A DNA stretch of 64,000 nucleotides from an uncultured Candidatus Saccharibacteria bacterium (lineage in GTDB: Bacteria; Patescibacteriota; Minisyncoccia; Phycocordibacterales; Phycocordibacteraceae): positions 50,153-114,152 of the forward strand of contig CAZQGQ010000001.1 in the NCBI GenBank assembly GCA_964593365.1. Reading direction: 5' to 3'. Shown here in pieces: positions 1 to 64,000 of this stretch. Both the position numbers and the translations under genes were made by a program. Positions within the stretch are counted from its first letter, which is position 1. Every line of letters starts with the position of its first letter. The notes under the pieces were generated by a model that searched no databases, had not been told where the DNA came from, and was given only the letters and a program-made list of their open reading frames with translations.

Positions 1-3000
1 TTCAAGCTCGTTGTCTCCGTCGCTCGTTGAGACGTAGTTCCAGCCTGACTGCGCGAGCTCGCCTGCGGTGTACGCGCCGTACGGTACGTCGGTGAACGTG
101 ACGCAGCCGTTTTGGCCTGTGACACCTGCGTATCCTTCAGAGAGGCTTACGGCAAGTGTTCCACTGTTGTCTGCATACCAGCTTTCGTTTGCGGTCGTTC
201 CCGATCCGTCGAAGACGCGGAAGTTAGCCGTGCCATCCGCTGCTTGCGTGAATGACTGGGCGTACGCATGAGCTGGTGAGTACGGGCTCCAATCACTATT
301 AGGATCGAACGCCTCGTTGATCTGCAGTTCGAGGATATCGGTCTGGTAGGTCGTGTAACCGTCCATCCAGGTCGTCCATCCGTCGGTCGTCGAGTACTCG
401 GCGTCTACGATGTTTGCTCCCCACTGGTTGGTCCAGGTGCCAAGCGCTGAAGCGATGTAGGACATCCCTCCTTCAAGCGAGTTGACGGTGTCTATTCCAG
501 CGACGTTAGTCGAAGGAACCACAAGGTCCTCGATGTGAGTGCCTGCAAGCGTGAGCGTCCAGCCTGAGAGTGGCTCCTCGTTCTCGTTCACCTTACACAT
601 GGTGACTGTTGAGAATTGTGCCGGCGGCATGACGCACTCGTTTTCATTGACCGTGAGCTTGTAGAGAAGACCCGCTGGGTTGGTTTCCGGCGTGTTCTCC
701 GTTTCATGGTCCATGTTCGTCACCTCGAAGGTAATCGTGTTGGTTCCGTTTATAAGGACGGAAGCCGGAACAGCACAGTCGGTGGTGTCTCCGTAGTTGA
801 ATTCCCCATCGTCGTCACAGACCGTCTGGTTGTTCACTTTGACGACGTAGCTGTTGTCAGCGGCGAGCTCGAGCGTTGAATCAAGCGGCGTGCCGATGAT
901 CTCGAAGGTGCGGGTGAAGGTTTCGGTCGTTCCGTCTGCAGCGTCCTCGTTTGAGGTTCCTGCATCCTTCCAGATCCAGAGCGCATCTACTGCGTCTACC
1001 CAAGAAGTGTGGAGGAATTCTCCGACGATTGAAGCAGGACCGTCCTCATCTTCAGTGAGGAGTTCTCCCTCTTCGCTGTCGCTTGAGAGAAGAATGTTCG
1101 ATGCGCTGACGTCGCAGGCACCACCCTCATCAATCGGTGCGTTAAATGCCACACAGTAGTAGGTCTCGTCTTCTGTTCCATCAATCCATACCCAGTTGTC
1201 GTAATGAAGGACGTCAGTCGAGCAGTAGAACTCAGCAGATACTGGCTGATCGGTAACCTGTCCCGTGAACGGGATGTAGCCTTCCTTCAATACTTCGCGG
1301 ACGCGGATGTTTGCGTCTACGGGAACTTCGGTAGAAACCGTTCCTGTTTCATCAGTGGTGAAGGTTGCCCACGGAGCTTCAAGCGGCGTGGAACCGTTAT
1401 CCTCTGGATCCCCTGTTGCGTCTGTTGCCCACTGGAAATCCCAGTTAGGTGCAAGGTAGCAGCTCTCGTTTTCCTCGAGGAAGTCAGCTGCGGTGTCGGC
1501 GGTGATTTCAGATACGACGCCTCCTGCTCCCCAGTTTGGAAGCATTTCTTCTGTGGGGCAGACGATCTTCGTTGCAACAAGCGTTGCGGTTTCTGGAGGC
1601 GCTTCGCATGACAAGCTTGCGTTGTCGACGAAGGTTCCAAAGGAGTCATTCGTTGATCCTGCATCGCGGAAGGTGATTTCCGTTGCGTAGGAGTCTGCAA
1701 TAAAGCTGTAGGTGTGCGCAGTCCACTCGGTCTGTGCGCCGGTAGCAGCCAAGGGGCCTACCGTGCCAATGACGTCATCGTTTGCGAGCACCTCTACCTT
1801 GTTCTCCCCCGCTGCTGTTCCTGGGCGTGGTGAGAAGTCGAAGGTGAGCGTGTATGACTCGCCAGGAACGGTTGGAACGGTCTGTGAGATAGCGATCTGG
1901 CTTGCTTCACCAGATTGTCCACTCGTAGGTCCGCCCCAGTCAGTATCAAGTTCGGTCCACTGGTCTCCGGTTGCTCCGTTAAGCGTTGAAGCGGTCCAGC
2001 CGTTTAGGCCAGACTCCTGCACTTCAAGATTCGCAACGTCAGGACGTCCGAGAGCCGGTACGCCAAGCCACTGCGCAATCCAATCGATGGTGCCGGACTG
2101 GAAGATGTCCCACTGTGCGCCTGCGGTGACGTCTACGTTTTCGAAGTCGCCGTTAGCAAGGAGTTCTTCGCCGGTTTCGCAAACGGCAGTTCCTTCACAG
2201 CTGTCGACATGGAGCGAGACCACAACGTCGTTGTAGTCTTCGTCTCCTGCGGCAAATACGAGGTCTTCGAATGCGATGGCGTACTCGTTGTCGGCGATGT
2301 TGTATGAGAGCGCATGCGCTTCCCCACCGAAGTTCATCGAGTCGTCCGTTGCGAAGTAGGTGTATACCGATCCGTCCCAGTCAGCGATAGCGAAGACGAT
2401 GTCGTTAACCACTGCTGTTGAGAACGATGCTGAGTTTCCAACTGAAAGTTCGGGAACAGCGGCATACGGAGCTCCGACGGTTCCTTCGCGGAAGACCGGC
2501 GTGAAGCTTCCACCGTTAAGGTAGTAACCAAACACGTGAGTATGTGCGGAGTTGGAATCCTGGCTGAGGTTTTCGACAGTGAAGTCGACAGAGTTTCCCG
2601 TGCCGCTCCATGACTGGAAGTTTTCCTGTTCGGTCGCTGCATCAGGAGCGTTAGCTCCGTACTCACCATCAAGGAGTTCCTGAAGCGTCTCTTCTGCTTC
2701 TGGAGTTACGCCGATAACAACTGTTTCGTCAGATGCCTCTGGAACGATACAGGTGTTTACGGGGTCAGTGTCTACCACTGGCGGCTCGCCGCAGTTGCTA
2801 CCGTCTACCGTGAGGCGGAAAATAAGGCCTGCTGGGTTGTTTTGCGGGTTGGCGTCTCCTCCTTTGTTGAAGACGGTAATCTCAAGCGTGTTGGTTCCTG
2901 CAATAAGACCAGTAACCGGGATGGTGGTGGTTGGGTTGAAGGTATTCCCTGGGTTAGCAAGTTCGTTAGTTCCCTGCTGAACGGTGTTTACCTTAACCAA

Positions 3001-3360
3001 GTATCCGTTATCAGATGCGAGCGTGAGTGTTGCAGATGCGGGCAATTCTTGAAGAGAGAACGTTTTTGTGAAAACTTGCGTTTCATCGACTGACGAATCG
3101 ACGACCGGGTTGTCGCCCCAGATCCAAGCAGCAGCTGGCTCAAGATCATGGTTCCAGTTCGGATGGACGAAGGTGAGTTCGTCAGCTGGCTGGCCGTCCT
3201 CTAGTGTTGTGTCGTCACTTACGATGACGCACTGCTCAGGCGCTTCTTGGGCCTGCACTGGGGTCACGTTGGTGAAGTATCCTCCTACGAGCGAAATCGC
3301 AAGTAATAGAGCAACACTGCGCCTTGCTGTAGCGCGTGACCAGAAAGAAATAATATTCAT
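1..3360 (-). CDS. Large secreted surface protein (partial; C-terminus lies beyond the window start). It has a signal peptide, internally repeated domains and a DUF4114-like DYNDVV motif.
   Basis: Reverse-complement translation from the ATG at 3360 gives MNIISFWSRATARRSVALLLAISLVGGYFTNVTPVQAQEA, a signal peptide. I checked the frame at 2760, 2280, 120 and 60 and it stays open with sensible protein, e.g. AIAFEDLVFAAGDEDYNDVV. Repeated motifs NPAGLIFRLTVDGSNC and NPAGLLYKLTVNENEC occur. Plus-strand ORFs in the track (68..3622) are shadow ORFs. Confidence 0.7.
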   Translation of the reverse strand, partial: MNIISFWSRATARRSVALLLAISLVGGYFTNVTPVQAQEAPEQCVIVSDDTTLEDGQPADELTFVHPNWNHDLEPAAAWIWGDNPVVDSSVDETQVFTKTFSLQELPASATLTLASDNGYLVKVNTVQQGTNELANPGNTFNPTTTIPVTGLIAGTNTLEITVFNKGGDANPQNNPAGLIFRLTVDGSNCGEPPVVDTDPVNTCIVPEASDETVVIGVTPEAEETLQELLDGEYGANAPDAATEQENFQSWSGTGNSVDFTVENLSQDSNSAHTHVFGYYLNGGSFTPVFREGTVGAPYAAVPELSVGNSASFSTAVVNDIVFAIADWDGSVYTYFATDDSMNFGGEAHALSYNIADNEYAIAFEDLVFAAGDEDYNDVVVSLHVDSCEGTAVCETGEELLANGDFENVDVTAGAQWDIFQSGTIDWIAQWLGVPALGRPDVANLEVQESGLNGWTASTLNGATGDQWTELDTDWGGPTSGQSGEASQIAISQTVPTVPGESYTLTFDFSPRPGTAAGENKVEVLANDDVIGTVGPLAATGAQTEWTAHTYSFIADSYATEITFRDAGSTNDSFGTFVDNASLSCEAPPETATLVATKIVCPTEEMLPNWGAGGVVSEITADTAADFLEENESCYLAPNWDFQWATDATGDPEDNGSTPLEAPWATFTTDETGTVSTEVPVDANIRVREVLKEGYIPFTGQVTDQPVSAEFYCSTDVLHYDNWVWIDGTEDETYYCVAFNAPIDEGGACDVSASNILLSSDSEEGELLTEDEDGPASIVGEFLHTSWVDAVDALWIWKDAGTSNEDAADGTTETFTRTFEIIGTPLDSTLELAADNSYVVKVNNQTVCDDDGEFNYGDTTDCAVPASVLINGTNTITFEVTNMDHETENTPETNPAGLLYKLTVNENECVMPPAQFSTVTMCKVNENEEPLSGWTLTLAGTHIEDLVVPSTNVAGIDTVNSLEGGMSYIASALGTWTNQWGANIVDAEYSTTDGWTTWMDGYTTYQTDILELQINEAFDPNSDWSPYSPAHAYAQSFTQAADGTANFRVFDGSGTTANESWYADNSGTLAVSLSEGYAGVTGQNGCVTFTDVPYGAYTAGELAQSGWNYVSTSDGDNELE

Positions 3361-3652
3361 GTTTAAGAGGAATTACCGCAGTGCTGTTACGCGCTGCTTT
3401 GTGCACATTTTATTAAAGAGACTTCCACGCCGCATTTTGCCCGCGCGTAGAGCTTATGGAGAAAAAAGGAGGTGCCCCGACGAAGGCTTAGGAACCTATG
3501 GTCGGAGATCGTTCTCTCTTCCGCACAAGGTACGAGCTTATGAGTACTCTATCCCTACCAGGAGGTATGTCAATAGAAGGACACATTCTTCGTCTTCAGG
3601 CAATACTCATGTTGCACACTGATAGAATGCTCACAATGAAGGTACATTTCGC

Positions 3653-4444
3653 ATGAAGATAGTTTCGTGGAACGTAAACGGCATCCGGGCAGTGCACCGA
3701 AAGGAGCTGTTCTTGCCCTTTATGAAACAGGTGAAGCCTGATGTTCTCTGCCTCCAGGAAACCAAGGCTCAGCAGCATCAGTCTGAAATCGACCTCCCAG
3801 GCTACGAGGAATACTGGTGCTCGGCAGATAAGAAGGGATATAGCGGAACGGCCATTTTCACCAAGACCGTCCCAAATAACGTTATTTTTGGCCTTCCTAC
3901 GGACATAGCCGATAAATACGGGCTCTCGAGGGACGGGTACGGAGACCCTAATAAGGAGGGCCGGGTCATCGCTGCTGACCTTGAACAGTTCTACGTAGTC
4001 TCCGTCTATACCCCTAACGCTAAGGACGATCTCTCTCGTCTTCCCCTTCGGCACAAGCAATGGGACCCTGCTTTTCTTGAGTACATGAAACGCCTCGAGG
4101 AAGAAAAACCGGTTATCTTCTGCGGGGATTTGAACGTCGCCCATACCCCAGATGACCTTGCCCGCCCCAAGCAAAACGTGGGAGTTAAAGGCTTTACTAA
4201 CGAAGAGCGGGAAGGAATACAGGGCATGATAGAGGCTGGATTTGTTGATACCTTCCGCATCTTTACTCAAGGTAACGGCCACTATAGTTGGTGGAGTCAT
4301 TTTGCACAGGCGCGAGAACGAAACGTTGGCTGGCGTATTGATTACATTTTCGTATCCGAAAAACTAGCATCAAAGGTTAAGAAAGCTGAGATACATCCAG
4401 ACATATTCGGCTCTGACCACTGCCCTGTCTCCATAACCTTATAA
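3653..4444 (+). CDS. xth: Exodeoxyribonuclease III / AP endonuclease
   Basis: 263 aa. MKIVSWNVNGIRA ... CLQETK ... SDHCPV motifs, typical of the ExoIII/EEP family. Confidence 0.9.
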   Translation: MKIVSWNVNGIRAVHRKELFLPFMKQVKPDVLCLQETKAQQHQSEIDLPGYEEYWCSADKKGYSGTAIFTKTVPNNVIFGLPTDIADKYGLSRDGYGDPNKEGRVIAADLEQFYVVSVYTPNAKDDLSRLPLRHKQWDPAFLEYMKRLEEEKPVIFCGDLNVAHTPDDLARPKQNVGVKGFTNEEREGIQGMIEAGFVDTFRIFTQGNGHYSWWSHFAQARERNVGWRIDYIFVSEKLASKVKKAEIHPDIFGSDHCPVSITL

Positions 4445-4835
4445 AGGACATATAGGACATTATCCACAGACAGCGTAGGTTGTTTGTCCTTTATAACGTA
4501 TGATAGATCCTAGACCCGCGGCGGCAGAACTCTTAGGAGCTGTCCGTGGTTACGGCACAGTTCTTTGAGAGCTCTTTCATCATCGCGTCTAACGCTAAGC
4601 TTTTCCCTTCAACGTAACCGGGGCGTATCCCCTGAAATATTCTGGAAGCGGAAATTGCATGCGAGACGGCGCAGAAAACAATAAAAGCCGCCAAGCTGCC
4701 CACTCCTGGAAACTACCCAATCATTTGCCCGCTCACTATTTGGTTTCCAACTAAGCAAGGCGGCTTTTTTATACCTGAAATAGACGAAAAACCTATATTA
4801 TACAACGTATAAATGGACGTTTCACACGAAACCCC

Positions 4836-6299
4836 CTAGCAAACGTGGTGCTTTTCAAGAATCTTCTGTAATTCTGCCTCCTCTGCGTCTTCTCGCTTCT
4901 TCTTGCCTGACTCCCCTAGAGTCTTAAGTTCTCCTTCCGGAAGGGTAAGCAGTGCCTGAGTTCTTTCGTCTAGGTATTTCTCGGTATTCTTCTTCGGGTC
5001 TTCAAGGACCTCTTCAAGGAGGGCGTTTAGTACGAAGCCTATGCTTGGACCTGGTTTCACGTGAAAGACCTCCATAAGCCTGGTGCCGTCAGTCTTAAGC
5101 ATGCTGACTGATATCGGGTCCCTAAGCGCTTCCTCAACCATTGCCTTGTACTTGCGGAAACGGAAAGGCTGCTCTTTAGGACGCCCCGTCCCTATACGGT
5201 CGCAAATGCGGAGGTTCAATAGATCCCATATATTCTCTTCTCCTACGTTTCGTATGATCCTTCGAACAGCAGACAAAGTTATCTGATCCGGGTCAGAGAA
5301 GAACATATGCCAGCGGACAAGCTTTACTACCTTATCTATCGTTTCACGTGAAAACCTCAGGTCTTTAAGGGCTTTTTCGGCTACACGGGCTCCGACGACC
5401 TCATGGCCATGGAACGTCCAGTCCTTCTTCTCTTCAGACCAGCGTCTGGTTTCAGGTTTAGAGACGTCGTGGAACAGGGCAGCGAGGCGTATATCAAAAT
5501 CCCATTCCTTATCGGCTGCGTGCTGCATGGAACGCATAAGATGTCCGAATACGTCATAGCTATGTGCCTGGTTCTGATCTATCCCGATGCCTCGCGTAAG
5601 GTCAGGGGCGATGTACTCAAGGATGCCTAGTTGCTGGGAAAGGGTAAGGGCCATCATCGGCTGTTCAGACTGGAGGATCCTGGAGAACTCATCCCGGATT
5701 CTTTCACGTGAAACGTGGGTCAAATTATGGCCTTTTTGCTGTATTGCAGCCGCTGTATCCGTATCTAGGGCAAAATTGAGCTCTGCGACCAAGCGGACAG
5801 CCCGCATGAGGCGAAGAGCATCTTCCTCGAACCTCTCCTCAGGGACACCGACGGTTCGAAGCACCCGAAGCTCAATGTCCTTTTGTCCTTTATAAGGATC
5901 TACGAGTTGTCCTTTAGAATCATCAAGGGCGATTGCGTTAATCGTAAAGTCACGGCGTGCCAGATCTTCTTCCAAACTCTCTCCAAAGGAAACGGCGTCA
6001 GGACGACGCTTGTCGGAATACCCGGTCTCAGTTCGATAGGGAGTTACCTCAACGATCGCGACGGTTGGGTCCTCTGACCCAGTCTTTACCCCGACAGTGC
6101 CGAAGTCATTTTCATAAAAAGAGTCAGGGAATACGCGCTGGATATCAGCTGGTTTTGCGTTAGTCGTGACGTCCCAGTCCTTTGGTTTCCTGCCAAGGAG
6201 GATATCTCGAACGCATCCGCCGACAAGATATGCCTCGAACCCTTCGCTTCGAAGACTCGCTGCAACTACGGTCACTTCTTGGGGAACGGAAAAGCTCAT
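4836..6299 (-). CDS. cca: CCA-adding tRNA nucleotidyltransferase (PolyA polymerase head plus HD domain)
   Basis: 487 aa. LVGGCVRDILLGRKPKDWDVTT nucleotidyltransferase motif, RDFTINA, and an HD domain (LFHDVSKP). Confidence 0.85.
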   Translation of the reverse strand: MSFSVPQEVTVVAASLRSEGFEAYLVGGCVRDILLGRKPKDWDVTTNAKPADIQRVFPDSFYENDFGTVGVKTGSEDPTVAIVEVTPYRTETGYSDKRRPDAVSFGESLEEDLARRDFTINAIALDDSKGQLVDPYKGQKDIELRVLRTVGVPEERFEEDALRLMRAVRLVAELNFALDTDTAAAIQQKGHNLTHVSRERIRDEFSRILQSEQPMMALTLSQQLGILEYIAPDLTRGIGIDQNQAHSYDVFGHLMRSMQHAADKEWDFDIRLAALFHDVSKPETRRWSEEKKDWTFHGHEVVGARVAEKALKDLRFSRETIDKVVKLVRWHMFFSDPDQITLSAVRRIIRNVGEENIWDLLNLRICDRIGTGRPKEQPFRFRKYKAMVEEALRDPISVSMLKTDGTRLMEVFHVKPGPSIGFVLNALLEEVLEDPKKNTEKYLDERTQALLTLPEGELKTLGESGKKKREDAEEAELQKILEKHHVC

Positions 6300-6358
6300 A
6301 GGTAAAATACTAGTATGCAGGTAGCCAATCTCCTAGGGTTCGCGTAGTATTTCAGTAC

Positions 6359-6431
6359 GCTCCTGTGGTGAAACGGATATCATTACTGTCTTCGGAACAG
6401 TCGTTCCAGGTTCGAGTCCTGGCGGGAGCAC
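6359..6431 (+). tRNA. tRNA-Arg (anticodon TCG)
   Basis: Manual cloverleaf fold. Acceptor GCTCCTG/CGGGAGC, D-arm with GG, anticodon stem ACTGT/ACAGT with loop CTTCGGA, T-arm CCAGG-TTCGAGT-CCTGG, discriminator A. No full CCA encoded. Confidence 0.8.
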
Positions 6432-6476
6432 AAGCGAATTGAAGAAACGAAAAGAGTGTGCGACCATAGAGTTCGC

Positions 6477-6550
6477 GCGGATATGGTTTAGTGGTAAAAC
6501 GGGTCCTTGCCAAGGACCAGTCGGGAGTTCGATTCTCCCTATCCGCACCA
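6477..6550 (+). tRNA. tRNA-Gly (anticodon GCC), 3' CCA encoded
   Basis: Acceptor GCGGATA/TATCCGC, anticodon stem GGTCC/GGACC with loop TTGCCAA, T-loop GTTCGATTC. Ends ACCA. Confidence 0.85.
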
Positions 6551-6556
6551 GTCAGG

Positions 6557-6584
6557 AAAGCGGCCCCATAAGGGCCGTTTTTCC
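6557..6584 (+). terminator. Rho-independent terminator after tRNA-Gly
   Basis: AAAGCGGCCC-cataa-GGGCCGTTTTTCC hairpin followed by a T-run. Confidence 0.6.
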
Positions 6585-6741
6585 GTTCATTAGGACCTGT
6601 GTATAAAGGTGTTGGCAGTGGGGATAAAAGACAAAAGTCACTCTCGGTCAATTTCCGTTAGTCCGAGAAATACCCATATAACAGGCCGTACTCTTCAAGG
6701 TCGGAGCACTCATTTGTTTTTCACGAAAAGACACTCTCAAT

Positions 6742-6815
6742 TGGTCGGGCCGCCGAGAATCGAACTCGGTCTCTCTGCTCCCAAAGCAGATGTACTACCG
6801 GTATACTACGGCCCG
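6742..6815 (-). tRNA. tRNA-Pro (anticodon TGG)
   Basis: Reverse complement CGGGCCG-TA-GTAT...TCTGC-TTTGGGA-GCAGA...CCGAG-TTCGATT-CTCGG-CGGCCCG-A-CCA. Full cloverleaf; CCA present. Confidence 0.8.
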
Positions 6816-6845
6816 CTTCAGGGCATCCTAGCACAAACTTTCGCT

Positions 6846-8054
6846 TTATTCCGCCTCTGCAATCGCTTCTTCGAGGATATCGAGAAGATCTGATGCGCGG
6901 CCGCGGAAGTTCGCGACGAGTGTTGGTGTGTTTCCCTTGAGATAGGCATCAAGGTCGCTGTTCATGTCAGCGCGGAAGCTGCGGCGCACATGATCCATGG
7001 TGAGTGCCTGCAGTTCGCGAAGGGAAAGATCCGGTTTCACGCTTCGGGTCGAGATAAGTCCGATAAGGCGTCGGTTCTCGTTTATGACAGCGCCTCCGGA
7101 GGATCCTTCCTGGGCTGCAGGGCCCGCCTTGACCGAGAAGATATCGGTGCGGTTCCCGCCGAAGGTATATACGTCGTTTACGGGGGCGAAGCTTATTGTC
7201 GGATAGAGGGATGAGCGTACCTGGGAGCTCGTCAGGAACTCAGCGGCATAGGAGCCAATGCCTACCTGGTCTCCTATCTCTATATCTGTCGCCGAGGAGG
7301 CAAGCGGGATATGGATGAAAGAAGAGGGAACAGAAGACCCTGTCAGGCTTCCGGTGACCGCCACGAAAGCAAAGTCATCCTGGCCGGTGCCGGTGGGACG
7401 AGTCGAAAGGAAAGTACCGGGGTTGTCCTTTATCCAGTCAGAGGAGATGTAGATAAGTTCGGCAGTGTAGGCATTTTTGGCTGGGCTTCCGGTCCGGATA
7501 TAGCAGTGGCCGGCATTCTCTTGCGGGTAGTCGGTCAGAAGGAAGCCTTGCGCGACGTGTGCGACGGTCATGATGATTCCTTTTGAGTCCACCACCACTC
7601 CAGAGCCCGAGCTTCCGCGAAGGCCTCCTCCTTGGACGCAGATGATATTTACGACCGCACCCTTAAGAAGAGCTTCAGTCGTGAGCTTTACATCAACGTT
7701 GGGGACAACCGGCGCTACGGGCGCTGTTGGCGTTACCGGCGCGACTATTTGCGGGGGAGTAGGAACCGGGAGCGGGGTGAAGGGAACCGTCGGGGTTGTC
7801 GTTGGAACCGGCTTAGGTGTTTGGGGAACTGCGGGAGTGACCGTTGCAGTTGAGCTTGCAGCTTCGGCAAGCTCATCGATCAGTATTTCAAACGGGGAGG
7901 GTCCTGGGTCTATCGCTGGAACCACTTCCGCCACTTCTACCGGCGGAATCTCGATCTCAGGAGGAGGTCCTGAGAACTGGTGGTACTGGGTAACCACGGT
8001 CGCCCAGAAGGTAAGGGCGCCCGCGGCTACGATTGAGACGATGTGCTGGAGCAT
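6846..8054 (-). CDS. Membrane-anchored trypsin-like serine protease with a Pro/Thr-rich linker
   Basis: 402 aa. N-terminal TM helix, a long PTPV-rich linker, catalytic-type motifs TVAHVA and AQEGSSGGAV (GxSGG). Confidence 0.7.
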   Translation of the reverse strand: MLQHIVSIVAAGALTFWATVVTQYHQFSGPPPEIEIPPVEVAEVVPAIDPGPSPFEILIDELAEAASSTATVTPAVPQTPKPVPTTTPTVPFTPLPVPTPPQIVAPVTPTAPVAPVVPNVDVKLTTEALLKGAVVNIICVQGGGLRGSSGSGVVVDSKGIIMTVAHVAQGFLLTDYPQENAGHCYIRTGSPAKNAYTAELIYISSDWIKDNPGTFLSTRPTGTGQDDFAFVAVTGSLTGSSVPSSFIHIPLASSATDIEIGDQVGIGSYAAEFLTSSQVRSSLYPTISFAPVNDVYTFGGNRTDIFSVKAGPAAQEGSSGGAVINENRRLIGLISTRSVKPDLSLRELQALTMDHVRRSFRADMNSDLDAYLKGNTPTLVANFRGRASDLLDILEEAIAEAE

Positions 8055-8113
8055 TATTGGTATGCTACGCCAAAGCAGGCAAAAATACAGTGGTATGGTA
8101 TTCTCGCCCTATT

Positions 8114-8184
8114 GCGGGATTAGTTTAATGGTAGAACATCAGTTTTCCAAACTGAGAGCAGGAGTTCGATTCTCCTATCCCGCA
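8114..8184 (+). tRNA. tRNA-Gly (anticodon TCC)
   Basis: Acceptor GCGGGAT/ATCCCGC, anticodon stem TCAGT/ACTGA with loop TTTCCAA, T-arm AGGAG-TTCGATT-CTCCT, discriminator A. CCA not fully encoded (ACCC). Confidence 0.8.
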
Positions 8185-8267
8185 CCCACTAGTGCTAGTT
8201 CAAGAGACTGAGGTGCTTTGTAAGTAACCGGCTTCTCTGAGTTTATGAACGAAGCTATACTTGCTTC

Positions 8268-9122
8268 ATGATCGAACCCTTTCCACAGACTCCGCTGGGG
8301 AGCCCTTCTGAAGGCGTAAAAACTCCGGACTATTGGAAGGAGAATCACCAGTTTGTATATCCTAAAGGACTTTTCGATACGCAGTTCAGGTTTGCAAAAA
8401 TCATGGCAGAACGCGAAGGCGTTTCTGTTATTGAAGCTGTGGAGACATACGCTCCTCTGCTTAATAAAGCGATTCACACGGAAGGGGAAGACAACACACT
8501 TATACCTGGTCTTACAGATGAGAATCTTACTGAGGTAGGATATGCAGAAGTATTGAAGCGCCGCGAAAGCTACGACAAGAAGGGTCTTAAGTATCATGAC
8601 GAGAAAGAAGCTCGTTTCGGTTGTTCTTACTATCGCTACGACGATGCGACAAAAACCATCGCACTGCACTTCTTTAATGCTGAAGCTGAAGAAGAGTTCG
8701 AAGATGGTAAGGATGTATCAAAAGGACCCTTGAGCAAGGAGAGACTCGATCGTCGCAAGGCAGAACTTACAGACATGTTCCGTGACATTAAGGCTAAATA
8801 TCCAGATGCCAAATACGTGAGCGGTAGATCCAATCTCTATAATCTGGAAGCGTATCGACGCCTCTACCCACCTACGTATGAAGTAGGGAACATCGATTAC
8901 AATCCTGAGTTATGGAAAGGCCAAACAGACGTATGGGGTCAATTTCTTGGCGGGCATGACAAAGCTCCAGGTGAATACGGGTTTAAACAAGAACTTGCGG
9001 ATGACTTCTTAGAAAAAGCGAAACAAGTTCCGTTAGATAAGCTTGTTGATGCAACTTCCATGCCGCCACGTACTGCTCACGGCATCATACAGGATTTCTA
9101 CGACTTCTACGGAATTAAATAG
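8268..9122 (+). CDS. Hypothetical protein (284 aa)
   Basis: Long ORF with balanced composition and no domain I can name. Confidence 0.45.
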   Translation: MIEPFPQTPLGSPSEGVKTPDYWKENHQFVYPKGLFDTQFRFAKIMAEREGVSVIEAVETYAPLLNKAIHTEGEDNTLIPGLTDENLTEVGYAEVLKRRESYDKKGLKYHDEKEARFGCSYYRYDDATKTIALHFFNAEAEEEFEDGKDVSKGPLSKERLDRRKAELTDMFRDIKAKYPDAKYVSGRSNLYNLEAYRRLYPPTYEVGNIDYNPELWKGQTDVWGQFLGGHDKAPGEYGFKQELADDFLEKAKQVPLDKLVDATSMPPRTAHGIIQDFYDFYGIK

Positions 9123-9186
9123 CTAGACCGACAAAGTATCCTTCATGTGCCTCGCTCTACCTAGTTCGAGACTGAGGTGGGGCACA

Positions 9187-9927
9187 CTAATGAACTTCGA
9201 AACTCGTAGGATTGAATTGAGGAGTATCGTGACCTACATGTACCAACAGAAGCACATTCTCTACCCTTTTGAAAAATTGAATGGCATGCATATTTCGAAG
9301 CGGACTACAAAGCTGATACGCAGCTTCTGGATCTTGCTCATAAAATGCTTCAGTAGGATAAACGGCAAATAATGTTTCACCAGGAATCTGAATTCCTACT
9401 ACACCACCATCTTCCGCAATATAGTCTTTTACTTTGCAGTTAGCTCTTGCTAGGGGATGAGGAAGCGCGCTCACCAAAGAAGCAATAAACTTTTTGGTGT
9501 CTTGTCCTTCCTCTAAGATCCAGTAATCCACAATAGGTCTTCCCTCTATATCGTTACCGCTCACGTCATCCAATGCGTACTCTCCTCCAGTAATCGGGAC
9601 AATTTGCGAACCGGTGTTTCGGAAACTCAACGCATACGAATCGCAGTGCGTATACTCAAATGTAATTGTTTGAGCGTATGGAGAAAAAGGTGCCAACTCT
9701 ACGGAAGCCGTACGAATGTCACATCCGTCATCTGCGGGCCAGCCCCGTTCCATCCTGGCTCTCCAGGTATCTGTTGAAATGGCTAGTTCTTGCTCCAGCG
9801 CCTGATCATCGATGTGAGTCTCTGTTCTAGTCCCGCTTACATACGAGACGTAGAAAGCGCCTAGTAGCACTACTACTGCCAAAATGGTTCCTATAACGGC
9901 TACTGGATCTTTGAGCAAGGATTTCAT
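9187..9927 (-). CDS. Hypothetical membrane-anchored or secreted protein
   Basis: 246 aa. N-terminal hydrophobic helix VAVIGTILAVVVLLGAFYV. No recognisable domain. Confidence 0.45.
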   Translation of the reverse strand: MKSLLKDPVAVIGTILAVVVLLGAFYVSYVSGTRTETHIDDQALEQELAISTDTWRARMERGWPADDGCDIRTASVELAPFSPYAQTITFEYTHCDSYALSFRNTGSQIVPITGGEYALDDVSGNDIEGRPIVDYWILEEGQDTKKFIASLVSALPHPLARANCKVKDYIAEDGGVVGIQIPGETLFAVYPTEAFYEQDPEAAYQLCSPLRNMHAIQFFKRVENVLLLVHVGHDTPQFNPTSFEVH

Positions 9928-9956
9928 GAGCTAAGTATATAGCTTATATCCGGCTG

Positions 9957-10652
9957 CTACAGACCAATAGTTTTGAGAAATGTCTTCAGTTCCGCTCCTT
10001 CGATCTTTCGGAACGCACCTGAAGAAAGGGAATCAAGGGCGATATTCAAAACACGCACACGTTCAAGCGTGTCCACCTCGTTATGCATGGCAGACACCAT
10101 GCGGCGGATCTGATGCTTCTTACCTTCGGTGAGCGTAATACGAAACGTCTTGCCTCCAAGGATTTTTACGGTACATGGCTTGGTGCGGTAGCCTTCGATA
10201 TCAACGCCTGCCTCCATGTATTCCTTGAAACTGCTGCGAAGTGGCTGCTTGGTACGCACTACGTACTCCTTCTCGTGCTCGTGAACAGGATTGAGCATGC
10301 GGTCAGTGACGCGGCCGTCATTGGTAAGGAGCATGAGCCCGCTTGAGTCTTTATCTAGTCTCCCGATAGGGAAGGTCCCGCGTAGTTCAGGAACCTCTAT
10401 CGTGATGCCGTTGATATCGTCTTCTCCGTCTTGGGCTGAGTGCGTCATGATCCCCCGGGGCTTGTGGTACGCATAGTAGGAGTACGCTTTCTGCTTGTGT
10501 GAGGCTCGGACTTCGACCAGGTCACGCTCCTCTACTTTGTCGCCAAGGAGCGCTTTGCGTCCGTTAATAGTTATTTTGCCTTCCTGTATAAGAGTGTCTG
10601 CGCCACGGCGGGTCGCAAGACCTTTCTGGGCAAGATACTTATTAATACGCAT
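9957..10652 (-). CDS. Pseudouridine synthase, RsuA/RluB family (S4 domain plus PseudoU_synth_2)
   Basis: MRINKYLAQKGLATRRGADTLIQEGKITINGR is an S4 domain; GRLDKDSSGLMLLTNDG is the catalytic Asp motif. The track ORF extends to 10769, but I prefer the internal ATG at 10652 (MRINKYL), which matches the family N-terminus. Confidence 0.75.
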   Translation of the reverse strand: MRINKYLAQKGLATRRGADTLIQEGKITINGRKALLGDKVEERDLVEVRASHKQKAYSYYAYHKPRGIMTHSAQDGEDDINGITIEVPELRGTFPIGRLDKDSSGLMLLTNDGRVTDRMLNPVHEHEKEYVVRTKQPLRSSFKEYMEAGVDIEGYRTKPCTVKILGGKTFRITLTEGKKHQIRRMVSAMHNEVDTLERVRVLNIALDSLSSGAFRKIEGAELKTFLKTIGL

Positions 10653-10715
10653 AGGGAATGCCGGCGGTTCCATGAATCGACTATAGCAGGAGTAACCTTC
10701 GGTATACTCGTAGCC

Positions 10716-11039
10716 ATGAATCTCATACCGCCTCAGGAGGTCGCGCAGGCAGCTGCAGAAGGGCTGCAATTACGTAGAAAGTGGCGACGGGGCGGAACGG
10801 TGGTGGGCCAATCAGTGGCCGCATTCCTTGTACGCCGAGAGCCGGTTCCGGCGTCGCTCATCCTGCGCATGTATTCGTACTTCGCACGACATGAGGTTGA
10901 TAAGAAGGGAAAATACTTCTTTGATCCTTCCAGGCCCTCAAACGGGTATATCGCCTGGCAGCTGTGGGGTGGGGACGCGGGCCGAGCATGGGCCACTGAG
11001 TGCAGAGAAGGTATGAGATCTGAAAAGAAGAAGCCCTAG
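10716..11039 (+). CDS. Hypothetical small protein (107 aa)
   Basis: Complete ORF GYIAWQLWGGDAGRAW.... A minus-strand ORF overlaps it on the opposite strand, so its coding status is uncertain. Confidence 0.3.
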   Translation: MNLIPPQEVAQAAAEGLQLRRKWRRGGTVVGQSVAAFLVRREPVPASLILRMYSYFARHEVDKKGKYFFDPSRPSNGYIAWQLWGGDAGRAWATECREGMRSEKKKP

Positions 11040-11081
11040 AAGCTAATATCACTCAAGCATTTCTGCTAGAATGGCTCGTAT

Positions 11082-11606
11082 ATGAAACAACTTGATCCAA
11101 AAGCCGTCTGGCTCTTTTTCCTTGGTTCGTTCTTCCAGTTCGCGTACACGATAATTCTAATCGCGTTCTTCTGGTTCATGTTCAACGCGGAGGATGAGAA
11201 CACGTGGTCAGCAGCACTCAGCAACATTGGTCTATACGTAGTAGGAATTCTTATTGTTGCCGCGGTCCTCGCCTTTGTATGGGCGAAGCTGACTTACCAC
11301 TTCTATCGCTACGAGATTACCGACGCGGGGTTCCGTAAGGAGTCAGGCGTCATCTGGAAGCGATATGTGACTATCCCGTACACGCGCATCCAGAACGTGG
11401 ATATCTACCGCGGCATCATCGCCCGCATTCTTGGTCTCTCTGACCTCCATATCCAGACCGCAGGAGCAAGCGCTTCTATGGGCCGGTATGGCGCAATGGG
11501 CGTAGGCTCTGAAGGGCGATTGATGGGACTTTCAAAAGCTGATGCAGAAGTGCTTCGCGATGAGCTCATCAACCGAGCGCGTGCCAATACCGGGCAGGGC
11601 GTATAG
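11082..11606 (+). CDS. Membrane protein with a bacterial PH domain (YdbS/YdbT-like, DUF304)
   Basis: 174 aa. Two N-terminal TM helices, then YRYEITDAGFRKESGVIWKRYVTIPYTRIQNVDIYRGIIARILGLSDLHIQTAG, typical of bPH_2. Confidence 0.6.
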   Translation: MKQLDPKAVWLFFLGSFFQFAYTIILIAFFWFMFNAEDENTWSAALSNIGLYVVGILIVAAVLAFVWAKLTYHFYRYEITDAGFRKESGVIWKRYVTIPYTRIQNVDIYRGIIARILGLSDLHIQTAGASASMGRYGAMGVGSEGRLMGLSKADAEVLRDELINRARANTGQGV

Positions 11607-11627
11607 CCGCTTAGACTTGAGCGTAAA

Positions 11628-11660
11628 TAAAATAACCACCTAAAGGGTGGTTATTTTGTA
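11628..11660. terminator. Bidirectional terminator between convergent genes
   Basis: AAATAACCACC-taaa-GGGTGGTTATTTTGT. Confidence 0.6.
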
Positions 11661-11675
11661 CCGAGGAAACCAGCG

Positions 11676-12095
11676 CTACGGGCGCAAATACTGCCTGGTT
11701 GCGATATAGGCAATAACAATTCCTAGAACCGCTAGAGCGTAGTCTTCCCAAAACAGCTCGTATCCCTGCCAGAAGTCTAGGACAAAGCCAAGAATCGTAA
11801 GGAGGACGAACCCGATCGTGGTGTAGAGAACCGCCTTCCTATAGTCGGTGATGAGGTAGCGCTTACTCGCATAGCGGGCCTGATGCATGATGCTGATCCA
11901 CATCACTACGAACGTCAGGATGTTCATAACGATGAGGCCGGTAGTCGTCATTGCCCATTGATCGATATAAAAGTCAGGGCTCACCATGCCCACGAGAAAG
12001 ACCAGGGCGATGATTATGATGGTCGTTAGAATGGATACTGAAACGGATACGAAGAAGGCGATCCACCAAAGCGATGCGGGTTTTTGTTCAGTCAT
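11676..12095 (-). CDS. Hypothetical integral membrane protein (3-4 TM helices)
   Basis: 139 aa, highly hydrophobic helices. Confidence 0.5.
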   Translation of the reverse strand: MTEQKPASLWWIAFFVSVSVSILTTIIIIALVFLVGMVSPDFYIDQWAMTTTGLIVMNILTFVVMWISIMHQARYASKRYLITDYRKAVLYTTIGFVLLTILGFVLDFWQGYELFWEDYALAVLGIVIAYIATRQYLRP

Positions 12096-12248
12096 GCAAT
12101 TGATTGTAATGCTTAGGACCTTTGCGCGGGAATCTGCTGGGGATAATTGATCGTTCGTGCCGTCTTCATCAATTCCGCATGATATTCTTGGTTATGTTAG
12201 AGGCACTGTGCGAAAGACCGTCTCAATAGCTAACCCAAAATATGAACT

Positions 12249-13664
12249 ATGCGTACTAACACTTTATACAGAAACGTAGCTGCCTTTGTAACGGCAGCCG
12301 CGCTTTCGCTCTCAGTATTTGCGATGATGCCGGCACTTCCGGCACGCGCCGCTGACTGCGGATTCACTCGCGACATGCAGGTAGGAACCTCAGGAGATGA
12401 TGTGAAGTGCCTTCAGATCTATCTGAACTCTACTGGTTTCTTGGTCGCAAGCACGGGAGTAGGATCTCCAGGACAGGAGACGACCCTCTTCGGAGGACTT
12501 ACCAAAGACGCAGTCATGCGTTGGCAGTCTGCAAACCAGGTAACGCCTGCAAGCGGCTACTTCGGAATGCTCTCGCGCGCAAAGTATGCGTCGATTGCTT
12601 CTGGCGGAACCACGCCTCCTCCGTCAACTCCATCAACAGATGAGACCCGGGCACGCATCGCTCTTCTTGAAGCGGTGTCTGCATACCAGGACGCAGTTGA
12701 TGAGGATGACAACGCAAGCGAGGATGTCGGCGACACCCTCTTGGATGCATTCGTAGCATTCCTTGACCGCGACTACTCAGAAGCGATCAGCCTTGCACAG
12801 GATGCTGAATCTGACGCGAAGGACATCACTGACAACTCAGATGATGACGACAACGATGATGACGACAACAATGGCGATGAACAGGATGCTGAAGACGCCA
12901 TCGAAGACGCTGAGAACGCCATCGAAGACGCTCAGGAGGACATCGACGACTCTACCCAGTCAAACGGCGACATCAGTGACGCTGAGGAGCTCCTCGAGGA
13001 TGCGGAAGCAGCCCTTGATGACGCTAACGAAGCCCTTGATGACGAAGAGTTTGATGAGGCAATCGAGCAGGCCGAAGAAGCACAGGACCTTGCTGAAGAG
13101 GCAAGCGACATTGCAAACGGCAACGAGGACGATGATGACGACAGCTCTGACGAGGAAGACGCCCAGGATGCAATCGACAATGCTGACGAAGCTATTGACG
13201 ATGCGCAGCAGGCGATCGACGACTCAGATGAATCTATCGGCACCAAGGAAGAAGCTCAGGACCTTGTTGACGAAGCAGAAGACAAGCTCGACGTCGCTCA
13301 GGAAGAGTTTGACGACGAGAAGTACGATTCCGCAATGGACCGCGCTGACGAAGCTCTCGAGCTCGCAGAAGAAGCGCAGGATATTGCAGAAGGAGGAAGT
13401 GGCAGTAACGATGACGCCGACGAGGGCGACGCAGAAGACGCTCTCGACGATGCTGAGAACGCCATCGATGATGCATGGGAAGCAGTCGACGACTCTGATG
13501 CGTCAAACGACGACATCGAGGAAGCCGAGGACCTTCTCGAGGAAGCAGAAGATGTTCTCGCCGAGGCAGAAGATGCCTACGACGACGAGAACTATGATGA
13601 CGCAGTTGAGCTAGCCGAGGAAGCTGAAGACCTTGCCGACGAGGCAATGAACTTGGTCGACTAA
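12249..13664 (+). CDS. Secreted peptidoglycan-binding-domain protein with a long poly-acidic (Asp/Glu) repeat region
   Basis: Signal peptide MRTNTLYRNVAAFVTAAALSLSVFAMMPALPARA. PG_binding_1-like segment DMQVGTSGDDVKCLQIYLNSTGF...TLFGGLTKDAVMRWQ. Then about 300 aa that are over 40% D/E, with roughly three ~70 aa repeats (EEFDDE.YD.A...AEEAQDLAEEA.DIA.G..DDDD). Confidence 0.7.
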   Translation: MRTNTLYRNVAAFVTAAALSLSVFAMMPALPARAADCGFTRDMQVGTSGDDVKCLQIYLNSTGFLVASTGVGSPGQETTLFGGLTKDAVMRWQSANQVTPASGYFGMLSRAKYASIASGGTTPPPSTPSTDETRARIALLEAVSAYQDAVDEDDNASEDVGDTLLDAFVAFLDRDYSEAISLAQDAESDAKDITDNSDDDDNDDDDNNGDEQDAEDAIEDAENAIEDAQEDIDDSTQSNGDISDAEELLEDAEAALDDANEALDDEEFDEAIEQAEEAQDLAEEASDIANGNEDDDDDSSDEEDAQDAIDNADEAIDDAQQAIDDSDESIGTKEEAQDLVDEAEDKLDVAQEEFDDEKYDSAMDRADEALELAEEAQDIAEGGSGSNDDADEGDAEDALDDAENAIDDAWEAVDDSDASNDDIEEAEDLLEEAEDVLAEAEDAYDDENYDDAVELAEEAEDLADEAMNLVD

Positions 13665-13685
13665 GCAGACCGCTCATACGTGCAA

Positions 13686-13718
13686 AGAAAGCCGCCCTTC
13701 ACGGGGCGGCTTTCTTCA
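13686..13718 (+). terminator. Rho-independent terminator
   Basis: GAAAGCCGCCC-ttcac-GGGGCGGCTTTCTTC. Confidence 0.6.
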
Positions 13719-13752
13719 TGCAGAGAACTTTCTCAAAAGGTACTATGGAGGG

Positions 13753-14898
13753 ATGGAACCGCTCGCAGCACGCCTACGCCCCAAGACTATCGCAGAGGTA
13801 GTAGGGCAAGAACACCTGGTCGCTGAAGGGAAGCCGCTTCGCGTTGCTATCGAGAAGAAGCACCGCTTCTCGTTTCTTCTGTGGGGCCCTCCGGGAACCG
13901 GGAAGACGACGATCGCCCGCATCTACGCCAAAGCCCTTGACGCGGAGCTGTATGAGCTTTCAGCGGTGTCTGCAGGCAAGGACGACATCCGCCGGATCGT
14001 CGACGGAGGCGCTTCTTCCGGAAAGCTTCCGTTCGGGAAGCCGAAGGTGCTCTTTCTTGATGAAATCCACCGCTTCAACAAAAGCCAACAGGATTTCCTC
14101 CTTCCGTTTGTTGAAAGCGGAGAGCTGACCTTGATCGGGGCGACGACCGAGAATCCTTCCTTCGAAGTTATTCCCGCGCTCCTTTCTCGTTGCCGCGTGT
14201 TCGTGCTCGAGCCCTTGTCTGAAGAGGCTTTGAAGAAGATCGTGAAGCGCTCGAAGCTCAAGGTAGGCAAAGAAGCGTTCGATTGGCTCTTGGGCTACGC
14301 AAACGGAGACGCTAGACGTGCGCTTACTATGCTCGAAGGAGCAGAGTCCTTGTATGGGGAAGTGACGCCAGCCACCTTAGCGAGCGCGCTTGAGTCCCCG
14401 CATCTTCGCTACGACAAGAAGGGAGACGAGCACTACGACACCATAAGCGCGTTCATTAAGAGCATGCGGGCTTCGCAGCCTGATGCGGCCGTCTATTATC
14501 TTGCGCGCATGGTGGAGGCAGGAGAGGATCCTCTCTTCATCGCCCGACGAATGGTCATCTTCGCTTCAGAGGACATTGGTCTTGCTCAGCCGACGGCGCT
14601 TGTCGTTGCTAATGCCGTGTTTCGCGCCTGCGAGACGATCGGCTACCCTGAGTGCGCCATCAACCTCGCGCACGGAGTTGCCTACCTTGCTAACTGCAAG
14701 AAAGAAAAGAGCGCGTACGAAGCGCTTCGCGAAGCGCAAGCAGACATAGCGAAATTCGGGAATCTTCCGGTTCCTATGAACATCCGTAACGCTCCAACCA
14801 AGCTCATGAAAGAGCTCGGGCACGGCAAAGGCTACAAGCGCTATGACACGGAGAGCTATATGCCCGAGAAGCTGAAGAACAAGAAGTATTTCAAATAA
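13753..14898 (+). CDS. rarA: Replication-associated recombination protein A (AAA+ ATPase, MgsA/RarA)
   Basis: 381 aa. [15 protein letters not shown], Walker [26 protein letters not shown]. Confidence 0.85.
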
Positions 14899-14901
14899 AG
14901 T

Positions 14902-14935
14902 AAAAGCCTCCCACAAGGGAGGCTTTCACGTACAG
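14902..14935. terminator. Bidirectional terminator between rarA and the convergent SBP gene
   Basis: AAAAGCCTCCC-acaa-GGGAGGCTTT. The reverse complement is followed by a T-rich tract on the SBP side. Confidence 0.55.
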
Positions 14936-14943
14936 CACACTAG

Positions 14944-16059
14944 TTAGTTTTTAATTGTGATTGGAAGGCCGTCGATCACTTGTTTCAGAACGTATGGCTT
15001 CGTGAATGCCCGCTTGCCGTCTGAGGTGAGTGTGCCGGAAGCGCCGGTATAGACCTCTATCTTTGCAAGATAGTCCTTAACGACTTCGGGATCTTCGGAA
15101 CCGGTCTCTTCCATTGCTTCTGCGATCATCATGATTGCGTCGTAGGCTGAGTCAGCACCAATCTCAACATCGCGGTTGTACGCTGCTTGGTACTTTGCTT
15201 CAAAGTCAGACGTGGGCGTGAGAGAGGTTGGGAAGATCATTCCGTTACAGCTGTCACCGCATTGCGTAATGATGCCCTTGTCGACGGTAATGTTGAAGAG
15301 TGGGAGCGTTGATCCGAACTCCTTAAGCTGGCGAGCAGTCACAACCGTAAGGCCAGTCCCGTCGGTCGTCATAACAACCGCGTCGACTGACTTGTCGATA
15401 AGCACCTTCTGGATCTCTGTACGTTCGTCAGAGGTTCCGAGAATTGGCTCGTAGATATGTGCGACCGTTCCTCCAAGCTGTTCGAAGCGCTTCTTGAACG
15501 CAGCTGTCTGGAGCGTCACCCATACGTCATTTGCTCCAAAGAGCGCAACCTTTCGATGTCCTCGCTCATACACGATGTCTGCGAGGTCAGCAGAAAGGAT
15601 CTCGTCATGCTGCCAGGTGTTGAAGAGGTACTCGCTGCTTTCGTTGAACGCAGGAGCGCCAAGAGAAGGAGAGATCACGACCACCTTAGCGGCCGCAGCA
15701 ACGGGAGCGACAGCAAGGCCGGTATTCGACCAGTTAAGGCCGACGATGAACTTGGCCCCGTCAGCAGTAGTGAGCTTCTTGAAGGCACTGATGGACTTCT
15801 GAGAGTCCCCCGCATCGTCCTCATAGATGCCGCGGAGCTGCTTTCCGTTAACTCCTCCGCGCGCGTTCACTTCTTTAATGGCAAGCTCCATGCCGTTTCG
15901 AGACGCTTCGCCCCAGGTGGCTCCTTCGCCTGAAAGGATCATGATGCCGCCAATGGGGATAGAGCCTTCATTAGAGGTGTTGCCTTTCGTTACTCCTACT
16001 CCAACAAGCACGATGAGCACCAGGAGAACAATGGCACCAAGGATAAATTTCTTGTTCAT
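14944..16059 (-). CDS. ABC transporter substrate-binding protein, PBP type 1 (LivJ/branched-chain amino acid family), membrane-anchored. Cassette 1 SBP.
   Basis: 371 aa. N-terminal TM anchor, then IPIGGIMILSGEGATWGE...GGVNGKQL...DD, the Peripla_BP_6 signature. Confidence 0.8.
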   Translation of the reverse strand: MNKKFILGAIVLLVLIVLVGVGVTKGNTSNEGSIPIGGIMILSGEGATWGEASRNGMELAIKEVNARGGVNGKQLRGIYEDDAGDSQKSISAFKKLTTADGAKFIVGLNWSNTGLAVAPVAAAAKVVVISPSLGAPAFNESSEYLFNTWQHDEILSADLADIVYERGHRKVALFGANDVWVTLQTAAFKKRFEQLGGTVAHIYEPILGTSDERTEIQKVLIDKSVDAVVMTTDGTGLTVVTARQLKEFGSTLPLFNITVDKGIITQCGDSCNGMIFPTSLTPTSDFEAKYQAAYNRDVEIGADSAYDAIMMIAEAMEETGSEDPEVVKDYLAKIEVYTGASGTLTSDGKRAFTKPYVLKQVIDGLPITIKN

Positions 16060-16143
16060 GGATAGTTGCTAGGTAAATAATTCTTATAAGTCATAACTTG
16101 ACTCTGGGGGGAATTATTGTGTAGTGCCTACCTATGGTCAATA

Positions 16144-16181
16144 TTTGTCGAACATATGTTGACAAAAGGTTGACAACATAT
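16144..16181. promoter_or_regulatory. Putative operator: inverted and direct repeats of TTGTCGA/TTGACAA around a CATATG core
   Basis: TTTGTCGAACATATGTTGACAAAAGGTTGACAACATAT sits between divergent SBP and regulator genes, 13 nt upstream of the regulator ATG. Confidence 0.4.
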
Positions 16182-16193
16182 AGACTTATACGT

Positions 16194-16958
16194 ATGAAAG
16201 ATTCCTTGCTTAGCTCTCTGGGTCTTTCTCCAAGCGAGATCCGGATCTACAACAGCATCATTAAAATAGGACCTTCAACGCCTCCTGTGTTTGGCAAAAG
16301 CGCAGGTATCAAACGAACAACGGCCTACAGTCTCGCGCGAGGGCTCGTTGAAAAAGGGCTTCTAAGCGAGGACGCAACGAAGCGCCCCCGACTCTTTAGC
16401 GTAGCGAGCCCTGCGGAGGTGCTTGCTCTTACACGCGCAGACAAAAAACGAGTTGCGGAACGCGAAGAGCTGTTGAAGGGCCTTGCAAAGGAACTTTCTA
16501 CGATCGCAGCGAGTCCTTCGTATGAGGTACCGACGGTCCGTTTTATTGAGGAGACAAAGATTATGGATTTCCTACGCCAACAGGCATTCGTATGGGACAA
16601 GAATATTCTCGAAAGCAAAGAAACGACGTGGTGGGGATTCCAAGACCACACCTTTGTGGAGCACTACGGGGAGTGGATCAGTTGGTATTGGGACAAGTGG
16701 CAAGAAGGAATAGACCTTAAGCTGTTAAGCAACCGGGCTCCTGTCGAAGTTAAGTTTGGTCCTAAGTACGCGTCTCGCAGGCATATAAAATTCTGGGGGG
16801 AAGCAGTGAACTTTCTTTCAACCACCTGGGCTATCGGGGATTACGTGGTGATGATCAATACCCGTACACGCCCGTTTTATCTCGTGGAGATACACTCAAA
16901 GCTTTTGGCGCACGACCAGCGCGAAGTCTTCCGAAACCTCTGGCCTCTGGTCCCATAA
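16194..16958 (+). CDS. Transcriptional regulator with N-terminal winged HTH (TrmB/MarR-like). Cassette 1 regulator.
   Basis: I prefer the ATG at 16194 (MKDSLLSSLGLSPSEIRIYNSIIKIG...TTAYSLARGLVEKGLL), which aligns with the N-termini of the seven paralogs. The track ORF starts at 16134. Confidence 0.7.
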   Translation: MKDSLLSSLGLSPSEIRIYNSIIKIGPSTPPVFGKSAGIKRTTAYSLARGLVEKGLLSEDATKRPRLFSVASPAEVLALTRADKKRVAEREELLKGLAKELSTIAASPSYEVPTVRFIEETKIMDFLRQQAFVWDKNILESKETTWWGFQDHTFVEHYGEWISWYWDKWQEGIDLKLLSNRAPVEVKFGPKYASRRHIKFWGEAVNFLSTTWAIGDYVVMINTRTRPFYLVEIHSKLLAHDQREVFRNLWPLVP

Positions 16959-16962
16959 AGAA

Positions 16963-16989
16963 AAAACCGCCCCGTAGGGCGGCTTTTCC
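16963..16989. terminator. Bidirectional terminator
   Basis: AAAACCGCCC-cgta-GGGCGGCTTTTCC. Confidence 0.6.
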
Positions 16990-17004
16990 TGAACGTAGCG
17001 TTCT

Positions 17005-17277
17005 TTACTTAACTGCGTCCTTGAGTGCCTTTGCTGCGCGGAACTTAGGTGTGCGAGTTGCAGCAATGCGGATGGTCTCTCCAGTGCGAGGGTTTCGTCC
17101 AGTTCGAGCTGGGCGAGCCTTTGCAACGAAGATCCCAAGACCTGCGACTGAAACCTCATCGCCTGACTTCAAGCCGGTGATGATCGAGTCAATAAAGGTC
17201 TCAACAGCGCGTTCTGCGTCCGCCTTCGTGCTGCCGAGAACATCCTGAACTTTGGATACGATGTCTGCTTTGTTCAT
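17005..17277 (-). CDS. hup: DNA-binding protein HU
   Basis: 90 aa. MNKADIVSKV...GLGIFVAKARPARTGRNPRTGETIRIAATRTPKFRAAKALKDAV. Confidence 0.9.
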   Translation of the reverse strand: MNKADIVSKVQDVLGSTKADAERAVETFIDSIITGLKSGDEVSVAGLGIFVAKARPARTGRNPRTGETIRIAATRTPKFRAAKALKDAVK

Positions 17278-17405
17278 GGTGTGTAGTTAGTTGATAATCC
17301 CTCGGCCAAGATACGAACGGCAGGGGATACCTAAAAAGTATAGGAAATGCGCCATTTTGTGCAATAGGGGTTGCCTTTTGCTCTGTATATCTCCTAATCC
17401 ACGCT

Positions 17406-18935
17406 CTAGCGAGCAAACTCAACGACGCGGTTCTCCCGAATGACGTTCACTTTGATCTCGCCCGGATATTTGAGCTCTTCCTGCACGCGCTTTGCGATAT
17501 CTCGCGCCATCTTGTGCATTGCGAGGTCTGAGACCTTGCCCGGATTCACGAAGATGCGGATCTCGCGTCCTGCGGAGATGGCATATACCTTCTCTACGCC
17601 AGGGAAGCCGCTAGCAATGCGCTCAAGGTCCCCAAGGCGCTCGAGGTAACGCTCGACGGTGTCCCGACGCGCTCCAGGGCGCCCTGCAGAAATTGCGTCT
17701 GCCACCTGTACGATGACGGATTCAGGAGTTTCATACGGATGCTCCTCGTGATGCGACTGCATCGCCTGGATGATGCGCTTATCGACGCCGAACTTCTCCA
17801 GCACGCGGCGGCCGATCTCGACGTGGGTGCCCTGCACCTCGTGATCGATCGCTTTTCCGATGTCATGCAAGAGCGCTCCTGCGCGAGCCACGGCAGCGTC
17901 TGCGCCAAGCTCGTCTGCGAGCATGCCAGCAAGATGCGCCATCTCGATTGAATGCTGGAGCACGTTCTGGCCATAGCTTGTGCGGAAGTGGAGGCGTCCA
18001 AGCAGGGAGATGAGGCGCGGATCAAGGCCCACTAGCCCGATCTCATAGGCTGCCTGCTCTCCGCGCTTCTTCACCGTCTCGTCTACTTCCTTCTTCGCTT
18101 TCTCGACTGCCTCTTCGATCTTTGCTGGCTGGATTCTTCCGTCCTGGATCAATCGCTCAAGCGCGATCTTCGCGATGTGGCGGCGAAGCGGATCAAAGGA
18201 AGAGAGCGTGATCTTCTCAGGCGCGTCATCGATGATGACATCGACCCCGGTCGCGCGCTCAAACGCCTTGATATTACGGCCTTCCTTGCCGATCACCTTA
18301 CCTTTGATCTCTTCCGAAGGAATGCTTATCGAAAGCGACATCACTTCCGCGTTCACAGCGTTTCCAAGGCGATGAATCACCGTTGTAAGCATTGTGCGCG
18401 CTTTTTCCTGCAGGCGTTCTTCGCCATGTGCCTCAAGTTTCTGAAGGCGCGTAAGGATAGCTTCCTCGGTCGCCTCCTCTACTTCTTTCATCAGGCGCTT
18501 CTTGGCCTCGTCCTCTGAAAGGTGCGAGATGCGAGCAAGTTCAGCACGGCGTTCTTTCAAAACGTTCTCAGCATCCTTTTTCAAATTCTGCGCTTCGTTC
18601 TCCCGGGTGCGCACGCGCTCTCCTTCTTCTGCGAGGTTTCGTTCGCGGTCATCAAGAAACTCCTCGCGTTTAGCAAGGCGGTCTTCCGTCTTCTCAAGGC
18701 GCTCTTCGCGCTCGCCAAGCGGGGCAAGGCGGTCTTCTTCAACCGTTTCTGCGCGCGCCTCTGCCTCCTTCACGATCATGTCGGCCTTTTCACGAGCCTC
18801 AAGCAACTTCTGCTTCACTTCCAAATCCAAAGACCCCCGCTGGGAAAGGGAGATGAGCCAGCGAAGTACGTAGCCAAGGGCGATGCCGGCAAGGCCGGAC
18901 ACCGCGAGCAGTATCAATACGAGTTTTATAGACAT
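17406..18935 (-). CDS. rny: Ribonuclease Y
   Basis: 509 aa. N-terminal TM helix, coiled coil, KH domain (KGKVIGKEGRNIKAFE), HD domain (LLHDIGKA). Confidence 0.9.
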   Translation of the reverse strand: MSIKLVLILLAVSGLAGIALGYVLRWLISLSQRGSLDLEVKQKLLEAREKADMIVKEAEARAETVEEDRLAPLGEREERLEKTEDRLAKREEFLDDRERNLAEEGERVRTRENEAQNLKKDAENVLKERRAELARISHLSEDEAKKRLMKEVEEATEEAILTRLQKLEAHGEERLQEKARTMLTTVIHRLGNAVNAEVMSLSISIPSEEIKGKVIGKEGRNIKAFERATGVDVIIDDAPEKITLSSFDPLRRHIAKIALERLIQDGRIQPAKIEEAVEKAKKEVDETVKKRGEQAAYEIGLVGLDPRLISLLGRLHFRTSYGQNVLQHSIEMAHLAGMLADELGADAAVARAGALLHDIGKAIDHEVQGTHVEIGRRVLEKFGVDKRIIQAMQSHHEEHPYETPESVIVQVADAISAGRPGARRDTVERYLERLGDLERIASGFPGVEKVYAISAGREIRIFVNPGKVSDLAMHKMARDIAKRVQEELKYPGEIKVNVIRENRVVEFAR

Positions 18936-19153
18936 AACCTGGATACCCTACTTACACGCGCACGTTTTTAAAACTAACGAAAATCTATTGAATATCAGCG
19001 GAAATGCAGCCGTAAGGACAAGAATCGGTGCTGATTGCGTGAGTATAGCATATTGACGTTTTCTACTCTTCGTAGTCTCGTATTTCCTGCCGGCACGGCG
19101 TAACGCAAACGGACTCCACTCAAGGAGTCCGTGTCGCTTCTTTGGCTGCTTTC

Positions 19154-19759
19154 TTACTTTGCTTTGTAAACGGTATCGATGACTCCGTACTTCTTCGCTT
19201 CGTCTGCGGTCATGAAGTAATCGCGCTCGACATCCTTCTCGATCTTTGCAAGCGGCTGGCCGGTTGATTTCGCGAGGATTTTATTGAGGCGCTCTCTGGT
19301 AGCGATGATGTGCTTTGCCGTGATCTCGATATCAGTTGCCTGGCCCTGAGCACCGCCCCATGGCTGGTGGATCATCACTTCGGAGTTAGGAAGCGCATAG
19401 CGCTTGCCTTTCTCTCCTGCAGCAAGGATGACTGCTGCGGCTGACGCTGCCATACCGACACACACCGTCGAGACATCAGGTTTGATGTGGTTCATCGCAT
19501 CCAGAATCGCGAGTCCTGCGGTCACTGATCCTCCCGGGGAGTTCACATAGAGAGAAATATCCTTCTTAGGATCTTCCGCTTCAAGGAAGAGAAGCTGCGC
19601 GATGATGAGGTTAGCAACATCGTCATCAATTCCTCCGCCAAGGAAGACGATGCGCTCGCGAAGGAGGCGGGAGTAGATATCGTATGCGCGCTCGCCAAAC
19701 TGCGACTTCTCAATAACCATCGGGATAAGCATCGAGGAACGGGGGTATTTCATTTCCAT
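19154..19759 (-). CDS. clpP: ATP-dependent Clp protease proteolytic subunit
   Basis: 201 aa. [29 protein letters not shown]...[11 protein letters not shown]...MIHQP, the S14 catalytic triad context. Confidence 0.9.
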
Positions 19760-19845
19760 AGTCTAGTCATCGTATCAAAAAAGGGGAGAGGAGTAAAAGA
19801 AGCGAGGCGGCGAGGACATGAAAGTCCATCGCCGCCTCACGCCGT

Positions 19846-20157
19846 CTAGGCTTCGTCAGGTCCTCGTTTCTCGGACCGGCCCTGGTTGTAGAAGAACGCG
19901 AGCGCCTCCTCAACCAATTCGCCGATGCCATGGTCGCCGCCGTTTATGTTGAGCGCCTCGATGAGCTTTATGAGCGATTCAATCTCATCTTCATCCATGG
20001 TCTCGATAAGTTTCGAGGCCGGGATGATATCGATGAAGTCGATTTCCTCGTCTGCAAGCTCCGCCGCGAGGCGTTTCTTCGAGTGCCCAGGGTAAAACGA
20101 GACCCGGGTGGCCTTTCCGTCTTTGCCGAGAATGACCATCTGTCCTGAACGTGCCAT
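19846..20157 (-). CDS. Hypothetical acidic protein (103 aa from the internal ATG)
   Basis: I prefer the start at MARSGQMVILGKDGKATRV. The upstream extension of the track ORF (to 20253) is low-complexity and probably not coding. Confidence 0.4.
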   Translation of the reverse strand: MARSGQMVILGKDGKATRVSFYPGHSKKRLAAELADEEIDFIDIIPASKLIETMDEDEIESLIKLIEALNINGGDHGIGELVEEALAFFYNQGRSEKRGPDEA

Positions 20158-20269
20158 GTGTTTGGCTCCTGTGGTTGCCTGTGGCGTGTTGAGACTAAGG
20201 TAGAAGACACGAAGGGTCAAGCAAAACGCCCGCAACGTGTGCGGGCGTTTCATCTATGTATTGTCGCTG

Positions 20270-20467
20270 CTATTCTTGCGTATCAAGTATCTCTTGCTCT
20301 TCTGAAGTGAGATCTCCGTTTTGCGAAATGCGCTCCCCCCATACGTAGAAGGCTCCTACGACAATCAGGATGAGGATGAGCAAAATACCAAGCACGCCGC
20401 CCATCGATGTCTTTGCTTTTGGTGCAGGTGCTGGTGCCTGACTTTCGCTCGGTGTGGTTGGTTCCAT
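20270..20467 (-). CDS. Small single-pass membrane protein
   Basis: 65 aa. Pro/Ala-rich N-terminus, then the TM segment GVLGILLILILIVVGAFYVWG. Confidence 0.4.
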   Translation of the reverse strand: MEPTTPSESQAPAPAPKAKTSMGGVLGILLILILIVVGAFYVWGERISQNGDLTSEEQEILDTQE

Positions 20468-20551
20468 GATCCCTATAGATTACTAGATAAGCGCCGTGTC
20501 TGTCACGCTCCGAGCATCCTTTCACGTCTTAGATGAAGGGCGTATGAGCGT

Positions 20552-21106
20552 CTATGAGCTCTTGTCCGTGGAAGCGAGGTACTTCAAGAGTACTAGCGCG
20601 CTGCGTTCTTCCTGGATAGAGCCGTCGAGACACATCTTCTCTACCGTCGCTCGGTCAAAGGCTTCCACACTTATATCCTCCCCCTCCCCAAGTTCTTGAG
20701 CGGTCTCTTCAAACGCGTCTACTACAAAGTAAAACAAATCCCAGACCACGGTGGTGCCGCAGACCGACCTATGGAAGAACGAAAGCTCTTTCGCATCGAT
20801 GCCAATCTCTTCACGCGCCTCTCGTTTCCCAGCCTCTTTCGCTTCTGCTTGTACATCGAGTCCTCCGGCAAGCGCAGTGGTGTATTCAGTCAGAGTGTCA
20901 AAGACTTTGCCTCCGGGCAGTCGGTAGTCATAGCCGCCTACTTCGTGTCGCTCTTCTTTGGAAAGAAGAATAGTGTCTCCCTTCGGGATAATGAGACGCA
21001 CGCCAGGGCTCCGGCGCGCGCACTCAAATACCATCTGCTTGCCAGCTTGAGTGACGTCGAACTCTACAATCTCAAGTATCTTTCCCTGGTACTTGATCCG
21101 ATCCAT
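20552..21106 (-). CDS. NUDIX hydrolase
   Basis: Nudix box GGKVFDTLTEYTTALAGGLDVQAEAKEAGKREAREEIGI (GX5EX7REUXEEXGU). Confidence 0.7.
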   Translation of the reverse strand: MDRIKYQGKILEIVEFDVTQAGKQMVFECARRSPGVRLIIPKGDTILLSKEERHEVGGYDYRLPGGKVFDTLTEYTTALAGGLDVQAEAKEAGKREAREEIGIDAKELSFFHRSVCGTTVVWDLFYFVVDAFEETAQELGEGEDISVEAFDRATVEKMCLDGSIQEERSALVLLKYLASTDKSS

Positions 21107-21111
21107 GCCGC

Positions 21112-21642
21112 TTATGCGCCTGCCTGCTTCTCGTCGTAGAGCGTTCGTGCGCGATCGAATGCTTCCTGTGCTTCCTTCTTTCCTTTGAATGCTTGGATCA
21201 CGACTTCGTTTCCTTTTCCTTTCAGGTGCTTGTACGTCTCGAAGAAATGCTGGATCTCTTTCAAGGTGTGCTTGTTGATGTCGCTAATATCCTGCACATC
21301 ATCCCAACGCTTGTCGTTCACCGGGACACCGATGATCTTGAAATCATTCTCTCCCGTGTCGATCATTTCCATGAGCGCGACAGGACGCACTTTGACGAGG
21401 ATACCGGGAAGGATAGGGAAGGTCGCAAGCACCAAGACATCGATCGCGTCTCCATCATCCCAATGGGTCTGCGGCACGAAGCCGTACTCGCATGGGTATG
21501 CGGCAGCTGAGTAGTTGGCGCGATCAAGCGCGATCAATCCGGTCTCCTTATCGATTTCGTACTTGTTTGATGAGCCCTTCGGGACTTCGACGATGACGTT
21601 GATCTCATCGCGCGTACCGGGAGCAATGTCGTAGAGTTTCAT
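21112..21642 (-). CDS. ppa: Inorganic pyrophosphatase
   Basis: 176 aa. EVPKGSSNKYEIDKETG...DGDAIDVLV...DTGENDFKIIGV. Confidence 0.9.
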   Translation of the reverse strand: MKLYDIAPGTRDEINVIVEVPKGSSNKYEIDKETGLIALDRANYSAAAYPCEYGFVPQTHWDDGDAIDVLVLATFPILPGILVKVRPVALMEMIDTGENDFKIIGVPVNDKRWDDVQDISDINKHTLKEIQHFFETYKHLKGKGNEVVIQAFKGKKEAQEAFDRARTLYDEKQAGA

Positions 21643-21657
21643 GCTGGTGTAAGGATA

Positions 21658-22992
21658 CTATGCCTCGTCGCGTGATTCTTTGGAATCAACAACTGGCTCG
21701 TTCTCGTCAGTGCGCGTCGTCTCCTCTTCTGCAGAGAGAGTCGTCGGTGCTTCTTTCACCTCCTCCACGATCTCAGACGGAGTCTCAGTTGGAGCAACTC
21801 CTGCCTCAGGGGCAGCGCTGTCTCCTGCGGTCTCGTCTGGGGCTCCGGTTGCGGCAGCTTCCGTCTTCTCGCCTCCTAGGGACATGATGTCGATGTTCCA
21901 GCCGGTAAGCTTTGCGGCAAGGCGGACGTTCTGTCCTCCGCGGCCAATCGCCAATGACTGCTGATCTTCAGAGACGGTCACCGTTGCACGGCGCTCTGCC
22001 TCATCAAGCACGACGTCGATCACCGTTGCAGGCGAAAGGGATTCTTTAACAAAGGCGCTCTGGTCTTCAGACCACTCGATGATGTCGATGCGCTCTCCGC
22101 CGATCTCGCTCATGACGGTCGAGACGCGTACGCCGCGCTGGCCGACAAGGGAACCGACTGGATCTACATGCGGCTCAAGGGAAGCGATCGCGATCTTCGT
22201 GCGGCTTCCAGGCTCTCGCGCGATGTTCTTGACTTCAAGCGCTCCTGAAGCAAGTTCAGGTGCTTCCATCTCAAACAATTTCACGACGAACTTCGGGTTT
22301 GCGCGTGAGAGGCGAAGATAGACGCCACGGAATCCTTCATCCACTGCGCCTAGGTATGCGCGGATGCGCTCTCCTGGTCGGAAGCGCTCTCCAGGAATCT
22401 GTTCCTCGTAAGGAATCACGCCTGTTGCGCGTCCAAGGTCAACGTAGAGCGATCCTCGCTCTGCGCGCTGGACGATACCGGAGACGATCTCTCCGCGCTT
22501 GGTACCGAATTCATCCAAAATAGAAAGCTTTTCCGCCTCGCGGATCTTCTGGATAACGACCTGCTTCGCGGTCTGTGCTGCAATGCGGCCGAAATCATCC
22601 TGCGGCTCAAGCGGGAAGACGAGTTCGCTTCCAAGCTCTGCGTCTCGCTTGATGCGGCGCGCGTCCTCAAGGAGGATGTGCTTCTCAGCGTCATAGCGGG
22701 GGAGTTCTCCCTCAGGAGTTTCCTCTTCGCGGTGCGGGTGAGCAGACTCTTCAATTTCCTCGTCCTCAACAAAGCGCACCATGGTCTCGTCGACGACGGT
22801 CTTTACCTGCTCGAAGGAAATGGTGCCGGTGCCCATATCAAGCTTGGCGCGAACGACCTGCCCGCGCTTGCCGTACTCTTTCTTGTACGCGGTTGCCATC
22901 GCCGCCTCAATGGCGTCGATCATGGTCTCTTTGGTAATGCCTCGTTCTTCGAACTCGCCGAGAACTGATTGGATTGTTTTAAGGTCTAGCAT
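21658..22992 (-). CDS. nusA: Transcription termination/antitermination factor NusA (S1 and KH domains, acidic C-terminal tail)
   Basis: I prefer the ATG at 22992 (MLDLKTIQSVLGEFEERGITKETMIDAIEAAM). The track ORF extends to 23139 with an implausible leader. Confidence 0.85.
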   Translation of the reverse strand: MLDLKTIQSVLGEFEERGITKETMIDAIEAAMATAYKKEYGKRGQVVRAKLDMGTGTISFEQVKTVVDETMVRFVEDEEIEESAHPHREEETPEGELPRYDAEKHILLEDARRIKRDAELGSELVFPLEPQDDFGRIAAQTAKQVVIQKIREAEKLSILDEFGTKRGEIVSGIVQRAERGSLYVDLGRATGVIPYEEQIPGERFRPGERIRAYLGAVDEGFRGVYLRLSRANPKFVVKLFEMEAPELASGALEVKNIAREPGSRTKIAIASLEPHVDPVGSLVGQRGVRVSTVMSEIGGERIDIIEWSEDQSAFVKESLSPATVIDVVLDEAERRATVTVSEDQQSLAIGRGGQNVRLAAKLTGWNIDIMSLGGEKTEAAATGAPDETAGDSAAPEAGVAPTETPSEIVEEVKEAPTTLSAEEETTRTDENEPVVDSKESRDEA

Positions 22993-23158
22993 ATGGAATA
23001 TGTATGTCTCGCTAAAAAGAAATGCCCGCGGGGGCGGACATCTCGGGTAGGGAAAGCTTACTATATAAGGACGAAGTGTCAATGAAGATGGCCTAGATAC
23101 AAGCAGAGCGCAGCCTAAGCCACGCTCTACCCGTTCCATTTCTTTTCGTTTCTTTGGC

Positions 23159-23437
23159 TTACGCCGTGAGGATGGCCCCGCCCATGCAAACCAGGGCGAT
23201 TAGCGCGACGCCCATGGCGGTGACCCAGCCCCACGATTTCATAATCGTGAAGACAGCCACCAGGACGAAGGCGAGGACGCCGAGCAGAACTGCGATGCGG
23301 TACTCGAACCCCGACTCACCCAAAGGCGAGTTGTTGAGGTACTGGCCGAAAAGTGCGACCAGGAGCACCGCGCCACCTGCAAGGACGAGGGAGCCAAATA
23401 CTTTGAAAATACGCGGAACAGGGATGGGGTTAGCCAT
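23159..23437 (-). CDS. Small hydrophobic membrane protein (92 aa)
   Basis: MANPIPVPRIFKVFGSLVLAGGAVLLVALF..., three TM helices. The upstream part of the track ORF (to 23803) is unlikely to be coding. Confidence 0.45.
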   Translation of the reverse strand: MANPIPVPRIFKVFGSLVLAGGAVLLVALFGQYLNNSPLGESGFEYRIAVLLGVLAFVLVAVFTIMKSWGWVTAMGVALIALVCMGGAILTA

Positions 23438-23569
23438 CGTTTCGGGCCTCCTTTCAGGTCCCTTATGCAGCACCATGCGACAACAAGTAGCCGATGTCAA
23501 ATGACTCACTGCTTGCGAATCTCGTACTGGCGGTGTTGTATGAAGAAACGGCCTTGGAGGGGGCCAACC

Positions 23570-23722
23570 ATGAATAGACTCCTCACTGCTCTGCTGCTGT
23601 GCGCGAGCTTGCTCGCTTGCAGTGGCCCAGCTCAAGAAGCGGAAGCAGCACCTGAACCGGCTCAAGTCCAAGACGACGCCCAACCAAAGGGGCCGCGATA
23701 CGGGCACGATTCGGACCTGTAA
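23570..23722 (+). CDS. Putative small lipoprotein (50 aa)
   Basis: MNRLLTALLLCASLLACSGPAQ, a lipobox LLAC-S. Confidence 0.3.
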   Translation: MNRLLTALLLCASLLACSGPAQEAEAAPEPAQVQDDAQPKGPRYGHDSDL

Positions 23723-23844
23723 GTCAGGAAGCTGTGACTGAAAATAGAGCGAAGTGTCCCCGGCTGTAGCGATACACCCGGGGCGCTTTTCTTTTCCACG
23801 CATAGAGCACTATTTATGCATGAGCACGCTATACTTTAGCGAGC

Positions 23845-25596
23845 ATGCAGGTCTCTGAGAAAGAATTGAAGGAATTTATCCTCGACTCGGGGCTCGTCTC
23901 CCGCAAGGATGTCGAGGCCGCAACGGAGGAGGGCGAGAAGCGCAAACAATCGGTGGGCGATATCTTGGTTTCTAACGGATCTCTCACTTCCGACGCACTC
24001 CGCCGCATCAAGGCGTACGTGCTCGGGATCCCGTTCGTGAACCTCAAAGACAAGAAGGTGCCGCTTGATGTGCTCGTACTGATTCCTGAGCCGATCGCGC
24101 GCACGCACAACATCATCGCGTTTCGCAAAGATGAGGGATCGCTCGAGGTCGCGATGCTTGATACGGAAGACCTTCCTGCAATCGACTCGGTCGCGAAGAA
24201 AACGCGTCTCAAGATTCTGCCGCGCCTTACAGACGAAGACTCGATCAAGAACGCGCTCCTGCAATATCAAAAATCACTCAAGGAAGAGTTCGGCGACTTA
24301 ATCGCAACGGAAGCGGGGAAGATTAGTCTCGTGAAAGAAGGTGCGCCAGGAGACGACGCTTCGCACGACGAGCTTAAGAAGATGGCGGAGGACCTGCCGA
24401 TCGTGCGCATCGTCGACACTCTTTTGAAGCACGCGATTACCCAAGGCGCGTCTGATATTCATGTGGAGCCGATGGAGCATGAGACCTTGGTGCGCTACCG
24501 CATCGACGGCATCTTGCACGACGCGATGACCCTTCCCAAGCTCGCGGCTCCTGGGCTTACTGCTCGCATCAAGGTGCTTGCGAACCTGAAGCTTGATGAG
24601 AAGCGCCTTCCTCAGGACGGCCGCTTCAAGATGGAAACGGAAACCGACAAAGTGTCGTTTCGCGTTTCGCTTCTTCCAACCTACTTTGGCGAGAAGATCG
24701 TCATGCGCTTGCTCCGAGAAACAGGAGAAGGCTTCACGCTCGAAGCACTTGGCTTCCATGGCGACGGGCTCGAACATCTGCATAAGGCGACGAAGGCAAC
24801 GACAGGCATCATCCTCATCTCAGGCCCTACGGGTTCCGGAAAGACGACGACCCTCTATACGATTCTCGATATTTTGAATACGCCTGACGTGAACATCTCG
24901 ACGATCGAAGATCCGATCGAATACCAGATGAAGCGCGTCAACCAAACGCAGGTGAATCCTGTGATCGGCTTCACTTTTGCAAACGGCCTTCGCTCGTTAG
25001 TTCGCCAGGACCCGGACATCATCATGGTGGGAGAGATTCGCGACGGAGAAACAGCCTCGCTTGCTATCAACGCGGCGCTTACTGGCCACCTCGTGCTCTC
25101 GACCATTCACACCAACTCAGCTTCAGGCGCCATTCCTCGCCTTATCGACATGGGCGTCGAGCCGTTCCTTCTCGTTTCCACGCTTCGCGTCATCGTAGGA
25201 CAGCGCCTGGTGCGACGTCTCTCAGACAATAAAGAGGAGTACACACTCACCAAGGCCGCCAAGGAAAAGATTGCAGGCGAAGACCATTTTGATGCAGCGC
25301 TCAAAGCGCTTATCGACGAGAAGCTCGTTAAGTCAGGCGGGAAGATCGAATCAGTGCCGTTCCATCATCCGAAAGTGGAAGGGGATGAGGACGGATACAA
25401 GAGCCGTATCGGCATCCATGAAGTGCTCCCGGTTTCCTCAGCGATCAAGGAAACTATTATTAAGGGAGGAACCGCAGACGCTATCGAAGCGCAGGCACGA
25501 AAGGAAGGCATGCTCACCATGCTCGAGGACGGAATCTATAAGAGCGCCAAGGGAGTCACCTCGCTTGAAGAAGTGCTCCGTGCCGTTTCAGAGTAG
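23845..25596 (+). CDS. pilB: Type IV pilus assembly / type II secretion ATPase (GspE/PilB family)
   Basis: 583 aa. N-terminal T2SSE_N domains, Walker A ISGPTGSGKTTTLY, VGEIRD, tetracysteine-free PilB-like C-terminus. Confidence 0.85.
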   Translation: MQVSEKELKEFILDSGLVSRKDVEAATEEGEKRKQSVGDILVSNGSLTSDALRRIKAYVLGIPFVNLKDKKVPLDVLVLIPEPIARTHNIIAFRKDEGSLEVAMLDTEDLPAIDSVAKKTRLKILPRLTDEDSIKNALLQYQKSLKEEFGDLIATEAGKISLVKEGAPGDDASHDELKKMAEDLPIVRIVDTLLKHAITQGASDIHVEPMEHETLVRYRIDGILHDAMTLPKLAAPGLTARIKVLANLKLDEKRLPQDGRFKMETETDKVSFRVSLLPTYFGEKIVMRLLRETGEGFTLEALGFHGDGLEHLHKATKATTGIILISGPTGSGKTTTLYTILDILNTPDVNISTIEDPIEYQMKRVNQTQVNPVIGFTFANGLRSLVRQDPDIIMVGEIRDGETASLAINAALTGHLVLSTIHTNSASGAIPRLIDMGVEPFLLVSTLRVIVGQRLVRRLSDNKEEYTLTKAAKEKIAGEDHFDAALKALIDEKLVKSGGKIESVPFHHPKVEGDEDGYKSRIGIHEVLPVSSAIKETIIKGGTADAIEAQARKEGMLTMLEDGIYKSAKGVTSLEEVLRAVSE

Positions 25597-25664
25597 CATT
25601 GACTTTTCTGTGATTTAGCTTATTATTTATTCGCCGCACCGACGCGGTGTTTTAGGGGGCTGTC

Positions 25665-25928
25665 ATGGCTTTCCGTTCATTGATTCTCGTCACTCTCGCC
25701 GCTATTAGTCTTGCTGCATGTGGTCAAGGTCAGGCTGAAGAGCCTGATCCGCTGGTTGCTGGGACGTATCGGTTCGAAGAAGAGACTTCGCCGGCGGTCG
25801 TGAAGTGGAACAACGGTGTTCTCTTCGCGACCTGCCCGGCGGGCTTTCACTTCGAACCGATGTCGTCTTGGCGCGGACAGCAACGCATGGAATGCAAGGT
25901 GAACCCGGCGCCGAGTGACGGCGAATAA
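25665..25928 (+). CDS. Small lipoprotein
   Basis: MAFRSLILVTLAAISLAACGQG, a lipobox. Confidence 0.45.
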   Translation: MAFRSLILVTLAAISLAACGQGQAEEPDPLVAGTYRFEEETSPAVVKWNNGVLFATCPAGFHFEPMSSWRGQQRMECKVNPAPSDGE

Positions 25929-25943
25929 TCGTCGGCAGGGCCT

Positions 25944-27224
25944 GTGCGCGAATCGACTTCGGTCGAGGAGCGTGCAGGCCTTCGCTATTTGCATGCTAAG
26001 ATTTTGTTAGTGAAATTCCGCGTCACACTCAAGAAAGAAGACGGCAGCGATGAGAAGCGCGTCGTTGAGGCGGCGTCTCGTTTTGCGGTCTATGCCGATA
26101 TGGAAAAGGAAGGAGCAACAGTGCTTGCTCTTGAGGAGGGAGGCAAGGGACTTGCGATGCCCGCTTTTCTTTCAGTGAACATCACAAGTGGCATCAAGAC
26201 CGAGGACAAGATCACGTTCACTAAGAACCTTGCAGCCATGCTTACGGCAGGCCTCACTCTTTCTCGTGCGCTTTCCGTCATCGAGCGGCAGTCCTCCAAG
26301 AAGGGGCTCAAGAAGATCGTCATCGACCTTGAGAGCGAAGTGCGCAAGGGAACCGCGTTCCATGAGGCGCTTGCACGGCACCGGGGCGTCTTCTCGAATA
26401 TTTTCATAGCGATGACCAAGTCCGGAGAAGAATCCGGCACGCTCGCTGATTCGCTTAAAGTGGTCGCCAAGCAGATGGAGCGGGCACACACGCTCTCCAA
26501 GAAGATACGCAGCGCGATGATCTATCCGTCGATCATCATGTTCGCGATCGTCATCATCGGTATTCTCATGATGATCTACGTGGTCCCGACGCTCTCGGCG
26601 ACCTTCAAGGCGCTTGGCGTTGAGCTCCCGGCCGCAACTCGGGCGATTATTGGGACCTCGGACTTCATGGCAAACAACGTGATATTCGTCTTTGGTATCT
26701 TGATTGCGGTGACCGCAGTTCTCTTCTTTTTCCTTCGATCGAAAATTGGCGCAAACCTTGTCTTGATGGCGGCGCTTCGCATGCCCGTTATCGGGAACTT
26801 GGTTCGAGAAACCATGAGCGCGCGCGTCGCTCGTGCTCTTTCCTCGCTCCTCTCATCAGGCGTTGAGATGCTCTCCGCGATTGCCATTGCCGAGGAAGTG
26901 GTTGGAGACAATCCTTTTGGAAAGGTGGTTCGAGAAGCTGGCGTGCGCGTCAAGAAGGGAGAGCCGCTCTCTGCTCCCTTTATGGAAAAGACAAAACTGT
27001 ATCCGGTTCTCGTTGGCGACATGATTGCCGTTGGAGAAGAGACCGGGCGCGTCGCGGAGATGCTTTCGCAGGTTGCCGAATACTATGAAAACGATGTGGA
27101 AGAGGGAACCAAAGACCTCTCGACCATCATCGAACCTATTTTGATGCTCGTTATCGGTGGGGCCGTAGGCGTATTTGCTGTTTCGATGATCTCTCCGATC
27201 TACTCGCTCTCCTCCCACATCTAA
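25944..27224 (+). CDS. pilC: Type IV pilus assembly inner-membrane platform protein (GspF/PilC, two T2SSF domains)
   Basis: Duplicated T2SSF motifs (TFTKNLAAMLTAGLTLSRAL; RVARALSSLLSSGVEMLSAI). The true start is possibly the internal TTG/GTG near 26005-26011 (KFRVTLKKEDGSDEKRVVEA). Confidence 0.8.
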   Translation: MRESTSVEERAGLRYLHAKILLVKFRVTLKKEDGSDEKRVVEAASRFAVYADMEKEGATVLALEEGGKGLAMPAFLSVNITSGIKTEDKITFTKNLAAMLTAGLTLSRALSVIERQSSKKGLKKIVIDLESEVRKGTAFHEALARHRGVFSNIFIAMTKSGEESGTLADSLKVVAKQMERAHTLSKKIRSAMIYPSIIMFAIVIIGILMMIYVVPTLSATFKALGVELPAATRAIIGTSDFMANNVIFVFGILIAVTAVLFFFLRSKIGANLVLMAALRMPVIGNLVRETMSARVARALSSLLSSGVEMLSAIAIAEEVVGDNPFGKVVREAGVRVKKGEPLSAPFMEKTKLYPVLVGDMIAVGEETGRVAEMLSQVAEYYENDVEEGTKDLSTIIEPILMLVIGGAVGVFAVSMISPIYSLSSHI

Positions 27225-27260
27225 GCAGGTACGCAGGTGCGTGGCTGGTAGAATGGTTGC

Positions 27261-28730
27261 ATGCGTTCCTTGCGAGGAGTCTCACTAGTCGATGTTGTCG
27301 TTGGCTCGGCGCTCGTCCTTATTATTTTCGTCGGTCTCTTTGGTATATTGCGCGCGTCTCTTGAGATCGCGGGACTCGTGCGCGCGAAAGCTGCAGCAAC
27401 CGCAATCGCAAGCTCGCAGCTTGAGTACGTGCGATCCCTTTCCTACGCTTCAGTCGGGACCGTGGGTGGTATCCCGGCCGGCATCATCCCGCAGGTGACG
27501 AGCGTCCAGCAGGCAGGAACCGATTTCGTACTTCGTACCTTTGTTTCCTATGTCGACAGCCCCAAAGATGGAAGCGGGGCAGCCGACGTGAACCACATCA
27601 CCACCGACTATAAGGCGGTCAGAATAAACGTTTCCTACTATCTAAACGGATTCTCGCGAGAAGTCACTTTGCTTTCAACCGCGTCGCCTCCTGGCATCGA
27701 GACGACGACCGGGGGAGGAACCCTGCAGATCCGCACGGTCGATGCGCTTGGCGTTGCGGTCCCTGGCGCAACCGTTCGCATACAAAACTCGTCGACCACG
27801 CCCGCGATCGATCTCTCGGCGTTCTCCAATATCGACGGCACGGTTTTGCTTGGCGGAGCGCCAACCTCAACCCAATACCGCATCTTGGTCTCGAAGGACG
27901 GATATTCTTCCGCGCAGACGTATCTGAGAGATACGACAAACCAGAACCCGACGCCAGGGTATCTGACTGTCGCAGCCTCCCAGACGACGACAGGAACATT
28001 TGCCATTGATCGCCTCGCAACCTTACTTGTGCGCACCTTCGCTCCTATCGTTCCGGGAGCATTCACCGATTCCTTTGCAGATGCCACAAAGATTGATTCG
28101 CTCCAAAGCGTAACGGTTTCTGGAAGCCAGCTTGCGCTAACGCAGTCGGGCGAGCCGGCAGCGTACGCCCTTAACGGAAGCGCGCTCTCAACAACGGCTG
28201 CTCCCGCTTATCTTGCGACCTGGGTGAATGCAAGCTCAACACGCTCGACGCCAGCTGGCACCACGGCGAGGATCCACGTGGCAGATGGCAACGGAAATCT
28301 CCTTCCGGATGCGGTGCTCGCAGGCAATAGCACGGGTTTCACTGGCGTTATCAATCTTTCAGCAATTTCGACAACGACCTATCCTGCACTCTCCTTGCAG
28401 GCATCGCTTTCGACCACTAACCCGCTTGCGACCCCTGCGGTTTTGGATTGGGGTCTTGGTTACACCTATGGTCCTACTCCACTTCCGAACGTTTCATTCA
28501 CGCTTACCGGAGGGAAGACCATAGGCTCGACGGGAACGGGCGCTCCTATATATAAGACAGTGGTCGCAACCACAACCGACGAGACAGGAGTACGTGAGCT
28601 CTCGCTTGAATGGGATTCCTACCAGCTTCTCGTGCCAGGCCGCACGATACAGACGGCGACTCCAGAAGCGCCTTATGAGCTCCTGCCAGCCTCTGAAGTA
28701 GATGCATCCATTATCTTCACTACGCCATGA
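27261..28730 (+). CDS. Large pilin-like / pseudopilin protein with a class III-like signal peptide and a carboxypeptidase-regulatory-like beta domain
   Basis: N-terminus MRSLRG|VSLVDVVVGSALVLIIF resembles a prepilin leader but has D, not E, at +5. The rest is a Thr/Ser-rich beta-rich region. Confidence 0.5.
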   Translation: MRSLRGVSLVDVVVGSALVLIIFVGLFGILRASLEIAGLVRAKAAATAIASSQLEYVRSLSYASVGTVGGIPAGIIPQVTSVQQAGTDFVLRTFVSYVDSPKDGSGAADVNHITTDYKAVRINVSYYLNGFSREVTLLSTASPPGIETTTGGGTLQIRTVDALGVAVPGATVRIQNSSTTPAIDLSAFSNIDGTVLLGGAPTSTQYRILVSKDGYSSAQTYLRDTTNQNPTPGYLTVAASQTTTGTFAIDRLATLLVRTFAPIVPGAFTDSFADATKIDSLQSVTVSGSQLALTQSGEPAAYALNGSALSTTAAPAYLATWVNASSTRSTPAGTTARIHVADGNGNLLPDAVLAGNSTGFTGVINLSAISTTTYPALSLQASLSTTNPLATPAVLDWGLGYTYGPTPLPNVSFTLTGGKTIGSTGTGAPIYKTVVATTTDETGVRELSLEWDSYQLLVPGRTIQTATPEAPYELLPASEVDASIIFTTP

Positions 28731-29311
28731 GGGGCTTCACCTTAGTCGAGAGCATGGTCGTGGTAGCGCTGACGGCGCTCGTCACCGGAGCGCTCCTCTC
28801 TGCGATCCAGGTCTTTTACCGCGGGAACGCATACGTGTTCGAGTCAGCGGTCTCTGTCGATAGCGCTCGGCGCGGCCTCACGACAGCGCTCCAGAACCTC
28901 CGGGAAGCGTCCTATTCAGATGACGGAGCGTATCCGATTACCGCAGCGGCAACCTCGACCGTTACGTTCTATTCTGACGTTGACTCAGACGGCGGCATGG
29001 AGCGCGTACGCATCTTCATCCAGGACAATGTGCTCTACCGCGTGGTGACAAACTCGGCCGGCAATCCTCCGTCCTACGCGGGGCAAGCAGGAGCGACGAC
29101 TACGATTGTCGCTAACGTGCGTAACGGCACCACGACTCCCTTGTTCCGGTACTTCAACTCATCGGGCGTAGCGCTTGCGACGACTTCCCCTGACATTTCT
29201 CAGGTATCATCAGTAACAGCGACGCTTATGATCGACCTGAACCCCAACCGGGCGCCTAACGTCCTCACGCTCACCGGAAGCGCGACGCTTCGTAACCTTC
29301 GCGACAACTAA
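28727..29311 (+). CDS. Type IV pilin / pseudopilin (prepilin-type N-terminal cleavage/methylation domain)
   Basis: MRG|FTLVESMVVVALTALV, the canonical G-FTLVE motif. Confidence 0.7.
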   Translation: MRGFTLVESMVVVALTALVTGALLSAIQVFYRGNAYVFESAVSVDSARRGLTTALQNLREASYSDDGAYPITAAATSTVTFYSDVDSDGGMERVRIFIQDNVLYRVVTNSAGNPPSYAGQAGATTTIVANVRNGTTTPLFRYFNSSGVALATTSPDISQVSSVTATLMIDLNPNRAPNVLTLTGSATLRNLRDN

Positions 29312-29312
29312 T

Positions 29313-30743
29313 ATGAAACGTCTCCCACCGCGCGGCTACCTCATGATCCTGGCACTCGTGTTTGGCGCAGTGTTCATGACCGTGTTTGGCGGCCTCTCGC
29401 TCTTCGTTCTCTCTGAGAACAGGCTCCAGACGCAGACTGAGGAATCGACCGAAGCGTTCTCGCTCGCAGAAGCCGGCTTAGAGTACTACCGCTGGTTCTT
29501 GTCTCACTACCCTAATGACATGCGAAACGGAACAGGGCAGCCCGGTCCGTATGTGGTCTCGTACTCTGATCCGCAAGCAGGGCTCGCAGGGACCGCGACG
29601 CTCACGATCAATGGCAACCTTGCCTGCGGGCAGCTCACTTCAGTTGATATACAGTCGACGGGGACTCCGGCAGACGCGCCAGGCGTTACACGCACGCTTC
29701 GCGCGCGCTACGCTCGGCCATCAGTTGGCACATACTCCTACATCTTGAATGACTCGGTATGGGCTGGAGCTGACCGCGTGATCTTAGGTCCGTATCACTC
29801 AAACGGGGGTGTGCGCATGGACGGCACTGCAAACTCTTCAGTGACAAGTTCTCTTTCCTCTTGGAACTGCAATAGCGATTACGGCTGCTCTCCTACTCAG
29901 GCGAATGCGCACGGCGTCGTTGGGAACGGGCCAAATCAAGATTTGTGGGACTATCCGGTTCCGCAGGTGAACTTCGGCGGCATCAGTGCTGACTTTGGCA
30001 CGCTAAAGACGCTCGCTAATGCAAGCGGAATCTATTTGCCGCGCTTCAGTTCAGGAACGAATACCACTAACGAGCAGTACTGGCGCGGGTATCGGCTCGT
30101 GTTTAACGCAAACGGGACCGTAACTATTTATCGCGTTGATGATCTGACCAGCCAGACGGTAACGCCCATTAATACACAGTCTGGCACTGTCGACTGGGCG
30201 CTCATCGCTGACGATGACTCGTACCAGACACGCACTATTTCTGCGACCTGTGGCCTTATCTTCGTCGAAGACAACGTATGGGTGGAGGGCACGATTCCCT
30301 CGAAGGTGACTCTGGTTGCGGCTAACATCGTGAACGCAAACATTGCGCCTAACGCCTATCTTTCAAACAACATCCGTTATGGGGCGACCGATGGTACGGA
30401 CGGCTTCACGCTCATCGCAGAAAACAACATCCTCATCGTCCCTAACTCCCCGACCAACATGACGTTGAACGGCATCTTCATCGCGCAGGGCGGAGCGTTT
30501 GGCAGAAACTATTACGGCATGCCAGGCACGTATGAGCCCAAAGGAACGCTCACGATCCTCGGGACGACCGTTTCAAACAGACGCACGGGAACTAAGTGGT
30601 GCTTGAATTCCCCGACCTGTACCTCAAATGCAGGCTATCAGTCGCGCATCGATTCCTATGACCGACGTATCGCAAGTGATCCGCCGCCGTTTACGCCGGT
30701 AGTTTCAACCGATTACCAGTTCGTGGATTGGAAGGAGGAATAG
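29313..30743 (+). CDS. PilX-like minor pilin / pilus-associated protein
   Basis: N-terminus MKRLPPRGYLMILALVFGAVFMTVFGGLSLFVLSENRLQ resembles a PilX_N domain. 476 aa, Thr/Asn/Gly-rich. Confidence 0.5.
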   Translation: MKRLPPRGYLMILALVFGAVFMTVFGGLSLFVLSENRLQTQTEESTEAFSLAEAGLEYYRWFLSHYPNDMRNGTGQPGPYVVSYSDPQAGLAGTATLTINGNLACGQLTSVDIQSTGTPADAPGVTRTLRARYARPSVGTYSYILNDSVWAGADRVILGPYHSNGGVRMDGTANSSVTSSLSSWNCNSDYGCSPTQANAHGVVGNGPNQDLWDYPVPQVNFGGISADFGTLKTLANASGIYLPRFSSGTNTTNEQYWRGYRLVFNANGTVTIYRVDDLTSQTVTPINTQSGTVDWALIADDDSYQTRTISATCGLIFVEDNVWVEGTIPSKVTLVAANIVNANIAPNAYLSNNIRYGATDGTDGFTLIAENNILIVPNSPTNMTLNGIFIAQGGAFGRNYYGMPGTYEPKGTLTILGTTVSNRRTGTKWCLNSPTCTSNAGYQSRIDSYDRRIASDPPPFTPVVSTDYQFVDWKEE

Positions 30744-30748
30744 CAACT

Positions 30749-31276
30749 TTATGAAGCAGCCGTTTTTTGTGTCGGTAGAACAAAGATTGCATATACACAA
30801 ACCAACGCAGAGAGGATTTGTAATCCTGCGAATATGTATTGATCGTGGAAGAAAGAAGCGTAAGAGGTTGCGACGTGTGCAATGGTAAATAGTAGCCAAC
30901 CGTACGTCTTGTGCGTTGTGCTAAGCAAGTAGCCACCCCAAATAAAAGAAAGGGACGAAATTGCTTCGATGAACGTGAGATATCCAGTAAAGAAGAAGTA
31001 GCAGAGCAAAACTGTGAGTGCGCTCATTACAAGATTGATATGTAGCATTCTTTCTTTCGATGGATTCACGTGGCGAACATAGCCATAGAGCATAACGATG
31101 AAGAAGCCTAATTCAGCAATGGCCAAGATCTTCAGGTCAATTGCCCAAAAGTAAAAACCACTAAGCAACCCAATTGCCATTCCAGATGCCCATCCAGATT
31201 TTTTCCCAAGGAACAAGAGAACCTTGTTTACTACGCTTAAGAGTCCTAGGAATATGGATACGGCGAGCAATATCAT
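30749..31276 (-). CDS. Integral membrane protein (6 TM helices; possibly a PnuC-like transporter)
   Basis: 175 aa, entirely hydrophobic helices. The family assignment is tentative. Confidence 0.45.
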   Translation of the reverse strand: MILLAVSIFLGLLSVVNKVLLFLGKKSGWASGMAIGLLSGFYFWAIDLKILAIAELGFFIVMLYGYVRHVNPSKERMLHINLVMSALTVLLCYFFFTGYLTFIEAISSLSFIWGGYLLSTTHKTYGWLLFTIAHVATSYASFFHDQYIFAGLQILSALVCVYAIFVLPTQKTAAS

Positions 31277-31294
31277 ATACGCAATCTTACAACA

Positions 31295-32113
31295 CTATGG
31301 ATAGGTTAGTTTTCCCTCTCCTTTGTTTTCCGGAAGTGTACTGTCGATATAACGGAAGAGAGCCTTAATTGTCTCTGCGATTTTCTTGTCAGTTACAATC
31401 ATCGCCCACGGATGGTCTTCAGCGAACGAAATAATAAGAGCTTTATCGTCGTAAGCTGCGAGCTCGATATCAAAATCGAATTCTTTTGGCAAGAATTTAG
31501 TTACACGCAATTGCTGGTCATCAAATTTAGTCATCTCGCGTGACTTAGGACTATCAACTGCAAGTGCGAGCCATTTTATCCCTGCGGCAGGGCGTTTCTT
31601 TAAAATGTAATCAATCCAGTCCATCCCCATGAGGTTGTAGATTGCGTGGATACCAGTGAAACCATAAACAACTTTTTCTTTGTTGTCGTGTACCAGATCT
31701 TCGTACGCTTGTTTGATACCCTCAGCACCGTCAAAGAATTCAAAGTGAGGTCGATAACGTTCTTCTGTATTCCGGAGACGAGCAATCTCAGGTACTACTT
31801 CTGAGACGCGCTTGATGTTTCGGAGAAGTCGTTCTTGCGCACGTTCAAGATAGTCAACCAAAAGGTGTGGTTGTATAGATTGAAAAAGGAGCACTCCGCG
31901 TTCTTCGGAAGAAGTCACGAGACCTTTCTCAATAAGTGACTTTAAGATTCCGTAAAGCGTTGTGCGGTTGAAGTGAGTACGTTTTGCGATGTCGGTTGCA
32001 CGGAGGCCGGAACTTTGTCTTAAAAGAAACACAAAAACTTTAATCTCAGTATCGGAAAGCCCGCTATCCTTCAGGGTCTCAACAAGTGTCTGATCAATTT
32101 TCTCTCGAGTCAT
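31295..32113 (-). CDS. TrmB/MarR-like wHTH transcriptional regulator. Cassette 2 regulator.
   Basis: N-terminus LKDSGLSDTEIKVFVFLLRQSSGLRATDIAKRTHFNRTTLYGILKSLIEKGLV. C-terminal domain with the FFDGAEGIKQAYEDLV motif shared with paralogs. Confidence 0.7.
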   Translation of the reverse strand: MTREKIDQTLVETLKDSGLSDTEIKVFVFLLRQSSGLRATDIAKRTHFNRTTLYGILKSLIEKGLVTSSEERGVLLFQSIQPHLLVDYLERAQERLLRNIKRVSEVVPEIARLRNTEERYRPHFEFFDGAEGIKQAYEDLVHDNKEKVVYGFTGIHAIYNLMGMDWIDYILKKRPAAGIKWLALAVDSPKSREMTKFDDQQLRVTKFLPKEFDFDIELAAYDDKALIISFAEDHPWAMIVTDKKIAETIKALFRYIDSTLPENKGEGKLTYP

Positions 32114-32120
32114 AATAACT

Positions 32121-32143
32121 GTTGTCGGAATTTATCAACAATA
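32121..32143. promoter_or_regulatory. Putative operator half-sites (TTGTCGGAA ... ATCAACAA), with a second TTTTGTCGGATAAT at 32207-32220
   Basis: Repeated TTGTCGGA in the divergent intergenic region. TATAAT at about 32201-32206 lies just upstream of the SBP start. Confidence 0.35.
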
Positions 32144-32220
32144 ATACCCTTCTGCTTGACAAAGAACAAGTAGGGAACATACTTTCGTCCAAGTGCGCAT
32201 TTATAATTTTGTCGGATAAT

Positions 32221-33348
32221 ATGAACAAAAATTGGCTGATCTCGGCAGTTGTACTTGTTGTTGTGATTATCGGCGGTTGGCTTCTGTTAAAAGAAGGTAA
32301 CCAGGGCACATCAGAAACGGGCCCAATTAAGATTGGTGTTTCGGTTCCGCTTACGGGCGAAGCGGCGAGTTATGGAGAGGCTGGACGTGCTGGTCTGATG
32401 TTGGCTTTAAAAGAAATAAATGATGCTGGCGGTATTGATGGGCGTTCCGTTGAACTAATTATTGAAGACGATAAATGTAGTTCTGCGAGCGTTAGTGCAT
32501 ATCAGAAACTTATCAACGTAGACAAGGTGGTCGCCATTATTGGGCCAGTGTGTTCTCCGGCTGCAGGACCAGCTAACCCTATCGCACGTGAGGCAGGGGT
32601 TCCAAGTATTATGATTGGCGCTTCGGCTCCGGGTCTTGCTGGAGGGGACGACTCTGTTTTCAGCGGATATGCGTCAGACGCTCTTCAGGGACAGTTCGTT
32701 GCAGAGTACGTATACAACACTCTCGAGAAAAGAAACGTTGCTGTCATGTATGAAAACAACGACTGGGGCAAGGGCATCCAGGAAGTCTTCACTAAGCGCT
32801 TCAAGGAACTCGGTGGCACCATCGTGTTTATCGAAGGGGCAGCTCAAGGTTCAAAGGACGTTAAGTCTATTCTCGCGAAAGTTAAAGCAGCCAATCCAGA
32901 CATGATCTACATGCCTGCGTTCCCTGCACTTGCTACGATCGCTATGAAGCAGATGAAAGAGCTTGAAATTACCGCCCCTGTGATCGGTGGTGATGCCTTT
33001 GAATCTGAAGAATTCTTGACTTCGGGTTTTGCTGACGGTGTCATGTATATCACTGGCGCCGTGGGTAACCCGGATGACTTCCAGGCAAAGGTTAAGGCGG
33101 TATCAGGAGACGACGCGATTATAAACATCGTCACCCCTCTTGGTTACGATGCGCTTAAAATACTCGCGAAGGTTATCGACGAGCGCGGAAGTACAAAGCC
33201 AGAAAGCATAATTGCAGGCCTAAAAGCACTCAGCTACACGGAAGGAATTTCATTTCCAATGATTAGCTTTGATGCTAATGGCGATCTTAGGGAAGCAGCA
33301 TACGATGTGAAAATCGTTCGTGGGACTGAATCCGAAATCGTTAAATAA
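32221..33348 (+). CDS. PBP1/LivJ-family ABC substrate-binding protein, membrane-anchored. Cassette 2 SBP.
   Basis: I prefer the ATG at 32221 (MNKNWLISAVVLVVVIIGGWLLL...IKIGVSVPLTGEAASYGEAG...GGIDGRSVELIIEDDKC). The track ORF starts at 32122. Confidence 0.8.
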   Translation: MNKNWLISAVVLVVVIIGGWLLLKEGNQGTSETGPIKIGVSVPLTGEAASYGEAGRAGLMLALKEINDAGGIDGRSVELIIEDDKCSSASVSAYQKLINVDKVVAIIGPVCSPAAGPANPIAREAGVPSIMIGASAPGLAGGDDSVFSGYASDALQGQFVAEYVYNTLEKRNVAVMYENNDWGKGIQEVFTKRFKELGGTIVFIEGAAQGSKDVKSILAKVKAANPDMIYMPAFPALATIAMKQMKELEITAPVIGGDAFESEEFLTSGFADGVMYITGAVGNPDDFQAKVKAVSGDDAIINIVTPLGYDALKILAKVIDERGSTKPESIIAGLKALSYTEGISFPMISFDANGDLREAAYDVKIVRGTESEIVK

Positions 33349-33361
33349 AAGGAGAAATAGC

Positions 33362-33397
33362 AAAACCGGCCGCTACTGTGCGGCCGGTTTTGCTTTG
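33362..33397. terminator. Bidirectional terminator between SBP2 and regulator 3
   Basis: AAAACCGGCCGC-actgt-GCGGCCGGTTTTGCTTTG. Confidence 0.65.
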
Positions 33398-34206
33398 TAG
33401 TTTTCGGTCCCAAGTTCTTGGGCTCCCTTCCATGCAAGATCAAAGATGATTCGCATCATACGATGCAAGGACTTGTCTTCGATGATAAACCCCGAAGGGT
33501 GGCGAGGATTAAGATTTGTAATAAGCATCTTGCTGTCGCCATAGATAATAATCTCTCCCTCAAGCGGAAAATCTTTTGGCGGGAGATAACGTACTTTAGG
33601 TTTAAAACGTGAAGGAACATCCGAATGCACATCTTCAACAACTACCCGCGATTCTTCCGTTGCGGGAAGTATCCCACGAACCGTTATTCCTATCTCAACC
33701 TTACGTTTGCGAAATTTCCGATAGTATTTCTCATCAAGAAATTCGAGAATGTTTGCTGAGTTAGCGATACTAAGTAATTCGTAAGGCTTATCACCTGCGA
33801 CTAAATCGTCGTAAACCGATAGTACCCCCTCTGCTCCTTCAAAATATAGCAACCGCGGTTTATTAGTGTGGTCGGCAAAGTATCCTTGGAGTTCAGGTAA
33901 CAGACTCTGTACTTGCTCCACCGCATCATTTGCGTTTGCCGCATTTCGCTCTGCAAGACGGAGAAGTTTTTTAGGGTTATCAATCTGATAATAAATCTTC
34001 TTTCCGCGTTCAATCTCGTTTACGAGCCCTTTTACACTTAGGTCTGTAAGGATCTTGTAGACCGTACTTCGATTAACACGTGTCTCAGTAGCTATATCAG
34101 AGGGATATGCCCCTCCCATCTCTAGAAGGTAGGAATAAATTATTGACGCTTTCTGTGAAAGCCCGGTTTCCTGGAGGTTGGCTACAATCCGTTTAGCAAG
34201 TTCCAT
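33373..34206 (-). CDS. TrmB/MarR-like wHTH regulator. Cassette 3 regulator.
   Basis: LQETGLSQKASIIYSYLLEMGGAYPSDIATETRVNRSTVYKILTDLSVKGLV; YFEGAEGVLSVYDDLV. Confidence 0.7.
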   Translation of the reverse strand: MELAKRIVANLQETGLSQKASIIYSYLLEMGGAYPSDIATETRVNRSTVYKILTDLSVKGLVNEIERGKKIYYQIDNPKKLLRLAERNAANANDAVEQVQSLLPELQGYFADHTNKPRLLYFEGAEGVLSVYDDLVAGDKPYELLSIANSANILEFLDEKYYRKFRKRKVEIGITVRGILPATEESRVVVEDVHSDVPSRFKPKVRYLPPKDFPLEGEIIIYGDSKMLITNLNPRHPSGFIIEDKSLHRMMRIIFDLAWKGAQELGTENYKAKPAAQ

Positions 34207-34324
34207 AACGTTTAGAGAAGTGTATCATTATTTGTCACTTCATACGAACAAAATTAATATCAAGCTTAAAAGAGAGCCTACATTAAGCATATTTGTGTTA
34301 TTTGAAGGTAGCAAACGCGTACAC

Positions 34325-34347
34325 CATTTGACACATATGTGTAAATG
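34325..34347. promoter_or_regulatory. Imperfect palindrome CATTTGACACATATGTGTAAATG immediately upstream of the SBP3 start codon (putative operator)
   Basis: Symmetric about CATATG and 8 nt upstream of the ATG at 34356. A second TTTGTCAC...GAACAAA element lies at 34229-34254. Confidence 0.4.
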
Positions 34348-34355
34348 TCCGGTAT

Positions 34356-35456
34356 ATGAAAACAAACACACTGCTTGTTATAGGGGTCTTGATTGTCGTG
34401 GTTGTGGGCGGCTGGTTCGTTCTTAACGAAAAGGATGGATCAGAACAATCTGAAACCGTTAAAATCGGCCTTATTCTTCCTCTAACCGGGGATCTTGCTC
34501 ACTTCGGAGAGGCGGGACAACGGGCTGCCTCTCTCGCTATTGAGGAAATCAATGCAAACACAGGATTCAGCTATAACTATGAACTTGTAATCGAAGATGA
34601 CTCATTCGATGCAAGAAAAACAGCAAGTGCACTCAATAAGCTAATCAGTGTTGATAGAGTAGATGCGGTTGTCAGTGTTGGTTCCGGCCCAGGCAACGTG
34701 GTAGCCCCCATTGTTGAGAAGAATAAAATCCCCCATATTGGTCTTGCGTCTGATCCTGTTGTTTCGGATGGGGAATACAACTTCATCCATTGGACTCGAC
34801 CTCAAGAAGAAGTAGACACCATGCTTACTGAACTTAAGGAGCGTGGTCTAACCCAGGTTGCAGTTATGGGTGTCAATCACCAAGGCTTTCAAGCGATAAC
34901 AGATGACTTCAAGGCAAAGGCGTCTAAAGCTGGAATTACGATAGTAAGCGATCAACTCTTTAACACGGGTGAGACTGACTTTAAAACAGTCATCGTAAAC
35001 TCACAGCGCACCAACCCAGACGTCTATCTTCTTGGAGCGTTTAGTCCTGAAGTCGAAATCCTCGCAAAGCAAATGAAAGAGCTTGGCATAACCAAACCAC
35101 TAACCTCAATTGAATCGTTTGGACTTAGTGCAACACCAGAAGTGTTTGAAGGGCACTGGTTTATTGATTCCGCCGTTGTCACTGGGGGATTCAGCGATAA
35201 GTATCGTGCAAAATACAATGCCGCCGTCGGTCCTACTGCTGCCAACATCTATGACGCGCTTAATCTAATAGTGCTCGCTACGGAGGAAGCAGGTAAAGAT
35301 AATCGCCCAACCGGGACTGACATTGCTGTTGCTCTTGGAAAAGTAAAAGGATATTCAGGCGCATTTGGTCCTCTTTCTGTTAGTCCAGAGGGACAGTTCA
35401 TCTCACAGCCTTCAGTAAAGATAATTAGCAACGGGAAACCGACGGAGGTTGAGTAA
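34356..35456 (+). CDS. PBP1/LivJ-family substrate-binding protein, membrane-anchored. Cassette 3 SBP.
   Basis: MKTNTLLVIGVLIVVVVGGWFVL...VKIGLILPLTGDLAHFGEAG. Confidence 0.8.
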   Translation: MKTNTLLVIGVLIVVVVGGWFVLNEKDGSEQSETVKIGLILPLTGDLAHFGEAGQRAASLAIEEINANTGFSYNYELVIEDDSFDARKTASALNKLISVDRVDAVVSVGSGPGNVVAPIVEKNKIPHIGLASDPVVSDGEYNFIHWTRPQEEVDTMLTELKERGLTQVAVMGVNHQGFQAITDDFKAKASKAGITIVSDQLFNTGETDFKTVIVNSQRTNPDVYLLGAFSPEVEILAKQMKELGITKPLTSIESFGLSATPEVFEGHWFIDSAVVTGGFSDKYRAKYNAAVGPTAANIYDALNLIVLATEEAGKDNRPTGTDIAVALGKVKGYSGAFGPLSVSPEGQFISQPSVKIISNGKPTEVE

Positions 35457-35468
35457 AAGTGAATTCCG

Positions 35469-35503
35469 AAACCGCCCGCATATGCGGGCGGTTTTCTTAT
35501 TTA
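35469..35503. terminator. Bidirectional terminator
   Basis: AAACCGCCCGC-atat-GCGGGCGGTTTTCTTATTT. Confidence 0.65.
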
Positions 35504-36255
35504 GAGACACTCTTTTTTTCCGAAGGAAGTGTTTCCCAAATCACCTTGAACCATGTTCGGAAACTGTCAGCGATGTTTTGGTTCACAATGACCGTATAGG
35601 TTGCAGATTCATCTATTACGCCCGGTTCGATATTGGAGAAGATAATAATGCGGTCTTTGAGAATCTCAACGGCAGAGTTAGTTGATCGAGAAGATGGGAA
35701 GAACTTATTGTCAGACATATCGAGTACGGAGGGAACTGCGGCTCTGGCCTCGTGGTCGAAGATGGCGTAGAAAGTTATGTTCTTCCGTCGAACTTCTTTT
35801 ACAAATTGATCATAGAAGGACGCAATTCGTTTATCTCCCCATGCGCCCTTGGCTCCAAGGGTGTGGACGTCTTCACCTGCGCGCAAAATCTCGCGCATGT
35901 AATTCTTCCAACCTTCAAGTCCGCGATACACATATGTCGCATCTGTTTTGTTTATCACACGGTACTTTGCCTCAAGGTCAGGCATGATCTTCTCAAGAGC
36001 AGTCTCCTTCTCTTTGATGAGCTCCATCAGTTTCTTGGGATCAACCGCCTGGTAACGGTTCTCACCCGTCTGAAGTATTTCAAAAACCACACCCTTCTCT
36101 ATAAGGCGATTCAGAGAGTCATAAACGTTTCTGCGGTTTACCCCTGAATGGACCGCAATCTTACTTACCGACATCTCTCCTTCAGAGAGAAGGGATTCGT
36201 AGATTCGTGCCTCGTTTTTGGAGAAGTTGAGCTGGGTGAGAACGTCAGTAAACAT
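35497..36255 (-). CDS. TrmB/MarR-like wHTH regulator. Cassette 4 regulator.
   Basis: I prefer the ATG at 36255 (MFTDVLTQLNFSKNEARIYESLLSEGEMSVSKIAVHSGVNRRNVYDSLNRLIEKGVV). It aligns with the paralog at 45272. YVYRGLEGWKNYMREIL motif. Confidence 0.7.
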   Translation of the reverse strand: MFTDVLTQLNFSKNEARIYESLLSEGEMSVSKIAVHSGVNRRNVYDSLNRLIEKGVVFEILQTGENRYQAVDPKKLMELIKEKETALEKIMPDLEAKYRVINKTDATYVYRGLEGWKNYMREILRAGEDVHTLGAKGAWGDKRIASFYDQFVKEVRRKNITFYAIFDHEARAAVPSVLDMSDNKFFPSSRSTNSAVEILKDRIIIFSNIEPGVIDESATYTVIVNQNIADSFRTWFKVIWETLPSEKKSVSK

Positions 36256-36356
36256 TGAGGTGTAGATTATCACCATATGGCCATATATGCCACTCATGAG
36301 TAATAACTTACGCTTCCCCGGCATTGGCAGTTACTAAACCCCTGCCAGTAAAACGT

Positions 36357-37436
36357 ATGAAAACAAAGGTTATTTTCGGTTTGCTGGCGATTGTGGCAGT
36401 CGCCCTGCTTATCGGCACGTCAGACAAGGAAGCTGATTCTGAGTCAGAAATCAAGATTGGAGTGGTAACTCCTCTCACCGGAGGGGCTGCCTATTGGGGA
36501 GAATCTTCTCTCGTTGGAATCAGGCTCGCAGAGCAGGAACTCCAAGAGAAAGGGATTCCGGTCCGGGTGATTGTTGAAGATGGGGAGCTTGATCCGAAGC
36601 TTGCCCTAAGCGGTGCACAGAAGCTCGTGAATATAGATGGCATTGATGCCATGTATACCGAGTTCAATCCGGCCGTCATCGCAGTAAGCTCGTTCCTTCA
36701 AGATAAAGATCTTATCCAGATCTGCAACGCGACTCCGGTTTCCCCACTTGCTCTAAGCGAAAACTTCTTCAAAACGTACTTAGATTACGAAGAAAGCTGC
36801 GAGCAAGTGGCGAACGTCCTGCAAGGTCGTGGCCACACGAAAGTTGGGGTTCTGAAAATGAACCTCGAACACGGAGACCTGTGCTTGAAAGGAATACGAA
36901 ACGTGTTTGGCGATAACGTTGTGGTCGAAAACTACAACACTGGAATAGTTGACTTCCGGACCCCTCTTGCAAAGCTTGAAGCCTCCGGAGTCCAGGTCAT
37001 CTTCCACGCTGCGTTTCAGGCCGAGACGTTGGCATCGCTACGAAATATGCGCGAGCTTGGGATGTCGCAGCCGTTCGTCGGCCTTGCTGAGACCATGACT
37101 CCTGGTGTCGCTGAGGAGTTCGAAGACGTGCTAGAGGGGGCTGTAGTCTTTGGGCTTCCGACAGTGTCTCCTGACCTACTTGCAAGACTGAATACGGTTG
37201 CGGTCGATGAGAAGCTTGTAGACCAAAATGCGGCTGCTCTCGCGTATCTTCATATCACGCAACTTGGCGAGGCTCTTAGCGAGTGTAAAAAAGAGACAGC
37301 CTGTGTACGAGAGAAGTTGAAACAGTCCCCCGCGAATGCAGGCGTAGGATTCCAGGGTTTTACGGATCGCATTGCCGGGTTCGATACGCTCATCCAGGAA
37401 TGGAAAGATGGGCAATTTGTCCCCGTTTCTGAATAG
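36357..37436 (+). CDS. PBP1/LivJ-family substrate-binding protein. Cassette 4 SBP.
   Basis: I prefer the ATG at 36357 (MKTKVIFGLLAIVAVALLIG...IKIGVVTPLTGGAAYWGE). Confidence 0.8.
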   Translation: MKTKVIFGLLAIVAVALLIGTSDKEADSESEIKIGVVTPLTGGAAYWGESSLVGIRLAEQELQEKGIPVRVIVEDGELDPKLALSGAQKLVNIDGIDAMYTEFNPAVIAVSSFLQDKDLIQICNATPVSPLALSENFFKTYLDYEESCEQVANVLQGRGHTKVGVLKMNLEHGDLCLKGIRNVFGDNVVVENYNTGIVDFRTPLAKLEASGVQVIFHAAFQAETLASLRNMRELGMSQPFVGLAETMTPGVAEEFEDVLEGAVVFGLPTVSPDLLARLNTVAVDEKLVDQNAAALAYLHITQLGEALSECKKETACVREKLKQSPANAGVGFQGFTDRIAGFDTLIQEWKDGQFVPVSE

Positions 37437-37452
37437 GTCGCTACCAACGTTT

Positions 37453-37484
37453 ACCGCCCGTCTATACGGGCGGTTTTCGTTTAT
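37453..37484 (+). terminator. Rho-independent terminator between SBP4 and livH
   Basis: ACCGCCCGT-ctata-CGGGCGGTTTTCGTTTAT. Confidence 0.6.
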
Positions 37485-37496
37485 ACTAGGGAAAAC

Positions 37497-38372
37497 ATGG
37501 ACATCGTCCCGCAGCTTATCGTCAACAGCCTCATCGCAGGCTCTCTCTACGCGCTTGTCGCGATGAGCTTCAATCTCATCTTCGGCGCGACCAAGTTCTT
37601 CAATCTCTCGCACGGCGTCTTGGCCGCTGTAGGCGGATATACCGCCTTCTTCCTTGGAACGACGCTTGGAGCTCCGGTTTCAGTTGCGGTAGCTGGGGCA
37701 GTGATTGCTGCTGCGGCAATCGGATATGGATTCGAGTTCTTTATCTTCCGCCCGCTTCGAAAACGAAAGGCATCAAACCTCGTTCTCCTCGTTGCTTCCT
37801 TAGGAGCCTTTACCGCAGTTGAGGCCATTATTGCCATTCTCTTCACGAGCCAATTCCGAACGCTTTCCTCGCTTACCGGAACGCCAGGCGTCGTCCACCT
37901 TGGAACAGGCGTGATGACGTATGTGCAGGTAGTCATCCTTGCTTCAGCCGTAGCAATCCTAATTCTTCTCTGGCTCGTGCTCACGCGTACTTCCTTTGGA
38001 AAGGCGGTACGAGCCGTCTCTGATGATGAAGAGGTCGCAAAGATTGTTGGAATTAATACGAACAAGATCATCGGCATCGTTTTTATCGTAGGATCTGCGA
38101 TCGCAGGACTTGCTGGCGTATTCGCTGGCATGGATACGGGCATCGAGCCTCGCATGGGCTTCGTACTTCTATTGAAGGGAGTTATCGCTGCAATTGTTGG
38201 CGGCATTGGAAGCGTGTATGGCGGATTCCTGGGAGCCTTCCTTCTTGGCTTTGCCGAGAACTTCGGTATTTGGTACATCAGCGGAGAGTGGAAGGACGCG
38301 ATCGCTTTTGCGATTCTGATCATCTTCTTGCTTGTACGCCCGCAAGGAATCTTGGGTAAGAAGAAAACATAA
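37497..38372 (+). CDS. livH: Branched-chain amino acid ABC transporter permease (LivH-type)
   Basis: 291 aa, 8 TM. BPD_transp_2 pattern. Ends ...LVRPQGILGKKKT. Confidence 0.85.
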   Translation: MDIVPQLIVNSLIAGSLYALVAMSFNLIFGATKFFNLSHGVLAAVGGYTAFFLGTTLGAPVSVAVAGAVIAAAAIGYGFEFFIFRPLRKRKASNLVLLVASLGAFTAVEAIIAILFTSQFRTLSSLTGTPGVVHLGTGVMTYVQVVILASAVAILILLWLVLTRTSFGKAVRAVSDDEEVAKIVGINTNKIIGIVFIVGSAIAGLAGVFAGMDTGIEPRMGFVLLLKGVIAAIVGGIGSVYGGFLGAFLLGFAENFGIWYISGEWKDAIAFAILIIFLLVRPQGILGKKKT

Positions 38373-38375
38373 TTT

Positions 38376-39242
38376 ATGGAATATCTTATTCACCTGGCGA
38401 TCCTGTTCTCGATCTTCGCAATATTGGCTGTATCTCTCCAGCTTCTTGTCGGATACACCGGCCTTCTCTCCGTTGCCCATGCCGCTTTCTACGGTATCGG
38501 GGCATACGTAGTTGCGCTCACTCTTTCCAATACCGGGTTTGGATTTTTCCCAGCGCTTCTCATGGGAATACTCATAAGCGCGGCAGCGGCCTTCTTGATT
38601 GGTCTGGTGCTCTCGAAGTTCCGTGATGATTACTACGCGCTTGGCTCCCTAGGCTTCAACGTCATCGTATTCTCGATATTCCTTAACTGGCAGGAGGTAA
38701 CACGGGGTCCGCTAGGTATCCCGGGAATCGATCGGCCACAGCTCTTTGGTTTTGTTTTTTCAGAGAACATCGCCTTCCTTATTCTTGCTCTCGTATTTCT
38801 CCTCATTATTTATGGGATCGGGAAATTCATAACGGAGTCTTCTTTCGGGCGCGCGCTCCAGGCGATACGCGAGGACGAACAGGCGCTTTCAGTATTCGGG
38901 TACCGCACCTCATGGTTCAAGCTTGCGATCTTTGTCGTGAGCGCCGCGATGGCGTCAGTTGCAGGCGGACTCTTCGCTTCCTATATAACGTTCATTGATC
39001 CAAGCTCGTTCACGATCGTTGAGTCGATCTTCATGCTCTCCCTTATTATCCTTGGCGGACTCGGTACGCTTCGTGGAGCTATCCTTGGCGCTCTCGTGCT
39101 CATCCTCCTTCCGGAAGCGCTTCGCTTCGTTGGCTTTACGCCAGACATCGCAGCCCAGATGCGCCAAGTGATCTACGGCCTCATGCTCGTCCTTCTTATG
39201 CTGTATCGGCCGCAGGGACTGGTTGGTAAGTACAAGCTTTAG
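38376..39242 (+). CDS. livM: Branched-chain amino acid ABC transporter permease (LivM-type)
   Basis: 288 aa. GLLSVAHAAFYGIGAY...LGGLGTLRGAILGALVL. Confidence 0.85.
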   Translation: MEYLIHLAILFSIFAILAVSLQLLVGYTGLLSVAHAAFYGIGAYVVALTLSNTGFGFFPALLMGILISAAAAFLIGLVLSKFRDDYYALGSLGFNVIVFSIFLNWQEVTRGPLGIPGIDRPQLFGFVFSENIAFLILALVFLLIIYGIGKFITESSFGRALQAIREDEQALSVFGYRTSWFKLAIFVVSAAMASVAGGLFASYITFIDPSSFTIVESIFMLSLIILGGLGTLRGAILGALVLILLPEALRFVGFTPDIAAQMRQVIYGLMLVLLMLYRPQGLVGKYKL

Positions 39243-40105
39243 TTTGTCACTAGTGTTTTGATCTCTTTTCGTATAGCCTCAGCGCGCTTAACATTGCGAG
39301 TTATCGTAAGTGTTGTTTTGCCTGTTTGATTCACAATGCTTTGCATTTCTCTGGCATTAAACTCAGTAAGGTTCTTTACCCCCTCGAACATTGCCTTTAT
39401 ATCTTGGAAAATAAAGTTAGGCACTTTAGTTTCGAAGACAAAGTCTCCAATAACGGTTACGTGGAAGTTATCGCTCGGAGCGCCGTAACCTGAAAGCTTG
39501 CTGTAGAGTTTGAAGTGAAAATTGGAGGCGTTATGAAGCTGGGGTACCAGGCGATTGAGAAGGGTGTGTGAGCCGCTCGCCATATACCAGTCGATATTCA
39601 TGGGCTCAAACCCATGCGCAAGCTCAACTGAACCGTCAGAGCGAAGCACTTGAATCCAAGAATAGTAATTCTTGCTATATGCATTCTTGTCCTTGTGGTC
39701 GTTGTCTCGATAATAGTATGAGATTGTCAGGAGTGCGTGGTCCCAGAACGTATCCATCTCTGTCACACGATCAAATACATAGGCTTTGGTTTCGCCCTCC
39801 TCAAGAATGATAGTTGCCTTGGTGATTTCGTTTGAAAGATGCGTTTGCTTTACTCGATCCGTGAATTTTATGAGGTTCTGTACCCAGGCACTGTAAAGAG
39901 AAAGCGTGCCGTTGTTTTTAACTATCACGCGGTCTGCAAGAAGCTGGCGCAGGATCTTATAGAACCCTTGAAGAGTCATGCCAGAAGGGTATTTGCTGAG
40001 AAAGAACTCAAAAGCCTCCTTGCTTGTTATGCCCGGTTTACGGGACAAAATATCAAGCACTATCCCTTCAGGGGAGGGTTTTTGTTCGTAGGGGTTAGGA
40101 ATCAT
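39239..40105 (-). CDS. Divergent putative regulator occupying the regulator slot of cassette 5 (weak wHTH-like N-terminus, no clear TrmB motif)
   Basis: 288 aa. LDILSRKPGITSKEAFEFFLSKYPSGMTLQGFYKILRQLLADRVIV could be a winged helix. The C-terminal domain is unlike the other seven regulators. Confidence 0.4.
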   Translation of the reverse strand: MIPNPYEQKPSPEGIVLDILSRKPGITSKEAFEFFLSKYPSGMTLQGFYKILRQLLADRVIVKNNGTLSLYSAWVQNLIKFTDRVKQTHLSNEITKATIILEEGETKAYVFDRVTEMDTFWDHALLTISYYYRDNDHKDKNAYSKNYYSWIQVLRSDGSVELAHGFEPMNIDWYMASGSHTLLNRLVPQLHNASNFHFKLYSKLSGYGAPSDNFHVTVIGDFVFETKVPNFIFQDIKAMFEGVKNLTEFNAREMQSIVNQTGKTTLTITRNVKRAEAIRKEIKTLVTN

Positions 40106-40206
40106 AGGGAGTAAACGTTTCGTTTAGAATAGTATAATAGTTGATTAACTGTTTACTTTTGTCAACTACATCGTAGAGTGCTGCCGTACCAAATAACGGC
40201 ACACAT

Positions 40207-41301
40207 ATGCAAAACGTACGACAGTTAGTAACTCTGGTTGCGGCAGTTCTGGTTGTTCTTGGTGGTGCGTATGTGCTTTCCCAAGGCTCTTCAAGCTCTA
40301 GTGATACCGTGAAGATTGGGTTCATTGGTCCACTTACCGGATCGATGGCGAGCATTGGTGAATCAAGTCTTGCGGGCGCCATGCTCGCCGTAAAGGAGAT
40401 AAATGATAAAGGAGGTCTTCTTGGGAAAGAGGTTGAGCTTATCGTTGAAGACGACAAATGCTCTGCTGACGGAGCAACGGCGATTAGTAAACTTATTAAC
40501 GTAGATAAAGTAGTCGCTATCTCCGGCCCTGATTGTGGAGCCTCAGGCTCTGCGGCGCTTCCTATAGCAGAAGAAAAGCAAACTCCGGTTGTCATTCGTT
40601 GGGCATCCGCTCCTCCTCTTGCGAAGATAGGAGAGTATATTTTCCGTATCTATCCTTCAGATGCGTTTCAGGGGAGGTTTGTCGCTGATTACATCTTCAA
40701 CGAGCGAAAGGAACGGAAAGTAGCTGTTCTCTACGTCAAAAACGTATGGGGTCAGGGCATTACCGAAGTGTTTGTCGAACGGTTTAAAGAGCTTGGGGGC
40801 GAAGTAGTGTTTGAGGAAGGGGTGCTTGAAGACACTCGGGATCTTAAGACTCAGTTGAACTTGATACAGAATTCAGGCGCAGACATTCTCTTTGCGCCGC
40901 TCTACGCACCAAACGGGGTTATCGCACTTCGACAGATGAAGGAGCTTGGGTTCAAGATCCCCGTTGTCGGAGGAGACGTATTTGAAAGTGCTGAAGTTCA
41001 GGAGGCTCCTGGCGCAACTGGCGTTCTATTCTCAGCTGCGATCATCACAAACCCAGGAGACTTCCAAGCGCGTGTAGCGAAAGAGGTAGGGCGCGACGGG
41101 AGTCGAGTGACTGCGCCACTGGGGTACGACTCGGTCATGGTTATCGCTCAGGCAATTGAGCGCGCTGGCTCTCTGGATCGAGAAGGGATTCGAGATGCCC
41201 TTCAAGAAACGTCATACGCAGGAGTTGCGTTCCCCATGATTGAATTCGATCAAGACGGAGACCTGCTTGAGGCACGGTACGAAATTAAAAAGATCCACTA
41301 A
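40207..41301 (+). CDS. PBP1/LivJ-family substrate-binding protein. Cassette 5 SBP.
   Basis: MQNVRQLVTLVAAVLVVLGGAYVL...VKIGFIGPLTGSMASIGESS...GGLLGKEVELIVEDDKC. Confidence 0.8.
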   Translation: MQNVRQLVTLVAAVLVVLGGAYVLSQGSSSSSDTVKIGFIGPLTGSMASIGESSLAGAMLAVKEINDKGGLLGKEVELIVEDDKCSADGATAISKLINVDKVVAISGPDCGASGSAALPIAEEKQTPVVIRWASAPPLAKIGEYIFRIYPSDAFQGRFVADYIFNERKERKVAVLYVKNVWGQGITEVFVERFKELGGEVVFEEGVLEDTRDLKTQLNLIQNSGADILFAPLYAPNGVIALRQMKELGFKIPVVGGDVFESAEVQEAPGATGVLFSAAIITNPGDFQARVAKEVGRDGSRVTAPLGYDSVMVIAQAIERAGSLDREGIRDALQETSYAGVAFPMIEFDQDGDLLEARYEIKKIH

Positions 41302-41305
41302 AAGA

Positions 41306-42082
41306 TTAATCTTTCACGATTAATGTTGATACATCCCACACTAACTCAAACTGGGACCGTAGAAAGTCCGCAAAGTCCTTACTTCGAACTACGAACCCGT
41401 ATGCTTCGCGTTTGGAGGAAATAAAGGCTGCGGTGTGGCCAGAGAGCCAATACCCCATACTAAGCGTCTTCATGTTCTTGGGGGCCATACGGACTTCCCG
41501 CATCGACTCATTACCAACTTTCGGATTGAACTGTCGGTTTAAATTATCTAAATCGTCAGTGTACGACCATATACCCCGTACATATATTTTATTCTTTATT
41601 CGCTTCTCAACGATGTCGACCATATTCTCTGCGCCAAGAAGATTAACCACGTCTTCGATGGACCACATAGCGATACTATCGGTGTCGCCGGAATAAACAA
41701 TCTGATTCAGTGCTTGCTTTACACCTTCCTTTCCCGAATAGAACTTGAATTTGGGATCAACGGATTCGAACTGCTGCATCAAGGCAGGGATTTCAAGCGC
41801 GACCCGATCTCGCTCTTCTGCCAAGTGTTCAATCTTGTCATTAAGAAGGCGGGTGAGTTGCTTAGGATCGTCTACCTGATAAAGGTTCTTTGTTCCTTCA
41901 AATCGTTCGACAACCAGTCCCCGGTTTATTAACGCCTTGAGATAGTCGTAGGTGGATTGTCTATTTATCTCTAAACGTTCCGCAATTTGTTTGGCCGATG
42001 AAGGCCCATATTCCAGTAGGGAGGCGAACACCTGATGACTTGCCTCAGAAAGGCCTAGTTCCTCAAATGTCTGTTTAAGCAT
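41306..42082 (-). CDS. TrmB/MarR-like wHTH regulator. Cassette 6 regulator.
   Basis: FEELGLSEASHQVFASLLEYGPSSAKQIAERLEINRQSTYDYLKALINRGLV; FYSGKEGVKQALNQIV. Confidence 0.7.
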   Translation of the reverse strand: MLKQTFEELGLSEASHQVFASLLEYGPSSAKQIAERLEINRQSTYDYLKALINRGLVVERFEGTKNLYQVDDPKQLTRLLNDKIEHLAEERDRVALEIPALMQQFESVDPKFKFYSGKEGVKQALNQIVYSGDTDSIAMWSIEDVVNLLGAENMVDIVEKRIKNKIYVRGIWSYTDDLDNLNRQFNPKVGNESMREVRMAPKNMKTLSMGYWLSGHTAAFISSKREAYGFVVRSKDFADFLRSQFELVWDVSTLIVKD

Positions 42083-42101
42083 GTAGATACTATATGCCTC
42101 A

Positions 42102-42124
42102 GTTGTCGAGTTGTCGACGACACA
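42102..42124. promoter_or_regulatory. Putative operator: tandem GTTGTCGA GTTGTCGACGACA (contains a GTCGAC palindrome)
   Basis: Lies in the 80 bp divergent intergenic region between regulator 6 and SBP6. Confidence 0.4.
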
Positions 42125-42161
42125 TTTACATCAGGACGTATTTGGAATAAAGTCAAGGGCA

Positions 42162-43298
42162 ATGAAAAACATATTCTGGATTGGAGCGGCAGCTGTCCTC
42201 CTTGGGATCATTACTATCTTTAGCATTTCAGGCCCTAAGCCTGCTTCCGGAGAACCGATAAAAATTGGAATCTCAACCATGCTGAGCGGAGACTACGCTG
42301 CACTGGGGGACAATATTGTAAAAACAGCAGAATTGGCTGTTGCTGAAGTTAACGTCAAAGGAGGTATTAATGGAAGGCCACTGGAGCTTGTAGTTCAGGA
42401 TGCAGGCCTTGATAGTAAGACCGGTCTTGCGGCAGCACAAAAACTTATTAACGTTGACGGCGTTAAATATATTATTGGCGGTACATCCAGTAACGGTACG
42501 CTTGCTGCAGCTCCATTGGCAAATGAGCACAAGGTTATTTATATGACCCCCGTTACAGGCGGAGCAAATGTGGACTCTGCTGGCGAATATATCTTCCGCG
42601 TTGCAAATGGTGACCTCCTTGCTGGTAAGCAGCTTGCAGAAGCAGCAGTGAAGCTCGGGTACAAGAACGTTGCAGTTGTAGCTGAAGTTACTGAATACAC
42701 TCTCGACATCAAGAAGAGTTTCGAAGAAGCGATTAAAGACCAAGGAGCAGTAGTTGTTGCATCTGAGGAGTTTCAGCCAGGGACGACCGACTTCAGAACT
42801 ATTATTGCGAAAGTGAAAACGCAAAACCCTGAAGCCATTCTTATCGTCTCTCAAACGGGAGTGGGCGGGGCAAACTTCGTAAAACAATCTCGAGAAGCGG
42901 GTATAGAAGCACCCCTCTTCTCAGACTTTAACTTTGTAGCAAATACGAGCGCCAAAGAAATAGTTGGATCGTTTGAGGGAATTTATTTTGCTGACCCTGC
43001 GTATGGAGCAGACGCAGGAGAAACAAAAGCGTTCTTTGAGAGATACGAAATAGCATATGGTTCTCAACCCTTTATTCCTTTTCACTCAGCATCTACATAT
43101 GACTCGGTCATGATGGTTGCTGACGCCCTTAAGGCTGTGGGAGATGACAGCATAAAAGTGCACGACTGGCTTCTGGGTGAAGTACAGAACCGCAAAGGAC
43201 TTATGGGGACATTCTCTATTGATCAGCAAGGAAACTCAGATTTAGGCTTTGTTATTAAGGTTATACGAGATGGGAAACCGGAGGTGGTTTTCAATTAA
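42162..43298 (+). CDS. PBP1/LivJ-family substrate-binding protein. Cassette 6 SBP.
   Basis: I prefer the ATG at 42162 (MKNIFWIGAAAVLLGIITIF...IKIGISTMLSGDYAALGD). Confidence 0.8.
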   Translation: MKNIFWIGAAAVLLGIITIFSISGPKPASGEPIKIGISTMLSGDYAALGDNIVKTAELAVAEVNVKGGINGRPLELVVQDAGLDSKTGLAAAQKLINVDGVKYIIGGTSSNGTLAAAPLANEHKVIYMTPVTGGANVDSAGEYIFRVANGDLLAGKQLAEAAVKLGYKNVAVVAEVTEYTLDIKKSFEEAIKDQGAVVVASEEFQPGTTDFRTIIAKVKTQNPEAILIVSQTGVGGANFVKQSREAGIEAPLFSDFNFVANTSAKEIVGSFEGIYFADPAYGADAGETKAFFERYEIAYGSQPFIPFHSASTYDSVMMVADALKAVGDDSIKVHDWLLGEVQNRKGLMGTFSIDQQGNSDLGFVIKVIRDGKPEVVFN

Positions 43299-43317
43299 AA
43301 TACGCTACACTATTCGA

Positions 43318-44049
43318 GTGAACACACTCGAGACCAAAGACCTCGCAAAAGTATTCGGCGGCGTGAAAGCTGTTAACGGTCTTTCTGTCTCCATTCCAAA
43401 GGGAAAGATTACGGGTGTCATTGGTCCAAATGGATCAGGTAAAACGACGCTTACGAACGTTCTCACAGGAATCTATCCTATAGATGGAGGTGTCGTTGTT
43501 ATCGAAGGCAAGGAACGCTCAAAGATAAAATCGCATGAGGTGTTTTCACTTGGCCTCACGCGCACCTTCCAAAACGTACGGGTGTTTGAGCAGGTAAGCG
43601 TGCTTGATAACGTGCTTATCGCACTCACGCGTCGCAACATCCTAGGCTCTTTGTTTGAGCGCGCTAATGGAGAACACGCAAAGAAAGCACAAGAAGTACT
43701 TGAGCGTGTAGGGCTCTGGGATAAGCGAGAGGCAAACGCCTCAGAACTTTCATACGGACAAAGAAAGCTTCTTGAGATTGCTCGCGCGCTTGCAACTGGC
43801 ACAAACACTATTCTTTTTGACGAACCATACGCAGGACTGTTCCCTGAGATGGTGAAGCTTGTCTCAAGCATCATGCGAGATCTCCGAAGCGAAGGGAAAA
43901 CCATCGTGCTTATCGAACACGACATGGCGCTTATTCGGGAACTCTGCGACTACGTTATCGTCATGGATGCAGGAAAACTTCTCGCGCACGGAACCGCAGA
44001 AGAAGCGCTTTCCAATAAGGCAGTTATTGAGGCGTACTTGGGCGTGTAG
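43318..44049 (+). CDS. livG: ABC transporter ATP-binding protein (LivG-type)
   Basis: LETKDLAKVFGGVKAV...GPNGSGKTT...LSYGQRKLLEIARAL...ILFDEP...EAYLGV. The TTG-initiated track ORF (43249) overlaps the SBP by 50 nt out of frame. The GTG at 43318 is a more plausible start. Confidence 0.8.
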   Translation: MNTLETKDLAKVFGGVKAVNGLSVSIPKGKITGVIGPNGSGKTTLTNVLTGIYPIDGGVVVIEGKERSKIKSHEVFSLGLTRTFQNVRVFEQVSVLDNVLIALTRRNILGSLFERANGEHAKKAQEVLERVGLWDKREANASELSYGQRKLLEIARALATGTNTILFDEPYAGLFPEMVKLVSSIMRDLRSEGKTIVLIEHDMALIRELCDYVIVMDAGKLLAHGTAEEALSNKAVIEAYLGV

Positions 44050-44050
44050 G

Positions 44051-45160
44051 CTATCTGTCGATAGATACGAAGGCTCCGTTTCGGATTACCTTGAATGAGG
44101 TTGGTTTATAGGCTGTTCCGTCTGTCTCGATACTTATGGAGCCACTGACGCCATCATAGTTTTTTACTGAGTGAAAGAATTCAAGCATGCAGTCGGTTTC
44201 ATCTGCGCAGCGGTCATAGGCAGCCGACTCAAGCATGAGTCCGTCATAGGCGTTTCGAGCAAAGACGTCGGCTTCTTGGCCAAATCGTTCTTTGTAGCGA
44301 CGATTAAAGTCGAGCACATCCTCACTTGGAGGAAGCGGTTCGTCAGAAGAGATGTAAAACCCCTCTGCGGAAGCTCCTGCAATTTCAATGACACTAGGAT
44401 CCTCGTTCTGGGAGTTCCCTAGTATACGAGCCTCTATTCCAAGCTCGTCTGCTTGTTTTAGAAGATTGCCCAGAGGTTTCGCTAGTTGCACAACGAATAT
44501 GACATCTGGGTTCTTTTCCTTAATTTTTGTAAGCTCAGTCCGAAAGTCTGACGCGTCTATGAGCGTGACTTGTTCAAGCAGGACTTCACCGCCGCGCTCT
44601 TCGAATGCCGTCGAGAAGTGCTTGCGGTAGTCTTCGCCAAGCGGGGTGTTGTAGTAGAGGATTGCTGCTGTCTTTGCGCGCAGTGTATTTGCAGCAAACG
44701 TTCCAAGTTCAGTTGCTTTGAGTTTGATGGATGTGTTGGTCGAGACTACGTATGTATGACCAAGAACTGAATCCGGATTGGGAGCCAGGTTTACACCGAT
44801 TAGCTGATGCTTTTCTAGGAGATCAATGACTGGTACAAAGCCTGCTACGCAAAATGACCCGCCTAGTAGAGTGATGCGGTCACTTTCGATAAGTTTCGTA
44901 ATTGCAGAAAGGGCATCTTTAGGTTGGCACGCATCTTCGTAGATGACCTCGACTATAGAGCCCCGAGCAGCCAAGTCTTCTTTTGCAAGTTCAAAGCCAT
45001 TGCGTACTCGTTCTCCCAGCACGGCAAAGTTGCCTGACAGGGGAATCAAAACACCAACACGCAGCCCTTCCTTCTTTGGCCCTTGGGAAAGCTGAAAACC
45101 AAGGATCACGGCGGCAAGGATAATCACAACCGCACCGACTACCAGATGGCTCTTATTCAT
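44051..45160 (-). CDS. PBP1/LivJ-family substrate-binding protein. Cassette 7 SBP.
   Basis: MNKSHLVVGAVVIILAAVILG...LRVGVLIPLSGNFAVLGE. Confidence 0.8.
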   Translation of the reverse strand: MNKSHLVVGAVVIILAAVILGFQLSQGPKKEGLRVGVLIPLSGNFAVLGERVRNGFELAKEDLAARGSIVEVIYEDACQPKDALSAITKLIESDRITLLGGSFCVAGFVPVIDLLEKHQLIGVNLAPNPDSVLGHTYVVSTNTSIKLKATELGTFAANTLRAKTAAILYYNTPLGEDYRKHFSTAFEERGGEVLLEQVTLIDASDFRTELTKIKEKNPDVIFVVQLAKPLGNLLKQADELGIEARILGNSQNEDPSVIEIAGASAEGFYISSDEPLPPSEDVLDFNRRYKERFGQEADVFARNAYDGLMLESAAYDRCADETDCMLEFFHSVKNYDGVSGSISIETDGTAYKPTSFKVIRNGAFVSIDR

Positions 45161-45173
45161 GGTTTCTGCAAGT

Positions 45174-45187
45174 TATTGACAACGTGC
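45174..45187. promoter_or_regulatory. TTATTGACAACGTG motif (TTGACAAC half-site shared with other cassettes)
   Basis: Lies in the divergent intergenic region between SBP7 and regulator 7. Confidence 0.3.
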
Positions 45188-45271
45188 AGAGGTTAGGATG
45201 TATACTACGAGTGGCCAATATCACCGCGTGGTGGCACACACCACCAACATAAGAAACACCATATAAACTCT

Positions 45272-46018
45272 ATGTATAGTGAAATCCTCTCGAAACTAGA
45301 CTTATCGAAGAATGAGTCCAAGATTTATGAAACTCTCCTTGAGGAAGGAGAGTCATCGGTAGGATTCATTGCTACCAAATCGAAGATAAACAGGAGAAAC
45401 GTATACGACTCCATGAATCGTCTTGTAGAAAAAGGGCTCGTCTTTGAAATATTCCAGAAGAACGAGAATCAATATAAAGCTGTGGGTCCGCACAAGCTTC
45501 TAGACCTCCTCAAGGAAAAAGAATCGGCGCTCATGTCGATCATGCCGAATTTAGAAAAGCTCTACAATGGTGTTGCGCACGAAGAAGATGTTTACTTATA
45601 CAAAGGTATTGAGGGTTGGAAGAATTTTATGCGCGATATTCTTCGGATTAACGAGGATGTATATATCATTGGAGGGAAAGGGGCTTGGGCTGATCCCAAA
45701 CTTGATGGCTTTCGAGAGGACTTTCTTAAAGAGGCAAAGAAGCAGGGTATAGAGATACATGTCCTCTATGATCCCGAGATTCAAGAAAAGAATCATCCGA
45801 TTCTTTCGCTCCTCAACAGCACACACCGCTTTTTGCCGAAAGGACTGTCTTCAGCTGGAGCAGTGACGGTCTTCGGTAATCAAGTTGTTATGCAGTCGGC
45901 TATCAAGGTGGGGCAAATACAAGAAAACGTCACTTCAACCGTTCTTATCAATGAACCCATTGCCGAGATGTTTCGTATCTGGTTCAAGCTCATGTGGGAG
46001 GCTAGCGAGAAACCATAA
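45272..46018 (+). CDS. TrmB/MarR-like wHTH regulator. Cassette 7 regulator.
   Basis: MYSEILSKLDLSKNESKIYETLLEEGESSVGFIATKSKINRRNVYDSMNRLVEKGLV; YLYKGIEGWKNFMRDIL. Confidence 0.7.
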   Translation: MYSEILSKLDLSKNESKIYETLLEEGESSVGFIATKSKINRRNVYDSMNRLVEKGLVFEIFQKNENQYKAVGPHKLLDLLKEKESALMSIMPNLEKLYNGVAHEEDVYLYKGIEGWKNFMRDILRINEDVYIIGGKGAWADPKLDGFREDFLKEAKKQGIEIHVLYDPEIQEKNHPILSLLNSTHRFLPKGLSSAGAVTVFGNQVVMQSAIKVGQIQENVTSTVLINEPIAEMFRIWFKLMWEASEKP

Positions 46019-46030
46019 AAGGTTATTTCC

Positions 46031-46774
46031 TTGAGGTACAATATTTCTGTGTCTAAAGAAACTCTACTCAAACTCAACGATATTCACGTCCACTACGGAG
46101 GCGTGAAGGCACTTGATGGCGCGTCAGTCACTTTGGACGAAGGAGAGATTGTCGCGCTCATGGGACCAAATGGCGCAGGCAAATCAACGATCCTTAAAGC
46201 GCTCTTCGGTCTTGCTCCGATAAAAGCAGGGGCAGTGCTTTGGGAAGGACATGCATTCACTCCTGTTCCTCATGAAGTAGTAGACCGCGGCATAGCTTTT
46301 GTTCCTCAGGGACGCCGTGTGTTTGCCGATCTTACCGTCGAAGAGAACCTCGAGATCGGCGGATTCAAAGTAGGGAATGCTCGCTTAATCAAAGAACGAA
46401 TACAAGAACTTTACGAACTCTTCCCGGTGTTGAAGGAGAAGCGACATGCGAAATCAGGAACACTTTCTGGAGGACAGCAGCAGATGCTCGCTATCTCCCG
46501 CGGCCTTATGACCGATCCTAAAGTCCTTCTTCTCGATGAGCCTTCCCTCGGTCTTTCTCCGAAGTTCGTTACCGAGATCTTCGCGTTCGTGAAAGATATT
46601 AACGAAAAGCGGAAAACCTCGATCATGGTCGTCGAGCACAACATCAAATCTCTCCTTACTATCGCCACCCGTGGCTACATCCTCGATAAAGGGAAGGTAG
46701 TCGCTCACGGCTCTCCGCAGGAACTAGTATCCAAAGGTACGCTCGAAAAGGTCTTCACCGGGGCTGCGCTCTAA
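46031..46774 (+). CDS. livF: ABC transporter ATP-binding protein (LivF-type), TTG start
   Basis: LLKLNDIHVHYGGVKAL...GPNGAGKST...LSGGQQQMLAISRGL...LLLDEPSLGLSP. Confidence 0.8.
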   Translation: MRYNISVSKETLLKLNDIHVHYGGVKALDGASVTLDEGEIVALMGPNGAGKSTILKALFGLAPIKAGAVLWEGHAFTPVPHEVVDRGIAFVPQGRRVFADLTVEENLEIGGFKVGNARLIKERIQELYELFPVLKEKRHAKSGTLSGGQQQMLAISRGLMTDPKVLLLDEPSLGLSPKFVTEIFAFVKDINEKRKTSIMVVEHNIKSLLTIATRGYILDKGKVVAHGSPQELVSKGTLEKVFTGAAL

Positions 46775-46790
46775 GTGCTATCATTGGCAG

Positions 46791-47528
46791 ATGTTAATTG
46801 TCGCCAACTGGAAAGCGTACGTAGACTCTAAGGAAAAGGCGAAAAAGCTCTTTGCCGCTGCTAAGCGCCTTTCAACAGTGAAGCGCGTGAAGATCGTGCT
46901 CGCTCCTCCCACCCCGTATCTAGGACTCTTGGCGCTCAACAACCGCACTAAGATCATGTTTGCGGCTCAAGACGTATCAGAGGCAACTGCAGCAACAGTC
47001 ACGGGGGAAGTAACAGCTCCTATTTTGAAGAGCATGGGCGTTAAGTACGTCATCATCGGCCACTCAGAACGTCGACGACGAGGAGAGAGCGATGAGCTCA
47101 TTACCGAGAAAGTCCGTCGAGCTCTTGCTAACGGCATAACGCCTATCCTTTGTATCGGAGAGCGTGAGCGTGATCCGGACGCTCGCTATCTCGCATTCCT
47201 TCGAAACCAGATCGTTTCCGTATTCTCTGGCCTCTCTCCCAAAGAACGCCTTGGCATCATCATCGCGTACGAACCCATCTTCGCTATCGGAAAGACGGCA
47301 GCAGACGCGCTTAACTCAGCAGACGTTGCTGAGATGGTTCTTTATATACGCAAAGTGTTGAGCGAGCTTGGTATTAGCAAGACCGGCATAAAGATTTTGT
47401 ACGGAGCATCCGTTGAGCCGGAAAATATCCGAGGCCTTGCAGGCGGGAGCGGTGTCGACGGATTTCTGGTGGGACACGCAAGCGCAGATCCTGCGATGTT
47501 CTCTGCGTTCGTGAAGACTTTGACGTGA
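46791..47528 (+). CDS. tpiA: Triosephosphate isomerase
   Basis: ANWKAY..., IIGHSERRR, CIGERE (active-site Glu), AYEPIFAIGKT. Confidence 0.85.
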   Translation: MLIVANWKAYVDSKEKAKKLFAAAKRLSTVKRVKIVLAPPTPYLGLLALNNRTKIMFAAQDVSEATAATVTGEVTAPILKSMGVKYVIIGHSERRRRGESDELITEKVRRALANGITPILCIGERERDPDARYLAFLRNQIVSVFSGLSPKERLGIIIAYEPIFAIGKTAADALNSADVAEMVLYIRKVLSELGISKTGIKILYGASVEPENIRGLAGGSGVDGFLVGHASADPAMFSAFVKTLT

Positions 47529-48658
47529 GGACAATACAAGACATCAAGGTTCTAGAAAATGTTTCAGTGCTTGTCCGCACTTCCTTGAATGTGCCCGTCG
47601 AGAACGGAAAGGTCGAAAACACCTTTCGCCTCAAGGCCGCGCTTCCAACGATCGCCTACCTTCAGGAGCGCCACGCCCGCGTCATCTTGATAAGCCATAT
47701 AACCGGTAAGGGAACAGAGACTCTGGAGCCCATGTATAAGGCGATGCGCGAGTGGGTGCCTAACCTTTCTTTCTGTCCGGTTTCAACAGGTCCGCAGGCC
47801 CGCCAAGCAGTGCGCGACCTCATGCCAGGACACGTGCTCATGCTCGAGAATCTCCGCCGCAATGTAGGCGAAGAGAAGAATGATCCTGAACTAGCGAAAG
47901 AACTTTCAATGCTTGCGGACGTATTCGTACAAGATTCTTTCGATACCTGCCACCGAAAGCACGCGTCTATTGTCGGAGTTCCTGAACTTCTGCCGTCGTA
48001 TGCAGGCTTCACGGTTGAAGCTGAAGTATATGAGCTATCAAAAGCCTTAAAGCCGAAACATCCTGCGGTTGCCATCATCGGAGGCGCGAAGTTCTCTACC
48101 AAAGAGCCCGTTCTGAAAGTGCTCCTTAAAACCTATGACCGTGTGTTTGTGGGCGGAGCGCTGGCAAACGACTTCCTAAAAGCAAAAGGTTTTTCAGTTG
48201 GAGCGTCCCTGGTCTCAGACGAAGGACAGACCGGCATTCGTGAGCTTCTGAAAAACAAGCGACTCGTCACTCCTTCGGACGTTATTGTCGCTCCACCTAA
48301 TACAGACCGCAAGGAAGGACATGTTGTCTCGGTCTCTGATATTCCTGAGAACGAAGCAGTACTTGATGCAGGCCCACAGACCGCCGAAGAACTCGTACAA
48401 CTGGTAACCAAATCAAAGATGGTGCTCTGGAACGGCCCGCTTGGTCTCTTCGAGCACGGGTTTGTCGACTCTACCCGCACCCTTATCCGTGCGGTCGCAG
48501 CGTCTAAAACACACTCAATCATTGGTGGCGGAGATACGGTCGAAGCGATCGAAGAACTCGGTGTTCGCGCTGAATTCTCCTTTATTTCAACGGGAGGAGG
48601 CGCCATGCTTGATTACCTTGCGTACGGGACGCTTCCCGGACTCCAAGCACTTCGGTAG
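47525..48658 (+). CDS. pgk: Phosphoglycerate kinase
   Basis: 377 aa. VLVRTSLNVP, LENLRRNVGEEKND, FISTGGGAMLDYL. Overlaps the tpiA stop by 4 nt. Confidence 0.9.
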   Translation: MRTIQDIKVLENVSVLVRTSLNVPVENGKVENTFRLKAALPTIAYLQERHARVILISHITGKGTETLEPMYKAMREWVPNLSFCPVSTGPQARQAVRDLMPGHVLMLENLRRNVGEEKNDPELAKELSMLADVFVQDSFDTCHRKHASIVGVPELLPSYAGFTVEAEVYELSKALKPKHPAVAIIGGAKFSTKEPVLKVLLKTYDRVFVGGALANDFLKAKGFSVGASLVSDEGQTGIRELLKNKRLVTPSDVIVAPPNTDRKEGHVVSVSDIPENEAVLDAGPQTAEELVQLVTKSKMVLWNGPLGLFEHGFVDSTRTLIRAVAASKTHSIIGGGDTVEAIEELGVRAEFSFISTGGGAMLDYLAYGTLPGLQALR

Positions 48659-48667
48659 AATAGAGGA

Positions 48668-49129
48668 ATGAAAGGTGATTGTATCTTTTGCCAGATAGTC
48701 CAAGGCACCGCTCCTGCTCACACGATATGGGAAGACGACAAGCATCTGGCATTCCTATCCATATTTCCGAACACCGAAGGGTTTTCAGTGGTTATTCCGA
48801 AAGAGCATCAGGGAAGCTACTTCGCCGAAGTGGAGGAAGGGGTCACGTCCGACCTCATCAAGGCCGCCCGCAAGGTAGCAAAGAAGATAGATGCGGCATT
48901 CCCGGAAGTCGGACGCACCGCGCTCATCTTCGAAGGCTTTGGCGTTGACCATTTGCACGCGAAGCTCGTTCCTCTCCATGGCACCGCCTCCGACACCTGG
49001 AAACAGCATCGCTCATCGGTAGGGAAGTATTTCACCTCCTACGAAGGATACGTATCTTCCCATGACTTCGAGCGGGCAGACGATGAGGTGCTTGCGAAAA
49101 TTGCGAAAAAGATTCGAGGAGCAGCATAA
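48668..49129 (+). CDS. HIT-family protein (histidine triad-like)
   Basis: MKGDCIFCQIVQGTAPAHTIWEDDKHLAFLSIFPNTEGFSVVIPKEH. The triad region reads DHLHAKL, so the third His is replaced by Lys. Confidence 0.6.
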   Translation: MKGDCIFCQIVQGTAPAHTIWEDDKHLAFLSIFPNTEGFSVVIPKEHQGSYFAEVEEGVTSDLIKAARKVAKKIDAAFPEVGRTALIFEGFGVDHLHAKLVPLHGTASDTWKQHRSSVGKYFTSYEGYVSSHDFERADDEVLAKIAKKIRGAA

Positions 49130-49135
49130 GGAGCC

Positions 49136-50845
49136 ATGTTCTCGCTCCACGACCCCATTGATGCTGCTATTCGCGACGAGCTTCTCGAGCACGATGACCT
49201 TATCGCGGCGCTCCTTTCGCGCCGAGGAATCAAAACTAAGGAAGATGCCGATGCTTTCCTCTTTCCTTCATACGACGAGCACATAGGAGATCCGCTGCAG
49301 ATACTTAATATGCCAAAAGCAGCCGGAAGGATTGCAAAGGCGATAGAAACGGGAGAGCGAATTACCGTCTGGAGCGATTATGACTGCGACGGTATCCCGG
49401 GCGGAACCATACTCCACGACTTTCTGAAGAAAGCCGGAGCGAATTTCACTAACTACATCCCGCATCGCCATGAGGAAGGGTTCGGCGTGAACACGCTTGG
49501 CGTCGAGAAGCTCGCGAAAGAGGGAACGACCTTGATGATCACGGTTGATTGCGGGATTACTGACGTCGAGCCCATCAAACGTGCGCAAGAGTTAGGAATC
49601 GACGTCATCTTGACCGACCATCACCTCCCTGCGGAAGTGCTTCCGCCTGCATTCGCCGTCATCGACCCGAAGCAAGAGGGTGAGACGTATCCGTTTCGGG
49701 ATTTCTGCGGAGCAGGACTTGCCTGGAAGCTTGCGTGCGGGGTGCTCGCGCACGGATTTGTCGGACGAGAAAACATACAGATCGGCTGGGAGAAGTGGCT
49801 TTTGGATATGGCAGGGCTCGCGACTATTGCCGACATGGTCCCGCTTGTCGGAGAGAACCGCGTCATCGCAAAGTACGGGCTCCTCGTCATGCGCAAATCT
49901 CCGCGACTCGGACTCCAAGCCCTTTGCAAAGCTGCGCGCGTCAATCAGCGCTTTATTACTGAAGACGATGTCGGTTTCATGATCGCTCCGCGAGTGAATG
50001 CTGCAAGCCGCATGGGGAATCCACGTGATGCATTTGAGCTTTTCACGACAACAGACGAAGCTCGGGCAGACGCGCTTGCAAAAGAACTAGAGAAAGCCAA
50101 TCGTGCGCGGCGAGCACAGGCAGCAGCGATCACGCGTGCAGTGCATGAGCGCTTGGCAGAACGGAAACTCACGACGACAGAAATTCCAGACGTGATCGCG
50201 CTTGGGGATCCTGACTGGCGTCCAGGACTGTTGGGACTTGTAGCAAACACCATCTCTGAAGAATACGGACGCCCCGTCTTCTTGTGGGGACGAGAAGGAG
50301 GGAAGACGTTGAAGGGATCGTGCCGCGCAGGCCGTCCTGGTGTTTCGGTAGTTGAGATTATGGCCGGTACGCAGGATGTGTTTGAAGGACATGGTGGGCA
50401 CGGGCCAGCCGGCGGTTTCACCGTCAAAGACGACGCTGTTTTCTTTCTCGAAGAGCGACTATGTAAATCCTATGCGGCGCTTCCAAGTTCGGGAGAAGCT
50501 GCTGTGCTTGCGATGGCGGACGCGTCGCTATCCATGCAGGAAGCAACGGGAGAGCTTCTCGATAAGCTCTTGAAGCTCGCGCCCTTTGGCATGGGAAATC
50601 AAAAGCCGATCTTCGCCTTCCAGGGTGTCTCGCTTTCTAAAGTCACGTGGTTCGGGAAATCCGAAGAGCACCTGAAGCTCACCGTAGGTTCAGTCGAAGC
50701 CATTTCGTTCTACGCAAAGCGCCAGCTCGGGAAAGGATCAAGCGAGCTCGCACCAGGCAAAGAAGTGAGCATACTCGCAAGTCTTGAGCGGGATCAGTTC
50801 TCACGAGGACGCCCGGTGCGCCTCCGGCTCGTCGCTGTCCGCTAG
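49136..50845 (+). CDS. recJ: Single-stranded-DNA-specific exonuclease RecJ (DHH/DHHA1)
   Basis: VWSDYDCDGIPGGTIL, ILTDHHLP, GGGHGPAAGFTV. Confidence 0.85.
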   Translation: MFSLHDPIDAAIRDELLEHDDLIAALLSRRGIKTKEDADAFLFPSYDEHIGDPLQILNMPKAAGRIAKAIETGERITVWSDYDCDGIPGGTILHDFLKKAGANFTNYIPHRHEEGFGVNTLGVEKLAKEGTTLMITVDCGITDVEPIKRAQELGIDVILTDHHLPAEVLPPAFAVIDPKQEGETYPFRDFCGAGLAWKLACGVLAHGFVGRENIQIGWEKWLLDMAGLATIADMVPLVGENRVIAKYGLLVMRKSPRLGLQALCKAARVNQRFITEDDVGFMIAPRVNAASRMGNPRDAFELFTTTDEARADALAKELEKANRARRAQAAAITRAVHERLAERKLTTTEIPDVIALGDPDWRPGLLGLVANTISEEYGRPVFLWGREGGKTLKGSCRAGRPGVSVVEIMAGTQDVFEGHGGHGPAGGFTVKDDAVFFLEERLCKSYAALPSSGEAAVLAMADASLSMQEATGELLDKLLKLAPFGMGNQKPIFAFQGVSLSKVTWFGKSEEHLKLTVGSVEAISFYAKRQLGKGSSELAPGKEVSILASLERDQFSRGRPVRLRLVAVR

Positions 50846-50868
50846 AAGGACCGTGCTACATTCTATAA

Positions 50869-51291
50869 ATGCAATTTACGCTCTATGCGGACGGCGGTTC
50901 CAGAGGAAACCCAGGACCTTCAGGCGCTGGAGCCGTCGTATTTGATGCGATTGGAAAACGGGTAGCTGAAGTCTCCGACTATCTTGGCGAGACGACAAAT
51001 AATGTCGCCGAATACGAAGCAATCATCCGCGGCCTCAAAGCGTTGCTTGCGGCCTTCCCAGAAGGATATTTCAAGAGTGCTTCCGTTGAGGTGCGTATGG
51101 ATAGCAAGCTCGTTATCGAGCAGATGAAGGGTGCCTATAAGGTGAAGCATCCGAATCTGATACCTCGAAACTTCGAGGCGAAAAACCTCATCGCGCGCAA
51201 TTTCTCACAGATATCGTTCGTGCATGTGCCGCGAGAGAAGAATACGGATGCAGACGAGCTGGCGAACCTCGCGATGGATCGCAAGAAATAA
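50869..51291 (+). CDS. rnhA: Ribonuclease HI
   Basis: LYADGGSRGNPGPSGAG..NNVAEYEAI...HVPREKNTDADELAN. Confidence 0.85.
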   Translation: MQFTLYADGGSRGNPGPSGAGAVVFDAIGKRVAEVSDYLGETTNNVAEYEAIIRGLKALLAAFPEGYFKSASVEVRMDSKLVIEQMKGAYKVKHPNLIPRNFEAKNLIARNFSQISFVHVPREKNTDADELANLAMDRKK

Positions 51292-51294
51292 CCC

Positions 51295-52803
51295 ATGACG
51301 GACAAACTGCTCTTAGTCGGTGTTATCGGCTTTGCGCTCGGTGTTCTTATGGCCTCGTACTTGGGCAGCGTTAGTCTCGTATTTTTCTTTGCGTTTCTTG
51401 CGGTTGTGTTCTTCGGTCTCTGGCGTTTGCGAAAGCAGGCAGTACTTATTTTTGTATGTGTTTTGTTGCTTACCGCTTCCATCGGAGCGATGCGAATGCA
51501 ATTTGTGGCAGAAGCGCTTCCAGATGAGTTCGTCCCGCTGGTAGGGACTGAAGTAGAGATTGAGGGAGTCGTCGTAGCAGATCCTGACATTCGCGAGACC
51601 AGCCAGCGGATAACGGTTGAAGTAGAAAAGGATGGAGTACAAACGCGCGTACTTGCCGTAGCGCCATTGTATCCATCGGTTCGCTATGGCGAGCGAGTAG
51701 TAGCTCGCGGAGAGTTTACTTTGCCTGAAGCATTTGAAACGGATATGGGAAGACAATTCTCCTACGACAAATTCCTCGCTAAGGATTCCGTCTTTGCGGT
51801 TCTCCAAAATGCATCGCTTGAGGTGATCGCGCCGCGCGAGGGGTTCGTAGCACATGTCTTCGGTCCGTTAGCTGACTTTAAAAATATAGGCATTGAAATG
51901 CTGGGCCATGCTCTTCCCGAGCCGCACGCCTCTTTAGCATCCGGTCTTATTCTTGGCGGGAAGCAGGGATTGGGCGAAGACCTTCTCGACAGCTTTATCG
52001 TCTCAGGGCTCGTGCATATCGTCGTACTCTCCGGATACAACGTCATGATCGTCGCGGAGTTCGTGCTCCGCCTCTTGGGATTTTTGCCGAAGCGAACGGC
52101 TGCGTGGTTTGGCGTCGCGACTATCGCTGCGTTCGTTCTTGCAGCTGGAGCAGGTGCGGCGTCCGTCCGCGCAGGTCTTATGGCGGGCATTGCAGTCTTT
52201 GGGCGCGCAACGGGAAGAACGTATGACGCGTTTCGCGCGCTTCTCCTGGCGGGAGTCGTCATGGTGCTCGCAAGCCCGTATTCGCTTGCGTATGACCCTG
52301 GGTTCCAACTTTCGTTTATAGCGACCTTGGGCCTCATCTTCGGTGCGCCGATCGTGGAGCGCTGGCTCCATTTTGTGAAAAGTGCTTTCCTTCGGGAAAT
52401 CGCTTCAGCAACCATCGCTGCTCAGATAAGCGTGTTGCCGCTGCTTATCTATCAAAACGGGCTCTTCTCGCTCGTTGCGCTCCCCGTAAATCTTATCGTT
52501 CTTCCCATTGTCCCAATCGCGATGCTCGCGTCAGCGGTTGCTGGGCTTGGCGGCTTTATTGTGCCTGCGCTGGCAACGCTTATAGGATTGCCTGCGTATC
52601 TCCTCCTTTCCTACATCATCAGCATCGTTGAAATCTCCGCGGCTCTTCCGCTTGCTGCGCTCTCAATCCCTGCCTTCCCGTTTATCTTTACGATTCTCGC
52701 GTACGCAGGCCTTATATACCTGGTGTGGCGCTCCTATGACGCGTCAGCGAACCGTTTCTCAACCACTGCCCAGTTAACGTTATCGAGAAAAGCATCGACG
52801 TAG
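51295..52803 (+). CDS. comEC: DNA internalization competence protein ComEC/Rec2 (competence domain only)
   Basis: 502 aa, multi-TM. DUF4131-like N-terminus and Competence domain (SGLVHIVVLSGYNVMIV). Lacks a C-terminal MBL domain. Confidence 0.8.
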   Translation: MTDKLLLVGVIGFALGVLMASYLGSVSLVFFFAFLAVVFFGLWRLRKQAVLIFVCVLLLTASIGAMRMQFVAEALPDEFVPLVGTEVEIEGVVVADPDIRETSQRITVEVEKDGVQTRVLAVAPLYPSVRYGERVVARGEFTLPEAFETDMGRQFSYDKFLAKDSVFAVLQNASLEVIAPREGFVAHVFGPLADFKNIGIEMLGHALPEPHASLASGLILGGKQGLGEDLLDSFIVSGLVHIVVLSGYNVMIVAEFVLRLLGFLPKRTAAWFGVATIAAFVLAAGAGAASVRAGLMAGIAVFGRATGRTYDAFRALLLAGVVMVLASPYSLAYDPGFQLSFIATLGLIFGAPIVERWLHFVKSAFLREIASATIAAQISVLPLLIYQNGLFSLVALPVNLIVLPIVPIAMLASAVAGLGGFIVPALATLIGLPAYLLLSYIISIVEISAALPLAALSIPAFPFIFTILAYAGLIYLVWRSYDASANRFSTTAQLTLSRKAST

Positions 52804-53327
52804 TTTTTCTTTTCTGCAGGCACGTAGTCAACCATGTAGGCGTGCTCCCAAAGGTCGACTGCCATAAGGACAGGGAGGCCCGATAGCTGCCCGAGCTCAT
52901 GGTCTGCAACAAATACCGTCTGCAGCACGCTTCCTCGAGGATCCCAGTACACCACTACCCATCCAATGCCGCGCATTCCGGCTACTTCCTTTATATGCGC
53001 GATAAAGTCATCAAAGCTCCCGTATTTTTCTGCTGCGACCTTTCGGAGATTTCCCTCTGGGCTTGCAACTGAAGGACCTCCTTCAAGCTGCTCGAAGTAG
53101 TACTCGTGCATGCGCATGCCGTCGAACTCGAAGTTATAGCGGCGGCGAAGCTCGTTTATAACGAATGCGTTGTCTTCAGCTCCTTGTTCCTTGAGGGCTT
53201 TGATCTTCTCGCTTATGAGGTTCACGTGCTTCACGTAGCCCTGGTAGAGACCGAGGTGCACGTCGATCTGCTTTTGGGAGAGTCCTTTGAGTTCTGGAAG
53301 GGCGAACGTTTGGGCGGTGTAGGTCAT
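52734..53327 (-). CDS. sodA: Fe/Mn-family superoxide dismutase
   Basis: I prefer the ATG at 53327 (MTYTAQTFALPEL...). FDGMRMHEYYF, GIGWVVVYWD, DLWEHAYMVDY signature. The track ORF extends to 53540. The C-terminus overlaps comEC by 70 nt, convergent. Confidence 0.75.
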   Translation of the reverse strand: MTYTAQTFALPELKGLSQKQIDVHLGLYQGYVKHVNLISEKIKALKEQGAEDNAFVINELRRRYNFEFDGMRMHEYYFEQLEGGPSVASPEGNLRKVAAEKYGSFDDFIAHIKEVAGMRGIGWVVVYWDPRGSVLQTVFVADHELGQLSGLPVLMAVDLWEHAYMVDYVPAEKKNYVDAFLDNVNWAVVEKRFADAS

Positions 53328-53373
53328 ATACGTGAAGTATATACCTCGGCCTCGGTGATATGCTGGTGAAAAC

Positions 53374-54231
53374 GTGGCCATAGATCGCCGACAGCTCAAG
53401 TATGGTTTTCTCTTTGCCCTGGTAGGGATCAATGTCCTTATCTTCACTCTCGTGCTTTTGCGTCCGTCACACATACTTACTGTTTCGTTCCTTGATGTGG
53501 GGCAAGGCGACGCGATTTTAATCGAAAGCCCAACAGGCACTGACGTCTTGATCGATGGCGGGCGCGACCGTTCTGTCGTTCGAGAACTCCCGAAGCGCCT
53601 CGGACCGTTCGATCGAACAATCGACCTTGTCGTTGCAACGCATCCGGACGCCGATCATATAGGCGCTCTGCCAAGCGTGCTGGACCGCTATCAGGTGAGC
53701 TACGTTCTTGAGCCGGGCGTTTCAAGCGACACCTCGCCAACCAAAGCGTTTGCTGCATCCGTTTTAGAAGAAAAAGGCGTAACGACAATGCTCGCGCGGC
53801 GCGGTATGCGAATCAACCTTGGCGGAGGTGCTCATATGGATGTGTTGTTTCCAGATCGGAATGTATCCGGACTTGAAACCAACACCGGGTCGGTCATCGC
53901 TCGACTGGTGTATGGCGAAACGTCGTTCCTCCTTACTGGAGACGCGCCCTCTTCAATCGAGAACTGGCTAACGCTTCTCGACGGAGAGGAACTTAAGAGC
54001 AATATTCTAAAAGCGGGGCACCATGGATCCCGAACTTCGACGAGCGAAGCGTGGCTTTCTGCTGTTGATCCGTCAGTGGTCGTCATATCTGCCGGCAAAG
54101 ATAACTCATACGGGCATCCGCATGCAGAAGTGCTCGAAAACATCCAAGCATCGGGAGCGTCTATGGAAGCAACGCTTGGGGAAGGGACGGTGACCTTCGT
54201 GAGTGACGGGAAGAGCGTACGGAGAAAATAA
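53374..54231 (+). CDS. Metallo-beta-lactamase-fold protein resembling the ComEC C-terminal MBL domain
   Basis: N-terminal TM helix, then FLDVGQGDAILIESPTGTDVLIDGG...VATHPDADHIGAL...AGHHGSRTS. Confidence 0.75.
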   Translation: MAIDRRQLKYGFLFALVGINVLIFTLVLLRPSHILTVSFLDVGQGDAILIESPTGTDVLIDGGRDRSVVRELPKRLGPFDRTIDLVVATHPDADHIGALPSVLDRYQVSYVLEPGVSSDTSPTKAFAASVLEEKGVTTMLARRGMRINLGGGAHMDVLFPDRNVSGLETNTGSVIARLVYGETSFLLTGDAPSSIENWLTLLDGEELKSNILKAGHHGSRTSTSEAWLSAVDPSVVVISAGKDNSYGHPHAEVLENIQASGASMEATLGEGTVTFVSDGKSVRRK

Positions 54232-54264
54232 AAACCGCCCCGTGGATACGAGGCGGTTTTTATG
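54229..54264. terminator. Bidirectional terminator
   Basis: AAAAACCGCCCCGTGGATACGAGGCGGTTTTTAT. Confidence 0.6.
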
Positions 54265-54272
54265 GAAGCTTT

Positions 54273-54518
54273 CTATTTGAGTATTCCGGCCTTCTTGAGA
54301 GTCTTGAAAGCGCCGTTCTTCTTGATGTGGCGTAGTCCTGCGATAGAAATGTCCACAAGAACCATCTTATTGAGTTCAGGGACGAAGACGCGTCGCTTCT
54401 GGAGGTTTGCCTTGCGGCGGACCTTTCCTGTTGGGTTGAACTGGGTTGCGCGCGTGCGGTTAGAGTACCGACCGCCAATCTGCGTGCTTTTTCCAGTGAT
54501 CTCGCATTCGCGTGCCAT
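54273..54518 (-). CDS. rpmB: 50S ribosomal protein L28
   Basis: MARECEITGKSTQIGGRYSNRTRATQFNPTGKVRRKANLQKRRVFVPELNKMV... Confidence 0.8.
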   Translation of the reverse strand: MARECEITGKSTQIGGRYSNRTRATQFNPTGKVRRKANLQKRRVFVPELNKMVLVDISIAGLRHIKKNGAFKTLKKAGILK

Positions 54519-54563
54519 AGTTCCCGCATGCTAGCATAGAGGCTAGCGTTTAGGCAAACCTAT

Positions 54564-55193
54564 ATGGAATCGATGCTTTTCACGATAGTAGTCCTCATTC
54601 TCTCGATCATCGTGCACGAGGTGGCTCACGGCTATGCCGCTGAGGCTCTCGGAGATCCGACCGCAAAACTGGCGGGTCGCCTCACCTTGAACCCCGTTCC
54701 TCATATAGATCCGATCGGATCCATCCTCATCCCGGCCGTCATGGTCCTTACTAACGCCGGCATGCTCTTCGGATGGGCAAAGCCCGTTCCCTATAACCCG
54801 CATAACCTGCGAAATAAGCGTTGGGGAGAAGCGATCGTCGGTATCGCTGGCGTTGCGACAAACATCCTCATCGCCGTTGTCTTCGCCTTTCTCGCACGTC
54901 TTGCCTTTGGAGCAGGGGAGGAAACATTTGGCGGCGTGCTTGCGACGGTGTCCTTGGTGAACTTATTCCTCGGTCTTTTCAACCTGATTCCATTTCCGCC
55001 TCTTGATGGGTTCACGGTGCTTCGCGGCATACTCCCGTATCGTTACGCGATCTCGATGCGTCACCTTGAAGAGCGCATGTGGGGCGGGGGGATCTTCACG
55101 CTCGTCATCTTCCTCCTGGTGTTCAGCTACGTGCTTGCGACACCGTTCTACAAGTTCGTCCTGTGGGTGTTCGGATTCCTGATCGGAGCCTAA
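54564..55193 (+). CDS. Site-2 protease family (peptidase M50) membrane metalloprotease
   Basis: HEVAHG (HExxH) in TM1; NLIPFPPLDG motif. Confidence 0.8.
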   Translation: MESMLFTIVVLILSIIVHEVAHGYAAEALGDPTAKLAGRLTLNPVPHIDPIGSILIPAVMVLTNAGMLFGWAKPVPYNPHNLRNKRWGEAIVGIAGVATNILIAVVFAFLARLAFGAGEETFGGVLATVSLVNLFLGLFNLIPFPPLDGFTVLRGILPYRYAISMRHLEERMWGGGIFTLVIFLLVFSYVLATPFYKFVLWVFGFLIGA

Positions 55194-55260
55194 TCCACAC
55201 GCCTCATTTGGGGGCTCTATATATTGGTACACTTAAGGGGTTACCCCTTAACCTCTTTCT

Positions 55261-55650
55261 ATGGAACTTACTTTCTTGCTCGCTAAGGTGTTCGGCCTCT
55301 ATGCCTTGATTACCGGTGTCGCGATCATCATGAACCGCAGGCACATCATGCTCGCGGTCGCGGCTTTGGTTGAAGAGCGCTTCGCCCAGCTTCTCACCGG
55401 TATCGTCTCGCTTCTCTTCGGTCTCTTCCTTATTAACATCCATAACGACTGGTCCACGTTCTTTACCGGACTCGTCTCGCTCTTTGGATGGCTCGCGTTT
55501 CTAAAAGGACTGTTCTATCTCTTCGCTCCTGAAGCTACGCTTGGAAGACTGATCAAGAAATTGAACGCACGCAAGTGGTACATGATCGACGGAGGCATCG
55601 CCGTCATCGCCGGTCTTTACTTGGCAGGAACCGCGTACGGCTGGTTCTAG
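55261..55650 (+). CDS. Hypothetical membrane protein (4 TM)
   Basis: 129 aa, hydrophobic helices. Confidence 0.45.
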   Translation: MELTFLLAKVFGLYALITGVAIIMNRRHIMLAVAALVEERFAQLLTGIVSLLFGLFLINIHNDWSTFFTGLVSLFGWLAFLKGLFYLFAPEATLGRLIKKLNARKWYMIDGGIAVIAGLYLAGTAYGWF

Positions 55651-56121
55651 CTAGTCCTCTTGGGGAGGAGTTGGATCCACGATTCGTTTCTGACTTACTC
55701 GCGCCAGACTCCCAGAAGGTCCTCGTGGTTGAGGACCTTTTGGCGTTTCCTCGAGAAGCCGGAGTGCTTCTGCAATCCATTCGCGCTGAACCTTCGGCGC
55801 ATACGGTGGGCCTTTTCCTCGTATGTTGTTCGACCATTCCCTTACGGCTCGTTCTACTATCCGCTTTTGGCTCTCTGGCGGGTAGAGCCACTCAAGCCAC
55901 TTCTTCGTTCTCGTGAAAGGCTCTTCTTGCTCCAGATTCTTAGTAATTACATCAAGCCTTCCTCGTCCATATCTTCCTACAGGCACTTCTTCTCCCGTTA
56001 CGGTTGCGATAGCTTTTTCTAGGGCAATGCTCACTTGATGAAGTGTGCGCGTATCGTCATATGCTTCTGCCGCTTTAGATTGACGGGCGTCTTGTGTAGG
56101 TTGGCGTTCCCCGGGCATCAT
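55651..56121 (-). CDS. Hypothetical protein (strand assignment uncertain)
   Basis: A 156 aa minus-strand ORF and a 120 aa plus-strand ORF (55660..56022) cover the same DNA. The minus ORF has more protein-like composition. Confidence 0.3.
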   Translation of the reverse strand: MMPGERQPTQDARQSKAAEAYDDTRTLHQVSIALEKAIATVTGEEVPVGRYGRGRLDVITKNLEQEEPFTRTKKWLEWLYPPESQKRIVERAVREWSNNIRGKGPPYAPKVQREWIAEALRLLEETPKGPQPRGPSGSLARVSQKRIVDPTPPQED

Positions 56122-56153
56122 GCGACCTAGTATAACTTGGTATAGTTATAACT

Positions 56154-56798
56154 ATGAAAATAACCAAGTACGGCCACTCCTGCCTCCTGATCGAAGAGAA
56201 TGGGGTACGGATCATCACGGACCCAGGGATCTGGAATACTACTCCTGACGCTACCGGGGTGAGCGCGGTGCTCATCACGCACGAACATCCAGACCATAGC
56301 GATGTGGAACAAGTCAAAGCAATCCTTGGGCGAAACCCAGAGGCGCAAGTCATTACGCATAAAGGCCTCGGATCGAAACTAGAAGAAGCTGGAATCGCCT
56401 ACACGGAAATCAAAGCCGGCGAAACAATCGACGTGCAGGGAGTGTCAGTGGAGAGCTGCGGGACCGATCACGCCATCATTTACGGAGACGCGTCCCCGTG
56501 CCAGAACACCGGGTATCTGATCGCGGGAAAATTGTTTGCGCCGGGAGATGCGCTGCATGACGTTCCTCCGGGACAGATAGAGATCCTCGCGCTTCCGTGC
56601 GGAGGTCCGTGGATGCGCTTCTCAGACGCGATCGATTACGCGAAATCTCTGAAGCCAAGGGTCGTGTTCCCGATACATGACGCCATGTACATCGAGGAAT
56701 TCCGAGGCGGACTCGTTCCCCGAGTCATCGGAGGAAGCCTTGAATCAGCCGGAATCTCTTTTATTGATATGCCAGCCGGGGCAACTAAAGAATTCTAA
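56154..56798 (+). CDS. MBL-fold metallo-hydrolase
   Basis: MKITKYGHSCLLIEENGVRIITDPG...VLITHEHPDHSD. Confidence 0.75.
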   Translation: MKITKYGHSCLLIEENGVRIITDPGIWNTTPDATGVSAVLITHEHPDHSDVEQVKAILGRNPEAQVITHKGLGSKLEEAGIAYTEIKAGETIDVQGVSVESCGTDHAIIYGDASPCQNTGYLIAGKLFAPGDALHDVPPGQIEILALPCGGPWMRFSDAIDYAKSLKPRVVFPIHDAMYIEEFRGGLVPRVIGGSLESAGISFIDMPAGATKEF

Positions 56799-56800
56799 CT

Positions 56801-57184
56801 ATGCTACGAAACGTACTACTTCTATTTGTTACGACACTCATCCTGGGCGTCGCGATTGGCTACTTCTTTGGCTTTGGCAATGGTATTGAGAAAGGAGAGC
56901 CTACGTACATTTCTTCCTTTGAAGAATGCAAAGCAGCAGGATATCCAATAATGGAAAGCTATCCCGAGCAGTGCAACACGCCCGACGGAAAACACTTCGT
57001 GCAAGATGTAGAAGAAACTACACCAGAGGAAGAAACACCCGTGACTCCTGTTGTGCCAAGAAATCCTGGCGCCGTTAAACCTGAACCCGTCTTTTGCACC
57101 ATGGATGCAAAGATCTGCCCGGACGGAACCGGGGTAGGGCGTGTCGGTCCTAACTGCGAGTTTGCGCCGTGCCCTGGTGAATAG
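56801..57184 (+). CDS. Small membrane-anchored protein with a C-terminal Cys motif
   Basis: N-terminal TM helix, Glu/Pro/Thr-rich linker, CTMDAKICPDGTGVGRVGPNCEFAPC. Confidence 0.4.
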   Translation: MLRNVLLLFVTTLILGVAIGYFFGFGNGIEKGEPTYISSFEECKAAGYPIMESYPEQCNTPDGKHFVQDVEETTPEEETPVTPVVPRNPGAVKPEPVFCTMDAKICPDGTGVGRVGPNCEFAPCPGE

Positions 57185-57186
57185 GC

Positions 57187-57942
57187 TTAGCTCAGTTTCA
57201 GAAATTCAGCTTTCCCCCACACGTTCCAAAAGTATTCGCGGTACTGTTCCGCAAGAGTCTTGCTCTTTATGTGAACAACCAATGGATCCACGGCCGGCGT
57301 AACGATGTACACATGGTCTCCTGCAAGCCACGCGGTATGCGGAAGCTTGTACGCGTCATCAGCAACTTTGCATGAATACGGATTTTTTAAATAGGGGCCA
57401 ATGAATTCTATTGCTTTATCACGTTCGTTTTCAAAAAAAAGTATCTGCGTATCAATCCCCATCCGTTTGAGTTTACGCACTTCAGCAACGTGTGCTCCAA
57501 AGTTTGTTTTCATACTCTCAAACCATCCCTTACATTCTCCGCGAATAGAAATATACTCGCCCGCTTCGATAGCGCGAAGTCTAAAGTCAGCAATACCTTG
57601 CATGTAACTTTCATTGCCACTGAAGAGTTCAACTCGTTCCTTGTCGTCTTGTTCTCGACGTTGAATTTGTTCAACCAATTCAATTGCCAGAACCTCTTTT
57701 TGTTTTAAATCGCTCAAAAAACGTTGCGGATCTGAAATGCTGTAGAGGTTTTTCCCATTTCGTTTCAGTACAACGATAAGTTTCTTGCTCTCGAGGCTCT
57801 CAAGAGCGTTGTAGATAACTTGCCGGTGCTTTTTTGTTTTGTGGACGATAGGAGCCACAAAACAGGGCCCAACCTCAGTTATCGTTTCATATACCTCCGC
57901 TTCGATAGGGGAAAGCCCAAGCTGAATCAAGGTGTCAATCAT
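57187..57942 (-). CDS. TrmB/MarR-like wHTH regulator. Cassette 8 regulator.
   Basis: MIDTLIQLGLSPIEAEVYETI...KKHRQVIYNALESLESKKLI. Confidence 0.65.
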   Translation of the reverse strand: MIDTLIQLGLSPIEAEVYETITEVGPCFVAPIVHKTKKHRQVIYNALESLESKKLIVVLKRNGKNLYSISDPQRFLSDLKQKEVLAIELVEQIQRREQDDKERVELFSGNESYMQGIADFRLRAIEAGEYISIRGECKGWFESMKTNFGAHVAEVRKLKRMGIDTQILFFENERDKAIEFIGPYLKNPYSCKVADDAYKLPHTAWLAGDHVYIVTPAVDPLVVHIKSKTLAEQYREYFWNVWGKAEFLKLS

Positions 57943-57995
57943 GAGAGATGGTTTATAGGGCCTTATTGCTTACTTTTTCACTGAACTGTCAAGCT

Positions 57996-58013
57996 GTCAA
58001 TAGAACCTATAGA
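57996..58013. promoter_or_regulatory. Direct repeat CTGTCAAGCTGTCAAT (TGTCAA half-sites)
   Basis: Lies in the divergent intergenic region of cassette 8. Confidence 0.35.
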
Positions 58014-58046
58014 CACTTGATGATTTTTTCTTAAGAATGATGACCT

Positions 58047-59183
58047 ATGAACCACAAAGCCATAGCGGGGGCCGGGCTGATCGCTTTTGCAGCGCTTCTC
58101 ATCCTTGTGCTCGCACCACAATCCCAAGAAAAGGGAATTATTCAAATTGGCGTCATTGCACCTCTTACCGGGCCTGGAGCAAGCCTTGGGGAATGGATGA
58201 TTGACGGCGTCACGTTCGCACAAGAGGAGATTAATGCTAAAGGAGGCATAAACGGAAAGAGAGTAGAACTAGTGATTGAAGACGATAAGTGTAACGGCAA
58301 ATCTAGTGTCGATGCCTATAACAAGCTACGCACACAGAACATTGTTTATTTTATTGGCCCCCTTTGTGGCGCAGCCCGAGTACCAGTGCTTGAAGTTGCT
58401 GAAAGGGAGGAGACCGTTCTCATTACGACCGGGTTGGCACTGGATACTGCGCCAAAAACAAGTGCACACACATTCAATGTTCTCCCTTCTGCGTGGTCTG
58501 TTGCACAAAAAATTGTCGAATTTGCTGCAGCGGAAGGCTATACAGTCTTATCTGTTTTGTATTCGGATGACGAGTACGGTAAAGAAAATGACTTGGCGAT
58601 AAAACAGTATGCTGAGCAGCACAACCTTAAACTTATCTCCGTAGAGAAGCACGCTCGAGGTAGCGTTGACTTACGTACGCAGATACTCAAGTTCAAGAAC
58701 GATGAAAGCCAGGCTGTTGTTGCTGCTGCTTTTGGTCCCGAATACGCAGTGTTCCTAAAGCAGGCGAGCGAACTTGACCTCAACAAACCTATCTTTGCTG
58801 TATCCAGTATCCAAGTACCTGAAGCGGCAATAGCTAGTCAACAGACAGAAGAAAAAGTCTTCTATTCATATCCCTCAGTTTCCAATCTAGATTCCGTAGT
58901 TGCGTTTGCTGAAAAGTTTAGATTGGAAGATAAAGACGCTTCCTTATTCTTGCCCATGTATATCGGAGCTGGATACGATGCCCTGACACTTCTTGTCGGA
59001 GCATTAGATACATGTGGCATCAACGACCAGTCGTGTGTAAATGAGACTCTTGCTGCGACGGAAGGATATAAAGGTGCAAACGGCTTGGTGTCTTTTGATG
59101 TGGACGGCAACAACCTAGCAGAGTCATCTATGGAAGTAAGGACCTTATATAAAGGTGAGTTTGCACAGTATGTACCAGAGTAA
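58047..59183 (+). CDS. PBP1/LivJ-family substrate-binding protein. Cassette 8 SBP.
   Basis: MNHKAIAGAGLIAFAALLILVLA...IQIGVIAPLTGPGASLGE...GGINGKRVELVIEDDKC. Confidence 0.8.
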   Translation: MNHKAIAGAGLIAFAALLILVLAPQSQEKGIIQIGVIAPLTGPGASLGEWMIDGVTFAQEEINAKGGINGKRVELVIEDDKCNGKSSVDAYNKLRTQNIVYFIGPLCGAARVPVLEVAEREETVLITTGLALDTAPKTSAHTFNVLPSAWSVAQKIVEFAAAEGYTVLSVLYSDDEYGKENDLAIKQYAEQHNLKLISVEKHARGSVDLRTQILKFKNDESQAVVAAAFGPEYAVFLKQASELDLNKPIFAVSSIQVPEAAIASQQTEEKVFYSYPSVSNLDSVVAFAEKFRLEDKDASLFLPMYIGAGYDALTLLVGALDTCGINDQSCVNETLAATEGYKGANGLVSFDVDGNNLAESSMEVRTLYKGEFAQYVPE

Positions 59184-59243
59184 GTAACTGCCAGTGTTTT
59201 CGTTATTGTCTCAAATCAAGCGACTTCAGCTATAATTAGGGGA

Positions 59244-59963
59244 ATGGGTCTCTCCTTACTTCAGCTCGCCGAGATCGTCATCGTAGTAGCGCTTTTGGGC
59301 GTCGTGACGTATTGGTCAGCCAATACCTTTATGAAAGCCCGGGCGTCAAAGGCAATCATGGAAGACACGGTTCCGTTTAAGAACGAAACAGAGGATCATC
59401 GAGCGACCTTGCTTGTCATCGGGGATTCAACGGGAGTCGGAGTCGGAGCAGATAAGCCAGAAGACACGGTTCCCGCATTGCTTGCCCACTACCTTGGCGC
59501 AACGCATGTCGAGAACCTTTCGGTGACCGGTGCGGGCGTTGAAGATCTTCCGAAACAAATCGCACAAGCGAAACTCGCACGCTACGACACCATCCTTATA
59601 CAGGCAGGCGGCAATAACATACTCGCCTTCGATGATGTGCGTTGGGCCGGGCGCGTGCTCGGAGACGTACTTGCCGACCTTCCGAAAGCCGACAAGAGAA
59701 TCCTTATGTCTGCGGGAAATGCAGGAGGCGCGACCATCTTCCCGCCGCCCGTGCGCCCCTTCCATACCTGGGTCAACAAGCGCTATCACAAGGAATTCGA
59801 GCGCGTCGCTCACGCTTGGGGCGTAACCTATGTAAACCTGTACGAATCTCCCGAAACCGACCCGTTTCTTAAAAATCCCGGCTACTACCTCTCTGAAGAC
59901 GGGCTCCATCCTTCCTCCGAAGGGTACAAGCTCTGGTTCGAGAAAGTGAAGGAAGCGCTGTAG
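59244..59963 (+). CDS. SGNH/GDSL-family hydrolase, membrane-anchored
   Basis: N-terminal TM helix; [13 protein letters not shown] is the GDS block. Confidence 0.65.
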
Positions 59964-60039
59964 GTTGGCTCTGTTTGCATTCCGAAAGGGCCTCCTATAT
60001 AGTGTCTTCAATCCCGCTAGGGCGGGATTTTATCTACAA

Positions 60040-60450
60040 ATGGCAACCATCAACCAGCTTGCAAAGAAGCGCCGCAAGGACAAACCACGAAAATCAAAGG
60101 TCGTGGCACTTGGTCGTGGGTTCAACCATCTTGAAAACCGCCCTACGTTCTATCCAGCTCCGTTCAAGCGCGGTGTCTGCACAAAAGTGACCACGAAGAC
60201 CCCTCGCAAGCCGAACTCTGCTATCCGTAAGATCGCTCGCGTACGCCTTACTAACGGCATGGAAGTGACAGCCTACATCCCAGGAGAAGGGCACAACCTC
60301 CAGGAGCACTCCGTGGTCATGCTTCGCGGTGGCCGTGTGAAGGACATCGGTGTCCAGTACACCATCGTTCGTGGACGCCTTGATACCGCCGGCATCGAGA
60401 AGCGCCGCCGCGGACGATCCCGTTACGGAGCTAAGAAGCCAAAGGCATAA
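60040..60450 (+). CDS. rpsL: 30S ribosomal protein S12
   Basis: [27 protein letters not shown]...[35 protein letters not shown]. The upstream extension of the track ORF is spurious. Confidence 0.9.
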
Positions 60451-60462
60451 TTTTCATAGACC

Positions 60463-60927
60463 ATGCGACGCCCCATCAAGAACAAGCATCCTCGCGTTCC
60501 AGACGCTGAATACAAATCAGAAGCGATCACGCGCTTTATTAATACCGTCATGCTCTCGGGCAAGAAGGATACGGCTCGCCGTGTCGTCTACGCTGCGCTC
60601 AACAAGATAAAAGCAGATGGCGTTGATCCGCTTGAGACCTTTGAGACTGCAATCCGCAACGTGTCTCCGCTCATGGAAGTCCGCTCACGACGTGTCGGAG
60701 GCGCAAACTACCAGGTTCCTCGCGAAGTGCCCCAGCAGCGCCGCGTATCGCTTGCGTACCGCTGGCTCATCAACGCAGCACGCGCAAAGAAAGGAAAGCC
60801 GATGCACGAGAAGCTTGCCGCTGAGATTTTGATGGCTGCTAAGAACGAAGGAGAAGCAATCAAGAAGAAAGACGACATGCACCGCATGGCAGAAGCCAAC
60901 AAGGCGTTCGCCCACTTCGCCTGGTAA
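60463..60927 (+). CDS. rpsG: 30S ribosomal protein S7
   Basis: MRRPIKNKHPRVPDAEYKSEAITRFINTVMLSGKKDTARRVVYAAL... Confidence 0.9.
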   Translation: MRRPIKNKHPRVPDAEYKSEAITRFINTVMLSGKKDTARRVVYAALNKIKADGVDPLETFETAIRNVSPLMEVRSRRVGGANYQVPREVPQQRRVSLAYRWLINAARAKKGKPMHEKLAAEILMAAKNEGEAIKKKDDMHRMAEANKAFAHFAW

Positions 60928-60930
60928 AAC

Positions 60931-60957
60931 AAAAACCGCCTTCGGGCGGTTTTTAGT
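60931..60957 (+). terminator. Rho-independent terminator / attenuator after rpsG
   Basis: AAAAACCGCC-ttcg-GGCGGTTTTTAGTT. Confidence 0.6.
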
Positions 60958-61323
60958 TGTCATTCGCTGCTTCGTTCGGATCCTCGTCACTAATAAGAGG
61001 AGGAGCGAGCGAGAAGCCTTTTTGGGTAAGGATCGGCTCGAGGTCTCCCTCAGCCTCCCATTCCGTGCCGTTTTCGTCCCACGCAAGGGTAGACGCGGAA
61101 TCAATGCCGGTAAATATATCGAAGGTCAGCGGTATGCCTTTCGATTCCGATCCGTCCCGGACCCGTTTAAATGATAGACCCTGAAGAATCTCGGACGCCT
61201 TTGGTATGCCTTCTCCCATAGTCGCTTCAGGGTAGCACAACCGCTCCTGAAGTTGCTTTTTAGCTCCCGAATCAGTATCTTGTAGTTAACGCCTCGGCGC
61301 CTTTTTATTTACACATCTACTCT

Positions 61324-63471
61324 ATGAATCGCGATTATCCACTCGAGAAAGTCCGCAACTTCGGTATCGTCGCCCACGTTGACGCTGGGAAGACCACCAC
61401 GTCTGAACGCGTGCTTTTCTACACGGGCTCACAGCACAAGATCGGAGAAGTGCACGAAGGCGAGACTACGACCGACTGGATGGAACAGGAGCGCGAGCGC
61501 GGCATCACGATTACCGCAGCCGCTATTACCTGCTTCTGGACGCGAACGAATGAGCCGGATAAAAAGGACACCGCTAAGAAGTACCGCTTCAACGTTATCG
61601 ACACCCCGGGCCACATCGACTTCACTGCAGAAGTGAAGCGCTCTATGCGTGTCTTGGACGGCGCCATCGTCGTCTTTGACGGCGTTGCCGGCGTTGAGCC
61701 TCAGTCAGAAACCAACTGGCGTTACGCTGACGAAGCGAAGGTTCCGCGCGTCTGCTTCATCAACAAGCTCGATCGCACCGGCGCATCGTTCGAAGACTCA
61801 TATGCTTCGATCCTCGACCGACTCTCAAAGAAGGCGGTCCGCATGCAGATCCCGATTGGTGCTGAAGGAAACTTCGAAGGCGTCGTCGACCTCCTCACCA
61901 TGAAGGCATTTAGCTTCAGCGGCAGCATGGGAGAGATCGTAACCGAAGGAGAAATTCCTGCAGAACTTCTTGAAGAAGCTAAAAAGTTCCGCGCAGAATT
62001 GATCGAGCGCATCGTCGAGCATGATGAAGCACAGATGGCAGCTTTCTTCGAGGGCAATGAGCCATCAGTCGAGGAACTCAAGAAGACGCTCCGCAAGGCC
62101 GTCATCAATAACGAGATCTTCCCGGTCTACACGGGTTCAGCTCTTAAGAATAAGGGCGTGCAGCTCGTTCTCGACGCTGTCGTCGATTACCTCCCATCTC
62201 CAGTTGATTTGGCAGATGTAAAAGGTATCAACCCAAAGACAGGCGAGGAGATTACTCGAAAGGCAGACGACTCTGAGCCGTTTACCGCGCTTGCCTTCAA
62301 GCTCCAGACCGACCCATTCGTGGGAGCCCTTACCTTCTTCCGCGTGTACGCGGGAACCGTGTCCGCTGGTTCCTATATCTATAACGCAAACACGGGAACT
62401 AAGGAGCGTGTTGGTCGCATCGTGCGATTGCAGGCTGATAAGCGCGAAGAAGTGCAGCAGGTGTTTACCGGAGAAATCGCATCGTTTGTAGGTCTTAAGG
62501 ATACGAAGACGTCTCACACGCTCTGCGATGAGAACAATCCGATCATCCTCGAGCAGATCAAATTCCCAGAGCCAGTGGTGTCGCTTCGCATCGAGCCTGC
62601 AACGAAGGCCGACCAGGAGAAGATGGGTATCGCGCTTAAGAAATTGTCTGACGAAGATCCAACCTTCAAGATCTCTTCTGACGAGGAGACTGCCGAGACC
62701 ATCATCTCAGGCATGGGCGAGCTTCACCTCGAGATTCTCGTTGACCGCATGAAGCGCGAGTTTAGCGTCACTGCTAACGTCGGACGCCCCCAGGTGGCCT
62801 ACCGCGAGACGATCATGGGTTCTGCTGACGCTGAAGGAAAGTACATCAAGCAGACGGGAGGTAAGGGTCAGTACGGCCACGTGAAGATCAAGATGAAGCA
62901 CCTTGAGCCGCTTGATCCTGAGGCGAAGATCCCAAAGAACGTCACGCGTGAGGACCATTTCGAGTTCATCAACAACATCAAAGGAGGCGCGATTCCGGGA
63001 GAATTCATCAACCCGATCGAGAAGGGTATTCGCGAGGCAATGACCCGCGGCACGCTCGCCGGCTATCCGATGGTGGATGTCTCCGTTGACCTCTATGACG
63101 GTTCCTTCCACGATGTGGACTCCTCAGAAATCGCCTTCAAGATCGCAGCGTCCATGGCCTTCCAGGAAGCAGCTCTGAAGGCAAAGCCGGTTATCCTTGA
63201 GCCGATCATGAGCGTCGAAGTAGTCGTTCCTGAGCAGTTCATGGGTGACATCACAGGCTCTCTCTCCGCAAAGCGCGGAGCGATCGAAGGTATGGAGGAT
63301 CGCGGCATGAACAAGGCTATTCACGCCAAGGTGCCGCTCTCAGAAATGTTCGGGTTTACCACAACCCTTCGCTCTATGACTGAAGGACGCGGAAGCATGA
63401 CCATGGAATTCGACCACTATGAAGTGGTTCCAACCAACGTTGCGCAGGAAATCATCGCAGCGCGAAAATAA
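61324..63471 (+). CDS. fusA: Elongation factor G
   Basis: 715 aa. NFGIVAHVDAGKTTTSERVL, DTPGHIDF, and downstream domains. Confidence 0.95.
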   Translation: MNRDYPLEKVRNFGIVAHVDAGKTTTSERVLFYTGSQHKIGEVHEGETTTDWMEQERERGITITAAAITCFWTRTNEPDKKDTAKKYRFNVIDTPGHIDFTAEVKRSMRVLDGAIVVFDGVAGVEPQSETNWRYADEAKVPRVCFINKLDRTGASFEDSYASILDRLSKKAVRMQIPIGAEGNFEGVVDLLTMKAFSFSGSMGEIVTEGEIPAELLEEAKKFRAELIERIVEHDEAQMAAFFEGNEPSVEELKKTLRKAVINNEIFPVYTGSALKNKGVQLVLDAVVDYLPSPVDLADVKGINPKTGEEITRKADDSEPFTALAFKLQTDPFVGALTFFRVYAGTVSAGSYIYNANTGTKERVGRIVRLQADKREEVQQVFTGEIASFVGLKDTKTSHTLCDENNPIILEQIKFPEPVVSLRIEPATKADQEKMGIALKKLSDEDPTFKISSDEETAETIISGMGELHLEILVDRMKREFSVTANVGRPQVAYRETIMGSADAEGKYIKQTGGKGQYGHVKIKMKHLEPLDPEAKIPKNVTREDHFEFINNIKGGAIPGEFINPIEKGIREAMTRGTLAGYPMVDVSVDLYDGSFHDVDSSEIAFKIAASMAFQEAALKAKPVILEPIMSVEVVVPEQFMGDITGSLSAKRGAIEGMEDRGMNKAIHAKVPLSEMFGFTTTLRSMTEGRGSMTMEFDHYEVVPTNVAQEIIAARK

Positions 63472-63489
63472 GAAAGAAGGTTGAAATTG

Positions 63490-63524
63490 AAAACACCCCG
63501 TCCTTTCCGTTCGGGGTGTTTTCG
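63490..63524 (+). terminator. Rho-independent terminator after fusA
   Basis: AAAACACCCCG-tcctttccgtt-CGGGGTGTTTTCG. Confidence 0.6.
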
Positions 63525-63840
63525 CATTTGCAGAGCAGCTTAGTTCGGAGTCACCCATGGGCGGCTCTCACGTCGTAGTCCTTGATGAACAGCGGTAAAA
63601 ACGCCATAGCACCAAAGACGAGGAACATGAAAGCGGTACCGATGAATGGTCCGATCGTTTGGATCACCTGGTCCATGACCAAGGTCCTTCTTCTGCAGAA
63701 GCGAGGTTGTGCTTCCATTTTTTACTATACCCTACGAGAAAGAAGCGAATGATGAATGGGGTCCAGTTATACCCACCTCCCAGGCTACGGACCCCCTTGC
63801 CAAATAGGCATAGTATGTGTGATAATCCACATTACCACTA

Positions 63841-64000
63841 TGGCTAGAGCTACTCTCGGGGGTATTTTTGAATCGAGCGCAAAGATTGCGGAGAAAAAGG
63901 CCCGTCTTGAAGCTGAAACGCCTGCAGCAGAAACCCCTGAAGCTATACGCGCAGCGGGAAGGAACTATCGTCGCTTTGAAGTCATGGCACGGCGCCCAGG
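63841..64000 (+). CDS. Partial ORF (5' end only), hypothetical. Not EF-Tu-like.
   Basis: MARATLGGIFESSAKIAEKKARLEAETPAAE... runs off the window end. Confidence 0.25.

Follow-up and report, generated by a model that had tools for sequence, protein, structure and literature searches.

Described systems closest to the locus

Patescibacteria genomes encode a family of proteins that combine a PG_binding_1 domain with DUF4398-like repeats and that carry automatic names only ('peptidoglycan-binding protein'; e.g. on JAIETW010000001.1 of GCA_019744845.1, and in many other MAGs). The 471-residue protein described here, encoded in the 64-kb stretch of DNA that we analysed (the window), has an identical architecture and shares with these proteins 31-53% identity over the full length, an invariant cysteine pair, a CLQxYLN motif, an acidic 79-residue unit and the C-terminal ending. 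In the nearest Patescibacteria relatives the gene is also syntenic with those of MgsA, HU and RNase Y. Judged by sequence, the protein is a new addition to a family that databases contain already, from most members of which (about 400 residues, three bundles) it differs by one additional bundle.

DUF4398 proteins are generally short, single-domain proteobacterial lipoproteins. The crystallised representative (PF14346; 4fm3, PA2901 of Pseudomonas aeruginosa) resembles the repeat unit in size and in its three-helix bundle fold (TM 0.72, 30% identity), but the unit is here arranged in tandem, hyperacidic and fused to PG_binding_1. The latter is the same non-covalent docking domain that occurs in wall enzymes such as the Streptomyces Zn D-Ala-D-Ala carboxypeptidase (1lbu), CtpB (4c2c) and phage endolysins (e.g. 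7rum). Those enzymes add a catalytic domain, whereas the 471-residue protein has none and displays family-specific features, namely an extra conserved N-terminal cysteine pair and a 'GxGxPGxET' insert.

The repeats of the Treponema pallidum protein Arp (TP0433) are about 20 residues long. Similarly to the present protein, Arp is exported and has both a peptidoglycan-binding domain and acidic repeats in tandem, the number of which varies; the differences are a C-terminal SPOR anchor, as opposed to the N-terminal PG_binding_1 found here, and repeats for which low-confidence models show disorder or beta structure, as opposed to 90-residue helical bundles. No sequence relationship between Arp and the 471-residue protein was detected. 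The authors of the Arp study expect a positively charged partner (bioRxiv 10.1101/2022.08.02.502389).

The tandem three-helix bundles of protein A, Ebh and the Fap1 NR-alpha adhesin (3rgu) are likewise beads on a string attached to a wall anchor, but their surfaces are of mixed charge and offer defined sites for ligands, their anchors are of the LPXTG or another type, and we found no sequence similarity to them. Finally, the Gram-positive wall polyanions (wall teichoic acids, the poly-gamma-glutamate capsule and the Ser-Asp stalks of Clf/Sdr proteins) are strongly anionic and variable in length, bind divalent cations and set the surface charge. They are non-protein or disordered, and anchored covalently by LCP enzymes, CapD or sortase. 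The present protein differs in being ribosomally made, predicted to be folded and probably docked non-covalently; the likeness that we propose is one of function.

The gene and its reading frame

The locus comprises the following features.

12249..13664, plus strand: complete gene, 471 residues, stop codon at 13662-13664 (open reading frame list; hundreds of collinear homologues)
12249..12350, plus strand: putative signal peptide, residues 1-34 (MRTNTLYRN, hydrophobic core, cleavage between ARA and AD), found by inspection; modelled helix 5-24; no lipobox
12351..12602, plus strand: family-specific PG_binding_1 domain (PF01471), residues 35-118, with invariant C37 and C54 and the CLQxYLN motif
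12603..12635, plus strand: Gly/Thr/Pro/Ser linker, residues 119-129, seen in the sequence and by low pLDDT at 121-124
12636..12839, plus strand: predicted bundle 0, residues 130-197, degenerate, shorter and less acidic; helices 130-152, 158-172 and 176-197
12840..12866, plus strand: hinge 1, residues 198-206 (DDDDNDDDD); pLDDT below 50 at 200-206; TRF micro-repeat
12867..13115, plus strand: predicted bundle 1, of the canonical acidic type, spanning residues 207-289; three helices, 207-236, 243-264 and 268-289
13116..13142, plus strand: hinge 2, residues 290-298 (NGNEDDDDD); pLDDT below 50 at 294-296
13143..13388, plus strand: predicted bundle 2, of the canonical acidic type, spanning residues 299-380; three helices, 299-325, 330-355 and 359-380
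13389..13421, plus strand: hinge 3, residues 381-391 (EGGSGSNDDAD); mean pLDDT 58 for 381-390
13422..13661, plus strand: predicted bundle 3, of the canonical acidic type, spanning residues 392-471; three helices, 392-415, 420-445 and 449-470
13687..13719, plus strand: terminator-like hairpin, 11-bp stem GAAAGCCGCCC / GGGCGGCTTTC with a 6-nt loop, followed by TTCAT (read by eye)

On sequence evidence, 12249..13664 is a real gene in the correct frame, and a profile search found no second copy of it in the window. The earlier note had pointed to long overlapping open reading frames as spurious products of the repeats, and these exist (12763..13614 on the plus strand; 12932..13246, 13234..13677 and 13298..13516 on the minus strand). 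It had also named two doubts, that the Thr/Lys-rich frame 12763..13614 might be the true one and that the acidic region might be an assembly artefact. Neither holds: the frame is fixed because hundreds of homologues are collinear with it from Met1 through PG_binding_1 to the C-terminal '...DEALDEI', and the repeats are hard to mis-assemble because their copies are just 64-72% identical in DNA. Moreover, an independent homologue of 467 residues (genome L006) also has one degenerate and three canonical units.

A similarly negligible chance attaches to the reading of the product as a HEPN-type nuclease, which we weighed together with a wrong frame (Thr/Lys-rich or minus-strand) or a wrong repeat number. 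Apart from the long alternative frames, this reading draws on a Pfam HEPN (PF05168) match of 35.4 bits (threshold 22) and on the JGI label 'HEPN domain-containing protein' given to some homologues. The match spans only positions 1-38 of the 117 in the profile, i.e. a generic helical hairpin that also matches a TPR consensus; HEPN RNases are cytoplasmic, whereas this protein appears to be exported; and the Rx4-6H catalytic motif is impossible because the whole protein has no histidine. We accordingly rejected HEPN membership, and the misleading automatic names of homologues (HEPN, SbcC) are hereby corrected.

The automatic terminator scan did not call the hairpin downstream of the gene because its T-run criterion was not satisfied; the hairpin nevertheless suggests a monocistronic transcript.

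Predicted export signal and wall-docking domain

By inspection, the N-terminus has the attributes of a Sec-exported protein: a basic n-region with three Arg, a hydrophobic helix at residues 5-24 and an AXA signal-peptidase-I site (A32-R33-A34, followed by A35). A lipoprotein reading was rejected since A-A-D precedes C37, and Asp at position -1 before this cysteine is incompatible with a lipobox. Sortase anchoring was likewise rejected: after bundle 3 the protein ends in ...LADEAMNLVD, with no LPXTG motif, no hydrophobic stretch or membrane anchor, and no basic tail.

The PG_binding_1 domain scores 33.1 bits over residues 48-106 (gathering score 23), and the family-specific N-domain profile matches residues 37-117 with an E-value of 3e-39. 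The two cysteines (C37 and C54) and the CLQxYLN motif are invariant across 76 aligned sequences. The AlphaFold model shows the small three-helix fold of PG_binding_1, with helices 50-61, 83-95 and 107-117 and pLDDT values of 93-97 over residues 41-110; there is also a weak profile match to the peptidoglycan-binding domains of 1lbu and CtpB. The signal peptide and the PG_binding_1-like domain recognised in the earlier note are thereby confirmed. We infer that, by way of this domain, the protein attaches non-covalently to the peptidoglycan of the cell that makes it and, as far as sequence can tell, the product is a real secreted, wall-docking protein of an ultra-small Patescibacteria/Paceibacteria bacterium. 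A PG_binding_1 domain could also bind the wall of a host, which we counted against the assignment to the cell's own wall.

Charge and repeats of the tail

The tail (residues 131-471, 341 residues) contains 89 Asp and 60 Glu (43.7%) and only eight Lys and Arg together (2.3%), for a net charge of -141, in agreement with the first description of a region with more than 40% acidic and almost no basic residues. The 55 other long open reading frames of the window average 11.7% Asp and Glu (standard deviation 4.0, maximum 19%), so that the acidity of the tail is far beyond chance. Halophily was rejected as its cause because the remaining proteome of the window is not acidic.

Three in-frame DNA copies of 220 nt (repeat D1) start at 12885, 13158 and 13428, sharing 64-72% of their nucleotides and 53-59% of the encoded residues. 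The degenerate repeats that had been noticed are thus real, but their period is 273/270 nt, in frame, i.e. 91/90 residues and not about 70, and a fourth copy, degenerate and less acidic, occupies residues 130-197. In addition, TRF reported a 15-nt micro-repeat at 12840-12873.

Predicted fold of the tail

The acidic tail had been taken for a low-complexity poly-Asp/Glu chain. What we found is a strict heptad core pattern and predicted folded bundles: in the AlphaFold models, the tail is a row of four three-helix bundles (one degenerate, three canonical; pLDDT 88-98) separated by short poly-Asp/Asn/Ser/Gly hinges. The whole-protein pTM of 0.34 fits independent beads on a string. The profile of the repeat unit recognises bundles 1, 2 and 3 with E-values of 1e-22, 5e-21 and 8e-25, respectively, and these contain the D1 copies 12885-13104, 13158-13377 and 13428-13647. 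Bundle 0 is alignable with the other units and matches the profile weakly (i-E 0.85). The partial HEPN and DUF4398 Pfam matches fall in bundle 2, and bundle 3 modelled alone reached a pLDDT of 98.1 and a pTM of 0.87.

An alignment of 204 units from 76 proteins was informative. First, hydrophobic residues (A/V/I/L/M/F/W/Y) make up at least 60% at 28 of its 79 positions, where charge is rare; at 21 of these, Asp, Glu, Lys and Arg never occur. Second, the core has an Ala every seven residues in Ala/Leu/Ile heptads, and an aromatic residue in the 'DDEDY/WDEA' turn. Third, the 51 surface positions average 40% Asp, 28% Glu and 9% Lys/Arg. In the window protein, nearly all exposed positions are Asp or Glu, giving a charge of about -35 per bundle.

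With a single unit as query, the best natural Foldseek match was the DUF4398 crystal structure 4fm3 (TM 0.72, rmsd 3.1 Å, 74 aligned columns at 30% identity, probability 0.99, though with an E-value of 0.7), and the Fap1 NR-alpha bundle 3rgu was also among the natural matches (TM 0.68). The DUF4398 profile matches three stretches of the protein, with 24.8 bits, below the gathering score of 27.9; relatives exceed this threshold (P0121, 41.7 bits; P0127, 45.3 bits), and many precomputed matches exist. The whole model retrieved from the PDB designed repeat proteins only, with non-significant E-values, and PDB sequence searches with the tail returned designed helical or TPR proteins only; these sequence matches inform on the hairpin motif, not on function.

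The structural picture of the first reading, an intrinsically disordered chain whose helical models are over-predicted, appears very improbable to us. A chain so highly charged would hardly be expected to fold at low ionic strength, as follows from general protein physical chemistry, and the net -141 of this tail, in which basic residues are nearly absent, does speak for disorder. So does the fact that the best PDB sequence matches, all to designed helical repeats, suggest an idealised composition, and AlphaFold tends to favour idealised helical repeats. Against disorder stand the strict conservation of the 28 core positions with their seven-residue Ala period, the conserved loop lengths and aromatic turn across the 204 units, the resemblance to the crystallised DUF4398 bundle in both sequence and fold, and the pLDDT of 98 for a single unit.

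Family and genomic context

Homologues of the same layout number in the hundreds, and their acidity is conserved. All organism names among them are Patescibacteria (at least 262 species genomes, about 1,300 clusters at 50% identity), and so are the syntenic loci (Patescibacteria/Paceibacteria), which agrees with the origin first suggested for the DNA, the CPR/Patescibacteria. Members occur widely among Paceibacteria. In 76 homologues, Asp and Glu account on average for 38% of the tail, whose net charge averages about -90 (from -31 to -141), the window protein being the most acidic of those compared; for the tails of 77 species-representative proteins the average is 37% Asp and Glu. The extreme charge is not universally required, since some lineages tolerate 13-14% Lys/Arg, with net charges as weak as -31 to -45.

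The number of bundles ranges from two to four. Behind the same anchor and bundles, the paralogue P0121 (977 residues) carries a GDSL/SGNH esterase domain and the paralogue P0147 a Cys-rich C-terminal domain; one genome carries both variants (L057, L058). The gene appears to be monocistronic and lies among housekeeping genes (MgsA, HU, RNase Y, ClpP). Clustering of the neighbours of 80 loci revealed no conserved partner gene, and the family is single-gene and probably constitutive. M14 peptidases are encoded downstream of one distant homologue. The low-GC block at 31-41 kb of the window contains regulators and transporters, and no wall-polymer genes. Our literature search on DUF4398, on Patescibacteria and teichoic acid, and on acidic peptidoglycan-binding proteins returned no description of the family.

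Candidate function

We tentatively propose, with a confidence somewhat short of even, that the protein serves as an anionic stalk or brush, anchored to the wall non-covalently and holding negative charge together with its counter-cations in the envelope, as an analogue of teichoic acid. The protein would be exported by the Sec pathway, lose its signal peptide and dock through PG_binding_1 to the cell's own peptidoglycan, from which four rigid three-helix bundles joined by flexible hinges would project as beads on a string. This stalk would give the envelope a load of fixed negative charge and determine the electrostatics of the surface; therefore counter-cations (Mg2+/Ca2+) would have to be condensed and buffered. 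In function, the protein would thus be a ribosomal counterpart of wall teichoic acids or of the Ser-Asp stalks of staphylococcal surface proteins. Its bundles probably need counter-ions for folding, in which case the chain would stay unfolded until exported.

Several lines of evidence are consistent with this proposal. First, a wall-docking domain is joined to 341 residues with a net charge of -141, a teichoic-acid-like combination that is a resemblance in properties only. Second, the acidic surface positions and the acidity conserved across the family point to charge as a selected property. Third, the apparently monocistronic gene, its housekeeping neighbourhood, the 80 loci with no shared partner and the wide distribution in Paceibacteria argue for a structural, constitutive role. 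Fourth, the variable number of bundles and the insertion of an esterase or Cys-rich domain in paralogues suggest a stalk.

Patescibacteria are ultra-small, host-dependent bacteria that account for a large part of the diversity of bacteria. The widespread, conserved family would put an extreme, ordered negative charge on their wall, and it is therefore a concrete, easily expressed candidate for the management of cations, surface charge or host contact. The sequestration of divalent cations, the mimicry of teichoic acid and the host adhesion put forward in the earlier note are all plausible. Among Pfam profiles, no EF-hand family was found at E <= 1, no curated metal-binding family matched, and SMBP scored 11.6 bits, far below its threshold of 29. 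An EF-hand reading was also rejected by inspection, the loops 'DDDGxDxDD' (between helices 1 and 2) and 'DDSxxSxxD' misfitting the canonical 12-residue register.

A bolder version, which we regard as unlikely, would make the hyperacidic bundle string the principal wall polyanion of Paceibacteria, replacing teichoic acids in handling cations, surface charge and the control of wall enzymes, and folding upon contact with counter-ions only after export. On a lack of teichoic acids, the sole statement found deals with a class other than Paceibacteria, for which it proposes rhamnose polysaccharides (PMC11809585).

Alternatively, the tandem bundles might be specific binding modules of an adhesin, as in the Gram-positive wall-anchored proteins protein A, Ebh and Fap1 (NR-alpha), either recognising a basic host-cell ligand or staying on the symbiont while PG_binding_1 grips the host wall. 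We give this reading a minor but real chance. The Fap1 NR-alpha bundle is among the fold matches, varying repeat numbers are typical of adhesins, Paceibacteria are episymbionts or parasites, and a study of three cultured Paceibacteria proposed that highly expressed secreted proteins with peptidoglycan-binding domains serve for attachment (PMC10936435). However, those proteins may lie outside the family: the one that we traced, PMX_810_sub_00350 (2079 nt, 693 residues), has no PG_binding_1 annotation and does not resemble the family, and the hosts studied there are archaea and lack murein. Furthermore, the surface positions conserve a composition, with Asp and Glu interchanging, rather than a patch of distinct residues, and the genes around the family are of the housekeeping kind rather than those of pilus, secretion or variable islands.

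Teichoic acids recruit and restrain autolysins. The anionic bundles might similarly recruit or restrain cationic wall-active proteins such as autolysins or esterases, or position them as a rigid spacer, which we consider rather improbable: the window protein and most family members have no enzyme domain, and no wall enzyme is consistently adjacent in the 80 loci. This scaffold or regulator of wall enzymes is nevertheless in line with the M14 peptidases near the distant homologue and with the fusion of the anchor and bundles to an esterase or a Cys-rich domain, both variants coexisting in one genome.

Reading frame, export signal and composition

An ORF scan of the window yielded the gene of the acidic protein (12249..13664, + strand, 471 aa), which comprises four parts:

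Residues 1-34: typical Sec signal peptide containing three Arg; its hydrophobic stretch is helix 5-24 in the model, and A32-R33-A34 precedes A35
Residues 48-106: PG_binding_1 domain (Pfam 33.1 bits vs. a threshold of 23)
Between PG_binding_1 and the acidic tail: Gly/Thr/Pro/Ser linker
Residues 131-471: acidic tail, with 89 Asp and 60 Glu (43.7%), just eight Lys/Arg, and a net charge of −141 (composition count)

These features bear out the earlier note, which had described a secreted PG-binding protein with an acidic repeat tail of more than 40% D/E nearly devoid of basic residues. The acidity is confined to this gene, since the 55 other long ORFs of the window average 11.7% D/E (sd 4.0, max 19%), a value that rules out a halophile-like proteome trait as its source. 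The protein has neither a lipobox nor an LPXTG motif, and searches against curated family profiles gave no match to EF-hand or any other metal-binding family.

Long stop-free ORFs in other frames (Thr/Lys/Met-rich, Ser-rich or Arg-rich) also overlap the acidic repeat region:

12763-13614, + strand: overlapping ORF
12932-13246, − strand: overlapping ORF
13234-13677, − strand: overlapping ORF
13298-13516, − strand: overlapping ORF

As had been anticipated from the sequence, these ORFs are spurious: a homologue search found no support for any of them. The D/E-rich frame is the one with which hundreds of homologues align collinearly over its whole length, first Met to last residue, so the overlapping ORFs are by-products of GAN-rich codons, and the Thr/Lys-rich ORF is ruled out as the true frame.

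Repeats and predicted bundles

At the DNA level, in-frame 220-nt repeats start at three points, 12885, 13158 and 13428 (64-72% DNA identity; 53-59% protein identity between units). Their spacing of 273 and 270 nt gives a period of 90-91 aa; the three degenerate repeats noticed previously are present, with a longer period than the ~70 aa then proposed. The AlphaFold2 model, computed from a 76-sequence alignment (mean pLDDT 88), shows the signal helix, then a compact PG_binding_1 domain (pLDDT 93-97) and four three-helix bundles:

Residues 130-197: first bundle, a shorter, less acidic, degenerate copy barely matched by the unit profile
Residues 207-289: second bundle
Residues 299-380: third bundle
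Residues 392-470: fourth bundle
Hinges between bundles: 9-11 residues, low confidence (DDDDNDDDD, NGNEDDDDD, EGGSGSNDDAD)

At 0.34, the pTM of the whole chain is low, which fits independent beads on a string; one unit modelled in isolation reached a pLDDT of 98.1 and a pTM of 0.87.

We scored 79 profile positions in each of 204 units from 76 family members. First, 28 of the 79 positions are hydrophobic (≥60% A/V/I/L/M/F/W/Y) and rarely charged, 21 of these 28 being without any D, E, K or R. Second, the core has Ala at 7-residue intervals, Leu/Ile at the adjoining core positions and an aromatic residue in the 'DDEDY/WDEA' turn. Third, the other 51 positions are on average Asp in 40%, Glu in 28% and Lys/Arg in 9% of cases, and the choice between Asp and Glu depends on position. 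This pattern is that of a putative folded domain with a surface selected for negative charge. The hydrophobic core and its Ala period refute the earlier view of the tail as low-complexity; that it is genuinely disordered seems very improbable.

Distribution of the family

In a word-indexed search the acidic protein had 244 hits at E ≤ 1e-3, every one 290-550 aa long and nearly all containing PF01471 (PG_binding_1), with or without PF14346 (DUF4398); those with names are annotated as 'peptidoglycan-binding protein' from Patescibacteria, Paceibacterota or Parcubacteria. The peptide pattern DV[RKL]CLQxYLN gave at least 262 confirmed loci in GTDB species representatives, and among the 80 loci listed, every record naming a lineage is a Patescibacteria MAG (Kaiser-, Nomura-, Wolfe- and Vogelbacteria, Minisyncoccia, and many binned assemblies labelled 'Saccharibacteria'). 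Run against 1.84 billion proteins, a unit-only profile matched 1,323 cluster representatives at E ≤ 1e-3, of which 367 reached E ≤ 1e-10; most have the size and layout of the acidic protein. Among homologues with a named source organism the family is limited to Patescibacteria. The acidic protein is a new, unusually long and acidic member of this large family already present in databases, for which a literature search found no published description.

Tail acidity is conserved across the family: 76 homologue tails average 38% D/E, 6% K/R and a net charge of −90 (range −31 to −141), and the tails of 77 species-representative proteins average 37% D/E. The usual number of bundles is three, and the acidic protein has four. 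Four also occur at L006, a homologous locus in an independent genome (467 aa, 52% identity), which speaks against an assembly artefact, a possibility that the earlier note had considered.

Relation to known families

PF14346 aligns to three stretches of the acidic protein with 24.8 bits, just below the threshold of 27.9, which relatives exceed. Among natural proteins with detectable sequence similarity to the unit, the DUF4398 crystal structure 4fm3 is the closest (TM 0.72, 30% identity; the domain is small and the Foldseek E-value not significant). The unit is DUF4398-like. There is also a match between its helices 2-3 and the consensus TPR hairpin '...GDYDEAIE...'; this common hairpin explains a Pfam HEPN match covering just profile positions 1-38 of 117. 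From this coverage, and because the protein has no His and thus no possible Rx4-6H motif, we rejected HEPN membership. Taken jointly, an artefact, a wrong frame or a HEPN nuclease is hardly credible.

The source names of homologues P0022, P0037 and P0103 include 'HEPN domain-containing protein' and 'DNA repair exonuclease SbcCD ATPase subunit'. We rejected these names, which appear to be mis-annotations from a generic helical hairpin or coiled-coil-like sequence.

The unit also occurs in non-acidic form, in the long repeat proteins P0123 and P0129, rich in N-x-T/S motifs (with a C-terminal membrane anchor at least in P0123), and in the Lys/Glu-rich P0230, which is membrane-anchored at its C-terminus and has a Cys following an N-terminal hydrophobic stretch. 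It therefore looks as if the DUF4398-like unit serves as a general extracytoplasmic module, of which the Patescibacteria version would be the hyperacidic form.

Proposed role

By computation, the acidic protein joins an export signal and a wall-binding domain to folded tandem bundles with an extreme, conserved negative surface charge; its family has a variable bundle number and no operon partner. We propose that, once exported, the protein is held to the cell's own murein by non-covalent docking of its N-terminal domain, with the bundles stretched out as a jointed rod. A helix of about 24 residues would be ~3.6 nm long, so four bundles would span ~14 nm, hinges extra. With about −35 charges per bundle and nearly no basic residues, counter-cations must be attracted and condensed, which would make the protein a wall-fixed cation reservoir and electrostatic brush, analogous to teichoic acids or Ser-Asp stalks; bundle folding is probably counter-ion dependent. 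We tentatively favour this role, which we infer and which includes nothing mechanistically unexpected. A polyanion tethered to the wall of a CPR bacterium, as first suggested, is compatible with the data and partly supported. That the protein is instead a ligand-specific adhesin is unlikely.

A few family members carry further modules on the common PG_binding_1 anchor and acidic bundles: P0121 (977 aa) a GDSL/SGNH esterase domain and a beta-rich region of no known kind, and P0147 (594 aa) a Cys-rich C-terminal domain that matched nothing in Pfam. Such enzyme-bearing paralogues suggest a scaffold for wall enzymes, a function that we regard as somewhat more doubtful than adhesion. Two enlarged paralogues, one of the esterase (977 aa) and one of the Cys-rich (about 600 aa) type, occur in one Patescibacteria genome (loci L057 and L058, contig JAKLEX010000001.1).

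Architecturally, the closest documented analogue of the family comes from Treponema pallidum, in whose acidic repeat protein a SPOR peptidoglycan-binding domain is combined with variable acidic repeats (bioRxiv 10.1101/2022.08.02.502389). A study of cultured Paceibacteria reports high expression of secreted proteins whose PG-binding domains have similar predicted structures (PMC10936435); a link of these proteins to the acidic family was sought and not found. The family offers a good, tractable entry to Patescibacteria envelope biology.

Genomic neighbourhood

The gene, present in one copy in the window, lies between a bPH_2 membrane protein and a small membrane protein on the opposite strand (5') and genes for an MgsA/RarA ATPase and a LivK-like binding protein (3'). 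Between the gene and mgsA, 23 nt past the stop, lies a GC-rich hairpin (11-bp stem) followed by a short T-rich tail (13687-13719), read from the sequence and not called by the automatic terminator scan; the gene appears monocistronic. The nearest relatives share housekeeping neighbours (CCA-adding enzyme, trypsin-like protease, MgsA, HU, RNase Y, ClpP), which are missing around one distant relative. Clustering all neighbours of 80 loci revealed no conserved partner gene; MgsA was present at 13/80, HU at 8/80 and the protease at 7/80.

Elsewhere, the GC content of 31295-41301 (43-48%) is below that of the remaining window (52-57%). The importer-related and tRNA genes are as follows:

14944-16059, − strand: additional Peripla_BP_6 substrate-binding protein, past the MgsA gene
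31295-32113, 33373-34206, 35497-36324, − strand: three TrmB-family regulators
32122-33348, 34356-35456, 36324-37436, 40207-41301: four Peripla_BP_6/LivK-like paralogues, interleaved with the regulators
37497-39242: two LivH/M-type permeases
6359-6815: three clustered tRNA genes
8114-8184: one tRNA gene

The low-GC block looks like an expanded regulator and binding-protein array of an ABC importer; with the gene at 14944-16059, the 64 kb hold at least five Peripla_BP_6 paralogues. The trypsin-like protease gene (6846-8054) has tRNA genes on both sides.

Follow-up and report, generated by a model that had tools for sequence, protein, structure and literature searches.

The sharing of one translocator by several binding proteins (SBPs) is established for the LivJ/LivK and HisJ/ArgT systems, and in the LIV-I (HAAT) system of Escherichia coli LivJ and LivK share a LivHMGF core of two BPD_transp_2 permeases and two ATPases, with SBPs of the Peripla_BP_6 type. 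Among regulators, archaeal TrmB and TrmBL2 (PF01978; 3QPH, 5BPD) combine an N-terminal winged helix (wHTH), a tyrosine in the recognition helix, a long helix for dimerisation and, as the first part of the effector-binding domain, a PLD-like subdomain, and the TrmB gene of Thermococcus and Pyrococcus adjoins the gene for an ABC-transporter binding protein. The sugar-binding subdomain of TrmB is the PF11495 region (residues N305-E326 in the P. furiosus protein), and TrmBL2 is a non-specific, single-copy chromatin protein of high abundance that coats DNA and is not known to have a ligand. Patescibacteria (CPR), with their minimal genomes, rely on metabolites taken up from outside; their gene regulation is little known, and searches of the available literature library found no paper that names both TrmB and the candidate phyla radiation or Patescibacteria and nothing relevant on LIV transporters of Parcubacteria.

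In this article, I describe a patescibacterial locus that resembles each of these systems and departs from each of them. The window, by which I mean the whole 64-kb stretch of DNA that was analysed, carries eight divergent pairs of a LivJ-type SBP gene and a TrmB-like regulator gene alongside one LivHMGF set, and the eight SBPs and eight regulators around this one importer take up about a quarter of the stretch (Table 1). Six pairs, numbered 1-6, form a main array at 31.3-46.8 kb, and two satellites, S0/R0 and R7/S7, lie outside it. An earlier note on this DNA had counted eight pairs against one permease/ATPase set, and this holds, as do the places that it gave for the satellite genes and the rarA/hup and MBL/SGNH genes that it named as their flanks. 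From this arrangement the note had proposed that the cassette is a mobile or duplicating genomic module; the reading favoured here, to which I give roughly two chances in three, is that a shared LivHMGF core is used with one regulator per SBP, that R7/S7 is a unit and that S0 was captured by a resident R0.

Table 1. Positions of the features discussed, counted from the first nucleotide of the window.
Feature	Position	Strand	Annotation
rarA	13753-14898		S0/R0 flank
S0 terminator-like hairpin	14929-14900		
S0	14944-16059	-	Peripla_BP_6, E 6.9e-53; LivJ/HAAT-type SBP, 371 aa
S0-R0 shared control region	16060-16193		bidirectional
S0-R0 promoter-like site	16141-16113	-	TTGACC-17-AATAAT
S0-R0 promoter-like site	16159-16186	+	TTGACA-16-TAGACT
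R0	16194-16958	+	TrmB wHTH PF01978, E 7.1e-08; 254 aa
hup	17005-17277		S0/R0 flank; Bac_DNA_binding
R1	31295-32113	-	Pfam
S1	32224-33348	+	Pfam
R2	33373-34206	-	Pfam
S2	34356-35456	+	Pfam
R3	35497-36255	-	Pfam
S3	36357-37436	+	Pfam
livH	37497-38372	+	BPD_transp_2, E 1.7e-41
livM	38376-39242	+	BPD_transp_2, E 3.7e-46
R4	39239-40105	-	remote TrmB homologue
S4	40207-41301	+	Pfam
R5	41306-42082	-	Pfam
S5	42162-43298	+	Pfam
livG	43270-44049	+	ABC ATPase with BCA_ABC_TP_C tail (Pfam)
S6	44051-45160	-	Pfam
R6	45272-46018	+	Pfam
livF-type ATPase	46031-46774	+	ABC_tran, E 6.5e-33
MBL-fold gene	56154-56798		R7/S7 flank
hyp127	56801-57184		
R7	57187-57942	-	TrmB wHTH PF01978, E 2.4e-08; 251 aa
R7-S7 shared control region	57943-58046		bidirectional
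S7	58047-59183	+	Peripla_BP_6, E 1.4e-46; LivJ/HAAT-type SBP, 378 aa
SGNH hydrolase	59244-59963		R7/S7 flank; then rpsL

A tabulation of HMM matches across the window gives one livH, one livM and no other permease gene, and the array holds exactly two ABC ATPases, livG and livF, told apart by Pfam, which together make up a LivHMGF-type importer with every component present once in the window; a second permease set may lie elsewhere on the ~650-kb contig of which the window is a part. These genes are interspersed among the pairs (whose starts, for pairs 1-3, were set by alignment to paralogues), with livHM after S3, livG after S5 and livF after R6, the last in the same direction as R6 and followed downstream by tpiA and pgk (Pfam TIM and PGK). 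Since all eight SBPs of the window are divergently paired with a TrmB-like regulator, and 13 of the 43 related loci from other genomes that are centred on livH and span 14 kb or more have the same layout (livH having served as the anchor in the search for related loci, n=73, in Patescibacteria), the pairing is not a matter of chance.

The SBPs themselves all match Peripla_BP_6 over nearly the full profile (E 1.6e-31 to 3e-62) and all begin with a hydrophobic stretch, in S0 an anchor or signal, and thus have both the domain and the N-terminal export or anchor signal of HAAT-family (LivJ-type, cluster B) proteins, even though their scores against the NCBIfam LivJ subfamily, 72-103 bits, fall far below its cut-off of 477. 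Sequence matches of the satellites in the PDB are to LivJ, LivK and HAAT SBPs, the best being HAAT and Leu-Ile-Val binding proteins for S0 and LivJ (1Z15) for S7. Like LIV-I, the locus has more than one SBP per translocator; unlike LIV-I, it has eight, at 24-47% identity, with transporter genes interleaved among the pairs, a local regulator for each SBP, SBPs that this monoderm-like organism anchors in its membrane or secretes, and two SBPs, S0 and S7, that lie 14-20 kb away from livHM. Such a distance, the anchor that each SBP carries for itself, and the 3-11 SBPs per transporter in seven related loci, which is above what is usual for shared translocators, could suggest that the extra SBPs, especially the satellites, are stand-alone receptors or surface proteins, which might sense the host or the environment or sequester ligands, instead of feeding LivHMGF; I consider this very unlikely, given that all of them are full-length and LivJ-type, that S0 and S7 have orthologues inside liv operons or arrays elsewhere, that translocator sharing by several SBPs is established and that no signalling partner genes lie nearby. 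It is likely that each SBP has one regulator and that all SBPs feed one shared importer.

As for the regulators, seven of them (R0, R1, R2, R3, R5, R6 and R7) have the N-terminal wHTH that places a protein in the TrmB family in the broad sense, matching PF01978 at 32.6-61.5 bits against a gathering cut-off of 25.6. R4 matches nothing in Pfam or NCBIfam, and is a remote homologue of the others on two grounds: its family profile and that of the TrmB-like regulators align over 186 columns (hhalign probability 92%, E 6e-7) and its AlphaFold model (pLDDT 92) has full-length TrmB, 3QPH, as the best PDB match. The homology is visible only with the profile of the R4 family, which comprises 632 representative clusters missed by the Pfam TrmB model, the seven-regulator profile giving a probability of 0.3% against the single R4 sequence. 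Foldseek places the AlphaFold model of R0 (pLDDT 90) closest to full-length TrmBL2, 5BPD (E 2.6e-11), and in this model the wHTH leads into a helix (residues 73-106) and then an alpha/beta domain (114-252) that resembles the PLD-fold proteins NucT and Zucchini; the R4 model is likewise NucT-like, so that both predicted structures have the long helix and PLD-like domain of TrmB.

None of the eight matches PF11495, and they end at 248-288 aa without the beta-sandwich that binds sugar in TrmB, which makes them TrmBL2-like in length and sets them apart from the sugar-sensing TrmB sensu stricto (TrmB and TrmBL1), whose NCBIfam equivalogs score 19-37 bits here against cut-offs of 500-650. They further differ from TrmB in being bacterial proteins, about 250 aa long, that are paired with amino-acid-type (HAAT) rather than sugar SBPs. 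The models, taken together, point to a TrmBL2-type architecture of wHTH, dimerisation helix and PLD-like domain lacking the sugar-binding subdomain. An alignment of the seven contains no conserved stretch of 7-10 residues, and an Arg41 and a Tyr45 in the recognition helix are invariant; judging by the motif, not by an alignment to TrmB, Tyr45 plausibly corresponds to TrmB Tyr50, described as the DNA-contacting residue (PMC4158304). Resemblance to TrmBL2, the best structural match of R0 and a protein that also lacks the sugar-binding subdomain of TrmB (PMC4158304), could be taken to mean that these proteins bind DNA in the manner of nucleoid or chromatin components, as in Thermococcales, instead of regulating specific genes. 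However, unlike the single-copy TrmBL2 there are eight paralogues here at 20-47% identity, each adjoining an SBP gene, and their pairs are conserved as orthologues and have control-region motifs specific to each orthogroup. One-to-one pairing of this kind in the genome is not something that a chromatin protein would need; this pattern argues against functional equivalence to TrmBL2, and a chromatin role is extremely unlikely.

The paralogues within the window share only 24-47% identity among SBPs and 20-47% among regulators, and in the tree each window SBP has a separate orthogroup, which it shares with SBPs from arrays in other genomes; the pairs are ancient paralogues. The earlier note had left to a phylogeny whether the satellite SBPs branch inside or outside the array clade: they do cluster with array SBPs, those of other genomes, and each keeps to an orthogroup of its own. 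Orthologous pairs occur for pairs 1-3 in L007, L009 and L037 and for pairs 4-6 in L007, L010 and L009, with identities for regulator and SBP of 76% and 75% (pair 5, L007), 91% and 85% (pair 6, L009) and 49% and 53% (pair 3, L037), and across 50 pairs the distance matrices of regulators and SBPs are correlated (Mantel r = 0.66, a value reached by 0 of 2000 permutations and owed partly to shared species history). Regulator and SBP are therefore inherited together, whereas further back the histories of the partners disagree: the regulators R3 and R6 are sisters (bootstrap 97) while S3 and S6 are not, and S1 and S4 share an SBP clade (bootstrap 92) whereas their regulators, R1 and R4, differ greatly. 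These are neighbour-joining trees from simple distances, with deep nodes at bootstrap values below 50.

The R7/S7 satellite is a true unit. Orthologous pairs, found among the three gene contexts examined for the 41 homologues of R7, are present in L109 (75% and 58% identity for R7 and S7), where the pair is solitary beside pilin genes and a DEAD-box helicase, and in L110 (59% and 44%), where five or more pairs form an array that includes it, and S7 groups in the SBP tree with the SBPs of both, the in-array one of L110 included (bootstrap 99). Two further genomes, L112 and L113, retain the order M50...(MBL)...SGNH-rpsL-rpsG and have no R7/S7 pair. R7/S7 is a co-inherited pair found at differing chromosomal sites between genomes, and here it occupies a variable slot upstream of SGNH-rpsL. 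The neighbouring hyp127 was compared with the PNPOx gene that occupies the corresponding position in L112 and is not its counterpart. In base composition, the pair and the array are AT-shifted relative to other genes, GC3 being 0.44 in R7, 0.425 in S7 and 0.39-0.54 in the array as compared with 0.586 ± 0.075.

The other satellite looks the same and has a different past. The start of R0 at 16194 is the one given in the public gene call, and it fits the lengths of >100 homologues, 250-256 aa. With >469 homologues at 54-78% identity, R0 is a member of a large, conserved orthogroup whose position in rarA...hup-rny-clpP is fixed. Seven gene contexts out of >469 were examined, and R0 orthologues in six other genomes retain this position with no SBP beside them, rarA adjoining R0 in five of the six and hup, rny or clpP also lying near in four; the SBP slot is taken instead by unrelated small genes, which do not form one conserved family save for one pair at 44% identity. 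In the sister species L086, R0 and S0 are found together (79% and 70% identity). L088 has an S0-like SBP (47%) at the head of a liv operon, next to a regulator that is not R0-like, and S0 groups with the SBPs of L086 and of this array head with a bootstrap of 100. Because R0 orthologues are SBP-free in six genomes and the S0 relative stands beside an unrelated regulator, S0/R0 is not a copy of a cassette. R0 is an old resident regulator, with its fixed position and conserved control region, and it is solely in the present lineage and the sister species that an SBP gene of an array-type clade would have entered its divergent promoter slot; loss of S0 in other lineages instead of gain here is a less likely alternative. 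Both genes are native-like in GC3, S0 at 0.60.

What, then, of a mobile or actively duplicating module whose satellites are copies departed from the main array? The locus does resemble integron cassettes and transposon passengers in having a two-gene unit repeated at several places, the same divergent layout eight times over, with a copy number that varies between genomes, as the earlier note had suggested should be checked. That note had staked its proposal on homology of the satellite and array regulators, and this was found, because the satellite proteins belong to the array families. R7/S7 adds its varied neighbourhoods, its absence in two relatives whose locus is otherwise syntenic and the AT shift that it shares with the array. 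However, the recombination sites and terminal repeats of mobile cassettes are absent: a window-wide repeat search found no conserved boundaries or direct repeats common to the cassettes, pair 7 has neither duplications nor repeats at its junctions, and no transposase or integrase turned up when the genes around every pair were scanned with Pfam. Nor is there the high copy identity expected of recent duplicates, in paralogues at 20-47%, and the SBP-free syntenic history of R0, the unrelated partner of the S0 relative and the incongruent deep histories of the partners point the same way. At the level of sequence, nothing marks the pairs as mobile or recently duplicated, and a mobile module is distinctly unlikely as a general account and largely refuted for S0/R0; the reading of the earlier note is borne out only in part. 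The two satellites arose in different ways and not as copies of one mobile cassette, and these different origins imply that the divergent layout is an architecture repeatedly assembled and then kept, not a self-copying element.

The control regions that separate the partners, about 80-150 bp long in all pairs, hold the candidate regulatory sites. Between S0 and R0, a conserved block at 16136-16186 reads GGTCAA-N5-TGTCGAACA-N3-TGTTGACA-N6-TGACAACA; eight R0 orthologues have this conserved ~50-bp block in their upstream regions regardless of the divergent gene, and both promoter-like sites, back-to-back, lie inside it. The predicted promoter of R0 ends ~7 nt before the ATG, so its transcript looks leaderless. 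In the R7-S7 region, the alignment of three orthologous intergenic regions yields GTCAAT-N9-ATTGACrGyyTGACArT, of which the window copy on the R7 strand is TGTCTATAGGTTCTATTGACAGCTTGACAGT, and a composite TTGAYA...GACAR pattern matches at 57986-58000 on the regulator strand. The motifs differ between orthogroups, each being specific to its own.

Could the adjacency of S0 and R0 be incidental, R0 controlling only itself or other targets and S0 being expressed independently? TrmB-like proteins would then be the common regulator type in these genomes, and several loci do have more TrmB-like genes, not paired, within a distance of 5 kb. The divergent neighbours of R0 orthologues are unrelated, and a prephenate dehydratase (PDT) gene, which follows R0 in relatives and could be such a target, adjoins it in L080 and L083; a search of the window and the sister locus found none. 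Against this, the promoter-like site for S0 sits inside the conserved R0 control block, the pairing is retained in the sister species at the 79% and 70% given above, and the spacing of 134 bp is in line with that of the other seven pairs, and I therefore hold incidental adjacency to be unlikely.

On the preferred reading, eight LivJ-type SBPs, anchored in the membrane and of ancient divergence, would serve a single LivHMGF-type (HAAT) core, and each regulator would bind TTGAC/TGTYG-type repeats that overlap back-to-back promoters and, by sitting over both, would control its own gene together with the neighbouring SBP gene, so that the cell would select, SBP by SBP, the substrate for its single translocator. 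Like LysR- and MarR-type divergent pairs, these have a short bidirectional region with repeats over both promoters, consistent with autoregulation and control of the neighbour; unlike them, they employ another regulator family, and the control region of R0 is conserved while its divergent target gene varies between genomes. More tentatively, and with far more doubt than belief, one could see here an undescribed modular network for scavenging nutrients in Patescibacteria of very small genome, in which many regulators of TrmBL2 architecture each gate one SBP of a single shared importer and the R0-type control region is a docking slot for differing cargo genes, the cargo perhaps being an SBP here and unrelated small proteins in other lineages. 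The PDT gene beside R0 in relatives suggests that R0 might respond to aromatic amino acids, and its target might have switched from synthesis to uptake.

These observations suggest that proteins of TrmBL2 architecture are a main local regulator type in Patescibacteria and that uptake is controlled per substrate, and they provide regulator-SBP pairs and candidate operators that can be tested. They also matter for annotation, since regulator/SBP pairs that look alike can differ in origin, one a relocated unit and the other a capture by a resident regulator. With regard to the operators, the conserved TTGAC-type repeats overlap the predicted -35 boxes of the back-to-back promoters and could be parts of these promoters instead of operators. 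Two short candidate words were rejected: TTGTCRA shows no enrichment across the window (17 matches where 19.8 are expected), although 8 of the 17 fall inside the cassette control regions, which total ~0.8 kb, and YGACAAC is modestly enriched (27 against 14.7), with most of its matches in coding sequence. The longer palindrome TGTYG-N9-13-CRACA is more specific than either, with five matches against 1.16 expected, three of them directly upstream of R0, R1 and R5; the one in the S0-R0 region, TGTYG-N12-CRACA, begins at 16157.

The window holds one importer core of the LIV-I type together with eight diverged LivJ-type binding proteins (SBPs, S0 to S7) and eight regulators of TrmB architecture (R0 to R7) in one-to-one divergent pairing, and the earlier count of eight pairs for one transporter core is correct, with R4 counted through its family profile and predicted fold. 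The two pairs said to lie outside the main array are indeed where they were placed, belong to the same Peripla_BP_6 and TrmB families as the array members, and are flanked as claimed, by rarA and hup at pair 0 and by an MBL-fold gene and an SGNH hydrolase gene (then rpsL) at pair 7. The sequence lies within a ~650 kb contig assembled independently from several metagenomes (JGI 3300015360, 3300020186 and Logan runs), its gene content (RNase Y, ClpP, type IV pilus genes, tpiA, pgk) is consistent with Patescibacteria/CPR, and its LivH as query retrieved 73 related loci, almost all from Patescibacteria/CPR assemblies (Parcubacteria, Paceibacterota, Kaiserbacteria and others, some named "Saccharibacteria"), the closest with a LivH identity of 82%. 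The transporter genes are broken up by the pairs, livHM following S3, livG following S5 (which it overlaps by 29 nt) and livF following R6 and running directly into tpiA and pgk, an operon structure unusual for a LIV system. The gene directly upstream of the array encodes a small membrane protein that matches PnuC/NMN transporters weakly (E 1.2e-4, under the gathering score) and is possibly another scavenging transporter.

Positions of the regulator-SBP pairs and other features in the window
Feature	Position	Strand	Content
tRNA cluster	6359-8188		four tRNA genes (Arg-TCG, Gly-GCC, Pro-TGG, Gly-TCC) around a trypsin-like protease gene
PG_binding_1 gene	12249-13664		internal repeats at 12885-13647
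S0	14944-16059	-	Peripla_BP_6, E 6.9e-53
R0 upstream block	16136-16186
R0	16194-16958	+	TrmB wHTH, E 7.1e-08
AT-shifted regions	30000-46000, 56000-60000		GC 0.45-0.49 (~0.53-0.56 elsewhere in the window)
PnuC-like gene	30749-31276
Main array	31.3-46.8 kb		six divergent pairs, interleaved with one livH, one livM, two ATPase genes
Hairpin after S2	35471-35503
Hairpin after S3	37453-37485
Transporter genes	37497-46774
R4	39239-40105
Slot upstream of SGNH	56801-59243
R7	57187-57942	-	TrmB wHTH, E 2.4e-08
S7	58047-59183	+	Peripla_BP_6, E 1.4e-46

The pairs are not copies of one another in any recent sense, with identities of 24-33% among the SBPs (S1/S4 excepted, 47%) and 20-33% among the regulators (R3/R6 excepted, 47%). 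The earlier note had read them as a mobile or duplicating module and proposed comparing the cassette boundaries; apart from short matches between coding sequences, a window-wide search found no DNA repeat that the cassettes have in common at their borders or inside them, and the sole non-coding repeat common to two cassettes is a pair of near-identical terminator-like hairpins (ACCGCCCG…CGGGCGGTTTT) downstream of S2 and S3. No transposase or integrase gene lies beside any of the eight pairs. What survives of that reading is that a pair is a heritable unit able to change place, as R7/S7 has done, while no sign of active mobility or recent duplication was seen. In a tree of 166 SBP sequences every window SBP falls into its own orthogroup with array SBPs of other genomes, S1 and S4 being the only two in a common supported clade (bootstrap 92); R3 and R6 share a clade of the regulator tree (bootstrap 97) whereas S3 and S6 do not share one in theirs, and the related S1 and S4 have extremely different regulators in R1 and R4. 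Over deep time, therefore, partners have been swapped. Over shorter distances regulator and SBP are inherited together: pair 5 has orthologues in locus L007 (regulator 76%, SBP 75%) and in L010, pair 6 in L009 (91%, 85%), pair 3 in L037 (49%, 53%) and pair 2 in both L007 and L009. Across 50 divergent pairs the two distance matrices correlate with a Mantel r of 0.66 that 0 of 2000 permutations reach and that is partly due to shared species history (r = 0.36 for deep comparisons alone), and an exception is the closest R1 relative (78%, L009), which has a different SBP partner.

The R0 orthogroup is large and well conserved (>469 matches, the best 120 of them full length at 54-78% identity), and six other genomes have orthologues 57-71% identical in much the same neighbourhood, with rarA nearby in five of the six and, as far as the contigs extend on the opposite side, hup, rny, clpP, ppa and nusA (L080 and L085 have at least three of these, while L082 and L083 have hup, either by itself or accompanied by rny). 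An SBP neighbour is found in none of the six, where the divergent gene encodes a different small protein each time, with one related pair only; the sister species (L086) alone keeps the order clpP-rny-R0<->S0-rarA, with R0 79% and S0 70% identical. Loss of the SBP in all other R0 lineages would be the alternative account of this distribution, and it is the less parsimonious one. After that of the sister, the SBP nearest to S0 (47%, L088, clade bootstrap 100) opens a liv array (reg< sbp> livH sbp sbp livM livF), and the regulator divergent to it does not resemble R0, matching R3 best, at 27%. The third-codon-position GC (GC3) of S0 (0.60) and R0 (0.535) is native-like, the AT shift of the array not being shared. 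The seven contexts sampled are most simply explained if, in the common ancestor of this species and its sister, an SBP gene of the array type came to lie at the divergent promoter of an R0 that was already resident there. Satellite 14944-16958 is accordingly not borne out as a copy of the array cassette; the SBP-free R0 synteny and the S0 relative beside a non-R0 regulator are best explained by an SBP recruited to a resident regulator. In L080 (6775-7335), L083 (5125-5691) and L082 (9759-10316) the R0 orthologue is directly followed by a prephenate dehydratase gene or has one close by; that gene is absent from the window and from L086, where S0 is present instead, a hint that R0 may be related to aromatic amino acid supply.

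For R7, 41 homologues are detectable. On the 716-kb chromosome of L109 its orthologue (75%) is divergent to that of S7 (58%) between pilin/prepilin-peptidase genes and a DEAD-box helicase gene, L110 has both (59%/44%) within an array of at least five pairs, and L111 has an R7 homologue at 49% without an SBP; the S7 clade (window, L109, L110) has a bootstrap of 99 and the R7 clade of 100, and R7/S7 behaves as a unit. Gene order in L112 (SGNH 70% identical) is M50 peptidase, small gene, MBL, PNPOx gene, SGNH, rpsL, rpsG, and in the sister genome (L113) M50, small genes, LCAT-like gene, SGNH, rpsL, rpsG, with no regulator or SBP between M50 and SGNH in either (MBL to SGNH in L112). The position upstream of SGNH-rpsL is a variable slot within otherwise conserved synteny, occupied in the window by a 127-aa Cys-rich secreted-looking protein and R7/S7, in L112 (5542-5979) by the PNPOx-like gene and in L113 (3171-5951) by the 926-aa LCAT-like gene. 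No repeats are visible at the pair 7 junctions. GC3 of R7 (0.44) and S7 (0.425) is like that of the array (0.39-0.54) and ~2 SD under that of the other 49 genes (0.586 ± 0.075).

Copy number, which the earlier note had suggested following in relatives, varies among the 43 livH-centred loci that span 14 kb or more: the canonical sbp-livHMGF operon with a single SBP is seen in 20, another 22 carry two to eleven SBPs, and SBP multiplication is thus widespread in the group. Divergent regulator-SBP pairs occur in 13 of the 43 (two to five pairs in nine), seven loci have three to eleven SBPs and zero regulators, and the one-regulator-per-SBP layout is an elaboration in only some lineages. Three loci (L020, L026, L076) place 8-11 SBP genes around one livHMGF with regulator genes absent, and the L076 genome retains an R7/S7-type pair ~90 kb away on the same chromosome (L109).

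In the predicted R0 structure (pLDDT 90) a winged helix is followed by a long helix (residues 73-106) and then by an alpha/beta domain; its top Foldseek matches in the PDB are the eight TrmBL2 chains (full-length matches to 5BPD and related entries, lowest E 2.6e-11), and the C-terminal domain of the model matches PLD-fold nucleases (NucT, Zucchini). A review of the family (PMC4158304) describes TrmBL2 as having 264 aa and being without the ~70 C-terminal residues that carry the TrmB sugar-binding site, the missing subdomain holding six of the seven sugar-contacting residues, and names Tyr50 of the TrmB recognition helix as the residue that contacts DNA. The window regulators have 248-288 aa and none of the eight matches PF11495 in a Pfam scan, on which grounds sugar-sensing TrmB was rejected; the models point to TrmB-family proteins of short, TrmBL2-like architecture. 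Arg and Tyr are invariant in the recognition helix of the seven Pfam-recognised regulators (R41 and Y45 in R0), and when R4 is added Tyr still is and Arg no longer. Neither Pfam nor NCBIfam recognises R4 or the other ~280-aa proteins of its family (632 representative clusters), which its profile (hhalign against a TrmB-like profile: probability 92%, E 6e-7, 186 columns) and predicted fold (AlphaFold pLDDT 92; best PDB match full-length TrmB, 3QPH; C-terminal domain resembling PLD-fold NucT) indicate to be TrmB-like. An R4-type gene also forms a divergent pair with an SBP in L044.

A ~50 bp block aligns upstream of eight R0 orthologues (that of the window and those in L080-L086), reading GTCAA-N5-TGTCGnACA-N3-TGTTGACA-N6-yGACAACA, then TAnnnT, ~7 nt and ATG. 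The window copy contains a promoter-like site for R0, TTGACA-16-TAGACT, and in all eight this site ends ~7 nt ahead of the ATG, which points to an R0 mRNA with little or no leader; no obvious Shine-Dalgarno precedes the start of any of the eight SBP genes. The opposite strand carries a promoter-like site toward S0 (TTGACC-17-AATAAT), and this divergent site persists in genomes with another gene on that side, so that the R0 control region behaves like one fixed, bidirectional element. Five copies of the palindrome TGTYG-N9-13-CRACA lie in the window, where shuffling leads one to expect 1.16, and three of them are directly upstream of R0, R1 and R5; R1 orthologues have TTGTTG-N9-10-CGACAAC in common, R5 orthologues TCGTCGAyA…CGACAAC, and three pair-7 orthologues GTCAAT-N9-ATTGACrGyyTGACArT. 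Operator and promoter are not separable by sequence alone, since these elements overlap -35-like hexamers. With repeats conserved in the shared control regions and pairs co-inherited, I would propose that each regulator binds these repeats and controls its own gene and the adjacent SBP gene, that the one LivHM translocator receives every SBP, and that a metabolically dependent cell could thereby choose which substrates to import. LivJ and LivK share LivHMGF; new relative to what is known would be a TrmBL2-type regulator in bacteria, one to one with HAAT-class SBPs, and no paper in the library searched ties TrmB to the candidate phyla radiation.

Each of the eight SBPs is a LivJ-type protein of full length and has a hydrophobic segment at its N terminus, their translations contain no lipobox cysteine, and their NCBIfam LivJ-subfamily scores are far under cut-off. 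Compared with PDB sequences, S0 and S7 match HAAT-family and Leu/Ile/Val-binding proteins best, and the low mutual identity of the eight makes different ligand specificities likely. Near satellite 0, the PG_binding_1 gene encodes a 471-aa protein with a weak HEPN match, an acidic Asp-rich stretch and, at the DNA level, three internal repeats of ~220 nt (spacing ~270 nt, 64-72% identical to the reference copy), and its relatives adjoin rarA in L080, L083 and L086.

Follow-up and report, generated by a model that had tools for sequence, protein, structure and literature searches.

Predicted −35 boxes and regulator-specific candidate operators in the divergent spacers of eight regulator/SBP cassettes from a Patescibacteria bacterium

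The window (the whole stretch of 64,000 nucleotides analysed here) comes from a Patescibacteria (CPR) bacterium that encodes NusA, RNase Y, EF-G, and PilB/C, and its relatives are Parcubacteria/Patescibacteria MAGs. An archaeal origin, considered on account of TrmB domains and a lack of Shine-Dalgarno sequences, is excluded by these genes and relatives. The window includes eight cassettes, in each of which a regulator gene (R1 to R8) is divergent from a gene for a Peripla_BP_6 SBP (S1 to S8), as a preliminary description of this DNA had it. The spacers between the paired genes are C1 (16060-16193), C2 (32114-32220), C3 (34207-34355), C4 (36256-36356), C5 (40106-40206), C6 (42083-42161), C7 (45161-45271), and C8 (57943-58046), with a total length of 886 bp and a GC content of 38%, compared with 51.5% for the window. 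An Rfam scan of the window returned tRNAs only.

Seven of the eight regulators carry a TrmB domain (PF01978, 32-61 bits with a cutoff of 25.6); R5 (39239-40105) lacks a Pfam match and is not assigned to the TrmB family. The Pfam search also gave weak MarR/IclR HTH matches among the regulators, and found the C-terminal (sugar-binding) TrmB domain in none of the eight. Their lengths are 248-277 aa, versus 335-342 aa for the TrmB chain 3qph. The recognition-helix pattern N-R-x-x-x-Y is retained in all eight; a rule tying recognition-helix residues to operator type was sought, and none is clear from eight sequences. The structure model of R8, the one regulator modelled (pLDDT 91), has a TrmB-type fold with a wHTH, a long dimerisation helix, and a PLD-like C-terminal domain. 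In Foldseek its best match, over the full length, is TrmBL2 (5bpd, E 4e-12), followed by TrmB (3qph, E 5e-10), the TrmB sugar-binding domain (2f5t, E 1.5e-5), and PLD/Nuc folds (about E 1e-4).

The spacers contain recurrent TTGACA- or TTGTCGA-like words, which the preliminary description had reported from seven of the eight cassettes. All the strings that it quoted are present in the window, placed exactly in C1 (16144-16181), C2 (32121 onwards and 32207-32220), C5 (40157-40168), and C6 (42102 onwards), but off by 1 in C7 (the string starts at 45173) and by 10 in C8 (CTGTCAAGCTGTCAAT occupies 57986-58001, not 57996-58013). The count of seven holds for the hexamers T[CT]GACA/TGTC[GA]A, with 11 copies in 886 bp versus 1 in 4,523 bp of other window spacers. 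The strict heptamer TTGTC[GA]A/T[CT]GACAA, however, is limited to five spacers (8 copies, or 9.0/kb), with 1 copy in the 4,523 bp of other spacers and a density of 0.27/kb across the entire window. Related loci were gathered by a search with R1 alone; the alignment of the eight regulators had no stretch conserved enough. The window and 12 related loci form a 223-kb comparison set, in which T[CT]GACA occurs at 10.2/kb in 30 spacers 5' of TrmB-like genes (24/30) and at 1.05/kb in 78 other promoter-bearing spacers (13/78). When the window is left out, the densities are 9.4/kb and 1.26/kb, the orthologous spacers being non-independent observations. The preliminary description had let its claim depend on enrichment over other spacers and unrelated genes, and the claim survives this comparison. 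The recurrent words are thereby confirmed as real, enriched, and mostly conserved; enrichment, conservation, and linkage to the regulator genes also favor its view that they are probably functional, regulator-linked cis-elements.

The hexamer TTGACA is the sigma-70 −35 consensus. A TTGACA-like hexamer was counted as a predicted −35 box where it lies upstream of a gene and 16-18 bp from a −10 element whose second base is A and whose sixth is T. This geometry is found at 16159-16164, 16141-16136 (minus strand), 32156-32161, 42117-42112 (minus strand), 58010-58015, and 40165-40160 (minus strand), and is absent at 16146-16151, 16170-16175, 42104-42109, 57987-57992, 34328-34333, and 32209-32214. 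The positions of these promoters predict leaderless mRNAs for several of the regulators, with inferred start sites. Because −35 and −10 boxes are conserved anyway, part of the conservation seen in the spacers is expected from plain promoter function.

In C1, the candidate R1 operator is a 22-bp imperfect palindrome, TGTTGACAA-AAGG-TTGACAACA (16157-16178, plus strand), with 12-nt arms that are 92% complementary. The left arm holds the −35 box of the R1 promoter (16159-16164) and the right arm lies within the promoter spacer. The predicted −10 box, TAGACT (16181-16186, plus strand), completes a TTGACA-16-TAGACT promoter from which transcription would start at or adjoining the ATG (16194), so that the R1 mRNA is probably leaderless; the −35 box is 34-38 nt from the ATG in 61 R1-family relatives. 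The predicted S1 promoter is on the minus strand (16113-16141), with the −35 box TTGACC (16141-16136), a 17-nt spacer, and the −10 box AATAAT (16118-16113), and S1 orthologues in loci L014 and L036 retain TTGAC(C/G)-N16/17-CAATAAT. An upstream ORF of 12 codons, whose final ATGA falls at the S1 start, was rejected, as it is not conserved in S1 orthologues. Between both divergent −35 boxes is an upstream element, u1 (TTTGTCGAACA, 16144-16154, plus strand), which is inverted with respect to 16170-16176. Most relatives with at least 45% identity have it as (T)TGTCG(A/G)ACA, and it is weaker in the family-wide matrix.

The R1 element is conserved well beyond the window. The arrangement TGTTGACAA-N4-TYGACAACA over the −35 box and spacer is retained in 61 non-redundant R1-family relatives (35-79% protein identity), whatever the neighbor gene. 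In these 61 upstream regions the flanking TG, the TTGACA, and the ACAAC at +14 to +18 are kept in 49-61 cases: the TG next to the −35 box in 56-60, and the spacer ACAAC (16173-16177 in C1, outside the −35 box) in 49-57, with 1.2-1.9 bits, about as much as the −35 box has. An SBP gene is the upstream neighbor in only 6 of 62 R1-family cases, and the element therefore travels with the regulator gene. A PWM built with the window left out scores 31.1 at the C1 site, and the next non-overlapping match in the window scores 10.0, inside the range of 7-15 given by shuffling. As the PWM gives no second site in the window, the idea that R1 also regulates other cassettes was rejected. Matches of at least 16 in 526 kb are nearly all 5' of R1-family genes, with one site about 2 kb downstream.

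At either end of the cassette 2 spacer is a candidate operator copy of the form TTGTCGGA-N5-AT-N-AACAA. The R2-proximal copy (TTGTTGATAAATTCCGACAACA on the R2 strand, TGTTG-N11-CAACA; 32120-32145, minus strand) is directly 3' of the predicted −10 box TATTAT (32146-32141) and 6 nt ahead of the R2 ATG (32113); its CCGACAAC (32121-32128) lies outside any −35 box. Four R2-like spacers have TATTGTTG(A/G)..., with CC(G/A)ACAAC invariant or nearly so, and R2 relatives retain TGTTGAT-N5-CCGACAACA. The S2-proximal copy (TTGTCGGATAATATGAACAAAAAT, 32209-32232, plus strand) overlaps the S2 start codon (32221) and is 79% identical to 32122-32145, which makes a 24-nt direct repeat 87 bp apart. The S2 orthologue in L005 has CTGTCGGAATTTATGGACAA at the equivalent place over its start codon. 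TTGACAA in this spacer coincides with the −35 box of the predicted S2 promoter, TTGACA-16-CATACT (32156-32183, plus strand), and the L007 S2 orthologue has TTGACA-N17-CATACTTT with no operator at its ATG.

Relatives of R3, R6, and R8 retain their own palindrome within each group, although the groups compared are small (R2, n=4; R3, n=3; R4/R7, n=3; R5, n=4; R6, n=6; R8, n=4). The predicted promoter-operator region of R3, TTTGTTCGTATGAAGTGACAAA on the R3 strand (34231-34252, minus strand), includes an invariant block TGTTCGTAYG-N3-TGACA. The TGACA of this block is the −35 box in orthologues, which in L005 and L010 have TTGACA-17-TAG(T/C)AT-N6-8-ATG. On the S3 side, the conserved element CATTTGACACATATGTGTAAATG (34325-34347, plus strand; palindrome at 34328-34345) has a TTGACA without a −10 box at the right distance, and TTTGACA-N~10-AAATGT is retained in both L005 and L010. 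The predicted R6 promoter-operator, TGTGTCGTCGACAACTCGACAAC on the R6 strand (42102-42124, minus strand; TCGACA-17-TATAGT), combines the −35 box TCGACA (42117-42112) with a second CGACAAC (42102-42108) in the spacer, and the −10 box TATAGT (42094-42089) is 6 nt from the ATG (42082). AGTTGTCG forms a direct repeat in this region, and TGTyGT...GACAACT is invariant in six R6 orthologues, two of them with a non-SBP neighbor. The predicted S6 promoter (TTTACA-17-TAAAGT, 42125-42153, plus strand) abuts the R6 operator, and the R-oriented alignment has an unvarying TGTAAA and CTTGAC. For R8, the predicted promoter-operator (57987-58015, minus strand) is a palindrome TGTCAAT-N7-ATAGACA (57995-58015) with a third copy, TGTCAAG (57987-57993), and reads TGTCTAT-N7-ATTGACA-GC-TTGACAG on the R8 strand. 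Three R8 orthologues (54-75% identity), one without an SBP neighbor, have TGTCAAT-N7-ATTGACA-N3/4-(T/C)GACA. In C8, each arm of the palindrome falls on a predicted −35 box; read on the plus strand, the right arm is the S8 one (TAGACA-17-AAGAAT).

The remaining cassettes differ from the preliminary description. The predicted R5 promoter (40137-40165, minus strand) consists of the −35 box TTGACA (40165-40160), the spacer GTAAACAGTTAATC (40156-40143), and the −10 box AACTAT (40142-40137), each of them unchanged or almost so across four R5-family spacers; the C5 TTGACA appears to be conserved only as a −35 box. The flanking TAGTTGA/TCAACTA arms, earlier read as part of the element, are not conserved in R5 relatives, which carry other specific elements. 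One of these is the palindrome TAAACG-N3-CGTTTA (40112-40126, minus strand) just before the R5 ATG (40105), found as TAAAC-N5-GTTTA in four relatives. The C7 copy, once listed among the operators, is replaced by GGGTATC in place of TTGACAA in the 81%-identical L010 orthologue and is located within a hairpin of the S7 5' leader (TCTGCA...TGCAGA, 45165-45190, minus strand, containing TTATTGACAACGTG; RNA folding energy −10 kcal/mol, z −3.6). At the matching place, the L010 S7 orthologue has a hairpin made from a different sequence (z −5.8). Cassette 4 had been set apart for a different palindrome, TGGCAG-N11-CTGCCA, which was rejected as an operator of R4. This palindrome is located in the leader of S4 and looks like a 5'UTR hairpin; unrelated sequences form hairpins at the equivalent position in C5, C7, and the L010 S7 orthologue. 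The conserved R4/R7 block is elsewhere. The candidate R4 operator GAGTGGCATATATGGCCATATGGTGATA (TATCAC-N6-GCCATA, 36268-36295, minus strand) overlaps the predicted R4 −35/−10 boxes (GTGGCA-16-GATAAT), and the R7 candidate GAGTGGCCAATATCACCGCGTGGTGGCA (TATCAC-N6-GTGGCA, 45209-45236, plus strand) is common to R4. The block GAGTGGCnnATATnnCCnnnTGGTG is invariant among C4, C7, and the L010 R7 orthologue, and the recognition helices of R4 and R7 are nearly identical, NRRNVYDS(L/M)NRL.

Some operator types are related to one another. R1, R2, and R6 (17-22% identity) share an inverted repeat (T)GTTG-N11/12-CAAC(A) with a right arm YGACAAC, and R3 has a looser version, TGTT-N9-TGACA. In the 223-kb set, TGTTG-N11/12-CAACA has seven matches, six of them in spacers called 5' of TrmB-like genes and the seventh, read from its sequence, attributed to L003 5' of its R1 orthologue; eleven other TGTTG/CAACA spacings have 2 matches altogether. 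Half-sites of R6 are about 6-7 bp apart from centre to centre, those of the R1 u1/u2 pair 13 bp, those of R8 15 bp, and those of TGTTG...CAACA 16-17 bp, and with such variation between groups a single binding mode sits uneasily.

Autoregulated winged-helix repressors of the MarR/IclR style bind as a dimer to a palindrome in a short divergent spacer, repress their own gene, and are released by a ligand. The cassettes have the same architecture and predicted logic, with operators overlapping −35/−10 boxes, but the protein family and effector domain are different, and here the half-site itself is the −35 consensus in several cassettes. TrmB-family proteins bind palindromes at ABC-transporter SBP promoters, some are autoregulated, and the TrmB inducer binds in the C-terminal domain (PMC4158304). 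Like TrmB of Thermococcus litoralis and Pyrococcus furiosus, which controls the trehalose/maltose operon, the regulators here have a wHTH TrmB domain, adjoin an SBP-dependent ABC transporter, and have candidate palindromic operators at or next to the core promoter, overlapping the predicted −35 box, spacer, or start region. Unlike the TrmB system, the promoters are of the bacterial sigma-70 type rather than archaeal BRE/TATA, the operators differ from TACT-N3-AGTA, and the proteins are about 250 aa without a Pfam-detected sugar-binding subdomain. The transporter is also of the Liv/HAAT type, not for sugar, and eight regulator/SBP pairs serve one permease. TACT-N3-AGTA, TATCAC-N5-GTGATA, and TACT-N7-8-GAGTA have no match among the R1, R2, R3, R6, and R8 elements. 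The second of these is the Thermococcales glycolytic motif (TGM) of TrmBL1/Tgr, for which autoregulation has been proposed (PMC4158304), and it is imperfectly resembled by the R4/R7 palindromes, which overlap the regulator promoter: TATCAC-N6-GTGGCA (C7), TATCAC-N6-GTGGTA (L010), and TATGGC-N6-GTGATA (C4). In comparison with the TGM, the spacer of these three sequences is one base longer, the arms are imperfect, and the regulator would be local, not global. TrmBL2, a Thermococcales chromatin protein, is similar to R8 in size (about 260 aa) and in lacking the extra sugar-binding subdomain. In contrast to TrmBL2, which has little specificity and binds coding as well as intergenic DNA (PMC4158304), the candidate sites here appear specific, palindromic, and confined to promoters.

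We propose, with a probability of roughly 70%, that the spacers combine two layers, the −35 boxes of back-to-back sigma-70-type promoters and regulator-specific TrmB-like operators, rather than one shared operator. Each cassette would be a one-component regulator of the TrmB family with a Liv-type SBP, and the eight SBPs would feed a single shared ABC permease. In the first layer, near-consensus −35 hexamers (TTGACA, TCGACA, TTGACC) would drive the regulator and SBP promoters. The second layer would consist of imperfect palindromes, about 21-22 bp long, that include these hexamers or adjoin them: TGTTGACAA-N4-TTGACAACA with the upstream TTTGTCGAACA for R1, TGTCGTCGACAAC-TCGACAAC for R6, TGTCAAT-N7-ATTGACA with the third spacer copy for R8, and TGTTCGTAYG-N3-TGACA for R3. 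R4/R7 would use the different, TGM-like palindrome and R5 its GTAAAC/GTTTAC elements. For R1, R3, R6, and R8, a regulator dimer on its own palindrome would occlude the −35 box together with the spacer, and for R2 and S2 the start region; it would thereby repress its own gene and co-regulate the divergent SBP gene. That the sign would be negative is guessed from where the sites lie. Because the words lie over the promoters of the regulator genes themselves, autoregulation would be expected, as the preliminary description had also suggested. A ligand in the PLD-like C-terminal domain would then release the regulator.

The most serious alternative, which we nevertheless consider unlikely, is that all TTGACA-like words are −35 hexamers of divergent promoters squeezed into about 100 bp, with no regulator reading them. 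The hexamer is the consensus itself, −10 boxes lie 16-18 bp from 16159, 16141 (minus strand), 32156, 42117 (minus strand), 40165 (minus strand), and 58010, the C5 hexamer is conserved alongside an ordinary −10 box, and inverted TGTCAA...TTGACA pairs have the look of two divergent −35 boxes. This part of the picture had been missed by the preliminary description, which did not recognize the words at 16159, 32156, 42112-42117, 40160-40165, and both C8 arms as predicted −35 boxes. Plain −35 boxes, however, should be similarly frequent in other promoters of the same genomes, whereas exact TTGACA is found in 19/30 TrmB spacers versus 8/78 other promoter-bearing spacers and 0/60 other window spacers. 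Positions of the R1 family that sigma does not read (the preceding TG and the spacer ACAAC) are conserved like the hexamer, and no −10 box lies at promoter distance from the copies at 16146-16151, 16170-16175, 42104-42109, and 57987-57992 or from the start-codon copy (32209-32232). Four orthologues all keep N7 between the arms of the R8 palindrome, and by-eye inspection of the left arm in L011 found no good −10 box (A2, T6) at 16-18 nt.

It is quite improbable that one ancestral operator core, TTGTC(G/A)A, serves seven of the eight paralogues, or that a single global regulator reads all copies. The shared operator family of the preliminary description stands in part, in the GTTG-N11/12-CAAC repeat with its YGACAAC arm common to R1, R2, and R6, and the presence of T[CT]GACA in 7/8 spacers and of the N-R-x-x-x-Y pattern in all regulators is in keeping with it. 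It fails for the C7 copy, which is not conserved, and for the C5 copy, a −35 box amid other R5-specific elements, and several operator types are seen; the palindrome of R7 is a different one, in common with R4, whose cassette had been set apart. The R1-family PWM finds C1 alone, with a best score of 10 in any other cassette. Operator types follow their own regulator genes into unrelated neighborhoods, which a single global regulator leaves unexplained.

Random recurrence of short words in AT-rich spacers is effectively refuted, even though the spacers are poorer in GC than the window and some instances listed earlier are relaxed matches (TTGTCAC, TTGTCGG, CTGTCAA). In an unbiased de novo ranking against an order-1 model built from the cassette spacers themselves, TTGACA/TGTCAA is at the top of 605 k-mers (8 seen versus 0.76 expected, P=1.3e-6) and TTGACAA is the top-ranked 7-mer; the enrichment in related loci is about tenfold, and R1-family conservation is deep. 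Virtually no credence is due to the reading of TTTGTCGAA as a Firmicutes 0A box (TGTCGAA) bound by the response regulator Spo0A, for although 16144-16152 is identical to the consensus, with the word itself at 16146-16152, the elements co-vary with TrmB-like genes and move along with them, TGTCGAA is outnumbered by TTGACA and YGACAAC among the copies, and Spo0A is, to our knowledge, confined to endospore-forming Firmicutes, a different phylum from that of the host.

Transcriptional control in Patescibacteria (CPR) is almost unstudied. Full-text searches turned up no paper that links TrmB to Patescibacteria or Saccharibacteria, and literature searches on CPR promoters, leaderless mRNAs, and bacterial TrmB operators returned nothing specific. 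The two-layer reading leads to a more tentative proposal, with the odds somewhat against it, that Patescibacteria have TrmB-like operators whose half-site is the −35 hexamer. One palindrome would then be both divergent −35 boxes and the repressor site, switching the often leaderless regulator gene and its partner jointly; in a minimal genome, sensor/SBP arrays would choose the SBP per substrate for a shared permease; and the R1-type TGTTGACAA-N4-TYGACAACA would be the signature of a regulon that spans the phylum and has not been described before. The analysis provides operator predictions for at least five groups of TrmB-like regulators, that for R1 being backed by 61 non-redundant sequences. 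For bacteria in general, a recurrent TTGACA should be weighed as a −35 box first. The results suggest that leaderless, autoregulated regulator genes are common in the phylum, and eight individually regulated SBPs on one Liv-type permease would bear on nutrient scavenging in reduced genomes.

The 64-kb window (51.5% GC) encodes NusA, RNase Y, EF-G, a CCA-adding enzyme, and the type IV pilus proteins PilB/PilC, and relatives of its genes are found in MAGs of Parcubacteria, Saccharibacteria, and Patescibacteria; these genes and relatives indicate that the host is a CPR bacterium rather than an archaeon. Each of the eight cassettes (C1-C8) pairs a regulator of about 250 aa (R1-R8) with a divergent gene (S1-S8) for a Peripla_BP_6 (Liv-type) solute-binding protein (SBP). 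The SBP genes lie at 14944-16059, 32221-33348, 34356-35456, 36357-37436, 40207-41301, 42162-43298, 44051-45160, and 58047-59183. Across 14944-59183, eight Liv-type SBPs with their own regulators thus stand against a single pair of permeases (37497-39242) and a single LivG/LivF-like pair of ATPases (43270-44049 and 46031/46160-46774), a layout seen again in the related loci L005, L007, L010, L012, and L094. Pfam detects the TrmB winged-helix domain (PF01978) in seven of the eight regulators and returns no match for R5 (39239-40105). The AlphaFold model of R8 (pLDDT 91, from an alignment of 41 sequences) matches full-length TrmBL2 (E 4e-12) and TrmB (E 5e-10), and its C-terminal half is modeled as a PLD-like fold, as in the TrmB effector domain; the R1 sequence matches TrmB and TrmBL2 weakly (E 0.08-0.2). 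TrmB proteins that have been characterised recognise palindromic sites at the promoters of ABC transporters that work with an SBP; the position of the site decides between repression and activation, and some of the proteins are autoregulated (PMC4158304). Outside the array, at 6359-8188, a trypsin-like protease gene is flanked by tRNAs Arg-TCG, Gly-GCC, Pro-TGG, and Gly-TCC.

The preliminary description reported recurrent TTGTC(G/A)A(C) half-sites in seven of the eight divergent promoters. All of its quoted strings are present in the window, with positions displaced by 10 nt in C8 and 1 nt in C7. Delimited after start-codon correction, the eight cassette spacers total 886 bp (38% GC) and contain 8 copies of the heptamer family, versus 1 in the 4,523 bp of other window spacers (17 in the whole window). 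Counts for exact TTGACA/TGTCAA are 8, 0, and 14, respectively. With no prior, this same word heads the over-represented 6-mers across the eight spacers: an order-1 model of the same spacers predicts 0.76 copies where 8 are seen (P 1.3e-6). TTGACAA ranks first among 7-mers. In a 223-kb comparison set (the window and twelve related loci), the 30 spacers that precede TrmB-like genes contain T[CT]GACA at 10.2/kb, against 1.05/kb for 78 other promoter-bearing spacers; this contrast persists without the window, and GACAAC is found in 15 of the 30 versus 4 of the 78. The words are therefore enriched over the background and are not equally frequent upstream of unrelated genes, contrary to the outcome that the preliminary description named as refuting, and their recurrence is borne out.

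The bacterial sigma-70 −35 consensus is TTGACA, and several of the copies first listed are predicted −35 boxes, a confound that had been overlooked. Consensus scanning, whose calls are pattern matches rather than mapped start sites, predicts TTGACA(16159)-16-TAGACT for R1 (ending 7 nt before the ATG), TTGACC-17-AATAAT on the opposite strand for S1, TTGACA(32156)-16-CATACT for S2, TCGACA(42117)-17-TATAGT on the minus strand for R6 (ending 6 nt before the ATG), TTTACA-17-TAAAGT for S6, and TAGACA-17-AAGAAT for S8. By these predictions, several of the regulators would be translated from leaderless mRNAs. In 61 R1-family genes (window 16159-16196, loci L014-L093) the ATG is preceded by a −35 box at 34-38 nt and by a −10 box at 6-8 nt, and leaderless-type geometry also occurs in R6 (42082-42117) and in R3 orthologues. 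Near the predicted transcription starts of S1 and S6, AGTCAAG (SBP strand, 16098-16104 and 42152-42158) is invariant in orthologues and may act as an element of the start region or as one more half-site. A reading of the words as −35 boxes and nothing else accounts for many copies, but leaves unaccounted for the conserved non-sigma positions, the copies within promoter spacers, the copy at a start codon, and the tenfold excess over other promoters.

Relatives of R1 were collected from genomes (four) and metagenomes (80). The non-redundant set comprises 73 upstream regions; 61 of them carry TTGA(C) at a distance of 34-38 nt from the ATG, and the consensus anchored on it is TG-TTGACA-A-N4-t-c-g-A-C-A-A-C-A. 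The flanking T is kept in 60 and the flanking G in 56 of these 61 regions, and 49-57 of them retain ACAAC within the promoter spacer at 1.2-1.9 bits, matching the strength of the hexamer. Together the kept positions form a 22-bp imperfect palindrome, TGTTGACAA-N4-TYGACAACA, with 12-nt arms in the window (16154-16165 and 16170-16181) that are 92% complementary. Closer relatives also keep the upstream TTTGTCGAACA of C1 and a further GTCAA, which is the S1 −35 box. A position weight matrix (PWM) that leaves the window out of its input gives 16157-16178 a score of 31.1 and finds no second R1-type site in the window above the shuffle range. In 526 kb of loci, nearly all matches scoring at least 16 precede R1-family genes, and the palindromic form of the site places them on both strands; one lies ~2 kb downstream of its regulator gene. 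Some loci (L082 132-153, L086 548-569, L065 4075-4099) have a second R1-type palindrome, which lies ~70 bp further upstream than the primary palindrome or follows the regulator gene at a distance of ~2 kb; these sites hint at looping or extra regulon members. An SBP gene is the upstream neighbour in only 6 of 62 R1-family loci, and the remaining neighbours are diverse, so the element belongs to the regulator gene; such a tie would be the signature of autoregulation.

Other regulators have conserved elements as well. TGTyGT...GACAACT is kept in six R6 orthologues, two of which adjoin non-SBP genes; in C6 of the window the first copy, TCGACA, serves as the −35 box, and CGACAAC, the second, falls inside the spacer. 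The R8 element, TGTCAAT-N7-ATTGACA with (T/C)GACA 3-4 nt further on, is common to four R8 orthologues, of which one has no SBP gene beside it; in C8 the palindrome arms coincide with the −35 boxes predicted for S8 and R8. For R3, three orthologues share TGTTCGTAYG-N3-TGACA, followed in two of them by a 17-nt spacer, TAG(T/C)AT, and an ATG 6-8 nt further. On the S3 side, CATTTGACACATATGTGTAAATG (34325-34347) is kept as TTTGACA-N~10-AAATGT in two orthologues, and, with the S3 start as annotated, its TTGACA is not accompanied by a −10 box at promoter distance. Four R2-like spacers have TGTTGAT-N5-CCGACAAC(A) directly after the −10 box. This repeat, of the form TGTTG-N11-CAACA, is separated from the ATG by 0-11 nt and corresponds to 32121-32143 in the window. 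The string at 32207-32220 belongs to another copy of the element, at 32209-32232. This copy covers the S2 start codon, lies 87 bp from 32122-32145, and shares 79% identity with it over 24 nt; the L005 S2 orthologue is arranged in the same way. The L007 S2 orthologue, without an R2-like partner, is without the copy, yet keeps a TTGACA-N17-CATACT promoter; the TTGTCGG elements of C2 thus stand as candidate operators, and the TTGACAA at 32156 is a −35 box. Matches to TGTTG-N11/12-CAACA, the form found across R1, R2, and R6, number 7 in the 223 kb; six lie in spacers called upstream of TrmB-like genes, and the seventh is attributed to L003 on the basis of its sequence. Eleven alternative spacings give two matches in total. 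The R1, R2, and R6 groups, and R3 loosely, share a candidate operator architecture, despite only 17-22% identity among the R1, R2, and R6 proteins.

The preliminary description also proposed that the words form one shared operator family. This proposal holds in that the elements are linked to regulators, but a single shared operator or global regulator is contradicted: the PWM is self-specific, each element follows its own regulator gene, and C5, C7, and R4/R7 depart from the pattern. R5 relatives keep TTGACA (there the predicted −35 box), the spacer GTAAACAnTTAATC, a −10 box, and the palindrome TAAAC-N5-GTTTA before the ATG; the TAGTTGA/TCAACTA arms of C5 are not kept. The R5 family, with GTAAACAnTTAATC and TAAAC-N5-GTTTA as elements of its own (40112-40165), is wide (relatives 38-76%) and often away from SBPs. 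In an R7 orthologue with 81% identity, TTATTGACAACGTG of C7 is replaced by TTATGGGTATCGAG; in the window it sits within an S7 leader hairpin (z −3.6), and the L010 S7 orthologue has unrelated sequence with a hairpin at the same place (5271-5298, z −5.8). GC-rich hairpins 5-9 nt upstream of SBP start codons, at S5 (40182-40201, z −3.8), S7 (45165-45190), and S4 (36325-36347), suggest a conserved leader structure. The TGGCAG-N11-CTGCCA of C4 sits in the S4 leader, where the fold is weak (z −1.3). R4 and R7, with nearly identical recognition helices, have in common the invariant block GAGTGGCnnATATnnCCnnnTGGTG, with TATCAC-N6-GTGGCA / TATGGC-N6-GTGATA, defined from three sequences only (window 36268-36295, 45209-45236, L010 5191-5301). 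Its general form, TATCAC-N6-GTG(G/A)(C/T)A, resembles the archaeal Thermococcales glycolytic motif (TATCAC-N5-GTGATA), bound by TrmBL1/Tgr (PMC4158304), though its own gap is N6. Chance recurrence of the words is excluded statistically, and the identity of TGTCGAA with the 0A box word of Spo0A, which might be read as a regulator site, is taken as a coincidence.

Sequence facts, enrichment, conservation, regulator-gene linkage, and fold are the observations from which we infer regulator binding, the sign of regulation, start sites, and ligand release. Each regulator dimer would bind its own palindrome. For R1, R3, R6, and R8 the occupied palindrome would span two parts of the regulator's own promoter, its −35 box and its spacer, and would abut or overlie the −35 box that serves the divergent SBP gene; the R2 dimer would cover the transcribed start of R2 and the S2 start codon. 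Because of this placement, autorepression and co-regulation of the SBP gene, lifted by ligand, are predicted. In a literature search, no paper dealt with patescibacterial TrmB-like regulators or with their operators. The logic of an autoregulated winged-helix regulator adjoining the SBP gene of an ABC transporter is already known; what would be new is its bacterial sigma-70 setting, operators that incorporate or surround the −35 hexamer, an R1 module found across the phylum, and an array of eight cassettes.
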